In this document: one piece after another, positions 1-44,538 of the stretch
Position numbering within the stretch: the stretch's first letter is position 1
Layout of the letters: each line of letters opens with the position of its first letter
Assembly (NCBI GenBank): GCA_003979035.1
Contig: RXOA01000043.1
Coordinates: forward strand, 1 to 44,538
Reading direction: 5' to 3'
DNA from: Candidatus Bipolaricaulota bacterium
GTDB taxonomy: Bacteria; Bipolaricaulota; Bipolaricaulia; UBA7950; UBA9294
DNA: 44,538 nucleotides
Translations under genes and position numbers: made by a program
The notes under the pieces: generated by a model
The model's input: only the letters and a program-made list of their open reading frames with translations
Databases searched by the model: none
What the model was told of the DNA's origin: nothing

Positions 1-213
1 GGATTCTCTTCGCTCGGATTCGCTATCGCGCGGATTCTCCACCGTCGAATTCGCTAGTGCGCGGATTCTCTTCGCTCGGATTCGCTAGTGCGCGGATTCT
101 CCATCGTCGGATTCGCTAGTGCGCGGATTCTCCATCGTCGAATTCGCTAGTGCGCGGATTCTCCACCGTCGAATTCGCTATCGCGCGGATTCTCCACCGT
201 CGAATTCGCTATT
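1..213. repeat. 31-bp tandem direct repeat, about 6.9 copies, truncated by the left window edge
   Basis: Read directly. The unit gcgcggattctccaccgtcgaattcgctagt starts at 28, 59, 90, 121, 152 and 183, with a partial unit at 1-27. Copies differ at 1-4 positions and there are no unique spacers. The last unit overlaps the fpg stop codon (209-211). Confidence 0.9.
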
Positions 214-1057
214 GCATCATCCAACGGCGGCGGTCGGGCAGGATCTCCCCGCTCGCCTGGCACGTGGGGCAATAGTAGGTTCGCGTTTGCGCATAACGGA
301 TCTCGGCGATCCTCGTACCACATACCGGACACGGATGACCTTCGCGCTTGTAGACCTTCATGTGTCCGCGCGGCGGGTTGACCAAAGCGCCGTCTCCCAC
401 CTGTTCGCGCACCGCGATGATCGACGATGAAAGCACATCTCGAATCGCGGCATGAAGACGTTGGGTTTCTTCGTTGTCCAGCTTGTTCACATACCGCAGT
501 GGCGATATTCGCGCCGCAAACAGGATCTCATCGGCGTAGGATGTACCGATTCCAGCGATCAGCGTTTGGTCGGTTAGTACATGCTTCGCTTGACGTCGCG
601 TTTCCGCGACAAGCTTCGCAAACGCCTCAACCGTAAACGCTTCCGAGAGCGGCTCGATCCCGGCACAGGCAATTCGCGGCACGCTCTGTGGATCAGATAC
701 AACGTGAACGGTTGCGCGCTTGATGTGTCCGCCTTCCACCAGTCGGAAATCCTGACCGCCCTCCATTCCCACAAGGAATCCCGTCGCCTTGGTCGCTTTG
801 GTCTCGCTTCCGGTGACAATCAGCCTCCCGGAAACCATCAGATGAACCACCAGATGAAGCGCTGCATCGAGTGTGAAGATCAGATGTTTCCCCCGCCGCG
901 AAATCGATCGAAACGGCTCCCCGATGAGCGATTCAACCGGCGGATCGAATGTCTTCAGAATCCCCGGTCGGAGGACGCGGACCGATTCGATCCTACGATC
1001 GAGCACCCGTGCGCCCAGCGTCGCCTGCAACACTTCAAGATCCGGCAATTCAGGCAT
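209..1057 (-). CDS. mutM: formamidopyrimidine-DNA glycosylase (Fpg/Nei family)
   Basis: 282-aa ORF with ATG at 1057. The N-terminus MPELPDLEV matches the catalytic PELPEVE-type signature. The C-terminus carries the zinc finger CPVCGTRIAEIRYAQTRTYYCPTCQ. Confidence 0.85.
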   Translation of the reverse strand: MPELPDLEVLQATLGARVLDRRIESVRVLRPGILKTFDPPVESLIGEPFRSISRRGKHLIFTLDAALHLVVHLMVSGRLIVTGSETKATKATGFLVGMEGGQDFRLVEGGHIKRATVHVVSDPQSVPRIACAGIEPLSEAFTVEAFAKLVAETRRQAKHVLTDQTLIAGIGTSYADEILFAARISPLRYVNKLDNEETQRLHAAIRDVLSSSIIAVREQVGDGALVNPPRGHMKVYKREGHPCPVCGTRIAEIRYAQTRTYYCPTCQASGEILPDRRRWMMQ

Positions 1058-1170
1058 CGTTCGTCGACCTCCCTCCGCGCGCAGTATATCCGCAACCGCT
1101 CGGGGCAGCTTCCTGCAGCGGACCTTCAGAGCTGGCCGCGAGATTGTTCAGCGGTTACACTGAACCGATC

Positions 1171-1551
1171 ATGTGGCACACCGTGGAGCAGCCGATCGCA
1201 GTCTCAGCAGTCTTCTGGACAGATGGCGCATCACCTCAGCCTCTCTCGTTCCGATGGAATCGGAGAGACTACAAGGTTCACCGTGTCGAACAGGTTCGCC
1301 TTGGATCAACACAGGCGACCTTCGATCATCAGCCATCACCCGGCCCCCGCCACTTCGCCACCCGGTGGGGCCGCACTCGTGCCACCGCTCCTCAGCAATC
1401 TCGGCGCAAATGCCACGACCGGATCGATTCGGTGCACTATGTCGTTCGGACTGGATCCAACCGCTGCGCGTTGCGGTACGACACACCTCACTGTCGATGG
1501 ACTCTCGACGCCGTCGATTCGATCGGCGGCGCCCGGTCAGATTCGTCTTGA
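1171..1551 (+). CDS. hypothetical small protein (126 aa), possibly DUF6504-like
   Basis: In-frame ATG inside ORF 949..1551. The motifs PLSFRWNRRDYKVHRVEQV and HYVVRTGSNRCALRYDTPHCRWTLDAV resemble, from memory only, a family of small uncharacterised proteins. There is no convincing SD, so this call is weak. Confidence 0.3.
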   Translation: MWHTVEQPIAVSAVFWTDGASPQPLSFRWNRRDYKVHRVEQVRLGSTQATFDHQPSPGPRHFATRWGRTRATAPQQSRRKCHDRIDSVHYVVRTGSNRCALRYDTPHCRWTLDAVDSIGGARSDSS

Positions 1552-1577
1552 CATCCGACGAGTTCCCGCTCTATGGT
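1548..1577 (+). promoter_or_regulatory. sigma70-type promoter TTGACA-N18-TATGGT
   Basis: TTGACA at 1548-1553 and TATGGT at 1572-1577. The predicted transcription start near 1584 lies just 5' of the riboswitch P1 strand. Confidence 0.5.
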
Positions 1578-1584
1578 TCACTCA

Positions 1585-1675
1585 GTAGCTCCGAAAAGGG
1601 CAAACCGCGCGAAAGAACGGGACGCAAAGCCACGGGCCACACAAAGGCAGGCAGCCGAGCCGCCGGAGCGGGAGG
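1585..1675 (+). promoter_or_regulatory. c-di-GMP-I (GEMM) riboswitch aptamer
   Basis: GGGCAAACC (1598-1606), gcgc, GAAA (1611-1614), gaac, GGGACGCAAAGCC (1619-1631) matches the conserved 5' core of class-I c-di-GMP aptamers; compare Vc2 GGGCAAACCauucGAAAgaguGGGACGCAAAGCC. GCUCCG 1588-1593 is complementary to CGGAGC 1664-1669, giving a P1 helix. I could not fully fold the P2 half by eye. Confidence 0.7.
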
Positions 1676-1681
1676 TCGCCA

Positions 1682-1876
1682 ATGTTTGTGTGGCTTGCTT
1701 GTTCGGAAGCTGGTGCTAGCAGTAGTTCCCGGCGGTCGGCAAATTCACAGCGTGTCGCCGCACCTCTCACAGCCAATTTCGTCTCGCCGATAGACGTGCA
1801 AACTGGGATACCACGATCTGTTCCATCGCCACGGTCGGGTATGGAACGGATCGGATCGCGGCGTCAGGCTCCATAA
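1682..1876 (+). CDS. candidate riboswitch-gated small ORF (64 aa), coding status uncertain
   Basis: GGGAGG at 1670-1675 lies 6 nt before ATG 1682 and immediately 3' of the P1 strand. The product is Ser/Arg/Pro-rich with no recognisable family. It could be a leader ORF or a chance ORF. Confidence 0.25.
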   Translation: MFVWLACSEAGASSSSRRSANSQRVAAPLTANFVSPIDVQTGIPRSVPSPRSGMERIGSRRQAP

Positions 1877-1939
1877 GCAACACAGACCGCCTCTCGAAGG
1901 TGCATTAGGAAGAGCTGCATGGAAGAGAAGGAGGCCATC

Positions 1940-2791
1940 ATGATGGGAAGAGTGATCTGTCTACTGCTGGTGGGAGTCCTCGCCATCGGGGCAGCATGCT
2001 TGGCGGTCCCTGTGATCGTTGAGCAAGTGCTTGACTCCGAGCCGGGGTTCGGGCTGTATCTTTGGTTCGACGACGATTTCGGCTGGACGCATACGCTCGA
2101 AGATGGAGTATCTCCGACATGGCTGTTCGGAGCAGCGACACTTACGATCAAAGCCAACGATGTGGACTCGCCGAGGGAACAGGATCTGATCTACGCCGAC
2201 GGAGGGCTGCTGGGAGCGCTGTTTGGCTCCACCGGCACAACCACAGAGACAACATTTACGATTGCCGACCTTGCTTCGCTTGTCGGAGATCGCGCTGTCA
2301 GTATTTTCCTCGACATCGACAGCACAAACGGAAACTGGGCAGTGACTATCCTCGAATCGGTCCTTCGCTATCGCTACATGCTTCCCCGCGCCCATGTGGA
2401 CATCGAGTCTCTCGACGCCCCAGTCGGGGCCGGAGGAGCGACGGGAGCGCCAGGAGGCGAAGTGCAGATTGCGATCCTCAACTCCGGAGCGGCAACGTAT
2501 ATCGGTCCGTGCGAGGTTTTCGCCGGCCTTGCCTACACAACGTCATGGCTTCCCGAAGCCGTCACGATCTTCGACACATTTGACGCAGGCATCGTGGAGT
2601 TGGTTCCCGGTGTCCCGCTGACCTTGACGTTCCCGCTCGCAGCGGTTCCACCGGCGCTTCTCGACCTGTTCCATACGCGGCTGGCGGACGTCTGGACGGG
2701 CTACGAAGACGACGATCCGCGGGACTACGTCGGGTTCTTCGTTCGGTTCGACGGACTGCCCACGGTGGTCGACTACTTACCGCTCCCGTAG
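1940..2791 (+). CDS. secreted or membrane-anchored protein of unknown function (283 aa)
   Basis: AAGGAGG at 1928-1934 lies 5 nt before ATG 1940; the ORF-track start 1919 is 7 codons upstream. The N-terminal hydrophobic segment is MMGRVICLLLVGVLAIGAACLAVPV. I recognise no family. It is the first sizeable gene downstream of the riboswitch. Confidence 0.7.
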   Translation: MMGRVICLLLVGVLAIGAACLAVPVIVEQVLDSEPGFGLYLWFDDDFGWTHTLEDGVSPTWLFGAATLTIKANDVDSPREQDLIYADGGLLGALFGSTGTTTETTFTIADLASLVGDRAVSIFLDIDSTNGNWAVTILESVLRYRYMLPRAHVDIESLDAPVGAGGATGAPGGEVQIAILNSGAATYIGPCEVFAGLAYTTSWLPEAVTIFDTFDAGIVELVPGVPLTLTFPLAAVPPALLDLFHTRLADVWTGYEDDDPRDYVGFFVRFDGLPTVVDYLPLP

Positions 2792-2850
2792 GGCGGTAGA
2801 CCGAAGCGGATCCGGAGCAGGCCGGGCCGCGCGGGATGAGAGAAAAGGAG

Positions 2851-2880
2851 AAACGGACGGATCGGAGGATCCGCCCGTTT
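2851..2880. terminator. intrinsic terminator hairpin between convergent genes
   Basis: aaacggacggatc-ggag-gatccgcccgttt forms a 13-bp stem with one mismatch. The minus-strand reading is followed by cuccuuuucucuc. The plus-strand stem ends in guuu. Confidence 0.5.
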
Positions 2881-2927
2881 CGCTTCCCGCGGGAGGCGGC
2901 AAATGCTTCTCCGGCCTCCAATGCCCC

Positions 2928-2955
2928 CCCGAGGCGGCGAGAATTCCGCCTCGGG
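2928..2955. other. GC-rich perfect hairpin just past the giant-gene stop
   Basis: cccgaggcgg-cgagaatt-ccgcctcggg forms a 10-bp perfect stem. There is no U-tract on either strand. Confidence 0.3.
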
Positions 2956-2967
2956 CGCCGTCACATG

Positions 2968-5900
2968 CTAGTAGAGAATCGTCGCCTGCCGATACACAGC
3001 CCGAATCTGACCGCTTGATCCCAGGGTGACTCGAAGCGCGTGAGATGGGTCTCCTCGCGTGAACAGCTGCAGAATGAGGATGTCGTTCCAGGTTTCGCTC
3101 TCCGCGTCGTACCGCTGCCACTTCCAGAATTCGAGATACCGCTCGTCCTGTGTCCAATGCTCGGCTTCCGGATCCAGTGTGACCTGCCGTTGCCGCGAAT
3201 CGCACAGTTGGAATGGCGCCACGCGTGCCTCTCCATCCACCAGAATCTGCGGATAGATCGCCTCGGTCTCATACTGAGGCGTCTGGAACAGAGTGAACGT
3301 GGTGGTTGCGATTCGCTCGTACATGACCACCGCACTGATGTTCAAGCAAGGGACCGCGGTGAGATCGGGCGGCACAGTGGGCGTGACGGTGATTGTCGGC
3401 CCTTCACCGCTGTACACCGCACGATAGGCGGCTTGCGCTTCCATCGACACGCTGATGTTCTGCTGCTCGCCGATCGTCATCCACGAATCGGAGTTCGGAT
3501 CGTACTTCTCCCAGCGATCGAAGGGAAGCTGCTCCTGCTCCAGGCTGTACGCGTACGAGTTGGCAGTCAGGTTGTACCGCTGCCCAGCGACATCACAAAG
3601 CTGGAACGCTGTCTGCTGTTCTTCCGAGTAGTTCACCGTAATGTACGCCGCGATCTCCGTGGTTGTCCCTGAGAAGAACAGGAAACCCGGCTGCTCATGA
3701 ACCGCTGAGACCGTCATGCACACTCGGCTCAAATCCGGCACGTAGCGGCCTTCTCCGGTGAGAACAACCGTGAGCCTGGCGATTGTGCACTGCCGGTAGT
3801 CGATCAGATTGAACGTCGTGCTGTAACTCGCGCCGGGCTCGAAGGTTCCGGACACGGAACCCATGCGGTTTGCCACATCGAGTGTGATTCCTCCGTCAGG
3901 CGGCATGCTCGAGCTGATCGGGATCGCCCCGGCAAGCTCGTAGGCGGCCACTGCCGACCAGATCGAGGACGGGATAGACATGCTTCTCGTGTAGTACCCG
4001 CCACTTGGAACCTGCCCCAGATCCCACGTAAGAGGAATCGTCTCCGGACACCCCGGTGTCGGAATTCGGTCGTCAGGCGTCGTCCCCGTCTGCGGACAGC
4101 ACGAATCGCATGACGGGCAACGGTCGATGCCCTCGTCCTCGCAGATGGGTGTTAGGCACTCGGGATCAATGAAGGATCGGATCGACATTTCGATATCCGG
4201 CACGACCTCGACCGAAGTCTGCGCTGTGGCTTCTGCACTCGCCGCAGCATTCGCCATCGCAAACGCTTGAGCAAGAGCTGTTGAACATGCCTCAGCGGCC
4301 ACTGAAGCTCGAACCGACGCGTGCGCTGCCGCCTGAGCCGATGCCGATGCCGAAGCGAACGCCATTGCCAATGCCTCCACGGAGGCAAGCGCTTCTGCGT
4401 GGGCTTCCGCTAGGACGCTGACCGCGCTGAACGCGAGCACGTGTACGGAGGCTTCGGCACGCGCCGCCGCGAACGCACCCGCAACGGCATCGGCATACGC
4501 CGCCGCCGCAGCTTGCGCCGCAACGGCTACTTCGGCCTCCGCAATCGCAGCCGCTCGAGCCGCCGCCAAGGCCGCTGCATACGCATCTGCGTGGGCAAGG
4601 GCAATCGCCTCCACGCCAACGCCCACCTGTACGGCCGCTTCAGCCTGCGCCAGCGCAGCCGCATACGCGTAGGCGTCCGCGTCTGCCTGGGCCGCAGCCA
4701 TCGCATCGACAGCAACCGAAACTTCCGCTTGAGCGTCCGCTTCCGCTTGAGCTGCAGCAAGTGCTGCTGCCTGCGCTTGACTGACTGCCTGCGCTACCGC
4801 TTCGGCGTAGACCAGAGCTTCGGCCGAGACATCCGCGTATACCGAGACGCACGTTCGTGCTTCGGCATGGGCCTCGGCTGCCGCTTCGCAGATCGCTTGA
4901 CTTTGCGCAAGCGCCACTGCACAGGCTTCGGCATAGGCAGATGCGGCCGCCCGCGCAGAGGCCTGCGCGCGAGCTGCTGCCGTGGCGGCTGCCTGCGCAT
5001 AGCCGAACGCATCCGCCGAGCTCGTAGCAACTGCTGCAGCATACGCTTGCTCATAGCTGAACCCAGTTCCGGCTGCGGATGCTTCGCTTTGCGCAGATGC
5101 ACTCGCTGAGCCGGCAGCGGTGACACATGCTTCCGCCGCTGCTTGAGCTTCCGCCGCTGCTGCGGCACACGCCGCTGCCTCTACGGACACTCGCGCGACA
5201 GCAGATGCGACGGCTCCACTCATGGCCGAAGCTGCGGCTTGAGCGCGTGCGAACGCGCTCGCCGACGCACTTGCCGCCGCTGTCGCGCGCCCGCTCGCCG
5301 TCGCGTACGCAGCTGCCCACGCCCTGGCTTGGGCGTCTGCTTCCGCACATGCCGTAGCCGCCGCTGTCGCCGCGGCAGAAGCTGTGGCCCGGGCTTCCGC
5401 AACCGCCGACGCCATCGCCGAAGCTGAGGCTGAGGCCGTCGCACAAGAGCTGGCAATCGCTGCCGCGCTCGCTTGTGCCGTGGCCTTCGCTCCAGCCATT
5501 GCCTCCGCCATCGCTTCGGCATGCGCTGCAGCAAGTGCGCACGCAGAGGCAGCGGATGTGGCCTGAGCAGTTGCGTCGCTCTCCGCGATCGCAATCGCCC
5601 GCGCCGCCGCTTGGGCGGACGCCGTCGCCTGCGCTGCAGCAATCGCAATGGCTTCGGCATAGGCGACAGCTTCTGCACGAGCCTCCGCAATCGCAGCAGC
5701 CGCGGCAAACGCCTGTGCCTCAGCTGAAGCGCTCGCTCGAGCAATCGCCTGAGCAGCTGCTTGGGCTTGGGCATACGCTACCGCAGATGCCTCCGCCTGA
5801 GCGACAGCACTTGCGTACGCAGACGCAGCTGCCTCTGCATGAGCTGATGCTGACGCTTGAGCAAGTGACGCCGCCTGCGCGGCCGCTCGGGCTGCGGCAT

Positions 5901-6915
5901 CCGCTTCGGCGACTGCCGTCGCAATTGCCTGAACGACACCTCGAACCTCACCGACAACCACTCCGCATGGGACTTCTTGCGCGATGTTCTGCCCGACAAC
6001 CTGAGCGATGCTTTGTGCCTGAGAGTAAGCCGATGCCGTTGCGGCAGCGTACGCTGCTGCTTGAGCAGCAGCCTGGGCAACTGCTGAGGCGCGCACTTCC
6101 GCCGTTGCAGTGAGCTCCGCGCACACCTCGACTTCCGCGCTGGCGCTGGCGTATGCAGCGGCGGCCGCAGTAACGCGGACTTCGGCGATCGCGATCGCCT
6201 CCGCCATTGCCTCAGCGATCGCTTCAGCGTAACTCGCCACCGCAGCCTCAACGGAAACGCAGGCCGAAACGCTGGCCTGTGCTTGTGCCGCCGCGGCGGC
6301 AATCGCTCGCGCCATCACCTCAACGGCCGCTTCCGCTTCCGCCCGCGCCGAGGCACATGCCGATGCCGATGCCCCAGCATGCGCGACCGCTTCTGCGCAA
6401 GCCAAAGCAAACGCGTCTGCCGTGGCTTCGGCTTCGGCGATCGCCAAAGCACATGCTGACACGCTCGCCTCGGCCCGGGCCCGCGCATCGGCACAAGCCG
6501 AAGCAAACGCAGACGCCCGTGCTTGAGCCCAAGCGTACACGGACTCAATCGCCGACGCCCGTGCTTGAGCCGACGCAAGAGCTTCCGTGCAGGCTTCCGC
6601 ATGGCTCTCCGCGGTCGACTCGACTTCCGCCTCGGCGGTCGACACGGCGGTCGCGGCGGCCTGAGCTTCACTGACTGCTTCCTGCGCCTTGGTCAGAATG
6701 TCTTCTGTATCCAGTTCTGCGAGCAGGAGGCGCGCTTCCTGCTCGATCGCCTCTGCTTCAGCCGCCGCAAGCGCCGCTGCTGAAGCCGACGCTTGCGCAA
6801 GTTGAACAACATCTGTGAGGACAGGGATCTCGGTGGAGGTTTGCGCCGAGGCAAATCCCGCATAGGCGCCCACCAAGATCAGTCCGACAACAAACAACAA
6901 CCTTGCCGCTTTCAC
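2968..6915 (-). CDS. giant secreted alanine-rich (Ala-X)n repeat protein (about 1315 aa)
   Basis: AAGGAGG (reverse complement of 6921-6927) lies 5 nt upstream of GTG 6915. This start gives the Sec signal MKAARLLFVVGLILVGAYAGFASA|QTST; the ORF-track start 6990 is 25 codons upstream. The order is about 860 aa of Ala-X alternation, a Cys-rich linker, then a ~370-aa globular C-terminus. Stop is TAG at 2968-2970. Confidence 0.85.
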   Translation of the reverse strand: MKAARLLFVVGLILVGAYAGFASAQTSTEIPVLTDVVQLAQASASAAALAAAEAEAIEQEARLLLAELDTEDILTKAQEAVSEAQAAATAVSTAEAEVESTAESHAEACTEALASAQARASAIESVYAWAQARASAFASACADARARAEASVSACALAIAEAEATADAFALACAEAVAHAGASASACASARAEAEAAVEVMARAIAAAAAQAQASVSACVSVEAAVASYAEAIAEAMAEAIAIAEVRVTAAAAAYASASAEVEVCAELTATAEVRASAVAQAAAQAAAYAAATASAYSQAQSIAQVVGQNIAQEVPCGVVVGEVRGVVQAIATAVAEADAAARAAAQAASLAQASASAHAEAAASAYASAVAQAEASAVAYAQAQAAAQAIARASASAEAQAFAAAAAIAEARAEAVAYAEAIAIAAAQATASAQAAARAIAIAESDATAQATSAASACALAAAHAEAMAEAMAGAKATAQASAAAIASSCATASASASAMASAVAEARATASAAATAAATACAEADAQARAWAAAYATASGRATAAASASASAFARAQAAASAMSGAVASAVARVSVEAAACAAAAAEAQAAAEACVTAAGSASASAQSEASAAGTGFSYEQAYAAAVATSSADAFGYAQAAATAAARAQASARAAASAYAEACAVALAQSQAICEAAAEAHAEARTCVSVYADVSAEALVYAEAVAQAVSQAQAAALAAAQAEADAQAEVSVAVDAMAAAQADADAYAYAAALAQAEAAVQVGVGVEAIALAHADAYAAALAAARAAAIAEAEVAVAAQAAAAAYADAVAGAFAAARAEASVHVLAFSAVSVLAEAHAEALASVEALAMAFASASASAQAAAHASVRASVAAEACSTALAQAFAMANAAASAEATAQTSVEVVPDIEMSIRSFIDPECLTPICEDEGIDRCPSCDSCCPQTGTTPDDRIPTPGCPETIPLTWDLGQVPSGGYYTRSMSIPSSIWSAVAAYELAGAIPISSSMPPDGGITLDVANRMGSVSGTFEPGASYSTTFNLIDYRQCTIARLTVVLTGEGRYVPDLSRVCMTVSAVHEQPGFLFFSGTTTEIAAYITVNYSEEQQTAFQLCDVAGQRYNLTANSYAYSLEQEQLPFDRWEKYDPNSDSWMTIGEQQNISVSMEAQAAYRAVYSGEGPTITVTPTVPPDLTAVPCLNISAVVMYERIATTTFTLFQTPQYETEAIYPQILVDGEARVAPFQLCDSRQRQVTLDPEAEHWTQDERYLEFWKWQRYDAESETWNDILILQLFTRGDPSHALRVTLGSSGQIRAVYRQATILY
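4207..6810 (-). repeat. period-6-nt / period-2-aa (Ala-X)n coding region
   Basis: Traced by eye: about 430 consecutive dipeptides with no register slip. Position 1 is Ala in the large majority, otherwise mostly Val/Ser/Gly. Position 2 is variable (A,S,E,Q,T,Y,R,V,D,H,M,I,F,C,L,W). All four Ala codons are used and I saw no long exact DNA repeats. Confidence 0.85.
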
Positions 6916-6933
6916 GTCGACCTCCTTTGCCCA

Positions 6934-6959
6934 GCATCCGTCCCTATTGCCTCGGATGC
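6934..6959 (-). other. 5'-leader stem-loop just upstream of the giant-gene SD
   Basis: On the minus strand, gcatccg-N12-cggatgc forms a 7-bp stem ending 6 nt before AAGGAGG. Confidence 0.3.
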
Positions 6960-7289
6960 GACGCGAGTCCAGAGTGGAAATCGAGGACACAAGGCCCCCC
7001 TATTGCGACCGCAAAGCCCCGCCTGCCATGTGCCGCTGACAAGGCCGCAGTGCCAGCTGCGAACGAGGAGAGCGGAATTGCGTTTGCCGATCCCAACAGA
7101 GAACGCCCGGTTTGGCGACCGTCCACTGCAACGACTCATCCCATTTCCCTGACCCTACGACGATTGACCATGCCGGGGCAACTTCATGGTCGATTCAAGA
7201 CATCCGGCCCAATCGATCGGGGCAGTTTCCCTTGCCGCGGATCAAGAGCTGCCTGAAAATCATGCCGTACGCTGGAAGAGGGGGAGACG

Positions 7290-7757
7290 ATGTTCAACAC
7301 TGTTTGCAGGGGGAAAGCCATGTTGACGGCCGCCGTCGGCACGGGGATTCTTTGCTCCATCCTGCTCGGCGGGTGCGCCATTTTGTCGCCGCCGGCCGCC
7401 GTCGGTGGAACATGGTCCGGACAGATTACCTGGGATGCAAGCGGGTTGTGGAGTCCGTTCTCGATGACGCTTGTTCAAGATGGATCAGCAATCCAAGGCG
7501 AGGTCCGCCTCTCAGGACCGGGGGGGCAGTCGTTCGCAATTGTCGTCAACGACGGGTCAGTCGGAGGCAGGGACTTCTCCCTCGACGCCAGCGGAACGAT
7601 GAGCCTGGTCTCGCCTTCGGTGCTTGTCCAACTCGCCTTGGATGGTGAAGTGGATGACACCAGAGTCACAGGAACGGGAACTCAATGGAACGACGGTGCG
7701 CCCAATACGTTCGAATGGTTCGCCGATCTCATCGCTCCCGCCGAGCCCGATGATTAG
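7290..7757 (+). CDS. putative lipoprotein (155 aa), unknown function
   Basis: GAGGGGGAG precedes ATG 7290. The signal MFNTVCRGKAMLTAAVGTGILCSILLGG|C has a lipobox-like LLGGC (Cys29). It is transcribed divergently from the giant gene. Confidence 0.65.
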   Translation: MFNTVCRGKAMLTAAVGTGILCSILLGGCAILSPPAAVGGTWSGQITWDASGLWSPFSMTLVQDGSAIQGEVRLSGPGGQSFAIVVNDGSVGGRDFSLDASGTMSLVSPSVLVQLALDGEVDDTRVTGTGTQWNDGAPNTFEWFADLIAPAEPDD

Positions 7758-7825
7758 CGTAGCCGCAAACGGGAAACCGCTCCCACCGTGAATTCTCCGG
7801 GGATCTCCGGCTGCCGATGGTCTGA

Positions 7826-9142
7826 CTACGTTTCAGCTGCGGGGGCCGCGACAAAGACCGTAAGCGTGAACGTGTTCGAAGGGGTGTCATCCCATGCGCG
7901 TTTGTACGCAAGCTGGACCAGCGCTTGACCAGCAGCCTCACCAACGATGACGAACCGCTGGATGCCGCCGGATCCGATGCCCCCGGAAACGACATCATCC
8001 GCAAAATAGCAGCCGCTCTCTGCCCCGACGAGATCCACGATTCCCGCCGGCTCGAGCGAGATGAGCTCCCACCGGTACCCCGTCGTCGGATTCGACGGCA
8101 AATCGATGGCCAATGTCTCGCCGGGAGAAAGCATCACCGCCCGTCCGTCAGCTGCGTCGACGTCCACAATGCGAAGATCCACCGCGTCTTCGCCCGGAGT
8201 CACCGAGATCTGGTCCAAGTAGGCATACGGGTGGGCGGATCGACTCAGCTGAACCCGGACGATTCCTTCGATGCGAACCATCTTTCCTAGGTCCTCTGTC
8301 ATCTCCGGATCCAACCCGGCCGGGGTCTCCCCAACCGCGTAGATATACCAGCCATCCGCTCCAAACACCCAGCAATTGCAGCCGTCGTAGATGCAGTCCG
8401 GTGGGATGCCATCGACAAGTTCGGCCATTGCGCCGTAGTACTGCCCATCCAACTGTACGCCTCGTCCTTCATGCGCTCGCGGATCAGCGAGGATTGCCGC
8501 CAGGTCGGGGGACGCGGCCTCCGCATCGTCGCCCAATGAAACAAGGCATGCCAGCACTGCGCTGTCGTTAACGACGGCAAATGCACCTGCGGTCTCGTCG
8601 ACCTCAGAGTTGACATCATCACGGCCGCCATCTGCGTGCGGTGCTGCACGAAGTCGGAAACCTTCCGTGACAAGCATCGGATCGAGAAGCACATACGCAC
8701 CCCGAGCCAAGTACCCGGTGGTGCCGGTCTCCGGCGGCGCCTCTCCACACGGCTCAAACGGATTGTCCAAGTGCAGCGTTCCCGCTTCGGCCACGGAGCC
8801 GTCGAGATGGTGCAACGAGATCGCCACGTCAAGATCGAATCCGGTCCCCCCGAGAATCCTGTCGGACACCCACGCCGTTACATTCACTGCCGCTTGCACG
8901 ATTGCAGCCCCTGTGTCACGCTGTGCCGGCCACGTCCACTCCGCGTAGTCTCCTTCATCCGCACACCACATGCGCTCAACTTGCGTCCCCGATCCATCAA
9001 ACGCATCGGGGTCAGGCAGCGACGTACGGACCGCGGATTCGGCGACAGCCGCGACACCGGCCAAGGCAAGACACGCCATTATCCCCAGCTCGATCATCAA
9101 CAAGGCTGCCCCACGCGTTCTCCCCTTCATTGCCTTGGTCAT
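7826..9142 (-). CDS. secreted protein with C-terminal chagasin-like (I42) cysteine-protease inhibitor domain
   Basis: N-terminal signal-like MTKAMKGRTRGAALLMIELGIMACLALAGVAAVA. The last ~117 aa carry the three chagasin loop motifs: NPTTGYRW, GSGG (in GGIGSGGIQRF) and KRAW (RPW-like). The ATG at 9142 overlaps the hyuB stop as ATGA. Confidence 0.75.
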   Translation of the reverse strand: MTKAMKGRTRGAALLMIELGIMACLALAGVAAVAESAVRTSLPDPDAFDGSGTQVERMWCADEGDYAEWTWPAQRDTGAAIVQAAVNVTAWVSDRILGGTGFDLDVAISLHHLDGSVAEAGTLHLDNPFEPCGEAPPETGTTGYLARGAYVLLDPMLVTEGFRLRAAPHADGGRDDVNSEVDETAGAFAVVNDSAVLACLVSLGDDAEAASPDLAAILADPRAHEGRGVQLDGQYYGAMAELVDGIPPDCIYDGCNCWVFGADGWYIYAVGETPAGLDPEMTEDLGKMVRIEGIVRVQLSRSAHPYAYLDQISVTPGEDAVDLRIVDVDAADGRAVMLSPGETLAIDLPSNPTTGYRWELISLEPAGIVDLVGAESGCYFADDVVSGGIGSGGIQRFVIVGEAAGQALVQLAYKRAWDDTPSNTFTLTVFVAAPAAET

Positions 9143-10851
9143 CGTACGCTCCTTTCGCCGTCTTCATTCGTCTGCAATGAAATCTCCCCCACCCCTACCC
9201 GTTTCGCCGTCACGCGACCCTCGATCCGATCTCGCTCTCGGGCCATCGGGTCTCGCATCCCGATCGGTCCGAGTCCGCCGCCGCCCGGAGTCCGGATACT
9301 AAGGACATCTCCATCGCGGAGCTCCAAAACCACCTTGCCCGGAAGGGGCGTCGCCTGCGTATTGCCGTTGATCAGGAGGTTCTCCCCTGGTGCCCCGTCC
9401 TGCCCTCCGCTGATCCCGTACGGCGCATGGGTTCGACGATCGGTCAGCAACGACGCGTGAGCCGTGTGAGCCGTGGGCATCAAGTCGCGCCGCACTCCCA
9501 TTCCCCCTCGGTACATCCCATCTCCTCCACTATCGGCAATCAACTCGTATCGGACAACCCGCAGAGGGTACGCAATCTCCAACGCTTCGACCGGTGTATT
9601 CAACGTATTGGTCATATGCGTGTGGATTCCATCGATCCCATCCGATCGCGGACGCCCCCCCATGCCGCCGGCGATCGTCTCGTACAGGGCATACGGTTTC
9701 CCTGAGCGAGGATCGGCTCCGCCAATGGTCACGTTGTTCATGGTTCCCTGGCAAGCGGCCATGGAGCGCTCCGGACACAGTCTATGGATTGCTCCAAAAA
9801 GACAATCGACAATCCGCTGTGATGTTTCCAGGTTCCCGCCGACCACCGCCGCCGGTGGCAGTGCGTGTACGATCGATCCCCGCGGAGCCTTGATCGTCAA
9901 CATCCGATAGCATCCGCCATTGGGAGGAATCGATGGATCGGTTATGGCACGAAGGACGTAGTAGACGGCAGATGCCGTAACCGCTTCCACCGCGTTGATC
10001 GGACCGTCCACCTGAGGGCTCGATCCGCGAAAGTCAACGCACACTCCGTCGCCGCGGACCGCAACACGCACCGCAATGCGGATGTCCCGATGACCTCTTC
10101 CGTCATCGTCAAGGACATCCTCGAAATACGCTTCTCCATCAGGGATCCGGCGAATCTGCTCCCGCATCCTCCGCTCCGAGTAGTCTTGGATGGCCTGCAT
10201 CGCGCCGGTAAGGACCTCGGCCCCGTGACGCTGTGCCAGCGCGACCATTCTCCGAACCCCGGTGACGCATGCCGCATACTGCGCCTGAAGATCGCCTCTC
10301 CGTTCCTCGGGCGTTCGAACGTTGGCAAGGATCAGATCCAACAAATCCTCACGAATCACGCCCCTCTTCCAGAGCAGAATCGGGGGAATTCGCAGCCCTT
10401 CCTGGAAAATCTCGGTCGCATCTCCGGCGACGCTCCCCGGGCTCTTTCCCCCAATATCGGAATGGTGGGCTCGCGAGGACGCGTATCCCAGCAATCGTTC
10501 TCCGAAGAACACGGGGGCGACAAACGTCACGTCGGGAAGATGCGCTCCACCGGCGAACGGATCGTTGACCACGGCAACATCACCGTCACCGAAACACTCG
10601 ATCTTCTTCCGAACCGCGGCCACTGAGTACGGCATCGCGCCAAGATGAACGGGGATTGACTCCGCCTGTGCCACAAGTTCGCCTCCGGCATCAAACAACG
10701 CGCACGAGCAATCCCGCCGTTCCTTGATGTTCGGACCGTATGCCGTGCGAACGAGGTTCACGTTCATCTCCTCGGCCGCCGCGGCCAGCGCATGGCGGAT
10801 GACTTCGAGTGTGATCGGATCCACATGCTGTTCGTCGACGTCCTGTCTCAT
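9139..10851 (-). CDS. hyuB: hydantoinase B / oxoprolinase family protein
   Basis: DPITLEVIRHALAAAAEEMNVNLVRTAYGPNIKERRDCSCALFD is typical of the Hydantoinase_B N-terminus. The start is set at ATG 10851, which overlaps the hyuA stop as ATGA (plus strand tcat at 10848-10851). The ORF track extends 25 codons further. Confidence 0.85.
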   Translation of the reverse strand: MRQDVDEQHVDPITLEVIRHALAAAAEEMNVNLVRTAYGPNIKERRDCSCALFDAGGELVAQAESIPVHLGAMPYSVAAVRKKIECFGDGDVAVVNDPFAGGAHLPDVTFVAPVFFGERLLGYASSRAHHSDIGGKSPGSVAGDATEIFQEGLRIPPILLWKRGVIREDLLDLILANVRTPEERRGDLQAQYAACVTGVRRMVALAQRHGAEVLTGAMQAIQDYSERRMREQIRRIPDGEAYFEDVLDDDGRGHRDIRIAVRVAVRGDGVCVDFRGSSPQVDGPINAVEAVTASAVYYVLRAITDPSIPPNGGCYRMLTIKAPRGSIVHALPPAAVVGGNLETSQRIVDCLFGAIHRLCPERSMAACQGTMNNVTIGGADPRSGKPYALYETIAGGMGGRPRSDGIDGIHTHMTNTLNTPVEALEIAYPLRVVRYELIADSGGDGMYRGGMGVRRDLMPTAHTAHASLLTDRRTHAPYGISGGQDGAPGENLLINGNTQATPLPGKVVLELRDGDVLSIRTPGGGGLGPIGMRDPMARERDRIEGRVTAKRVGVGEISLQTNEDGERSVR

Positions 10852-13010
10852 CCCGGTGCCTCCGCGCCCTGAATCCGCGTCGGATAGAGCAGGAGGTTCC
10901 CGGCTCCGTCGTCCACGGCCTCCCAATTCGGAGGAACGATTGTCGTTGCGTCATCGCTCAGCAACACCGCAGGCCCCAGGAGCCGTCTCCCCGGCAGCAG
11001 AACCCTGCGCTCGACGAACGGCGTTTGCCTCTGAGTCGGTCCTTGATCGCCACGGAACCAGGCGTTGCCGCAACCCAGTGTCGGAAGTTCCGCGTCGCTC
11101 AAGACCGGGAGTCCCTCGATTTCCTCACCCAACAAGAAGCTCGATGCTGCTTGCTGCCGATCATCGGCACGAGCAACGGCACGGACGCGGACCGATACAA
11201 CCTCGACACCCGTCTCCCATGCAGCATAGCCGTACCGTTCATGGTGGGCTTCATGAAATCGACGCTCCGCCGTGTCTGCAAGCGCGGCCAATCCTTCTCG
11301 AACCTCGCTCTCCGTCCCGCGCACCAGCTTCAGTGACAACTCATGTGCCTGACCGACATAGCGAAGATCACAAAGCAATTCGAAACCGATCTCCCGGCAA
11401 AGTGGCTCATCTTCGGCAAATCGACTCCGTGCCTGGTCAAGAAGGCGTACCGCTCCCGCGAGCAGCCGGTCCCCACACGAGCGCAGCGGTGCTACGATCC
11501 CTTGACTGAAATCGTAGCCTGTGCGCCCGGCCAGCAGCCCGTACGCAGAGAGAACGCCGGCCATCGAGGGAATGATGGCACACCTGATCCCCAGCCGCGC
11601 GGCAAGGCTTGCCGCGTGAAGAGGGCCGGCCCCGCCGAATGCCGCAAGCGCGAACTCCCGCGGATCATGACCACGTTCCACCGAGATGACGCGTATCGCC
11701 CCTTCCATGGCTGCATCCGCCACCTCGAGAATTCCAAGGGCGGTCCTCTCCAAGGGAAGTTCGAGCTTCTGTGCGAGCGTGTTGACGGCCCGTGTGGCCG
11801 CATCGGCATCCAGGTTCGGAAGTCCGCCAAGAGGATGATCGGGATGAAGATGCCCCAGCACAAGATGCGCATCCGTGACCGTCGGCTCGGCGCCGCCGCT
11901 CCCATAGCAAGCCGGCCCGGGATCAGCGCCTGCGCTCTGCGGTCCGATCCGAAGCGAGCCGCCATCATCAACCCAGGCGATGCTTCCGCCTCCCGCCCCG
12001 ATGGTGTGAATGTCGACCATCGGCAACGCGACCCGGTATCCGCCGATCATTCCTTCCGTGGTATACGCGGCTTCGCCATCACGAACGAGTGAAACGTCGC
12101 AGCTCGTCCCGCCCATATCCAACGCGATCAGATCGTCGATCCCCATTGCACGGCCAACTTGGATCGCGCCTTCAACACCTCCGGCGGGGCCGGACAGCAG
12201 CAGGCGCACCGGCTGCTCGCAGGCACGAGCAACGCTTGTCACGGCACCACTTGATTGCATGACTTGCCACGGACATTCCATACCCAGCCCGCGGCTTCGT
12301 TCGTGGAGTTCGGTCAGGTAGGCGCGCACCCGAGGCGCCAGCGCCGCGTTGATCACAGTGGTCGAAGTCCTCTCGTACTCGCGAAACTCAGGCACCAACT
12401 CCGAAGAAAGCGTCACCGGAACGCCAATCGACGATCGCAGAACTTCCCCGATCCTTTGCTCGTGCGCAGGTTCGAGGTACGAGAACAACAAACAAACAGC
12501 AACCGCTTCCACGGCCTGCTCGCTCAGGGAAGCCACAAGCAGGCTGAGCGAGGCCTCGTCAAGCGGCATCAGAATCATACCGTCACTGGCAACCCGTTCC
12601 GCGATTTCTCGCCGTAGATCCCTCGGAACAATCGGCGTCGGTCTGCCGACATCAAGATCGTACAACGAAGATCGATTCTGGCGCCCGATCTCGAGAACGT
12701 CGCGAAACCCCTCGGTGGTGACAAGCGCGGTGCGCGCCCACTTCCCCTCAAGGAGTGCATTGGTCGCCACGGTCGAGCCATGCGCTATCCGGACCACATC
12801 GTTCGCAGAAAGCGCCGCACTTCCGGCGCGACAGAGGTTTGCCAGTCCGGACAAAACGGCTTCGGCGGGAGCGCTCGGCGTTGACGTGAACTTGTAGCGC
12901 CCGAACTGCCCATCCCGAAACACCACCACATCGACGAACGTTCCGCCTATGTCGATCCCCATTGTCGTGGCCATCGCCCGAGTATAGCCATCCTCCGCCA
13001 GAATCGACAA
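10848..13010 (-). CDS. hyuA: hydantoinase A / oxoprolinase family protein
   Basis: MGIDIGGTFVDVVVF is an actin-fold ATPase N-terminus, and length (~700 aa) fits HyuA. The longest ORF starts at TTG 13010. ATG 12974 (MATTMGIDIGG) is an equally plausible start. Confidence 0.85.
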   Translation of the reverse strand: MSILAEDGYTRAMATTMGIDIGGTFVDVVVFRDGQFGRYKFTSTPSAPAEAVLSGLANLCRAGSAALSANDVVRIAHGSTVATNALLEGKWARTALVTTEGFRDVLEIGRQNRSSLYDLDVGRPTPIVPRDLRREIAERVASDGMILMPLDEASLSLLVASLSEQAVEAVAVCLLFSYLEPAHEQRIGEVLRSSIGVPVTLSSELVPEFREYERTSTTVINAALAPRVRAYLTELHERSRGLGMECPWQVMQSSGAVTSVARACEQPVRLLLSGPAGGVEGAIQVGRAMGIDDLIALDMGGTSCDVSLVRDGEAAYTTEGMIGGYRVALPMVDIHTIGAGGGSIAWVDDGGSLRIGPQSAGADPGPACYGSGGAEPTVTDAHLVLGHLHPDHPLGGLPNLDADAATRAVNTLAQKLELPLERTALGILEVADAAMEGAIRVISVERGHDPREFALAAFGGAGPLHAASLAARLGIRCAIIPSMAGVLSAYGLLAGRTGYDFSQGIVAPLRSCGDRLLAGAVRLLDQARSRFAEDEPLCREIGFELLCDLRYVGQAHELSLKLVRGTESEVREGLAALADTAERRFHEAHHERYGYAAWETGVEVVSVRVRAVARADDRQQAASSFLLGEEIEGLPVLSDAELPTLGCGNAWFRGDQGPTQRQTPFVERRVLLPGRRLLGPAVLLSDDATTIVPPNWEAVDDGAGNLLLYPTRIQGAEAPG

Positions 13011-13284
13011 CGCTCAAGGTAAATAGAGTAGACGTACGGACATTGCCGTCACCTTGCCGAGCGTCGTTCACAAGAAGGCCCCACGCGAACCCCGGGTTGC
13101 GGCTGCATTGCAGCGAAACCATCACCGCGACCGCCCCGGCGGCGTGCCCGCCTTCAGCGACAGGGACACCGCGCACATCGAGCGTTTCCGCAATCCCTAC
13201 ATGCGTAGGCTGCATGCCCACGACCAGAAGTCGCGCGGAAACGGCGGGCCGAATCACCTGCGTGATGTGTCGAGCGTCGCTCCT

Positions 13285-13304
13285 CACGCACGCACGCACG
13301 CACG
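13285..13304. repeat. (CACG)5 tetranucleotide microsatellite
   Basis: Read directly in the hyuA-tdh intergenic region. Confidence 0.9.
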
Positions 13305-13465
13305 TAACTTGAACGCGTCCCGCACAACACGGCCAAGATGCAGACCGAGCCGAATCGCCAACGATCGCGGCGATCGCCTGCAACGTGAACGATGTTGCTC
13401 GTCCTCACCGTTCCGCTCGCGTACAATCTCCGCGTTCATCCAAGGAGACAAGACAGGAGGAAGCT

Positions 13466-14449
13466 TTGGGCAACACGAAACGCATCTTGGTGACCGGCGC
13501 CGTGGGGCAGATCGGCTCGGAGCTGACGCTCGCACTCCGAGACCGCTATGGGTCGGAAAACGTCGTTGCAGCAGGACACCGTTCTCAGCCCAGCCCCGTG
13601 CTGCGGGATTCAGGGCCGTTCACATGGATCGATGTCACGGATCGTTCGCAGTTGAAAGCGGCCGTTGTCGACTACAAGATCAACACGATCTATCACATGT
13701 CGGCTATCCTTTCCGCCGTCGGTGAGAAGAAGCCTCAGCTGGCGTGGGAAGTCAATATCGATGGACTGACCAACGTTCTTGAGGTCGCCCGAGAGCTCAA
13801 CACCGATCAGGTCTTCCTCCCCAGTTCAATCGCCGTGTTCGGACCGGAGACACCTCGCGATTGCGCTCCCCAGAACACGGTCTTGCGGCCAACGACCATG
13901 TATGGCGTCACGAAGGTCGCTGGAGAGCTTCTGTGCAAGTACTACGTCGAGCGTTTTGGGATGGACATTCGAGGCCTTCGCTATCCCGGCATTATCTCCA
14001 GCGAGACCCTCCCGGGAGGAGGGACAACGGACTACGCCGTGGCGATCTTCTACGCTGCCGTCGCCGGCAAGCCCTACGTGTGCTTCGTTCGTGAAGACAC
14101 GGTCCTTCCGATGATGTACATGCCGGATTGCATCAAAGCGACCATCGATCTGATGGAAGCCGACCGATCCCGGCTGTCCCGTCACGCCGACTTCAACATC
14201 GCCGCACTCAGTTTCTCCGCAAGCGCGCTTGCGGCGGAGATCGGCAAGCTTGTCCCCGGGTTCACCTGTACGTATGAGCCAGATTTCCGGCAGCGAATCG
14301 CCGACTCTTGGCCCAAAGCCGTGGATGATTCCGCTGCTCGGAAGCAGTGGGATTGGCAACCCGACTACGATCTTCCTTCCATGACAAGGGACATGATTGA
14401 TCGACTCTCGGAGCGGGCTCGACGAGGTGACCTTCCGGACGCCACCTAA
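13466..14449 (+). CDS. tdh: L-threonine 3-dehydrogenase, short-chain/epimerase type
   Basis: Rossmann motif ILVTGAVGQIGSEL plus YHMSAILSAVGEKKP, MYGVTKVAGELLCKYY (YxxxK) and RYPGIISSETLPGGGTTDYAV are typical of UDP-glucose-4-epimerase-like TDH. AGGAGG at 13455-13460 lies 5 nt before TTG 13466; the ORF-track GTG 13385 is probably too long. Confidence 0.7.
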   Translation: MGNTKRILVTGAVGQIGSELTLALRDRYGSENVVAAGHRSQPSPVLRDSGPFTWIDVTDRSQLKAAVVDYKINTIYHMSAILSAVGEKKPQLAWEVNIDGLTNVLEVARELNTDQVFLPSSIAVFGPETPRDCAPQNTVLRPTTMYGVTKVAGELLCKYYVERFGMDIRGLRYPGIISSETLPGGGTTDYAVAIFYAAVAGKPYVCFVREDTVLPMMYMPDCIKATIDLMEADRSRLSRHADFNIAALSFSASALAAEIGKLVPGFTCTYEPDFRQRIADSWPKAVDDSAARKQWDWQPDYDLPSMTRDMIDRLSERARRGDLPDAT

Positions 14450-14546
14450 GGGCGATCTGCCAGGATCCCGCCTCGGACCATCCGCTGAGGTCGCCCGGGC
14501 AAATCCGTGCCCCCTTGCGTGCGGACCCCAATTGTCGAAGAAAGCG

Positions 14547-14580
14547 AGAAGCCGCTGATCTTTGAAGATCAGCGGCTTCT
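14547..14580. terminator. bidirectional intrinsic terminator (tdh / rplQ)
   Basis: agaagccgctgatct-ttga-agatcagcggcttct forms a perfect 15-bp stem with T-rich flanks on both strands. It lies between convergent genes. Confidence 0.7.
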
Positions 14581-14642
14581 TCCCATTTGCTTCTTGACGT
14601 CGGACTCGGTCTTCCCGAATCCGGACGCTTGAGCGTCTGCTG

Positions 14643-14993
14643 CTAGACCAGCATCAGACGAGCGAGTTCAGCACCATCGCCTTGCCTGGGTCCAAGCTTC
14701 AAGACACGTGTATACCCGCCTTGCCGATCCGCGAACCTTGGCCCCACTTCCTCGAATAGCTTGTCCACCGCCGCCTTGTCCTGCAAGCGAGAGAATGCGA
14801 TTCGGCGAGCATGCAAATCGCCCCTCCGCGCCAGCGTGATCAGCCGCTCGGAATAGCGCTGCGTTGCCTTTGCCCGCGCCAGTGTCGTGTCCACCTTGTC
14901 GTAGAGAATGAGCCCCACGGAAAGGTTTGCAAGGACGCTCTCGCGACGAGCCTTGACCATCCCCAGCTTCTCCGTGTCTTGTCTATGCCGCAT
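14643..14993 (-). CDS. rplQ: 50S ribosomal protein L17
   Basis: N-terminus MRHRQDTEKLG and GGYTRVLKLGPRQGDGAE. It is the last gene of the alpha operon. Confidence 0.95.
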   Translation of the reverse strand: MRHRQDTEKLGMVKARRESVLANLSVGLILYDKVDTTLARAKATQRYSERLITLARRGDLHARRIAFSRLQDKAAVDKLFEEVGPRFADRQGGYTRVLKLGPRQGDGAELARLMLV

Positions 14994-15936
14994 CTCGCAT
15001 CTCCTCTTCGCTTCTCAACTCGTAATCCAGCTCTCGCAGGCGTTCCTCGACACGGCCGAGGGTCTTGGCGCCGAATCCGTGGATATCGAGAAGTTCTTCG
15101 CGCGGGTGCGACAACAGGTCGCCAAGCGTCACGATTTCAGCTTCACGCAGCAAGTTGCACGCACGAGGATCGATATCCAGGTCCGTGAGCAAGATTGCCA
15201 GCCTGCCATCTTCCTCGGGAGTCGATTCTACCAACTCGACCCCAAACGGATGCGCGGCGAAGTCAGAGAACATCGATAGATGATGGGAGAGGATTTTCGC
15301 CGCTTCCGAAATCGCCTCCTCGGGGCGGATCCCGCCGTTCGTCGACACCTCCATCGTCAGCCGCTCATACCCACTCAGACCGCCCACGCGCGTTTCCTCG
15401 ACCGTGAAGTTCACCTTGCGCACGGGAGAGAAGTCGGCATCAATCGGAATGACGGAAATCGCTCCATCGGCAAGCTTGTTCAATTCGGATGTCCGATAAC
15501 CGTAGCCGGTCTCAACCTCAAGCTCCAACTCCAGTACGGCATTGCCGTTCAAGGTCGCAAGGCGGAGGTCGGGGTTGATCACTTCCACTCCAGGTGGGAG
15601 CACCAAGTCCGCAGCGGTCACTTCGCACGGGCCCGTCTTCTCCATGGTGAGTCGCTTCACGTCCTCGCCATGGGCCCTGAGCCCAATCGACTTGATGTTC
15701 AAGATGATTTCCAAGATATCTTCTTGAACGCCATCGATCGTGTCGTATTCGTGGTACTTGCCGGCAAACATCACACGTACAACGGCCGCACCGGGAATCG
15801 CGGACAGCAGCGTCCGTCGCATGCTGTTCCCAAGCGTCGTTGCCATCCCCCGCTCCAGCGGAGAGATCACGATCTTCCCGTACGTGTCGCCGAGTTCCAC
15901 CGCTTGGATCTTGTCCGGGAAAACCAGTCCGTCCAT
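14983..15936 (-). CDS. rpoA: DNA-directed RNA polymerase subunit alpha
   Basis: 317 aa with LERGMATTLGNSMRRTLLS and a C-terminal domain containing LTDLDIDPRACNLLREAEI. GGAGGGG precedes the ATG. Confidence 0.95.
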   Translation of the reverse strand: MDGLVFPDKIQAVELGDTYGKIVISPLERGMATTLGNSMRRTLLSAIPGAAVVRVMFAGKYHEYDTIDGVQEDILEIILNIKSIGLRAHGEDVKRLTMEKTGPCEVTAADLVLPPGVEVINPDLRLATLNGNAVLELELEVETGYGYRTSELNKLADGAISVIPIDADFSPVRKVNFTVEETRVGGLSGYERLTMEVSTNGGIRPEEAISEAAKILSHHLSMFSDFAAHPFGVELVESTPEEDGRLAILLTDLDIDPRACNLLREAEIVTLGDLLSHPREELLDIHGFGAKTLGRVEERLRELDYELRSEEEMRDAA

Positions 15937-15945
15937 GTGCCCCTC

Positions 15946-16569
15946 CTAGCGCGAGTAGAACTCGACAATGAGATTCGCGGCGATCGTCTGCTTGGTGTCC
16001 TCCGCCGTCGGCAGCGAAATCAGTTGTGCTCGCATTGCCTCAGCGTTCCGCTCCAACCAGTTTGGCACATCCCGTCCCTGGTTCTGCTCCGCAAACGGTC
16101 GGAGGGCGCTCTGCCGAGACTCCTTGACAGAGATCAGGTCTCCCTCGCAGAGCGTTACCGACGGAACATTCGTCGCGCGCCCATTGATTTCGAAATGCCC
16201 GTGCGTGATGAACTGCCGAGCTTGATCGCGAGACGATGCAAAACCGGCACGGTACACGGTGTTGTCGAACCGGCGCTCCAACAACGAAAGAATCGTCTCA
16301 CCGGTGACTCCCTTTTTCCGCTTCGCCGTTTCAACGATCTTCCGGAATTGCCGCTCCCGCAGCCCGTAGATCCTCTTTGCCTTCTGCTTCTCGCGCAGGT
16401 GAAGAAGGTACTGACTCTTGCGCGGTCGCCGTTTCTTCGCTCGCTCACCGGGGGGTGTTCCACGTCCGGACATCGGACAGCTACGAGAGTAGCAGCGGTC
16501 GCCCTTGATGTAGAGCTTCTCCCCTTCACGCCGACACCTCTTGCACTTGGGGCCTGTTTCTCTGCCCAT
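15946..16569 (-). CDS. rpsD: 30S ribosomal protein S4
   Basis: CKRCRREGEKLYIKGDRCYSRSCP zinc ribbon and an S4 domain. Operon position fits. Confidence 0.95.
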   Translation of the reverse strand: MGRETGPKCKRCRREGEKLYIKGDRCYSRSCPMSGRGTPPGERAKKRRPRKSQYLLHLREKQKAKRIYGLRERQFRKIVETAKRKKGVTGETILSLLERRFDNTVYRAGFASSRDQARQFITHGHFEINGRATNVPSVTLCEGDLISVKESRQSALRPFAEQNQGRDVPNWLERNAEAMRAQLISLPTAEDTKQTIAANLIVEFYSR

Positions 16570-16919
16570 TATCGTCTCCCCCTGCTGCTACTGTGCGAGA
16601 CAGGTGTCACGTTTCTCACGTCCTCAACACGGATTCCAGAGTTCTTGATCGTCTGCAGAACCGACTGCCTGCCCGACCCGGTACCCTTTACGGTGATCAG
16701 GACAGAGCGCACCCCAGCATCCTTCATGTCGCGCACCAGCGCCTCCGCAGCAATCTGTGCTGCATAAGGAGTTCCCTTGCGGGATCCTTTGTAGCCGACA
16801 GTCCCGGGGCTTTTCCACATCACAGGGTTTCCGTTGGGCTCCGTCACAGTGATAATCGTGTTGTTGAACGTCGCGTGGATGTGGACCCGCGCTCGCTCAA
16901 GCTTAATGTTCTTCGCCAT
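16569..16919 (-). CDS. rpsK: 30S ribosomal protein S11
   Basis: HIHATFNNTIITVT and GYKGSRKGTPYAAQ motifs. The C-terminus is atypical (see findings). Confidence 0.93.
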   Translation of the reverse strand: MAKNIKLERARVHIHATFNNTIITVTEPNGNPVMWKSPGTVGYKGSRKGTPYAAQIAAEALVRDMKDAGVRSVLITVKGTGSGRQSVLQTIKNSGIRVEDVRNVTPVSHSSSRGRR

Positions 16920-16921
16920 CT

Positions 16922-17287
16922 TTACCTCTTCTTCCCTGCTTTCGCCGGGCGAGGCCCCTTCAGGGTTCTCGCGTTTGCACGCGTACGTTGACCGCGGGCG
17001 GGCAGGCGTCGCTTGTGACGAATCCCACGGTAGGCGTTGATGTCTTTCAACCGCTGGATACAGCCCACGACCTTTCGGCGAAGGTCACCTTCTACCTCAA
17101 ACTGCTCCACTTCGCGTCGAAGCGTGGCGACTTCTTGTTCCGTGAGGTCTTTCACACGGGTGTCCGGAGACACGCCTGCTCTCTCAAGGATTTCTGTGGC
17201 CCTGGTTGGGCCAATCCCGTAGATGTAAGTCAGACCGATCTCGACACGCTTGTCGTTCGGCAGGTTGACACCAGCTATCCGCGCCAT
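16922..17287 (-). CDS. rpsM: 30S ribosomal protein S13
   Basis: [29 protein letters not shown] 17287 is preceded by AAGAGGAGAGAAGG; the ORF track extends 18 codons further. Confidence 0.95.
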
Positions 17288-17300
17288 ACCTTCTCTCCTC

Positions 17301-17414
17301 TTACCCCTGTCGCTGCTTGTGTCGGGGGTTCCGACACACAATCATCACGCGCCCTCTGCGTCGAATCACTTTACAGTGTGCACAGATCTTCTTCGCGGAA
17401 CTTCGGACCTTCAT
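17301..17414 (-). CDS. rpmJ: 50S ribosomal protein L36 (37 aa, not in the ORF track)
   Basis: Manual translation gives [37 protein letters not shown]. It has the Zn-binding CxxC...CxxxxH form and lies between infA and rpsM as expected. Confidence 0.93.
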
Positions 17415-17446
17415 ATCGAATCTCGGACCTTTCTGTGCCCTCGTTG

Positions 17447-17686
17447 CTAGCTTTCGCGGTACACAATCCGTCCCTTGGTCGTGTCATACGGAGACATCTC
17501 AATGATGACACGATCGCCTGTGAGAATGCGGATGTAGTGTTTCCGAATCCGGCCAGAAATGTGGCACAACAGCATGTGGCCGTTGCTCAACCGTACACGG
17601 AACATCGAGCTTGGCAGACACTCGAGAACTTCACCCCGCACGCGAATCACGTCCGAACTACTGCCTCGGTTTTCGGCCTTTGCCAC
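17447..17686 (-). CDS. infA: translation initiation factor IF-1
   Basis: [56 protein letters not shown] start. Confidence 0.95.
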
Positions 17687-17692
17687 AGGTCC

Positions 17693-18448
17693 TTATTCAC
17701 CTCCTCGCGTCAAGACTTCTGCGAAAGTTTCCGTCACTAGGACGGTATGCTCAAAATGCACTGCAAGACCTCCACTTCCTGTGGTCACGGTCCAGTCATC
17801 CGTTTCGAGCTTGGTCGGCTCAGGATCGACCTTCACCATCGGTTCAATCGCCAGAACCATTCCTGGTTTAAGCCGAGGGCCTTGGCCTGGAGGGCCGTAG
17901 TTCGGAATCTGAGGATCCTCGTGCAGTTTTCTTCCTATCCCATGCCCAACATACTCACGCACGACATAGAAACCCTCACGCTCCACGTAAGAGCCGATCG
18001 CGTGAGACACATCGGACAGTCTGTTTCCCATTGTAACTTGCGAAATCCCTTCCCACAAGCTCTGCTTGGTAACCTCGAGAAGCTTCCTTGCAGTTGAGTC
18101 CACCGCGCCAACCGCCACCGTGGTCGCCATATCGACGAACAATCCGTCTTTCTCAAGCCCAACGTCGACAGAAAGGAGATCGCCCGAGCACAACACCCGA
18201 TCGCGACTCGGAATTCCATGAACAACTTCTTCATTGATGGACGTGCACAGCGTCGCCGGATAGCCGCGGTACCCCTTAAACGCAGGTTCCGCTCCCGCTT
18301 CGCGGATTCTACGCTCCGCGAGTTCATCCAGTTCCAGCGTACTCACGCCCTCCTGCGCCGCGGACATGACTTCGGCAAGAATCTCGGCCAACAACTTCCC
18401 GTTGTCACGAAGCACCGCGATCTCCTGCTCGCTCTTGATCGCGATCAT
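17693..18448 (-). CDS. map: type I methionine aminopeptidase
   Basis: 251 aa with VVHGIPS, DVG, YVGHGIG and LAIEPM motifs. ATGA overlap with the adk stop. Confidence 0.95.
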   Translation of the reverse strand: MIAIKSEQEIAVLRDNGKLLAEILAEVMSAAQEGVSTLELDELAERRIREAGAEPAFKGYRGYPATLCTSINEEVVHGIPSRDRVLCSGDLLSVDVGLEKDGLFVDMATTVAVGAVDSTARKLLEVTKQSLWEGISQVTMGNRLSDVSHAIGSYVEREGFYVVREYVGHGIGRKLHEDPQIPNYGPPGQGPRLKPGMVLAIEPMVKVDPEPTKLETDDWTVTTGSGGLAVHFEHTVLVTETFAEVLTRGGE

Positions 18449-19074
18449 GCTGCCTCAACGACCGCAAGGATCTGGACAAGAACTGCTTCGGGGGACTGAT
18501 TTCCGTCCACTTCACTCAAGATCCCCAACTTGCCGTAGTAGGCAATCAATGGAGCCGTCGCTCCGATGTAGACATCGAATCGGTTCTCGATAACTTCCCG
18601 GCGATCGTCATCGCGCTGGTACAGCTCGCCGCCGCAGTCGCGGCAGGCTCCGTCCGTGGCTGCATCATTCGAGAGAATGTTCGTGATCCAACCGCAATCT
18701 CGGCAAACCCGCCTTGACGTGAGCCGAGCGATGACTTGCTCGCGATCGAGGGCGATGTACAGCACATGATCCACATGCGTGATCCGCGCCAGCGCTTCGG
18801 CTTGAGCAACGGTTCTCGGAAATCCGTCAAGGATGAACCCTTCGGCATCGCCGATCTTGCCTCGGATCATCTCGATGATCACGTCATCAGGAACAAGATC
18901 TCCCCGATCCATGAATGCGCGCGCGTTCATCCCCAGCTCGGTGCGGCGGGCAACCTCGTCACGTAGCAGATCGCCGGTCGAGAGGTGAAGCAGTCCGGTC
19001 TTTTCAACCAGCCACTTCGCCTGCGTACCCTTGCCGGCACCTGGAGGTCCAAGAAGAATGATCCGTCGGCCCAT
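18445..19074 (-). CDS. adk: adenylate kinase (Cys4 zinc lid)
   Basis: GPPGAGKGTQA P-loop. Lid is CRDCGW...CRDCGGEL. Confidence 0.95.
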   Translation of the reverse strand: MGRRIILLGPPGAGKGTQAKWLVEKTGLLHLSTGDLLRDEVARRTELGMNARAFMDRGDLVPDDVIIEMIRGKIGDAEGFILDGFPRTVAQAEALARITHVDHVLYIALDREQVIARLTSRRVCRDCGWITNILSNDAATDGACRDCGGELYQRDDDRREVIENRFDVYIGATAPLIAYYGKLGILSEVDGNQSPEAVLVQILAVVEAA

Positions 19075-19078
19075 GTTG

Positions 19079-20365
19079 TTACCCCCGACGTCCGAGAAGT
19101 CCGCCCGACTTCGCCAGGCTTTCGTAGTGTCGCATCACCAGGTGCGCCTCGATCTGCATAATCGTGTCCATCCCTACACCAACCACAATCAGTAGAGATG
19201 TTCCACCAACCAGAAACGCTGCCGTAAGTCCGCTCAGTGCCGAGAACACGTACGGCAAAGCGGCGACACACGCCAAGAACACGGCGCCGATCATCAGCAC
19301 GCGGTTCAGCACACTCGAGATGTACTCCGAGGTCGGTCGTCCCGGTCGAACACCGGGAATGAATCCACCGGAATCGCGGATGTTCTTCGCCACTTCTGTC
19401 GGCTCGAACACAATCGAACTGTAGAAGAACGTGAAGAAGAAGATCAGCAGAACATACGAAATAACGTAGGCAAGACTCCCCTGCGTTACGTACGGCACCA
19501 GCCATTGCGCGGAGTCGATCGCACTGATGAGCGTCACCGGCAAGGTTAGAAGGGCCGATGCGAAGATGATCGGAATGACCCCGCCTTGATTGACACGGAT
19601 CGGCAAATGACTGGAGTGCCCACCGTAGACTCGTCGCCCCGATGTCCGCTTCGCATACTGGATCTGAATCTTCCGCTGCCCCTGCTGAACGATGATCACT
19701 CCGGCGATGACCACGATGAACAGCGCGATCAGCGCCAATCCCCAAATGATGCTGGCTCCCCCAGTGCTTATCTGAAGGGCGGTACGGCTGATCTGTGTCG
19801 GGAACCGCGCGAGAATCCCGACCATGATGATCATGCTGATCCCGTTGCCGATTCCATTCTCCGTCATGCGTTCGCCCAACCACATCAGGAAGATCGTCCC
19901 CGTCACCAAGATAATGATCGTGGAGACGTAGAACCACAGACCGCTTCCAACGACCGCGCTCCGCATCCAGTAGCTCATGACCATTCCCTGAAGCAGGGCA
20001 AGAACCACCGTGGCCCAGCGCGTGTACGCCGTGATTTTCCTTCGACCTTCGCGACCCTGTCGCTGCAATTCCTTGAGCTTTGGCACAACGGATGTCAGCA
20101 AACTGAAGATGATCGACGCGTTGATGTACGGAGTCACGCCAAGTGCGAACAACGAGAAATTGGAGAGAGCGCCACCGGAGAACATGTCGAAGAATCCGAA
20201 CACGCCCGCACCCTGATTCTCCCAGAAGTCCTTCAGGATTTCCGAGTCGATCCCCGGCACGGTGATGAGTGCGCCCAGACGCACAATAACGATTGCCCCA
20301 AGCGTGAATAGGATTCGCTTCCGAAGCTCAGGAATTCTCCAAAGGTGCGCGACCTTCTCCCACAT
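19079..20365 (-). CDS. secY: preprotein translocase subunit SecY
   Basis: 428-aa polytopic membrane protein in the conserved position after rplO. Confidence 0.95.
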   Translation of the reverse strand: MWEKVAHLWRIPELRKRILFTLGAIVIVRLGALITVPGIDSEILKDFWENQGAGVFGFFDMFSGGALSNFSLFALGVTPYINASIIFSLLTSVVPKLKELQRQGREGRRKITAYTRWATVVLALLQGMVMSYWMRSAVVGSGLWFYVSTIIILVTGTIFLMWLGERMTENGIGNGISMIIMVGILARFPTQISRTALQISTGGASIIWGLALIALFIVVIAGVIIVQQGQRKIQIQYAKRTSGRRVYGGHSSHLPIRVNQGGVIPIIFASALLTLPVTLISAIDSAQWLVPYVTQGSLAYVISYVLLIFFFTFFYSSIVFEPTEVAKNIRDSGGFIPGVRPGRPTSEYISSVLNRVLMIGAVFLACVAALPYVFSALSGLTAAFLVGGTSLLIVVGVGMDTIMQIEAHLVMRHYESLAKSGGLLGRRG

Positions 20366-20814
20366 CAGCTCATCTCCTCCGTGGTTCCGCCCGCCTGTTC
20401 GATCTTCTGGCGTGCTTCTGTCGTGAACCGGTGCGCCTTGACGACAAGCGGCTTGCTGATCTCCCCTCGGCCAAGAACCTTCAAACGAGACACTCGGCCT
20501 TTGACCAACCGCATCTCACGCAGACGTTCCAAAGTAACCTCGGACTGCGCTTCAAAGCGATCCTCCAGCGTATCGACATTGATGATCGCGTACTCCACGC
20601 GCGCCGCATTCTTGAACCCGCGCTTGGGAAACCGCATCCAGATAGGCGTCTGACCGCCCTCAAACCCAAGCCGAGTCCCCCCGCCGCTGCGCGAATTCTG
20701 CCCCTTGGTGCCCCTGCCGCTTTCGTGGCCGCCGCGTCCCGACCCGTAGCCGCGTCCGACGCGCTTGCGTCGGTGCGTACTGCCCTTTGTCGGCCGCAGA
20801 TCCTCAAGCCTCAT
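20365..20814 (-). CDS. rplO: 50S ribosomal protein L15
   Basis: [38 protein letters not shown] at 20814; the ORF track extends 30 codons upstream. It overlaps the rpsE 3' end by 11 nt. Confidence 0.93.
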   Translation of the reverse strand: MRLEDLRPTKGSTHRRKRVGRGYGSGRGGHESGRGTKGQNSRSGGGTRLGFEGGQTPIWMRFPKRGFKNAARVEYAIINVDTLEDRFEAQSEVTLERLREMRLVKGRVSRLKVLGRGEISKPLVVKAHRFTTEARQKIEQAGGTTEEMS

Positions 20815-21316
20815 CTGCTTCCTCCTCGCGCGATGTCTCACTCTTTCCGTTTTCACCGCGCAATGAGGCGATCTCATCGCGGCTCCGCATCGAAGCGAGG
20901 CCATTGATCGCCGCCCGCGACAGCGTCAGGGGGTTCGTCGTCCCGATCGACTTCGTCAGCACGTCGCTCAACCCGGCAAGACGACAAATCGCTCCCACCG
21001 TCGTCCCCGCGATGACCCCCGTTCCGGGATACGCCGGTTTGATCAAGACGCGTCCCGCCTTGAACCGGCCGACGATCTCATGGGGAACCGTGCTCCCGTC
21101 CGTCTTCACGGTGATCATGTTCTTCTTTGCATCCCGAATCGCCTGCTGGATCGCACGCGGAATCTCCACCGTGTTTCCGACGCCGACACCCACGCGACCC
21201 TTTCGGTCGCCGATCACCATCGTGACACGGAAACGCAAATTACGGCCACCCTTGGTGACCTTGCTGACGCGTCTGATGTCGATGATCTCGTTCTCGAACT
21301 CGTCCGTGCGGATCAA
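20804..21316 (-). CDS. rpsE: 30S ribosomal protein S5
   Basis: [33 protein letters not shown]. Probable start is TTG 21316, with GGGAGGG upstream and a TTGA overlap with the rplR stop. The longest ORF starts at TTG 21340. Confidence 0.92.
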
Positions 21317-21675
21317 AACTCCAACCCTCCCTTGCGGCAAGCATCCGCGAGAGCCGCGACGACTCCGTGGTAGGGATAGCCACCGCGATCAAAGACAACC
21401 CTCTTTACACCCTTCTCAGCCGCTCGCTCCGCCAGCAACGCACCGACCGCTTCCGCCGACACTCGGTTGCTCCCGCTCATCTTTTCGATCAACGCCTTGT
21501 CCAAGGTCGAAGCGGTAACGAGAGTCGCACCCGCCTCGTCATCAATGATTTGGGCATAGACATGTCGCAGGCTCTTGTACACGCACAAGCGAGGGCGATC
21601 CGCAGTTCCGCGAACGCGCTTTCGAATCCGCACGTGCCGCTTAATTCGTTCTTGTTGTCGACTCCTGTTCGCCAT
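21313..21675 (-). CDS. rplR: 50S ribosomal protein L18
   Basis: [30 protein letters not shown] and [12 protein letters not shown]. Confidence 0.95.
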
Positions 21676-21690
21676 CTCGCCTCACACTCC

Positions 21691-22242
21691 CTAGCCTCCG
21701 GCCTGTCCGCCGAGTTTGCCAGCCTTCTGGATGACTTCTTCGTTCTTGTAGCGGATCCCCTTGCCGTCATAGACATTCGGTTTCCGCAATGCACGGATCT
21801 TCGCAGCAACATGCCCCACGGCTTGCCTGTCCGCTCCGCGAACCAAGATCTCGTTCGGGTTCGGAAGCTCGACTTCGATCCCGGCTGGAATCCGGTACTC
21901 CATGGGATTCGAGTACCCAAGGTCAAGAATGAGTGTTTCGCCCTGCAATCGAGCGCGGTATCCCAATCCCTTGACAAGCAGACTCTTCTCCCATTTGTTG
22001 CTGACCCCGTGCACCATGTTGGCCAGCAAGCTCCGATAGAGACCATGATAGGCGCGGTGTTGCTTCGTTTCACCTCTTCGACCAACCGTGGCGACGCCAT
22101 CGACGACTTTGATCTCCACCATGTCAGGACGGAACGCTTGCTGCAAACGACCATATTCGCCCTCGACGATGAATGTCGCGCCATCCAGGCGCACCTTCAC
22201 GCTTTCAGGTATCACTACCGGAACCTTTCCAACCTTGGACAT
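21691..22242 (-). CDS. rplF: 50S ribosomal protein L6
   Basis: MSKVGKVPVVIPESVKV and LVKGLGYRA. Operon position fits. Confidence 0.95.
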   Translation of the reverse strand: MSKVGKVPVVIPESVKVRLDGATFIVEGEYGRLQQAFRPDMVEIKVVDGVATVGRRGETKQHRAYHGLYRSLLANMVHGVSNKWEKSLLVKGLGYRARLQGETLILDLGYSNPMEYRIPAGIEVELPNPNEILVRGADRQAVGHVAAKIRALRKPNVYDGKGIRYKNEEVIQKAGKLGGQAGG

Positions 22243-22268
22243 TCTTGATCACCTTGCGGTACGCTACA

Positions 22269-22673
22269 TCACTTCACTTCGAGCAGCACCTCGCCGCCAA
22301 TGCCAAGCTGGCGCGCTTCATGCCCAGCCATAACACCCTGCGAAGTCGACACGATGCAGATTCCCATTCCGCCCAAGGGGCGAGGGATATTGTCTTTCCC
22401 GACAAACACGCGACGACTCGGCTTGCTGACCAGACGGATCTCATGGATCGCCCGTATCGCCCGAGTTCGCTCGCCTCTATATTTCAACGTCAAGCGCAGT
22501 TCCGCCTGAGGCTCTTGTGACACGACTTCGTAGTCGAGGATGTATCCTTCAGTTTTGAGGATACCTGCGATCGCCTCTTTGATTTTCGAGTGAGGCATCG
22601 CCACCTCGCTATGGAACTTCGCACTTGCGTTCCGAATCCGCGTCAACATGTCACCGATCGGATAAGGGGTCAT
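22269..22673 (-). CDS. rpsH: 30S ribosomal protein S8
   Basis: PIGDMLTRIRNA N-terminus, 134 aa. Confidence 0.95.
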   Translation of the reverse strand: MTPYPIGDMLTRIRNASAKFHSEVAMPHSKIKEAIAGILKTEGYILDYEVVSQEPQAELRLTLKYRGERTRAIRAIHEIRLVSKPSRRVFVGKDNIPRPLGGMGICIVSTSQGVMAGHEARQLGIGGEVLLEVK

Positions 22674-22688
22674 CGCTTGTACCTCTCC

Positions 22689-22874
22689 CTACCAGCTTGA
22701 CTTTTTCACACCGGGAATCTGTCCCAGATGGGCCAGCTTCCGGAAACACAGCCGGCAGACTCCGAAATCGCGAATGTACGCATGCGGCCGCCCGCAAAGG
22801 CTGCAGCGATGGTACGCGCGCGCGCTGAACTTCGGTTCCTGCTGGCTCTTAATGACCAACGCCTTTTTTGCCAC
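22689..22874 (-). CDS. rpsN: 30S ribosomal protein S14, type Z (zinc form, 61 aa)
   Basis: [41 protein letters not shown] 22874 is preceded by GGGGGA and gives the canonical 61-aa length. Confidence 0.92.
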
Positions 22875-22884
22875 TTCGGTCCCC

Positions 22885-23415
22885 CTAGTCCTTGAACGGA
22901 AGGCCAAGTGCCTTCAACAACGCATAGCCCTCGCGGTCATCGCGCGCCGTGGTGACAATCGTGATATCCATCCCTTGCGTCGTCACCACTTCGTTGTACG
23001 ACACCTCAGGGAACGTCAGTTGCTCTGTCAGGCCGAGTGTATAGTTGCCACGACCGTCGAAAGCCGACGCCGAAAGGCCACGAAAGTCCCGAATACCAGG
23101 AAGGACCACGTTAAAGAGCTTGAACAGAAACTCGTACGCGCGGTCCTTGCGCAGCGTAACCTTGCAGCCGATCGGCTCTCCCTTCGTCAATTTGAAGTCG
23201 GAGATCGACTTGTGCGCCTTGGTTACGATCGCCCTCTGCCCCGCAATTTTCGCCAGATTCTTGGCCGCTCCCTCCAGCACCTTGGGGTTGTCCTTCTCCT
23301 TAACCCCCATATTGATGGCCACTTTGGCGATTCGCGGAACTTCCATCACATTCTCCAACCCAAGTTCCTTCATCAGGACGGGTTCGATTTCTTTCTTAAA
23401 TGTTTCTCTGAGCAT
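22885..23415 (-). CDS. rplE: 50S ribosomal protein L5
   Basis: [19 protein letters not shown] and [17 protein letters not shown] at 23415. Confidence 0.94.
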
Positions 23416-23420
23416 GATGG

Positions 23421-23732
23421 CTACTTGAACACTTCCCCGCACTGCTTGCAGCGGCGCATCTTCACGCCCTCGACGGTTGTAAACGAAATCCGCGTCGGAG
23501 TATCACACTCCGGACAGATCGGGAGCACATTCGAGATATGAATCGTTCCCTCTCGCTTAATGATCCCCGGCTCGCGAAGGTTCTGCGTCGCGCGCTGGTG
23601 CTTGGTGATCATGTTGACGTTCTCAACGATGATCCTCTCCCGCTCAGGGTAAACGACCATCACTCTGCCGATCTTCCCTCGGTCGTTCCCGGCGATCACC
23701 TTCACGCGATCCCCTTTGAGCACCTTTCTCAT
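23421..23732 (-). CDS. rplX: 50S ribosomal protein L24 (with C-terminal CxxC...CxxC)
   Basis: KGDRVKVIAGNDRGKIGRV KOW motif. The C-terminus is ICPECDTPTRISFTTVEGVKMRRCKQCGEVFK. Confidence 0.94.
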   Translation of the reverse strand: MRKVLKGDRVKVIAGNDRGKIGRVMVVYPERERIIVENVNMITKHQRATQNLREPGIIKREGTIHISNVLPICPECDTPTRISFTTVEGVKMRRCKQCGEVFK

Positions 23733-23741
23733 CCGCTCCTC

Positions 23742-24110
23742 CTACAGAACCTCAGGGGCCAACGAAAGAATCCGCATCATCTTCTTCTCGCGGAGTTCTC
23801 TTGCCACCGGACCGAAAACACGTGTTCCGATCGGTTCATTCTGCGCATCGATCAGCACAATCGCATTGTCGTCAAACCGAATATAGGTCCCGTCTTTTCG
23901 CCGATACGCACTTCGAGTTCGGACGATTACGCCGCGAACGATTTGCCCCTTCTCAATTTCGCTGGTGGGTAACCGTTTCCTGACAGATCCGACGACGATG
24001 TCCCCGATCTCCCCGACGCGCCGGTGCGACGGTCCCAAGACATTGATGCAGCGGACGAGCTTGGCGCCCGAGTTGTCCGCCACTTTGAGCATCGTCTGCA
24101 TCTGAATCAC
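23742..24110 (-). CDS. rplN: 50S ribosomal protein L14
   Basis: (V)[28 protein letters not shown] 24110 is preceded by GGAGGG and gives the canonical 122 aa. Confidence 0.94.
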
Positions 24111-24112
24111 GG

Positions 24113-24358
24113 CTATCCCTCCGCTTTTTCCACGATTTCGACAAGTCGCCAACGCTTCAGACGGCTCAGCGGGCGGCACTCTTCGATCCGCACCAAATCG
24201 CCCGAACCGGCCATCTCCTGAGGGTCATCAGCATAGAACTTAAAATGCTGCTTGATGTACTTCCGATACAACGGATGCAAGCGACGTTCCTCGACACGAA
24301 CGACAATCGTATTCGACATCCGGTCACTGATGACGCGTCCCGTCTTCTGTTTCCTCAT
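24113..24358 (-). CDS. rpsQ: 30S ribosomal protein S17
   Basis: [19 protein letters not shown] and HPLYRKYIK. Confidence 0.95.
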
Positions 24359-24555
24359 TTCCCCGCCTCCCGCAGCTTCTCCCGCGCAATCGTCAGCGCA
24401 CGCGCGACATCCTTGCGGGTTTTCAGAAGCTCGGCGGTGTTGTCCATCTCGCCGGTGGCTCTCTGAAATCGCAGATTGAACAGCTTGCGCTTCAGGTCTC
24501 CGACTTGCGCGGTCAGCTCGTCGGGTGAAAGCTCTCTCATCTCTTGCGCCTTCAC
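24355..24555 (-). CDS. rpmC: 50S ribosomal protein L29
   Basis: 66 aa with LRELSPDEL...LFNLRFQ. GTGA overlap with the rplP stop. Confidence 0.94.
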   Translation of the reverse strand: MKAQEMRELSPDELTAQVGDLKRKLFNLRFQRATGEMDNTAELLKTRKDVARALTIAREKLREAGK

Positions 24556-24983
24556 ACTTCGCCTCCCAACACGTTCTTCTTCTTCAATCGGGTCGGGAAC
24601 GGAAGCTTGTGGCTCACCAATTCGTGAACCCGCTTGGCTTGAGCCTCGTTGATCCCGGCGATCTCAAACAAAATTCTCCCTGGACGCACCACGGCCACCC
24701 AGTGGTCCACGGGCCCTTTCCCCTTGCCCATACGAGCTTCCGCGGGATGCTTCGTAATCGGCTTGTCCGGAAAGACACGAATCCAGACCTTGGCATCGCG
24801 CTGCGTCTGCCGCGAGATGGTCGTTCGACACGCCTCAATCTGCTGTCCCGTCACCCACGCCGGGGAAAGCGTCTGAATGCCAAACTCACCGAACTCAACC
24901 GCGTTGCCGCGAGTCGCCCTGCCCGTCATCCGACCACGATGCGACTTTCGGTATTTCGTACGTTTCGGGAAAAGAAGTGCCAT
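24552..24983 (-). CDS. rplP: 50S ribosomal protein L16
   Basis: [14 protein letters not shown] and [24 protein letters not shown]. Confidence 0.95.
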
Positions 24984-24985
24984 CT

Positions 24986-25639
24986 TTACTTCACCTCGTC
25001 GTTTCGCGTACCGAACATCTTCTCACCACGGAAGACCCATGCCTTTACGCCGATATTGCCGTACTTCGTGTGGGCCTCAACCAGCGCATAGTCAATGTCA
25101 GCACGGATCGTCTGCAGCGGCACACGTCCCTGCATCATCGAGATGGAACGGGCAATCTCTGCACCATTCAGCCGTCCGCTGACCTTGATCTTGATCCCTT
25201 CCGCGCCCGCGCCCATGACGCGACGCATGACTTCCTTCATTGCGCGCGGCGGAGCAAATCGATTCTCGATTTGCCGTGCCACGTCCTGCGCAACCAGGGA
25301 TGCCTCAAGATCCGGCCGTTCGATTTCCTTGATCGACACTTTGACGACCCGGCCCGTGAGATCATTGAGATCTTTCTGCAACCGGTCAATCTCGGACCCG
25401 CCTCGCCCGATGATAATTCCCGGACGGGCCGATCGGATCACGATCGATATACGGTCCTCTTTCGACCGTTCGATATTGACTTCAGCCACGCCGGCACCGC
25501 GATACCGCAAAAGGACGAGATCGCGAATCCTCTTGTCTTCAGCGATATAGATCGGCGCAAGTTTCGCATTGAACCAGTTCGACTCCCACTTCCGCATCAC
25601 GCCGATTCGGAATCCAATCGGATGGATCTTCTGTCCCAT
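24986..25639 (-). CDS. rpsC: 30S ribosomal protein S3
   Basis: MGQKIHPIGFRIGV and a KH domain. Confidence 0.95.
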   Translation of the reverse strand: MGQKIHPIGFRIGVMRKWESNWFNAKLAPIYIAEDKRIRDLVLLRYRGAGVAEVNIERSKEDRISIVIRSARPGIIIGRGGSEIDRLQKDLNDLTGRVVKVSIKEIERPDLEASLVAQDVARQIENRFAPPRAMKEVMRRVMGAGAEGIKIKVSGRLNGAEIARSISMMQGRVPLQTIRADIDYALVEAHTKYGNIGVKAWVFRGEKMFGTRNDEVK

Positions 25640-25977
25640 TATTCTTCCCTCTCCGCGACCACGATGGTGATGTGACTGGTCGGACGTCGAATGATGTCGG
25701 CGCGCCCCATCGCTCGAGGCTTCAGCCGACGATACGCTCGCCCCATGTCAACCGTTGCCGTCTTGACAAACAGGCGATCAACGTTCACCTCAAAGTTGTT
25801 CTCCGCATTGGCCACGGCAGACTCCAGCGTCTTCCGGATCGGCCGTGCAGCTTTTCCCATCGACATGGCAATCACCTGAAGCGCGGCGCCCACATTCTTG
25901 CCGCGAATCGTGTCAATGACCATGCGAGCCTTGCGCGGAGACACTCGAACATGCTTCGAAACGGCTCGTGCTTCCAT
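25639..25977 (-). CDS. rplV: 50S ribosomal protein L22
   Basis: VRVSPRKARMVIDTIRGK. Confidence 0.95.
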   Translation of the reverse strand: MEARAVSKHVRVSPRKARMVIDTIRGKNVGAALQVIAMSMGKAARPIRKTLESAVANAENNFEVNVDRLFVKTATVDMGRAYRRLKPRAMGRADIIRRPTSHITIVVAEREE

Positions 25978-25987
25978 CTTTCGTCTC

Positions 25988-26272
25988 CTACGTCAGGCCG
26001 GGAGCGCGCTTCTTCTTCATTCCGCCGTGCGTACGGAATGAGCGCGTCGGCGCGAACTCGCCGAGCTTGTGCCCCACCATGTTTTCGACGACCGCCACCG
26101 GGACGAAGATCTTCCCGTTGTGCACGCCGATCGTCAGCCCAACCATTTCCGGTGTAATCATTGAAGACCGCGACCAGGTCTTGATCTCCTTCAATTCGCC
26201 GCGCTTGGCTCGTGCGACCTTCGTAAGGAGACTGTCCTTGATGTACGGTCCTTTCTTCGTCGACCTCGGCAT
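25988..26272 (-). CDS. rpsS: 30S ribosomal protein S19
   Basis: [11 protein letters not shown] and [17 protein letters not shown]. Confidence 0.95.
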
Positions 26273-26287
26273 CCACGCCTCCTTGAC

Positions 26288-27124
26288 TTACCGTCGTCCC
26301 TTGCCGGCACGACGCACGATCAGCGCACTGCTTGCCTTTCGCTTCTTTCTGGTACGACCGCCCTTGGCCAGCTTGCCCGTCGGCGACACCTGGGGACGCC
26401 CGACGCGCGCGCGCCCTTCACCGCCACCATGTGGATGGTCGACCGGATTCATGGCCACGCCTCGGACATGGGGCTTGCGGCCCAAATGTCTCACACGGCC
26501 GGCCTTTCCGTGTTTGATGTTCTTGTGATCGGGATTGGAGACCTCGCCGATTGTCGCCGTGCACGCCGTCTTGAAGATTCTCACTTCGCCAGATGGCATC
26601 CGGACGTGCGCCCGACCGCCCTCGCGGCCGATCAGCTTGGCTGATGTCCCCGCCGATCTCGCAATCTTGCCGCCGCCACCGGGGCGAAATTCGAGGTTGT
26701 GGACCACTGCACCCACGGGGATGCGTTGAAGCGACATGCTGTTCCCAACGCGAACCTCCGCCGTCTCTCCCGCCTCAACCGTGGAACCGATCTCCAACGC
26801 GATCGGCGCGAGAATGTAGCGTTTCTCACCATCCGCGTAGTTCAAGAGCGTGATCCAGGAAGAGCGATTGGGATCATACTCGCGGGTCATGACTCGCGCA
26901 GGAATTCCCACCTTGTCCCGCGCAAAGTCGATCACGCGATAGCGTCGCTTGTGTCCTCCACCGCGGAACCGCGACGTAATCCTGCCCTGCTGATTACGTC
27001 CACCCGTCTTGCTGATTGCCTCAAGCAAGCTCTTCTCGGGCGCAACCTTGCTGAGCCCCGAATAGTCCGGAAGATCAGCATGCCGGCGTCCCGGCGATGT
27101 CGGTGTATACCTTCTTGTCGGCAC
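26288..27124 (-). CDS. rplB: 50S ribosomal protein L2
   Basis: YTPTSPGRR and MNPVDHPHGGGEGR. GTG start. Confidence 0.95.
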   Translation of the reverse strand: MPTRRYTPTSPGRRHADLPDYSGLSKVAPEKSLLEAISKTGGRNQQGRITSRFRGGGHKRRYRVIDFARDKVGIPARVMTREYDPNRSSWITLLNYADGEKRYILAPIALEIGSTVEAGETAEVRVGNSMSLQRIPVGAVVHNLEFRPGGGGKIARSAGTSAKLIGREGGRAHVRMPSGEVRIFKTACTATIGEVSNPDHKNIKHGKAGRVRHLGRKPHVRGVAMNPVDHPHGGGEGRARVGRPQVSPTGKLAKGGRTRKKRKASSALIVRRAGKGRR

Positions 27125-27127
27125 GGC

Positions 27128-27427
27128 CTAGCCTCCCACGATATCAATTCGGTCGCCCGGGGCGACACGGACAATCGCCTTCCGCCAGCGCGACGTACGC
27201 CCATGCAGCTGATTCAGCCGCTCGCGCCGAGGTTTCCCATTCATGTTCGCAGTCCAGACCTTCTCAACCTTCACGCCGAAGAGTTCCTCCACGGCTTTTC
27301 TGATCTGGATCTTGTTCGTTCCCAGTGCAACACGAAACGAGTATTTGCGATCCTCCATCTTGCCCCACGTCTCTTCTGTTAGGATCGGCTCAAGAATGAC
27401 GTCTTCAGCATGGGTCAGCTTCGCCAT
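27128..27427 (-). CDS. rplW: 50S ribosomal protein L23
   Basis: 99 aa with KYSFRVALGTNKIQIRKAVEELFGVKV. Confidence 0.94.
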   Translation of the reverse strand: MAKLTHAEDVILEPILTEETWGKMEDRKYSFRVALGTNKIQIRKAVEELFGVKVEKVWTANMNGKPRRERLNQLHGRTSRWRKAIVRVAPGDRIDIVGG

Positions 27428-27429
27428 GG

Positions 27430-28059
27430 TCAGAACCTCTCCTTCAGCTCATCCAGCGCGGCCTGAGTCATCACCAAGTAATCGTTCCGCAGGATGTCAT
27501 ACACGTTGAGCCCCCGGCATCCGAGGCACTTCACGCGGGGGACATTCGAGAATGATTTCTGAACAGCTCGCGTCCATTCCGCCGTTCCAACGACAATCAA
27601 CGCCGTCGAATCGACTCCCAACCGTTCCAGGAGCGACACGGCCTGCTTTGTCTTCGGAGTTTCCCACGCAATCTTGTCCAACACGATCACACGCGACAGC
27701 GCTGCACGATCGGCAAGGGCCGAGAGCAGGGCTCCGCGTTTCATTTTTTTCGTCAGCTTGACGTGGTAAGTCCGCGGCTTGGGACCGAAAACCGTCCCAC
27801 CACCGACCCAAATAGGTGAACGACGTGAACCGGCTCGCGCTCGGCCTGTTCCCTTCTGCCGCCAAGGTTTCCGTCCACCGCCCTGGACTTCGCCGCGCGT
27901 CTTGGTGGAACTCGTCCCCTGTCGCCGGTTCATCATCTGCATGCGAACGGTCCGATAGAGAAGATCTTTGTTGATCTCGCCGCCGAAAAGCTCGCCATCA
28001 AGCGCGATCCCTTGAGGTTCAGCGCCCCCATCACTCATCCAAAGCTTCGCCTCAACCAT
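27430..28059 (-). CDS. rplD: 50S ribosomal protein L4
   Basis: [32 protein letters not shown] 28059 is preceded by GAGG at 5 nt. Confidence 0.94.
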
Positions 28060-28675
28060 GGCGACCTCGCAGTTTGAGCACCGAGCCACGGGCTCCCGGC
28101 GTCGATCCTTTCAGCACGAGCAGGTTTCGCTCTTCATCAACGCGAAGGACCACCAGTCCGCGCACGGTCACTCGCCGCGCGCCCATGTGTCCAGGGAGCT
28201 TCTTTCCCTTGATGACACGTCCGGGGTCAACGCAGTTCCCAACAGATCCTGGGCGTCGATGGAAGTGCGATCCGTGCGACGCAGGTCCACCGGCGAAATT
28301 CCATCGTTTCACAACGCCCTGGAAGCCCAGCCCGCGAGAACGAGATGTGACATCGACCTTCTCACCTTCGGAGAAGATGCTGACGCCAACCGAGTCACCA
28401 ACGCTGTAGTCCGAGGGATCCGCGACACGAACTTCGAAGAGATGCCGAAACGCCGGAACACCGGCCTTGTCGAAATGCCCCTTCATCGGACGGTTCGCCT
28501 TCCGGTCCGGCAGCTCGTCATAGCCGATCTGCACGGCATTATAGCCATCCGTATCTTCCGTCTTAATCTGCACGACGCGACACGGCTCGGCTTCAATGAC
28601 CGTTGCCCCAACAGCACGATCATCCACGAAGACTTGGGTCATTCCGATCTTGCGCGCAAGGATTTCAAGAGCCAT
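28052..28675 (-). CDS. rplC: 50S ribosomal protein L3
   Basis: ILARKIGMTQVF and FQGVVKRWNFAGGPASHGS. Confidence 0.95.
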   Translation of the reverse strand: MALEILARKIGMTQVFVDDRAVGATVIEAEPCRVVQIKTEDTDGYNAVQIGYDELPDRKANRPMKGHFDKAGVPAFRHLFEVRVADPSDYSVGDSVGVSIFSEGEKVDVTSRSRGLGFQGVVKRWNFAGGPASHGSHFHRRPGSVGNCVDPGRVIKGKKLPGHMGARRVTVRGLVVLRVDEERNLLVLKGSTPGARGSVLKLRGRHG

Positions 28676-28690
28676 CCGTCCCGACCTCCG

Positions 28691-28999
28691 TTACAGCTTG
28701 ATCTCGATATCGATCCCCGTCGGAAGTTCAATGTCCATCAAGGCATTGATCGTTTCCGAAGTCGGCTCTTTGATATCGAGCAACCGCGTGTGTATCCGCC
28801 GCTCAAAGTGTTCCATCGAGCGCTTGTCAATATGCGGGGAACGAAGAACCGTGTAGACCCGTCGTTCCGTTGGAAGCGGAATCGGGCCTGCGATCTTGGC
28901 TCTCGTCTCCTTCGCCGACTCCACGATCTTCTTCGTCGAAGACTCGACGAGTTCGTGATCGTAACCTCGCAGCTTGATCCGTATCTTCTCTCTGGCCAT
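28691..28999 (-). CDS. rpsJ: 30S ribosomal protein S10
   Basis: KIRIKLRGYDHELVESS and LRSPHIDKRSMEHFE. Confidence 0.95.
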   Translation of the reverse strand: MAREKIRIKLRGYDHELVESSTKKIVESAKETRAKIAGPIPLPTERRVYTVLRSPHIDKRSMEHFERRIHTRLLDIKEPTSETINALMDIELPTGIDIEIKL

Positions 29000-29001
29000 G
29001 G

Positions 29002-31077
29002 CTAATAACCTCTACTCTTAATGATCGCTTCCCTTTTCCCTTCCGGCACAACTTCATAGCCCGTGACCCGAAGAGAATATGTCGCTCGCCCCTGCGTCAA
29101 CGAACGCAGTCGCGTAGCGTAGCCGAACGTCTCGGCGAGTGGCACGGCGGCTCTGATCACTTGCACGGTTTCCCGCGATTTCAGCTCGCGAATTTCCCCG
29201 CGGCGCCGCGCCAGGTCCTCCATGACTTCACCCAAGTACTCTGACGGAGAAATCACTTCGCCTTCCATGATCGGCTCCAGAAGGTCAAAATGACCTCTCT
29301 CATACGCCGAATGAATGGCAACCGCAGCGGCTGCACGGAAAGCGAGTTCCGTCGAATCAACAGGATGAAAAGAACCACCAATCAGCGTGGCTCCGACATC
29401 GGCCAGAGGATACCCAGCGAGGGGGCCGTTTGTCAACGTCTGCAGCACACCTTCTTCCACAGCGGCTCGAAATCCCTTCGGAACTTGGTCTTGGGAGGCC
29501 GAGCAGCTGAAGCCGATGCCTTGGCCCCGTGGGAGAGGATCGACTCGGATCTCTACGTTGGCGAACTGCCCCCGCCCTCCCGAGGGTCGGTCGAACGTCG
29601 CCTCAACGACGATCGGCTCCCGCAGTGTCTCTCGATACGCGACCTGTGGCTTGCCAACGCGGACCACCACGCCGAATTCGTCGCGCAGGCGACGTAGCAG
29701 GACCTCGAGATGCAGCTCTCCCATTCCGGAGATGATCGTCTGGTTGGTCGTCTCGTCGAACCGAACGTGAAACGTCGGATCTTCTGCGCGCAGCTTGTCC
29801 AGCGCCTCCATCACATCACCGAGTTCGGCCTCTGTTCGCGGTTCCACCGCCGTAAAGACAACCGGCTCCGGGAATTCGATCTTCTCCAACAGGATCGGGT
29901 GTGCCTTGTCGCACAACGTGTCTCCCGTAGAGACGTCCTGAGAGCCGACAATCGCAACGATCTCTCCAGCATCGACCGCTTCGAGCGCGGTTCGATCGTT
30001 GGCATGCATCCGGAAGAGCTTGGTGACCCGTAACCCCTTTTTCGTCGATGCATTCAAGGCATGTCCGCCGGCTTGCAGCCGTCCGGAGTACACCCGGATG
30101 AACACCAGGCGGCCCGCGTAGCGATCGCTCACGACCTTGAATGCCAGCGCCGAGAACGGCTCGTCCGCATCCGCCTGGCGCATTTGCACGCCGTCGACAT
30201 CGGCGACCGGTGGCATATCCGAAGGCGAGGGGAGATACCGAACGACGGCATCGAGAAGAGGCTGGATTCCGATGTTCTGGAACGACGAGCCACCGAGGAC
30301 GGGCACGACCGCATGGGCAATGCATGCCTTCCGAAGACCGTCATGAAACGCATCCTCATCGACCTCCCGGCCGCCGAGATACGCCTCCATGACACGCTCG
30401 TCATACTCCGCGACCGTCTCGATCGTACGTTCTCGGTACAGCTCGACGATCTCACGAAGCTTCTCGGGAATGGGCTGCGAGGTGAAGGTGGTTCCTTGGT
30501 CCTCTGTGCTCCACACGACCAGTTCGCGCCGAACCAGATCGATCATTCCCACAAGACGACGTTCATCATTGCGAAACGGAAGTTGGAGCACGGCCGTGGT
30601 GACGCCAAGCCGCTCCTCGATCATCTGCACGGTTTCTTCGTAGCTGGATTCAACGCGATCGAGCTTGTTGACGAACGCGATTCGCGGGACGTTGTATCGA
30701 TCCGCTTGACGCCATACGGTTTCCGACTGTGACTCCACCATTTCCACGCCCGAGAAAACGACAACCCCTCCGTCCAAGACGCGGAGAGAGCGCTCGACTT
30801 CGGCCGTAAAGTCAACATGACCGGGGGTATCGATAATGTTGATCTGATGATCCAGCCAAGGGCACGTAGTTGCCGCCGACGTGATCGTGATGCCGCGTTC
30901 TCGCTCCTGGGCCATCCAGTCCATTTCGGTATCACCCTCGTGGACTTCCCCCATGCGATGCGTGCGCCCGGAGTAGAACAGGATCCGCTCGGTGGTGGTC
31001 GTCTTCCCGGCGTCGATGTGGGCCATGATGCCGATATTCCGAATCTTGCCTGTGGCAATCGAACGGGCATCGAACAT
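29002..31077 (-). CDS. fusA: elongation factor G
   Basis: IRNIGIMAHIDAGKTTTTERILFYSG G-domain. ATG 31077 is preceded by GAGG at 5 nt; the ORF track extends 12 codons further. Confidence 0.95.
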   Translation of the reverse strand: MFDARSIATGKIRNIGIMAHIDAGKTTTTERILFYSGRTHRMGEVHEGDTEMDWMAQERERGITITSAATTCPWLDHQINIIDTPGHVDFTAEVERSLRVLDGGVVVFSGVEMVESQSETVWRQADRYNVPRIAFVNKLDRVESSYEETVQMIEERLGVTTAVLQLPFRNDERRLVGMIDLVRRELVVWSTEDQGTTFTSQPIPEKLREIVELYRERTIETVAEYDERVMEAYLGGREVDEDAFHDGLRKACIAHAVVPVLGGSSFQNIGIQPLLDAVVRYLPSPSDMPPVADVDGVQMRQADADEPFSALAFKVVSDRYAGRLVFIRVYSGRLQAGGHALNASTKKGLRVTKLFRMHANDRTALEAVDAGEIVAIVGSQDVSTGDTLCDKAHPILLEKIEFPEPVVFTAVEPRTEAELGDVMEALDKLRAEDPTFHVRFDETTNQTIISGMGELHLEVLLRRLRDEFGVVVRVGKPQVAYRETLREPIVVEATFDRPSGGRGQFANVEIRVDPLPRGQGIGFSCSASQDQVPKGFRAAVEEGVLQTLTNGPLAGYPLADVGATLIGGSFHPVDSTELAFRAAAAVAIHSAYERGHFDLLEPIMEGEVISPSEYLGEVMEDLARRRGEIRELKSRETVQVIRAAVPLAETFGYATRLRSLTQGRATYSLRVTGYEVVPEGKREAIIKSRGY

Positions 31078-31115
31078 GGCTACCTCAACAACTCCGGGAA
31101 GACACCGCGACAAGA

Positions 31116-31577
31116 CTACCAGCGATAGTGCGCGAACGCACGGTTTGCTTCTGCCATACGGTGAACGTCGAGCCGCTTGTTGAACGCTTTGCCTTCTTTG
31201 CGGGCGGCATCAAGGATCTCGTTCGCCAGCCGGGCGGCCATGGTTGTTTCGCCGCGATCTCGAGCGGCCTTCACAATCCATCGCAACGCCAACGCGATCT
31301 GGCGATCAGGGGGGACTTCGTATGGAACTTGGTAGTTCGCACCACCGACGCGCCGAGTGCGCACCTCGAGCCGAGGCGAGCAATTCGTGATGGCCGTACT
31401 GAACAAGTCCAGAGCGGGTTCATCTGAGCGCTCGGCAATCCGAGCCATTGCATCGCAGACGATTCTCTCCGCCGCTGTCTTCTTGCCATCACTCATCACG
31501 TAGTTCGTGAGTTTGCCGATCAGCCTGCTATTGTGCTGAACATCAGGGCGAACATCGCGACCGGGTAGTTGCATCAT
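31116..31577 (-). CDS. rpsG: 30S ribosomal protein S7
   Basis: KKTAAERIV and GGANYQVPYEV. The start is ATG 31577 or, more likely given SD spacing, ATG 31574. Confidence 0.94.
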   Translation of the reverse strand: MMQLPGRDVRPDVQHNSRLIGKLTNYVMSDGKKTAAERIVCDAMARIAERSDEPALDLFSTAITNCSPRLEVRTRRVGGANYQVPYEVPPDRQIALALRWIVKAARDRGETTMAARLANEILDAARKEGKAFNKRLDVHRMAEANRAFAHYRW

Positions 31578-31582
31578 TCCTC

Positions 31583-31954
31583 CTAGCCGCTCTTCTTGGT
31601 TCCGTACTTCGAGCGCCCTTGCTGTCGGCCATCGACGCCCTCAGAGTCCATTGTCCCACGCACGATATGATACCGGACACCTGGGAGGTCTTTCACACGT
31701 CCTCCGCGAACCAGGACCATCGAGTGCTCCTGCAGGTTGTGCCCTTCTCCACCGATGTACGCGGTGACTTCTTTACCGTTGCTTAGCCGCACGCGTGCCA
31801 CTTTTCGTAGCGCCGAGTTCGGCTTCTTGGGCGTGCGTGTGTAAACGCGCGTGCAAACGCCGCGCCGCTGTGGACACGACACAAGTGCCGGAGCTTTGGA
31901 CTTTTTTGCCTTGGGCTTGCGGCCCAACCGCACCAACTGGTTAATCGTCGGCAT
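31583..31954 (-). CDS. rpsL: 30S ribosomal protein S12
   Basis: MPTINQLVR...[22 protein letters not shown] 31954 is preceded by GAGGAGG. Confidence 0.95.
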
Positions 31955-31977
31955 GTTCCTCCTCAAGTTCGACGCGG

Positions 31978-32006
31978 ATTATAGGAAGGAGCGAAAACCC
32001 TGTCAA
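31978..32006 (-). promoter_or_regulatory. consensus sigma70 promoter TTGACA-N17-TATAAT for rpsL and downstream genes
   Basis: On the minus strand, cTTGACAgggttttcgctccttccTATAATccg. The -35 element is at 32001-32006 and the -10 at 31978-31983. It lies 18 nt after the rpoC stop. Confidence 0.65.
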
Positions 32007-32023
32007 GCCGCATCAGATTCGCA

Positions 32024-35000
32024 TTAGATGTCACTGGCAATACTCTTGTCTTCCTCCAGACTGCTTGTCGGCACTGGGTGCTTGAACCCGGTGCCGGCCG
32101 GAATTCTCTTTCCAACAATGATGCTTGGCTTCAACCCCTGAAGATCATCGACCTCTCCACGCAGCGATGCTTCGGCAAGGACTTTGGTCGTACGCTGGAA
32201 CGAGGCCGCCGAAAGCCAACCCTTGGTCTGAAGCGCCGCGCGAGAGATCCGGAGCAACTCGCGCTCGCCAGCGGGAAGCGCCTTGTCCTCAAGCGGCACA
32301 TCGACGACTTCATCTTCGCGCGCTACGCGGATCTGCGCCACGCTCTCCCGCTCAGCCAGCACCAGGATCTCAGGCGTCAGCGGATCCCCGGCCGCGGCCA
32401 GCAAGCGTCCGGCGACTGCCACATCCTCGGCAAGCGATAGCCCCAGCGATTCTTGACGCAACCGCGCCATGTCTTGATTCCATTGCACAAGCCGGTTGGT
32501 CTCGGCGCGGAACTCCTCAAGCATCACCAGATCACCGATCAGGAAACACGAATCCCCGCGGTCCGTCACCCTGACGTTGTTCAAGATCTGACGGATGATC
32601 ACCTCGAGGTGCTTGTCATTGATGTCCACGCCCTGCGCTTTGTAAACCTTGTGAATCTCCGTAATCAGATAGTGCCTCGTCTTCATGACGCCGGCGAGGT
32701 CAAGAAGAGAGTGCGGAGAAACCACTCCCTTGGTGAGCAGATCTCCTTCGCTGACTTTGTCGCCGGCACGGACGGTAGCCATCATGTCGATCTCTACCAC
32801 GCTCTTGGGGCGAATCGCGACCTGGGCCAACAGGCCATCATCTTCGATCGACTCGACATACACCGTGTCCGTATTCGGGATCTCCAAACGGATGACCCGC
32901 TCTCCCTCGCGTACCGGATCCCCGTACGACTTGAGCGGCGTGAGATCCGAACTCAACGGAATCCGCATTCCTCGGCCGTCAGGGTTGTAGACAAGAATCC
33001 GATCCTCAAGGACCGCGACCGTTCCGTCCCCCTCTGCGGCGATAAAGATCGGCTTCGATCGAGAGGTGAGCTGATCCCCGTGGGAAACCTTCGCTCCCGC
33101 TTCGACCATCATTCTCGCGCCAAAGGCGATCTCATATTCCTGAATCTCACCGCCGCCGCTTACAAGCTGGAAAACGCGTTCCCGATCCTCCGGGACCACG
33201 ATGGTCCCTCCGCGATCGGCAACCACGGCCTCGACATGGAATCGTTCCGTGATTGCCTCCGTGGCTTCCACACGATCTCCGTCTTTGACATTGGGAGCCA
33301 CGCCCGAAGGGAGAAGATAGGCACGATCTCCGCCTGCCGTGTCAAGAACGAGAAGCTCTCGCTCGGCGCCTGTACCGATCAAGTACACTTCTCCGGCACA
33401 TGGGCTCGATGCGTTGATCAGCTCGTCGACCGTCATGTCCGCGCCTGCTTCGGCACGCACGATCTGCGACGGCAGACGAAGCGTTCGCAATTCTCCGACG
33501 ATCTCGACCTCATCCAGCCCGCTCGCAAGCGGTGTCACGCTGGCAACGTGCCCGTCGATCGGAGCAATTCCGGCTTCTTGGCCACTCTTGATCGTCTTGC
33601 GCGCTTCGAACAACTCCTCGGCACGCGGCAACCCCTGCGTGATGTCTTCCCCGGCGACCCCGCCGGTATGGAACGTTCGCATTGTCAGCTGAGTTCCCGG
33701 CTCGCCAACCGACTGGGCAGCGATGACTCCCACAGCGGTCCCCAACTCGACCGGTCTGTGTTGACTCAAGTCGTATCCGTAGCACAGCTGGCAGACACCA
33801 TTCACTGTCTCGCATGTCATTGGAGAACGAATGAGAATCTGGGGACGAACGCGAATCGAGGTGATCTTCGCCGTGTGGAGCATCTCAATCAGACGCGTCG
33901 TCAGGACTTCGTCCGCTTGGACCAGAACCCGATTGCTCTCGGGGTCGCGGACATCTGAGACGCTCTTGGTCCCAAGAAGCCGCTCCGCCTTCTTCCCGGT
34001 TCCCACCGGGAGATCCACTTCCAGCGTCCCGATCAACTCCGCAAGATCGCGGGTGATCCACTGATTGGCTTCAACAAGAATTTCTCCCGACTTCGGGTTG
34101 AGGATCGGGCGGCTGGCAACCCGGCCGTAGACCCGTTCTTCAATCGTCTCCATGATGTCGTTCTTTCCGTATCTCAGCGGATCGATTTCGACACCCTGCG
34201 TCGTGCCGCAGTCTATTTCTCGACTGATCGTATCGGATGAAGCATCGACCAAGCGTCGGGTGAGATAGCCGGAGTCGGCGGTCTTGAGCGCCGTGTCGGC
34301 CGCTCCCTTTCGTCCGCCGTGCGTAGAGATGAAATACTCCATCATGTCCAAGCCTTCGCGGAAATTGGAGATAACCGGCATCTCGATGATCTCTCCCGAG
34401 GGTCCGGCCATCGGTCCGCGCATCCCGCACAACTGCTTCACTTGGTCCGGACCACCTCGAGCGCCCGAGTTCACCATCCCGAAGACCGGGTTATACGGAT
34501 CAGTTCGCAGGTTGGCCATCGTCGCGTCCTCGACCTCGTCAACGGTCTTCCGCCAAATTCGAATCACAGCTTCCTGCCGTTGCTTCTCCGTTGCCAGCCC
34601 CATCTCGTACAGCCGGTTGATCCTCTGCACAGCGGAGTAGGATGTCTTGACGATGTCTTCCTTGTTCGGTGGGATCAGACAGTCCTTGATGGAAATCGTC
34701 AGGCCGGATTGGGTCGCGTACCGGAAGCCAAGATCCTTCAAACTATCCAGCAATTCGGAAGCGCGCGCCCAGCCGAACTGACTGTGGCATTCCATCACCA
34801 GCTTCCGGATCGCGCGCCGGTCCATGACCTTGTTGTAGTCACGGATTTCCTCAGGGACGACCGCGTTCAGTTCCGCCCGTCCGAGCGTCGTCTCGACGAT
34901 CTTGCCGTCGATGCGAATCCGTATCGGACTGTGGAGATCCAGGAACCCACTCTCGTGGGCTCGGAGCGCCTCATCAAGGTCGCGGAACGCCATACCGGCA

Positions 35001-36973
35001 CCCTTGCTCCTCTCATCCAGCAACGTCAGGTAGTAGTAGGCGTAAATCGGATCCTGCGTGGGAAGGCTGAGAGGCTCGCCGCTCGAAGGAGAAAGAATGT
35101 TACGCGGTGCAGCCATCAGCTCTCGAGCCTCACGGATCGCTTCTTCTGAGAGGGGAAGGTGAACCGCCATCTGATCGCCATCGAAGTCGGCATTGTACGG
35201 CGGACACACCAGCGGGTGTATGTGAATCGCTTCTCCATCGACCAGGATCGGCTCGAACGATTGCATCGACAGACGATGCAGTGTCGGCGCGCGATTGAGA
35301 AGAACGGGATGATCCTTGATCAGCTTCTCGAGAATATCCCAGACTTCCGGCATTTCGCCGCGCATCGCTCGGTTCTTGATCTCGTCGAAATCCGAGAAAG
35401 TCGTGGTCTCAAGATGGTGAAGAATAAACGGCTTGAACAGCTCGAGCGCCATCTTCTTCGGGATACCGCACTGAGAGAGCTTCAGCTTGGGATCGACGAC
35501 GATCACGGCACGCCCCGAATAATCCACACGGCGCCCAAGCAAATTGCGTCGCAGACGTCCGTGCTTCCCGTGTATCCGCTCCGACATCGACTTCAAGGGC
35601 CGGTTGTCGCGACCACGAATCGGGTTCTCCTTCTTCTCGTTGTGAATCAAGGCATCGACCGCTTCTTGCAGCATGCGGCGCTCATTGCGGAGGATGACTT
35701 CCGGCGCTCCCATATCGATGAGTTTCTTGAGACGGTTGTTGCGGTTGATGATTCGGCGATAAAGATCGTTCAGATCTGTGGTCGCGAATTTTCCACCTTC
35801 GAGCTGGATCATCGGCCGCAATGCCGGTGGAAGCACCGGGATGACGTCAAGGATCATGTCCGACGGGCTGTTGCCGGAGTCACGGAGCTGATCGACCACT
35901 TCAAGCCGCTTGATGTATCGGCGGCGGTTTCCTTCTGCCGTTTCGGTGCGAATCCGTTCCGTCAGATCTTCGTGAAGCTCGTCAAGATCAAGCACCTCAA
36001 GAAGCCCTTTCAGGCCCCCTGCACCTGTCATCGCGACAAAACCATCAGGGTACACGCGCTCGTACGCACGCTTGGACAGATAAGTTAGGGTCTCGCCCGG
36101 CTTCAGCGGTACGTCAGGGTTCTTGATCCGTGTGACCAGGAACACGAGCGTATCAAGGATCTCCCGATCGAGAACCTCGCCTTCGACGCCCTCGCCGTAT
36201 CGGTCCACAAGCATGTCAAACGCGGTTTTCGCACAAACATCTCCGGCGCAGCGCTCGGCGATAATGGCGCCTTCCTCAATCTCATCACCGTCTTCTAGCA
36301 GGATCTGAACATCGCCGACAATCGGATACTCCTGCGCTCCGATAACCACGGTGCGGACAGGTTCACCACTTGTCAGCTTGCGCTCTTCGAGCGTCACGCG
36401 GCCCCCATCTTCGGCAACCACACGGGGGGCGTCGGAAACGAAGTACGCCTGCTCAACCTCGAACGAGAACGCCTTCGTCAGCACATCGACTTCGGTGCCG
36501 TAAAGCATTTCCCCAACGCGGACTTCCTTGTTGTCCGAAGACGTTACGACCCATACGCTTTCTTCGATCGGTTCCGTTTCGTAGTAGGCGATGCGATGAA
36601 GCTCCCGCTTCTTCATCCCGAGCAGACGACTTAAGAGACTTGAGACTCCCTTCAAGAACCAGAAATGAACGACGGGGCTGGCAAGCGAGATGTGGGCCAT
36701 ATTGACCCGGCGCACCGAAGAATCGGTGACAAGGACGTGGCACTTCTCACAGGTAATCCCTTCGTATTTCTTGCCCTTGTACTTTCCACATGCGCACTCG
36801 TAGTCGTTGTCGGGACCGAAGATCTCCTCAGCATAGAGACCACCCCGTTCGGCTCGATGAGTCCGGTAGTTGATCGTCTCGGATTCGGTGATTTCGCCGT
36901 GAGACCATCCAATCATCACCGATGGCGAAGCCAGTTGTAGCTTGACACGCTTGATGTCATCCCCGGAAATCAA
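32024..36973 (-). CDS. rpoC: DNA-directed RNA polymerase subunit beta-prime (about 1650 aa)
   Basis: ETINYRT, zinc site CACGKY...[16 protein letters not shown], and trigger loop [26 protein letters not shown]. Probable start is TTG 36973, with AGGGAGG 5 nt upstream, giving [17 protein letters not shown]. The longest ORF starts at GTG 37039. Confidence 0.93.
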
Positions 36974-37111
36974 TCGATCCTCCCTCACACTCCCGCCGAA
37001 CAGCGGCACCGCCGCTGACGACAATCCCCGACAACGCACCCCACATTCCGCCTTGAATCGACCTGCTCGGGATGCGCCACATCATCCTGTTGATCTGGGA
37101 TGCTCGTCCGG

Positions 37112-37312
37112 TCATGTTCCAGTTCGCTTGCCATCGCGACGATCCGTTGTGTAGTATCCGCCGCCCTTGTAGATGACTCCAACACGCGGCAAGAGCCGAC
37201 GGCTTGCTTCCTGCCCACATTCCGGGCAGATCGCAACCGATCGATCGCCGTTCTGTTGCAGCACCTTGAACTTGGCCCCACACCCATCGCACTCGTACCG
37301 ATAAAAAGGCAT
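37112..37312 (-). CDS. FmdB-family zinc-ribbon protein (66 aa)
   Basis: MPFYRYECDGCGAKFKVLQ...CPECG is the CxxC...CxxC signature. GGGGAGG precedes ATG 37312; the ORF track extends 27 codons further. Confidence 0.75.
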   Translation of the reverse strand: MPFYRYECDGCGAKFKVLQQNGDRSVAICPECGQEASRRLLPRVGVIYKGGGYYTTDRRDGKRTGT

Positions 37313-37468
37313 AGCCTCCCCTGATTTGACGACAAGGGATTCCGGCAAAACCCTTTGCTCTGGGAAGTGGAGCACCATGCACAGATGCTTCAACGCCCCG
37401 CCACTTTGATTCCTGAGAGTGTACAGCTTCGAGAAGCGCTCCTCAACCCCTGAGCGCGAGCAGATCCA

Positions 37469-38518
37469 TCAACACTGAACACCGATGCAGTGCCTGGCAA
37501 TTTCCGCGGGGGTTTCGAAGGGCTGCACGGTAAGCTGCGAGGTCTCATCCTCGTTCTCGAACCGATACTTCGCGACAATCGAAGCACGTTGTCCCACATC
37601 GCCGTGGGTAGCGGCGATTCGTGCCGCCACTTCGATAATTCGTGCGACCTCGTTTCCCGACTTCTCTTCCCACGCTGTCCGGACAAGGGCCATCGGCCCC
37701 TGACAGGATGCAAGATACACACGCAAATCGTTGGGGAAAAACAGATTCTGGAGCGCACGCTTTTCTTCCTCCGAGATGGCGAGAACGATCTTCACATCGG
37801 GAGGAAGCTTGTAGTAAAGATCGAAATCCAGCAGCTTGAGCCCATTGAGCGTAAACCCTTCTTCGCGAAAAAGGTTCGTCAACCGCTCCCCGAATCCGGG
37901 GCGCATCAATTTGCAGCGAGTTCGGCAAGGTGCGCCACTTGCCGTGTAGATACCCATCTCGTTCGCCAGCGACTCGAGCGCGTCTGCATCTTCGGCTGTC
38001 CAAGCAAAGGAAGTTTCACTCCCGATGACCCCCTGCACATCCGGATCTAGCGGCGGAAGAAGCTTCGCCGAAAGCGGCCGGAAAATTCGCCCGGATGCTC
38101 CCAGTCGGGCGGCAATCAGGGCAAGGTCGTCCACCGATAGGCCGTGCTCGCCGGCGACTTCGCCGGTCACAAGGAATTGCGCTCCGATCCTCTCCATGTA
38201 CCGCACCCCTCGCGTGAGCAGCAAGCTGCGGCAGCTGAAGCACGTTCGAGCAATCGAAAACGGCTCCCCGGTGGGGGTGCTCACCAATTGCCGGACTTCC
38301 CGCTTCAGGGATTGGGTTCGATACTTCATGTTCGCCCAGTCAAGCTTGAGCGTCTCTCGGAAGTGGTCCAACTCCTCGAACAGCGGACCCCGGAAGTGAA
38401 GAAGGCAGACTTCCTCGACTTGAGGAAGTCGGGCGACAAGCTCCGTGGCCACTTGACTGGCCAGGCTCCCTGAGAACAGGGACAATACTCTCACACCATG
38501 ATCCACAGGTTCGTTCAC
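37469..38518 (-). CDS. PP-loop ATPase-like protein (ThiI / tRNA-thiolation-like) with degenerate PP-loop
   Basis: VLSLFSGSLAS stands where the SGGxDS PP-loop is expected. CFSCRSLLL...FLVTGEVAGEHG and RPLSAKLL resemble ThiI-like enzymes, from memory. GTG start. Confidence 0.45.
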   Translation of the reverse strand: MNEPVDHGVRVLSLFSGSLASQVATELVARLPQVEEVCLLHFRGPLFEELDHFRETLKLDWANMKYRTQSLKREVRQLVSTPTGEPFSIARTCFSCRSLLLTRGVRYMERIGAQFLVTGEVAGEHGLSVDDLALIAARLGASGRIFRPLSAKLLPPLDPDVQGVIGSETSFAWTAEDADALESLANEMGIYTASGAPCRTRCKLMRPGFGERLTNLFREEGFTLNGLKLLDFDLYYKLPPDVKIVLAISEEEKRALQNLFFPNDLRVYLASCQGPMALVRTAWEEKSGNEVARIIEVAARIAATHGDVGQRASIVAKYRFENEDETSQLTVQPFETPAEIARHCIGVQC

Positions 38519-38521
38519 GTC

Positions 38522-39055
38522 TTAGAGTCTCGGTTCAATTAGTCCGTAATTCCCATCCCTTCGATGGTAAATGATGTTTACCTGATCCGTTTCCGCGTTG
38601 ATGAAGACAAGGAATCCTTTCTCGATCGCTTCAAGCTGCAACGCCGCCTCTTCAGGGAGCATCGGTTTCCGGAAGTAGGTGTCCGTTCGAATGATGCTCT
38701 TCGGCTCGCCTGTCCCGGGCACATCTTCGGAGGACGCCATCTTCTCCTGAACGGGACTGCGGTCCCTCGTCTCTTGAAGATGGCTTTTGTACTTCACAAG
38801 CTGCCTTCGAAGCTTGTCAATCGCCCCGTCGATTGAAGCATACATGTCCGTGGACACTTCATGCGACGCGACGACTTTGCGATTGGTCAAGTGAGCGTGA
38901 AAATCGGCAATCTGGCGCTCTTTTTCCACGGATAGAACGACGTCCACACTGATCATGCCGTCGAAGTAGCGTTCGAGCCCCTCTGTCTTTTCCACGACGT
39001 AGGCTCGCAACGCCTCACTGGAAGATGTGTGCCGCTCGACAATCTTGAGCTTCAC
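38522..39055 (-). CDS. hpf: ribosome hibernation promoting factor, long form
   Basis: The N-terminal S30AE/RaiA-type domain (EALRAYVVEKTEGLERYF...MYASIDGAIDKLRRQL) is followed by a C-terminal dimerisation domain (KPMLPEEAALQLEAIEKGFLVFINAETDQVNIIYHRRDGNYGLIEP). GTG start with AAAGGAGG upstream. Confidence 0.88.
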   Translation of the reverse strand: MKLKIVERHTSSSEALRAYVVEKTEGLERYFDGMISVDVVLSVEKERQIADFHAHLTNRKVVASHEVSTDMYASIDGAIDKLRRQLVKYKSHLQETRDRSPVQEKMASSEDVPGTGEPKSIIRTDTYFRKPMLPEEAALQLEAIEKGFLVFINAETDQVNIIYHRRDGNYGLIEPRL

Positions 39056-39087
39056 GACCCCTGCCTCCTTTCCCTCTTGCCAACAGG

Positions 39088-39116
39088 ATTGTAGCAGAGA
39101 TCGCGTGCGCGGTCAA
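39088..39116 (-). promoter_or_regulatory. sigma70 promoter TTGACC-N17-TACAAT for hpf
   Basis: On the minus strand, tTTGACCgcgcacgcgatctctgcTACAATcc. The -35 element is at 39111-39116 and the -10 at 39088-39093, about 33 nt upstream of the hpf start. Confidence 0.55.
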
Positions 39117-39147
39117 ACGGCTTACTTTGAGTCGATGTGCCGTAAAG

Positions 39148-40692
39148 TTAAACTAATTGAGGTATAGCTCCTACACCACAAATCCCTGCTCTCAGCCCGG
39201 ATACAATCGCACGAAGGTCATCCGCACGCAAATCCGGTTCATAGATGCGGAATTCGCGGTTCACGAACCCGTTCAGGTCGCTTCGATAATACAATGAACC
39301 TGCCCTTCGCTCCTGGACGATGAGGCCCATGTCGAGAAACTGGCGTGGAGGCTCATCAAGCATGACGCCGGCGGCGCAATCGATCCACGCTGCGATTTGC
39401 TCCACGGAGTACGAATTCGGCGCATGGCTCAACGCAAACGCAAGCATTCGACGATGGACGAGGCTTGTTCGCGAAATTCGTTGCACGATTCGCTCGATCT
39501 GCCGCCGTACGGCGGGCGGAAGAACGTTCTCATCCTCCATTGGAATGTCAATCACATGCTCCGGCGGTTGGAGCATCAAGGTTCGATACTCCCTTTCTTC
39601 GCCAGCAGGCGGTGCGGCAATCTCGGCAACCTCCTCTTCGGATGACGGTTCCTCCAGATAGCGTCTCGGCGCGTGCGCGGAAGCCACTCCCACATCCTCC
39701 GTCGACTGGACCTCGACACGGATGTATCCAAGCGTCCGAGCGACTTCCTCCAGTTCCTGGATCCGTCCGTCTCGCTCCCCGATGAGAGACATCAGCTCCT
39801 CGATTCGCTCACGAAGGGCATCCGCTTCCGATTTCCTCCCTTGTCCCGCCTTCTTTGCCCGCTCGAGAACCTCAAGAATCGATTGACTGACTTGGCGCAA
39901 CTCCGGCGTGACAACGACATCAAGCGATGGCGTGAACCCCGCGTGGAATGTCTCCCGCTCGCGAACGTAGATCGGGAGGACCGAGTCGCCGTTCACAAAG
40001 ACGCAATCCCCTGTTTCCAGTCCGGTAATGATCTCTTTGACTTCCGTCTTTCGCCAGGGAAGGATCTCGCTGTAGACACGCATGTCGGCCTCGTGCACCA
40101 CCCGATGGAGGAACAACATTCCGGCCTGACTGAGAACGTCCTTCTCCACCTTTGCACTTCGCTGCGAGATGATGATCGCGCCGAGGCCGCGTTTTCGTCC
40201 GCGGAGCGCAACCCGCGTCACCAATTCCTTGACTGGGCCGCGAACAGCCTGTGGAATGAACTCATGAGCTTCTTCGATTCCGATGATGTACGGACGGCGA
40301 AGCTTGCCGGCAAGCGTCCAAAGCGCCGTTAGGTACTCCCGCAGAAACTCCGTCCGCTCTTCGGAGAGGAACCCGCTCAGGTCAACAACGACGGGAACAT
40401 TTTTCTCCATGCTGATCTCGGCCACTTCACGCGCGCACCCGGGGTCGACTTCGATTTCGACACCCTCGCCGGTTCCCACGACAAGAATCTCGTATTTCTC
40501 CTTGAGACCGAAGTACTCCCCATCGATGTCGATGATCGACAACGGGTAGTTGTTCCGCAGAAGTTCTTCGAAGATGACGCCTGCCGTATTCGATTTGCCC
40601 GATCCGCGGATTCCCAGGATCGCGATGCACTGCCCGATGATGTCTTCAAGGTCCAGTTGGAGGTCTTTGCTGATCTGTAGCGGTATCCCCAT
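39148..40692 (-). CDS. HerA/DUF87-like P-loop ATPase with coiled-coil and winged-helix-like C-terminus
   Basis: Walker A ILGIRGSGKSNT, IIDIDGEYFGL, Walker B YIIGIEEAHEF, and RGRKRGLGAIIISQRS. There is no N-terminal HAS barrel. The C-terminal ~200 aa has a coiled coil (ALRERIEELMSLIGERDGRIQELEE) and then a helical domain. Confidence 0.6.
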   Translation of the reverse strand: MGIPLQISKDLQLDLEDIIGQCIAILGIRGSGKSNTAGVIFEELLRNNYPLSIIDIDGEYFGLKEKYEILVVGTGEGVEIEVDPGCAREVAEISMEKNVPVVVDLSGFLSEERTEFLREYLTALWTLAGKLRRPYIIGIEEAHEFIPQAVRGPVKELVTRVALRGRKRGLGAIIISQRSAKVEKDVLSQAGMLFLHRVVHEADMRVYSEILPWRKTEVKEIITGLETGDCVFVNGDSVLPIYVRERETFHAGFTPSLDVVVTPELRQVSQSILEVLERAKKAGQGRKSEADALRERIEELMSLIGERDGRIQELEEVARTLGYIRVEVQSTEDVGVASAHAPRRYLEEPSSEEEVAEIAAPPAGEEREYRTLMLQPPEHVIDIPMEDENVLPPAVRRQIERIVQRISRTSLVHRRMLAFALSHAPNSYSVEQIAAWIDCAAGVMLDEPPRQFLDMGLIVQERRAGSLYYRSDLNGFVNREFRIYEPDLRADDLRAIVSGLRAGICGVGAIPQLV

Positions 40693-40801
40693 TGCGTTCT
40701 CACCACCGATTCGTTCTTGTGTGCCGAGCCGATCACGTCCCCCTCAGACTGCTGAAGAAGCCTATCGGAAGAGGTCTCGGTGTTGTAGGGCGGATGTCCC
40801 C

Positions 40802-42262
40802 TCAGGAAAGGGTTTCCGTCTCTGCCTTTCTTCGCTCCAGTTCGCCCGCCACCCAATTCCGCGCTTGCTCCTCGGTCGAGATTTCGCCGGCGAGGATCCT
40901 GTCGTGCACGGCGGCAAGCACGTCGCCGAGAACAGGTCCCGGCGGAATCCCCATTGACATCAGATCATGTCCATCGAACAGCTCGCGAGCCTTGGACAAG
41001 CTCCCGACTCGATCGATGTGTTCGGCCACCTCATTGACCGTAGCAAGGATCGGTGCCCATCCCAAGGCGTGATGCGCGCAGGCCTCGCAATCCGCAATGA
41101 GCACTTGAAGCAACTCCAGAAACAGCGGATACCTTCGCGCAATCAAGGTCTCATTCGGCCGCTCGTCGGAGGCAAGGAAACGCACCTGGCGACCTCGCCC
41201 CATTCGAGGGAAGTCGGCGACTCTCATGTGCTGACGAATCAGGAAGGACAAGCGGTGGGTATCCCGTCTCGTCAACTTCAAACGTCCCGCAACGACCATC
41301 GCCATCTTCGCACCGATCAGACAATGCCCGCCCATGTGGGTTCCCTGGTGGTTCCGGAGCGCCGCTGGCTTGCCGATGTCGTGGAGCAGGATTGCCAGTT
41401 TGACGATCGGGTCTCGAACAAATGCATCGGCCACCCTCACGGCAAGGATCGTGTGCACAAAGACATCGCCTTCCGGATGGTACAGCTCCGATTGAGGAAC
41501 ACCGTGAAGAGCGCTGACCTCGGGAACGATTTCCGCCAGCAGCCCGAGTTCGTCGAGCAGCTCGATGCCGCGCGCCGACGTGGGCAGCTCCAGGGTGCGC
41601 AGCACTTCGGTCTGGATTCTCTCCCAAGCGATTTGCGGAATGCAGTGCGCAACATCACGAATCGCCGAGGCGGTCTCCGGGTCGATTTCTCCGCCGATCT
41701 GGCAGGCGAATCGCACCACCCGAAGCATGCGGAGGTAGTCCTCTGAAAAGCGGATCCTCGGATCGCCGATTGCTCGAATCCGTCTTGCTCGGAGATCCTC
41801 GACACCGCCAACGCGGTCGATCACCCTCCCCTCAACCGTGGCGGCGAGCCCGTTGATCGTCAGGTCACGGCGCTTGACATCCTCTTCCAGGGTTCCGGCG
41901 ACGCGGACCGCTGTCGGACGACGGCCGTCGTATCCACCTTCGCTGCGAAACGTCGCAACTTCCACCGCGGTGCCTCGGGGGCCGACGATCACAAGCACGC
42001 CGAATCGTTCCCCGACGTCGACCATCTTCTGTCCGGCGAAGATCCGCCGGATCTCAACCGGCGCCGCAGACGTCGTCACATCGACATCTGCCGGCGGGAA
42101 TCGAACAGCATCCTCCCCCCACGCCGCAAGAAGCCCATCGCGCACCACGCCCCCGACAAGAAACGTTTCGTGCCCACCTTCAGCCAGTCGATCGAGGATT
42201 TCGCGCACAAATGGATGTTCGCGGAAAACAGCGTCAGTGTCGATCCTTTCGTTTGCAGTCAT
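40802..42262 (-). CDS. cca: CCA-adding tRNA nucleotidyltransferase with HD domain
   Basis: FLVGGVVRDGLL...DVDVTT (pol-beta nucleotidyltransferase) and LLHDIGKP (HD domain). ATG 42262 is my preferred start; the longest ORF starts at TTG 42304. Confidence 0.8.
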   Translation of the reverse strand: MTANERIDTDAVFREHPFVREILDRLAEGGHETFLVGGVVRDGLLAAWGEDAVRFPPADVDVTTSAAPVEIRRIFAGQKMVDVGERFGVLVIVGPRGTAVEVATFRSEGGYDGRRPTAVRVAGTLEEDVKRRDLTINGLAATVEGRVIDRVGGVEDLRARRIRAIGDPRIRFSEDYLRMLRVVRFACQIGGEIDPETASAIRDVAHCIPQIAWERIQTEVLRTLELPTSARGIELLDELGLLAEIVPEVSALHGVPQSELYHPEGDVFVHTILAVRVADAFVRDPIVKLAILLHDIGKPAALRNHQGTHMGGHCLIGAKMAMVVAGRLKLTRRDTHRLSFLIRQHMRVADFPRMGRGRQVRFLASDERPNETLIARRYPLFLELLQVLIADCEACAHHALGWAPILATVNEVAEHIDRVGSLSKARELFDGHDLMSMGIPPGPVLGDVLAAVHDRILAGEISTEEQARNWVAGELERRKAETETLS

Positions 42263-42316
42263 TTTCAGAATGCGACTATAGCCTCCCGCGATCGCGTTCC
42301 GCAATGGCGGATTCGG

Positions 42317-43267
42317 TTAGCGGATACGCGTTCGGGGATCGAGCACCCCATAGGCAAGATCGGCAACCGCGTTGGAAATCACGACCACGACCACGAGAAT
42401 CACGGCGATCGCTTGGAGAAGCGGAATATCACGGCGGTCGATCGCGAACAGCAACAACCGCCCCACCCCCGGATAATTGAAGACGTTCTCGATGACAATG
42501 AGCCCTCCTACCAGCCACGAGACACTCATTGCAACGACGGTGACGGTCGGCAACAGCGCATTCCGGAGCAGATGCCGCACCACGACAACTGGGTACGGGA
42601 GCCCTTTCAATACGGCGGTACGAATGTAGGGTCGCTTCAGCTGCTCGATCACCCCGGCCCGCGTCAACCGCGAAACATATCCGACGAGCACGAACATCGC
42701 CGTCAAACTCGGCAGCCAGAGAAACGGCAACGCCTCCGCGAAGGATGCACCCGGAGACAGCGAAGACGTCGCCGGAAGCAGGTGCAATGTGTGCGCGAAA
42801 AGCTCGATCAATACCACACCGGTGACAAATTCCGGCAATCCCACCACCGATAGCGCACCGATGCTGACCGCCGCATCGACCACTGTGCGCTGACGGATGC
42901 CGGCAAGCACTCCGAGCATGACGGAGAAAGGAATCGCCAAGACCAGCGCGACGGCGGCAAGCATCAGTGAATTGGCGAGGCGATCCATCACCAACGGACG
43001 GATCGAAGTCCCCGTGCTGTAGGCTTTGCCCCAATTCCCGCCCACAAAGCCGCCAAACCATCGTGCGTATTGAACGATCGCCGGATCGTCTAGTCCCAAC
43101 TCCTCACGAAGTGCGCTCACCGCTTCCTCGCTCGCCTCACGACCAAGGATCACGCGGGCGACGTCTCCGGGGAGAAGGCGGGTCACCGCGAAGATGATCA
43201 CGGTCGTGATCAGAATGGTGAGAAGCAGAAGAGCGAGACGCTTCGCGAGATGAGCAAGCATGGTCAT
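42317..43267 (-). CDS. ABC transporter permease, Opp/Dpp B-type
   Basis: The N-terminus MTMLAHLAKRLALLLLTILITTVIIFAVTRLLPGD is typical of DppB/OppB. The protein is polytopic. The ATG overlaps the upstream stop (TGATG). Confidence 0.85.
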   Translation of the reverse strand: MTMLAHLAKRLALLLLTILITTVIIFAVTRLLPGDVARVILGREASEEAVSALREELGLDDPAIVQYARWFGGFVGGNWGKAYSTGTSIRPLVMDRLANSLMLAAVALVLAIPFSVMLGVLAGIRQRTVVDAAVSIGALSVVGLPEFVTGVVLIELFAHTLHLLPATSSLSPGASFAEALPFLWLPSLTAMFVLVGYVSRLTRAGVIEQLKRPYIRTAVLKGLPYPVVVVRHLLRNALLPTVTVVAMSVSWLVGGLIVIENVFNYPGVGRLLLFAIDRRDIPLLQAIAVILVVVVVISNAVADLAYGVLDPRTRIR

Positions 43268-44538
43268 CACCCGCCTCCCCCGAAAGCCGATTCTCGCGGA
43301 AGCGCGTCGATCTCGAGATGGCAATAAATGCGATGGGTTGATGAACACCGCCGCCAAGGCGGGGCCTCGATCTTGCACACTTCCCGCTCATGGGGGCATC
43401 GGTCCGAGAACGGACACCCGATGCCCCCGCCGACGCGAGATTCGGGAGATCGACCGCCGGCTGCCGGCTTGCTCGTCGCCACAGCGCCATGGATCGACAA
43501 CAGAAGGAGCTCGGTGTACGGATGATACGGTGGTAGAAGAACGTCTCCCGTCATCCCTTCCTCCATGGCTCGCCCCCGGTACAAGACGACGATTCGGTCG
43601 GCGAGGTAGCTGATCACCGCCAAGTCGTGGCTAATGAACAGCATGGCCCGATCATCGCGCCGCTGAAGACGCACAAGGAGATTGAGAAGTCTTGCCTGAA
43701 CGGAAACATCAAGCGCTGAGGTCGGTTCATCCAGCAGAACGACCCGCGGCTGTGCCGCCAGCATTCGGGCGATTGCCACCCGCTGCTTCTCCCCCCCGGA
43801 AAGCTGCCAAGGCCAACGGAGGGCAGACTCGTCCGAAAGGCCGACATCTTCGAGCAGCTCGACGACGCGCTGCCGAACAGCTCGCCGGCGCACGCCAGCA
43901 AGTCGCCGAAGCGGACGCTCAAGTGCGCGTCCGACTTGCCGGTAGGGATTCAGTGCCTCATCCGGATGCTGTGCCACCGCCTGCACGGACCTCAAGATCC
44001 GGAGCGGGCGCCGCGACAGTGAGGGCTGCAAGAGCTCGCCAAGCAAGAGAATCCGACCTGCGGATGAGCGATCCAATCCGAGAATCGTTCGTGCCAGGGT
44101 CGTTTTCCCGCTGCCGCTCTCGCCGACAACCCCCAGCGTCTCTCGGGAGGAAACGCCGAGCGAAACCCCATCGACCGCGCGGATCGCGTTTCCTCTCCCG
44201 CCACGCCGCGGGCCAAGACGAAAGACGGTTTCCACCCGGTCCACGTTCAGCAGTTCCTCTTCAATCGACGCCGGACCTCGCTCATGGGGCGACGCTTCCC
44301 CCCGCCAAGCGTCCCGCAGCAACGTCGGATCATCCCGCATGTCTTCCCAGCGATGACACCTCACCGTCCGCCGGTCGGCCCCACTCCTCACCACCCGCTG
44401 CGTCGGCCGTTCGTGGAGACACCGCGCCAGCACCAGCGGGCACCGGGCCGCAAAAATGCACCCGTCGGGAATCCGGCCCAGCTGCGGGACCTTGCCGGAC
44501 ATCGCGCCGAGCGCTGATCGTTGTTGATGCTGCCGCAC
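43267..44538 (-). CDS. ABC transporter ATP-binding protein, fused tandem OppD/OppF-type (5' end outside the window)
   Basis: The visible part starts in an oligopeptide-type C-terminal motif (PDGCIFAARCPLVLARC). A full second ATPase domain follows (GESGSGKTT, LSGGEKQRVAIARML, LLDEPTSALD, CPFSDRCPHEREVC). Confidence 0.85.
   Translation of the reverse strand: MRQHQQRSALGAMSGKVPQLGRIPDGCIFAARCPLVLARCLHERPTQRVVRSGADRRTVRCHRWEDMRDDPTLLRDAWRGEASPHERGPASIEEELLNVDRVETVFRLGPRRGGRGNAIRAVDGVSLGVSSRETLGVVGESGSGKTTLARTILGLDRSSAGRILLLGELLQPSLSRRPLRILRSVQAVAQHPDEALNPYRQVGRALERPLRRLAGVRRRAVRQRVVELLEDVGLSDESALRWPWQLSGGEKQRVAIARMLAAQPRVVLLDEPTSALDVSVQARLLNLLVRLQRRDDRAMLFISHDLAVISYLADRIVVLYRGRAMEEGMTGDVLLPPYHPYTELLLLSIHGAVATSKPAAGGRSPESRVGGGIGCPFSDRCPHEREVCKIEAPPWRRCSSTHRIYCHLEIDALPRESAFGGGG

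Follow-up and report, generated by a model that had tools for sequence, protein, structure and literature searches.

What fold and what role should be ascribed to a protein in which Ala alternates strictly with other residues over ~860 residues? This question is raised by a minus-strand gene of Candidatus Bipolaricaulota found in the window, i.e. the whole stretch of 44,538 nucleotides that was analysed. A sequence-only reading of this DNA had proposed a secreted protein with an extended, silk-like or cross-beta structure. Most of its description of the sequence is retained below, while the evidence on the fold points to helices.

The Ala-X protein and its conservation

The likely start of the gene is a GTG at 6915, preceded by AAGGAGG-N5, which gives a 1315-aa product (Table 1). 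Its N-terminus is MKAARLLFVVGLILVGAYAGFASA, with Q after the cleavage site. Residues 1-24 read as a Sec signal peptide, and in alignments all orthologues present a basic N-region, a hydrophobic core and a small-x-small motif before Q, in agreement with the earlier view of a genuine protein with a Sec signal. A terminator-like hairpin starts 87 nt past the stop codon. The region is GC-rich, and several further reading frames are largely open too. The N-terminal cap combines a segment of the ETLVLSDIVALAQ type, which is conserved, with a helical stretch of imperfect Ala alternation; here AlphaFold2 places helices at residues 32-67 and from residue 70 (pLDDT 71-80). Beyond the tract, the linker carries a conserved junction (TSVxVVPDIxTSxxxFIDPxCLxPxC) and a CPxC motif. 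The C-terminus is predicted to form three Ig-like domains (pLDDT ~90), which in Foldseek resemble the tandem Ig arrays of pilins, invasins, cadherins and S-layer proteins. The first is of a type found repeated in the homologues P0010 and P0012, the second is of the motif type FQLC...RWEKY...W...YRAVY and the third is a repeat of the second type.

Table 1. Features of the gene and of its product, with positions in the window
Feature	Residues	Position	Strand	Basis
ORF		2968-6990	minus	program ORF list
CDS of the 1315-aa protein, stop codon included		2968..6915	minus	ORF list and start choice
RBS AAGGAGG, 5 nt upstream of GTG		6921..6927	minus	upstream sequence read
Putative Sec signal peptide, AxA-Q cleavage motif	1-24	6844..6915	minus	sequence reading
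N-terminal cap	25-84	6664..6843	minus	orthologue alignments, AlphaFold2
(Ala-X)n tract	36-904	4204..6810	minus	parity statistics, gap-free orthologue alignment, 32-residue self-similarity, helical prediction
Interruption 1 (VVGQNIAQEVPCGVVVGEVRGVV)	306-328	5932..6000	minus	alignments; AlphaFold2 break 315-317
Interruption 2 (GTGFS)	616-620	5056..5070	minus	alignments; AlphaFold2 break 616-618
Hinge 3 (VQVGV)	764-768	4612..4626	minus	alignments; AlphaFold2 break 764-770
Cys/Pro-rich linker	905-958	4042..4203	minus	alignments; AlphaFold2 pLDDT below 50
Predicted Ig-like beta-sandwich domain 1	960-1055	3751..4038	minus	AlphaFold2 pLDDT ~90, Foldseek
Predicted Ig-like beta-sandwich domain 2	1064-1168	3412..3726	minus	AlphaFold2, Foldseek, conserved motifs
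Predicted Ig-like beta-sandwich domain 3	1190-1310	2986..3348	minus	AlphaFold2, Foldseek, conserved motifs
Terminator-like hairpin, 14-bp stem then T-rich tail		2850..2881	minus	consensus match only

Composition and parity were counted over residues 40-904 (433 even and 432 odd positions). Ala holds 342 of the even positions (79%), followed by Val (43), Ser (19) and Gly (9), and A/G/S/T/V/C together make up 96.5% of them in a single register. The odd (X) positions use 19 residue types, with E (64), S (62), A (61) and Q (47) the commonest; their entropy is 3.72 bits and 24% are charged. The strict alternation claimed earlier is well founded: the observed parity bias of 281 lies far above the highest value reached in 5000 shuffles (57), and the Fourier analysis that had been suggested for the Ala positions gives a power at period 2.00 of 160 times the mean. 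The remarks on composition were also accurate, as 16 of the 17 Cys lie at odd positions (the last one at an even position) and only one Pro, two Lys and two Asn are present. Ala is encoded by all four of its codons (GCG 143, GCC 69, GCA 68, GCT 62). There is no long tandem repeat in the DNA, the longest exact direct repeat being 18 nt.

Full-length orthologues of 1310-1321 aa were found in 8 other assemblies, the L003 orthologue being full-length only after one frameshift correction at the tract/linker junction; this speaks against an artefact of the assembly. Among the 9 full-length Bipolaricaulota orthologues, all from different assemblies, the 865 tract columns align with one single-residue gap in total, and the period-2 pattern is conserved together with its length. 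X positions are 42-82% identical among orthologues (9% expected by chance), and 44-51% identical in a three-orthologue alignment (9% expected from shuffling). In the 9-orthologue alignment, Ala is invariant at 252 of the 433 even positions; the invariant X positions number 87 of 432, and 10 of these are Cys. The dN/dS of the tract is 0.066 at dS ~1 (0.036 at even and 0.075 at odd positions), and that of the C-terminal part is 0.127. In addition, 172 of 334 conserved Ala differ in codon in the closest relative. Selection on the protein rather than recent slippage, as previously suggested, is borne out, and these comparisons argue for a real, strongly conserved protein under purifying selection.

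Within the window protein, the register is unbroken through the tract, even across the two interruptions, as had been noticed by eye, but this does not extend to the whole family: the L005 orthologue is shorter by one residue in its GxG loop (residue 618), and parity flips once in each of the distant homologues P0012 and P0015. Across the family, the register is not inviolable. The tract has no match in Pfam, NCBIfam or PDB sequences and every named database homologue of the protein is labelled "hypothetical protein", consistent with the earlier impression that the tract lies outside every described family.

The tract is similar to itself at lags 32 (z = 7.2) and 64 (z = 5.3), and consists of ~27 cryptic, degenerate 32-residue units. 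The indels of the family are mostly multiples of 32 (deletions of 28+4, 32, 32, 64 and so on in P0010, P0012 and P0015). P316, C317 and G318 are invariant in interruption 1, a hinge or helix break; at the second hinge, where L005 has lost its residue, G616 and G618 are conserved in the orthologue alignments. Hinge 3, with the invariant G767, is one of a set of three V-x-V-G-V-(D/E)-A-(M/I)-A motifs that follow each other at intervals of 32 residues.

Helix versus strand in the tract

The tract most likely forms long amphipathic alpha-helices of coiled-coil type. AlphaFold2 predicts six helices (residues 32-67, 70-314, 318-469, 478-615, 619-763 and 771-911) and no strand, from a shallow 13-sequence alignment and with modest confidence (mean pLDDT 59.5, pTM 0.28); it also leans to helices on Ala-rich sequence. 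The autocorrelation of bulky hydrophobic residues fits cos(102.5 degrees x lag) (r = 0.65, p = 0.0015), also for the odd lags alone, which link both lattices (r = 0.57, p = 0.016). Bulky residues therefore recur every 3.5 residues, across the Ala and X lattices as well. The 3.54-residue peak is higher than its 4.6-residue alias (z = 2.2, p = 0.012) because even-position Val keeps in step with the seam. A leave-one-out analysis of the seam gives 54% bulky X positions in its core vs. 13% on the outer face, with 12 of 16 Cys in the seam. Invariance declines from core to flank to outer face at X positions (40, 20 and 14%) and at even positions (77, 65 and 60%), and hydrophobicity declines outward in the same way. 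Moreover, Gly, Pro and Asn are all absent from stretches as long as 149, 148, 126 and 126 residues, and Chou-Fasman propensities average 1.21 for alpha and 0.94 for beta.

The argument that an alpha-helix would not constrain a period of 2 is not supported. In a representative search, tracts with Ala at every second residue over 100-700 residues were found in dozens of unrelated proteins, with up to 213 opposite-charge vs. 1 same-charge pairs at i+4; this near-perfect pairing marks those tracts as helical. Distant homologues of the window protein also show Glu-Lys pairing at i/i+4, with 56 opposite- vs. 16 same-charge pairs at i+4 in P0012 and 53 vs. 13 in P0015. In the Bipolaricaulota orthologues, an excess of opposite-charge pairs is seen at i+2 (z = 2.3) and i+14 (z = 3.8) but not at i+4. 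Two further observations point away from helices. The VxVGV-type clusters are poor helix formers, and on the face that lies farthest from the seam small residues take 98% of the even positions and Ala takes 81%, a bias left unexplained by a simple coiled coil.

Extended strands with an all-Ala face, packed Ala-to-Ala within the molecule (a beta-solenoid of 32-residue coils) or between molecules, would directly account for small residues kept at all helical angles and for the strict period of 2 with one lattice of small residues. The VxVxV clusters recurring every 32 residues, the solenoid-like indels of whole units and the charge enrichment at i+2 would also suit them, and the short Ala-X peptides EAK16 and RADA16 form beta-sheets in vitro (PMC2387071, PMC7889856). 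We nevertheless consider such a structure unlikely, given the prediction without strands, X positions made mostly of E, S, A and Q, the low mean beta propensity, the absence of periodic turn-formers and the four stretches of 126-149 residues devoid of Gly, Pro and Asn. The spacing of bulky residues at 102.5 degrees across both lattices, the conservation graded by helical angle and the i/i+4 salt-bridge patterns of the homologues stand against it too.

A proposed helical stalk of the envelope

We propose, with a probability of about 0.55, that the gene encodes a Sec-exported fibrous envelope protein with a long, hinged Ala-X coiled-coil helical stalk and Ig-like domains. Each 32-residue unit would form nine helical turns (14 + 18 residues). 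Since 7 is odd, the seam would draw residues alternately from the X lattice (positions 0, 4, 14, 18, 28 and 32, bulky or Cys) and from the Ala lattice (positions 7, 11, 21 and 25, Ala or Val), so that the core would be very Ala-rich with paired knobs. The conserved line of Cys in the seam would probably form disulfides stapling partner helices, and the gene possibly represents an unannotated stalk protein with such a disulfide-stapled coiled coil. Three conserved Gly/Pro hinges would split the rod, and the linker would connect it to the Ig-like domains, which could serve as binding or lattice contacts. As to oligomeric state and topology, the helices may run parallel in an extended rod of ~128 nm or fold back into a bundle of ~22 nm. 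The protein may act as a stalk, spacer or adhesin of a toga-type envelope. A Thermotoga-like toga and an S-layer surround the diderm cell of the first member of this phylum brought into culture (bioRxiv 10.1101/2025.11.21.689855); instead of being released, the protein may therefore be periplasmic or toga-associated, which qualifies the term "secreted". As neither an anchor motif nor a partner gene was found, and synteny is kept among close relatives only, the functional part of this proposal is weakly grounded.

An alpha-solenoid of 32-residue helix-turn-helix units, or an antiparallel bundle of six folded-back helices of ~145 residues, is improbable, even though the quantised indels suit a solenoid just as well as a coiled coil. 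The AlphaFold2 breaks and conserved Gly/Pro lie ~150 residues apart, and the Foldseek matches of the model are long helical hairpins (colicin E3, rmsd 2.7 Å; the antifreeze protein Maxi, E = 0.65). The Cys positions are mirror-symmetric around residues 164 and 475, but such mirror centres return at 16-residue intervals, just as a symmetric repeat of 32 residues would produce, and hairpins are not singled out; cross-links between the mirror-placed Cys pairs 155/173, 141/187, 109/219 and 459/491 are doubtful as well. No conserved turn residues stand at 164 or 475, the scattered single 32-residue deletions of homologues would unbalance matched antiparallel helices, and the pTM of 0.28 makes the tertiary arrangement unreliable.

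A two-state protein, helical when soluble but converting to beta-sheets with an Ala face once it assembles at the cell surface, would cover both the helical seam and the small residues of the outer face, the Ala-X lattice serving both states. Temperature-dependent structural changes of EAK16 have been studied (PMC2387071). We hold this for very unlikely: position-specific conservation of polar X residues and exact length are more typical of one defined fold. Finally, despite the high Ala content and the other open frames, it is hardly credible that the tract is just an Ala-rich spacer, disordered or of low complexity, or that the frame is non-coding or an artefact of the assembly; these readings are contradicted by the X-lattice entropy, the X identity, the near-gapless alignment among 9 species, the dN/dS, and the presence of an RBS, a signal peptide, predicted folded C-terminal domains and a terminator-like hairpin.

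Comparison with known systems

The proposed helical stalk can be compared with Ala-rich coiled coils such as antiparallel Alacoil pairs, the Ala-zipper of Braun's lipoprotein Lpp, the Ala clusters of tropomyosin and the silk fibroins of bees and hornets, in which small core residues permit tight helix packing and long fibrous helices have structural or spacer roles. Their Ala is at period 7 or clustered, whereas in the window tract it occupies every second residue on all faces, and database searches found no sequence homology with them. Maxi, a hyperactive type I antifreeze protein, has a Thr-based 11-residue repeat. It is an Ala-rich long helical hairpin bundle (PDB 4KE2) and the top, non-significant Foldseek match of the tract model (35% identity, from composition); unlike the window protein it has no period-2 lattice, there is no homology, and the window protein has no cold habitat.

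Natural (A-E-A-E-A-K-A-K)-like tracts likewise have period-2 Ala: the zuotin segment from which EAK16 derives, TolA-like periplasm-spanning helices (TolA domain II is experimentally helical, PMC12204202) and OmpA-family linkers. However, they evolve in the manner of simple repeats and are of low complexity (70-90% charged, X entropy ~2 bits), whereas the window tract has a diverse, less charged X lattice, a hydrophobic/Cys seam and position-by-position conservation, without i/i+4 charge pairing. EAK16 and RADA16 share its design, one lattice being Ala and the other polar or charged, and the window protein contains ADARARAEA; they are 16-residue synthetic peptides forming beta-sheet tapes (PMC2387071, PMC7889856), whereas the tract is natural, 865 residues long and carries helical signals.

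A further parallel may be drawn with the coiled coils that tether the outer membrane to the cell wall in deep-branching diderms, namely Thermotoga Omp-alpha, Deinococcus SlpA and OmpM (PMC9388160, PMC10160955, PMC3387000). The window protein differs in having neither an SLH domain nor a C-terminal beta-barrel or membrane anchor; it has three predicted Ig-like domains. Like them, it is predicted to be a Sec-exported long coiled-coil rod of a toga-type envelope, and its conserved tract length would suit a molecular spacer (PMC5082667).

The Ala-X gene and its orthologues

The ORF most likely starts at a GTG codon at position 6915, preceded by AAGGAGG with a spacer of 5 nt, and its product of 1315 residues begins with what reads from the sequence as a typical Sec signal peptide (MKAARLLFVVGLILVGAYAGFASA, ending before Q). 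Between residues 40 and 904, Ala occupies 342 of the 433 even positions (79%). The non-Ala residues of this lattice are mostly Val (43), Ser (19) and Gly (9), and small residues account for 96.5% of it. The odd (X) positions accept 19 residue types, and Pro, Lys and Asn total only five in the same region. In the Fourier analysis proposed by the sequence-only reading, the Ala indicator peaks at period 2.00 with 160 times the mean power; the Ala parity bias is 281, against a maximum of 57 among 5000 shuffles. The reported alternation of Ala at every second residue is thus real, as is the estimate of about 17 Cys nearly all at X (17 counted, 16 at X). The same reading saw all four Ala codons and no long exact repeats. 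Indeed, four of four codons are in use in the tract DNA, the longest exact direct repeat is 18 nt, and Tandem Repeats Finder reported only trivial arrays. Because it is the minus-strand frame that is under selection, antisense and off-frame ORFs overlapping the gene were attributed to its GC-rich period-6 composition and set aside.

The window protein has no match in Pfam or NCBIfam at E <= 1, and its tract matches no Pfam, NCBIfam or PDB sequence family; the PDB sequence search returned only QA/Ala low-complexity matches (e.g. TCERG1, Med15). Exact-sequence look-up retrieved no record, and the database cluster members that carry a name are all called 'hypothetical protein'. In the literature, we found no described Ala-X family and no Ala-rich protein of Bipolaricaulota. 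The earlier impression that no described family has this architecture therefore holds against these databases. From sequence comparison, the protein is best described as the member of an unannotated new family in Bipolaricaulota/Acetothermia, with relatives in Fraserbacteria.

Using the C-terminal 410 residues as query, we found nine homologues at 40-50% identity, several of them with Ala-X sequence upstream and one named Candidatus Bipolaricaulota. Eight further full-length genes (1310-1321 aa), in different Bipolaricaulota assemblies, were obtained by looking up contigs and by scanning the GTDB species genomes. In the nine-protein alignment, the 865 tract columns contain one one-residue gap, located in the GxG loop at residue 618 of one orthologue (L005). 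Ala is invariant at 252 even positions, and 87 X positions are also invariant, ten of these being Cys. Identity at X positions is 42-47% for distant orthologues and 78-82% for the two closest, while 9% is expected from shuffling (three-orthologue alignment). Against the closest relative (dS about 1), the tract has a dN/dS of 0.066, with 0.036 for even positions and 0.075 for odd ones; the value for the C-terminal part is 0.127. Of the 334 conserved Ala, 172 have a different codon. The low dN/dS and the changed codons therefore point to selection on the amino acids, as had been argued from the DNA. Tract conservation is at least as high as that of the folded C-terminal domains. A low-complexity region or an artefact is ruled out by the orthologues, by an X identity well above 9% and by the dN/dS value. 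As judged from these alignments, the gene encodes a real, strongly constrained protein family.

Conservation of the gene neighbourhood was not found beyond the two closest relatives, the only ones in which the three immediate neighbours adjoin the gene. The hydantoinase genes and the ribosomal protein cluster indicate that the window is ordinary bacterial chromosome. In one of the eight further orthologues (L003), a frameshift exactly at the junction between tract and linker splits the gene, and would be either an assembly error or a pseudogene.

Coordinates of the Ala-X gene, its surroundings and related loci
Feature	Sequence	Position	Strand	Remark
ORF of the Ala-X gene	Window	2968-6990	-	From the ORF list
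Linker, residues 905-958	Window	4042-4203	-	Four to five conserved Cys: C-x4-C, then C-P-x-C
Terminator-like hairpin, strong	Window	87 nt past stop codon	-	Consensus match only
Antisense and off-frame ORFs	Window	Within 3040-6674		Set aside
Small hypothetical protein	Window	1919-2791	+	N-terminal hydrophobic segment
Small hypothetical protein	Window	7290-7757	+	N-terminal hydrophobic segment
438-aa protein	Window	7826-9142	-	C-terminal chagasin-type peptidase inhibitor (I42) domain
Hydantoinase/oxoprolinase A and B genes	Window	9139-13010	-	
Ribosomal protein, SecY, adenylate kinase, RpoA cluster	Window	14983-27124		
Split orthologue	L003	6958-9837 and 8771-10915		Frameshift at ~9600
Secreted thioredoxin/TlpA-like gene	L013	11639-12232		
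Secreted thioredoxin/TlpA-like gene	L012	3230-4123		
Family member, 1127 aa	L015	1977-5360		Candidatus Fraserbacteria genome; Lys-rich X positions

Distant members and the 32-residue unit

From 1.84 billion proteins, the representative search returned 64 matches at E <= 0.001. The true homologues share the same N-terminal layout, i.e. a signal peptide, a cap, an Ala-X tract with a VPCG-type interruption and a junction TSVxV...D..T, and vary in their sets of C-terminal domains. One of them, P0010 (1513 aa), comes from Candidatus Acetothermia. Two others, P0012 and P0015, are more distant, and P0015 has a relative in Candidatus Fraserbacteria, so that at least two candidate phyla are represented in the family. 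As BLASTP with composition adjustment aligned the tract with that of P0010 in fragments only, MAFFT alignments were used instead.

When the X-lattice profile was compared with itself, lags 32, 64 and 96 scored z = 7.2, 5.3 and 3.1, respectively, and sub-peaks appeared at 14 and 18 residues. The tract would thus hold about 27 cryptic units (865/32 = 27). Relative to the window protein, P0010 has deletions of 28+4, 32 and 32 residues, and P0012/P0015 have deletions of 32, 32, 64 and 32 residues plus three others of 62, 36 and 23. The deletions in distant homologues are mostly quantised, and together with the self-similarity they designate the 32-residue unit as an evolutionary and structural module. 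Ala parity flips once in P0012 and P0015, and in L005 at its one-residue deletion. The single unbroken register described earlier is therefore correct for the window protein and does not extend to the family: it reflects an absence of indels, not an absolute requirement across hinges. The deletion in the GxG loop of L005 likewise indicates that register need not continue across the hinge at residue 618.

A predicted helical stalk and its competing readings

From a 13-sequence alignment that drew on database proteins, AlphaFold2 predicted six helices of 36-245 residues in the tract (protein residues 32-67, 70-314, 318-469, 478-615, 619-763 and 771-911) and no strands, with modest confidence (mean pLDDT 59.5, pTM 0.28); at this pTM, the modelled packing of the monomer is unreliable. 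Of the five breaks, three coincide with conserved Gly/Pro hinges (315-317, 616-618, 764-770). The Fourier spectrum of bulky residues (I, L, M, F, Y, W, V, C) on the X lattice has a peak at 3.53-3.57 residues that reaches 13.9 times the mean, where the 99.9th percentile of the null is 12.1. On a single lattice, this period is indistinguishable from an alias at 4.6 residues; the 3.54-residue period is favoured because the Val replacing Ala on the even lattice are in phase with this seam (p = 0.012). Over lags 1-30, the autocorrelation of bulky residues follows cos(102.5 degrees x lag) at r = 0.65 (p = 0.0015), and odd lags alone give r = 0.57 (p = 0.016). We assigned residues by leave-one-out local phase to a core (within 40 degrees) or an outer face (>100 degrees). 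In the seam, X positions are 54% bulky and 18% E/D/R/K/Q, compared with 13% and 46%, respectively, on the outer face, and 12 of 16 Cys are located in the seam. Invariance among orthologues drops from seam to outer face, both at X (40/20/14%) and at even positions (77/65/60%). In addition, four stretches of 126-149 residues contain no Gly, Pro or Asn, and the mean propensity of the tract is 1.21 for helix versus 0.94 for strand.

Ala-X tracts of 100-700 residues are common in unrelated TolA-like, OmpA-family, AMIN, TPR and FG-GAP proteins. In most of them, opposite charges far outnumber same charges at i+4 (213 vs 1, 129 vs 0, 128 vs 1), and the distant homologues P0012 and P0015 also show an excess (56 vs 16 and 53 vs 13). 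Such near-perfect pairing is, at the level of sequence, the signature of helical salt bridges, and domain II of TolA is experimentally helical (PMC12204202). Taken together, these signals mean that a period-2 Ala lattice is compatible with an alpha-helix, and the window tract is most likely alpha-helical according to the model. The sequence-only reading had held that period 2 is the geometry of a beta strand and is not what a helix would constrain. This view is not supported: the strand-free prediction, the 102.5-degree seam, the turn-free stretches and the i+4 pairing of other Ala-X tracts all favour a helix.

Our best description of the tract, based on these predictions, is a coiled-coil stalk of alpha-helices whose Ala-X lattice is organised in 32-residue units. 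Nine turns in 32 residues would give 3.556 residues per turn, i.e. 14 (3.5) + 18 (3.6). Because 7 and 11 are odd, the seam would alternate between lattices, using X positions 0, 4, 14, 18, 28 and 32 and Ala positions 7, 11, 21 and 25. Cys 109/141/173 and 155/187/219 form two period-32 series offset by 14 residues, and residues 459/491/523 repeat this spacing; the modelled positions match the observed Cys and bulky-residue spacings. In the core, pairs of knobs would alternate with pairs of Ala, and Ala would make up about half of it. The position of the conserved Cys line would suit disulfide bonding with a partner helix, and the stalk is possibly disulfide-stapled; in a trimer, these Cys could also form thiolate metal sites. 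Candidate topologies are an extended parallel rod of ~128 nm (865 residues x 0.148 nm) or a folded-back bundle of ~22 nm, the former being favoured because single-unit deletions are scattered in homologues.

Some features lie outside the coiled-coil model. On the helical face most distant from the seam, even positions are still 98% small and 81% Ala, which a two- or three-stranded coiled coil does not account for. The Bipolaricaulota orthologues show an excess of opposite charges at i+2 and i+14 rather than i+4 (with z inflated, as these sequences are non-independent), and towards the C-terminal end of the tract, VxVGV clusters are repeated at 32-residue intervals. Along with the beta-sheets formed by synthetic Ala-X peptides (PMC2387071, PMC7889856), these features leave room for a beta or two-state tract, which we consider unlikely. 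They also leave room for rods that interlock laterally, with X ridges fitting into Ala grooves. The Ala-X lattice would then be an undescribed material code, a proposal to be regarded as quite improbable: X side chains at i, i+4, i+8 ... would line up in two ridges with two Ala grooves between them, winding once per 32 residues, and rods would interlock laterally on every face, building a paracrystalline layer or fibre of the envelope, or else switch to Ala-faced beta-sheets on assembly. Either interlocking or the switch, if true, would account for the small residues on the 'exposed' helical face, and the switch would make the protein a bacterial counterpart of silk.

Cys placed as mirror images about residue 164 had suggested a hairpin. 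It now ranks as a rival of the extended rod, as the mirror scan gave many centres, spaced every 16 residues (148, 164, 180; 480, 496, 512, 528); these imply a symmetric 32-residue repeat, not unique hairpins. Foldseek matched the tract model to long helical hairpins without significance. A single salt-bridged alpha-helix was rejected for the window protein, where i+4 opposite charges are not enriched (8 opposite vs 18 same-charge pairs; 40 observed vs 50 expected in the orthologues, z = -1.5).

Downstream of the stalk, the linker is Cys/Pro-rich with a conserved CPxC motif in the alignments, and its Cys may pair into two disulfides or bind a metal. AlphaFold2 predicted three beta-sandwich domains past it (pLDDT ~90), which Foldseek matched to tandem Ig-like arrays of pilins, invasins, cadherins and S-layer proteins. 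Homologues carry extra copies of the first Ig-like domain type, as well as BACON and choice-of-anchor-D Ig-like domains. Signal peptide, elongated predicted stalk and tandem Ig-like domains compose a fibrillar adhesin-like layout, and the protein would be organised as a fibrillar envelope or adhesin protein. No cell-surface anchor (LPXTG, lipobox, SLH, T9SS C-terminal domain, others) was found in Pfam, NCBIfam or by reading the termini. A Thermotoga-like toga and an S-layer have been described for the first member of the phylum in culture, which is diderm (bioRxiv 10.1101/2025.11.21.689855). With such an envelope and a Sec signal alone, the predicted location is therefore the periplasm or the toga space. 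Secreted thioredoxin/TlpA-like genes (WASTCPYC, SPGCPFC) adjoin or lie near two distant members, which would fit extracytoplasmic disulfide handling of the Cys-bearing members; none adjoins the window gene. Since its length is strictly conserved, the protein may act as a spacer or ruler, a role considered for coiled coils in PMC5082667.

The protein is thus a candidate structural component or molecular ruler, in Bipolaricaulota and Fraserbacteria, of a toga-like envelope only just seen in culture. It also poses a puzzle of coiled-coil design, a high-complexity sequence with Ala at every second residue over 865 residues and a constant length across species. Heptads, Ala-zippers and charged single helices do not predict such a period-2 lattice, and a solved structure would test it against 3.5-residue packing. 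The unexplained all-face small-residue lattice and the exact length conservation are of interest to structural biology. For biomaterials, the tract is a natural, long relative of the EAK16/RADA16 design, with a cysteine line and three Ig-like domains.

Comparison with known systems

Ala-X tracts were observed in many unrelated proteins (P0014, P0018, P0023, P0028, P0030, P0037, P0038, P0065 and others of the representative search). Most are (AEAEAKAK)-like; other flavours are (AN)n (P0045), (AQ)n (P0032), Ala-(L/N/Q) (P0042) and an 8-residue ATAEAAAS repeat (P0020). Ala-spaced helices look like a general, little-discussed class. The dense i/i+4 network of the charged (AEAEAKAK)n helices is present in P0012 and P0015 but absent in the window protein.

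Maxi type I antifreeze protein has an 11-residue Thr-x10 period, whereas our spectra show no 11-residue peak, and the Foldseek match to it is not significant (E = 0.65). As for Omp-alpha, SlpA and OmpM, their N-terminal SLH domain has no Pfam or NCBIfam match at E <= 1 in the window protein, and three Ig-like sandwiches stand in place of their C-terminal anchor or beta-barrel. Lacking both SLH domain and barrel, the window protein falls outside this tether family. With silk-like and cross-beta proteins, the tract shares the period-2 small face but neither strand prediction nor regular turns. With coiled-coil fibrous proteins, it shares the hydrophobic seam of ~3.5-3.6 residues and long uninterrupted predicted helices (mean pLDDT 59.5), and its modelled core resembles Alacoil or Ala-zipper packing. 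The closest kinship, as far as the structural model indicates, would be with Ala-rich coiled-coil fibrous envelope proteins.
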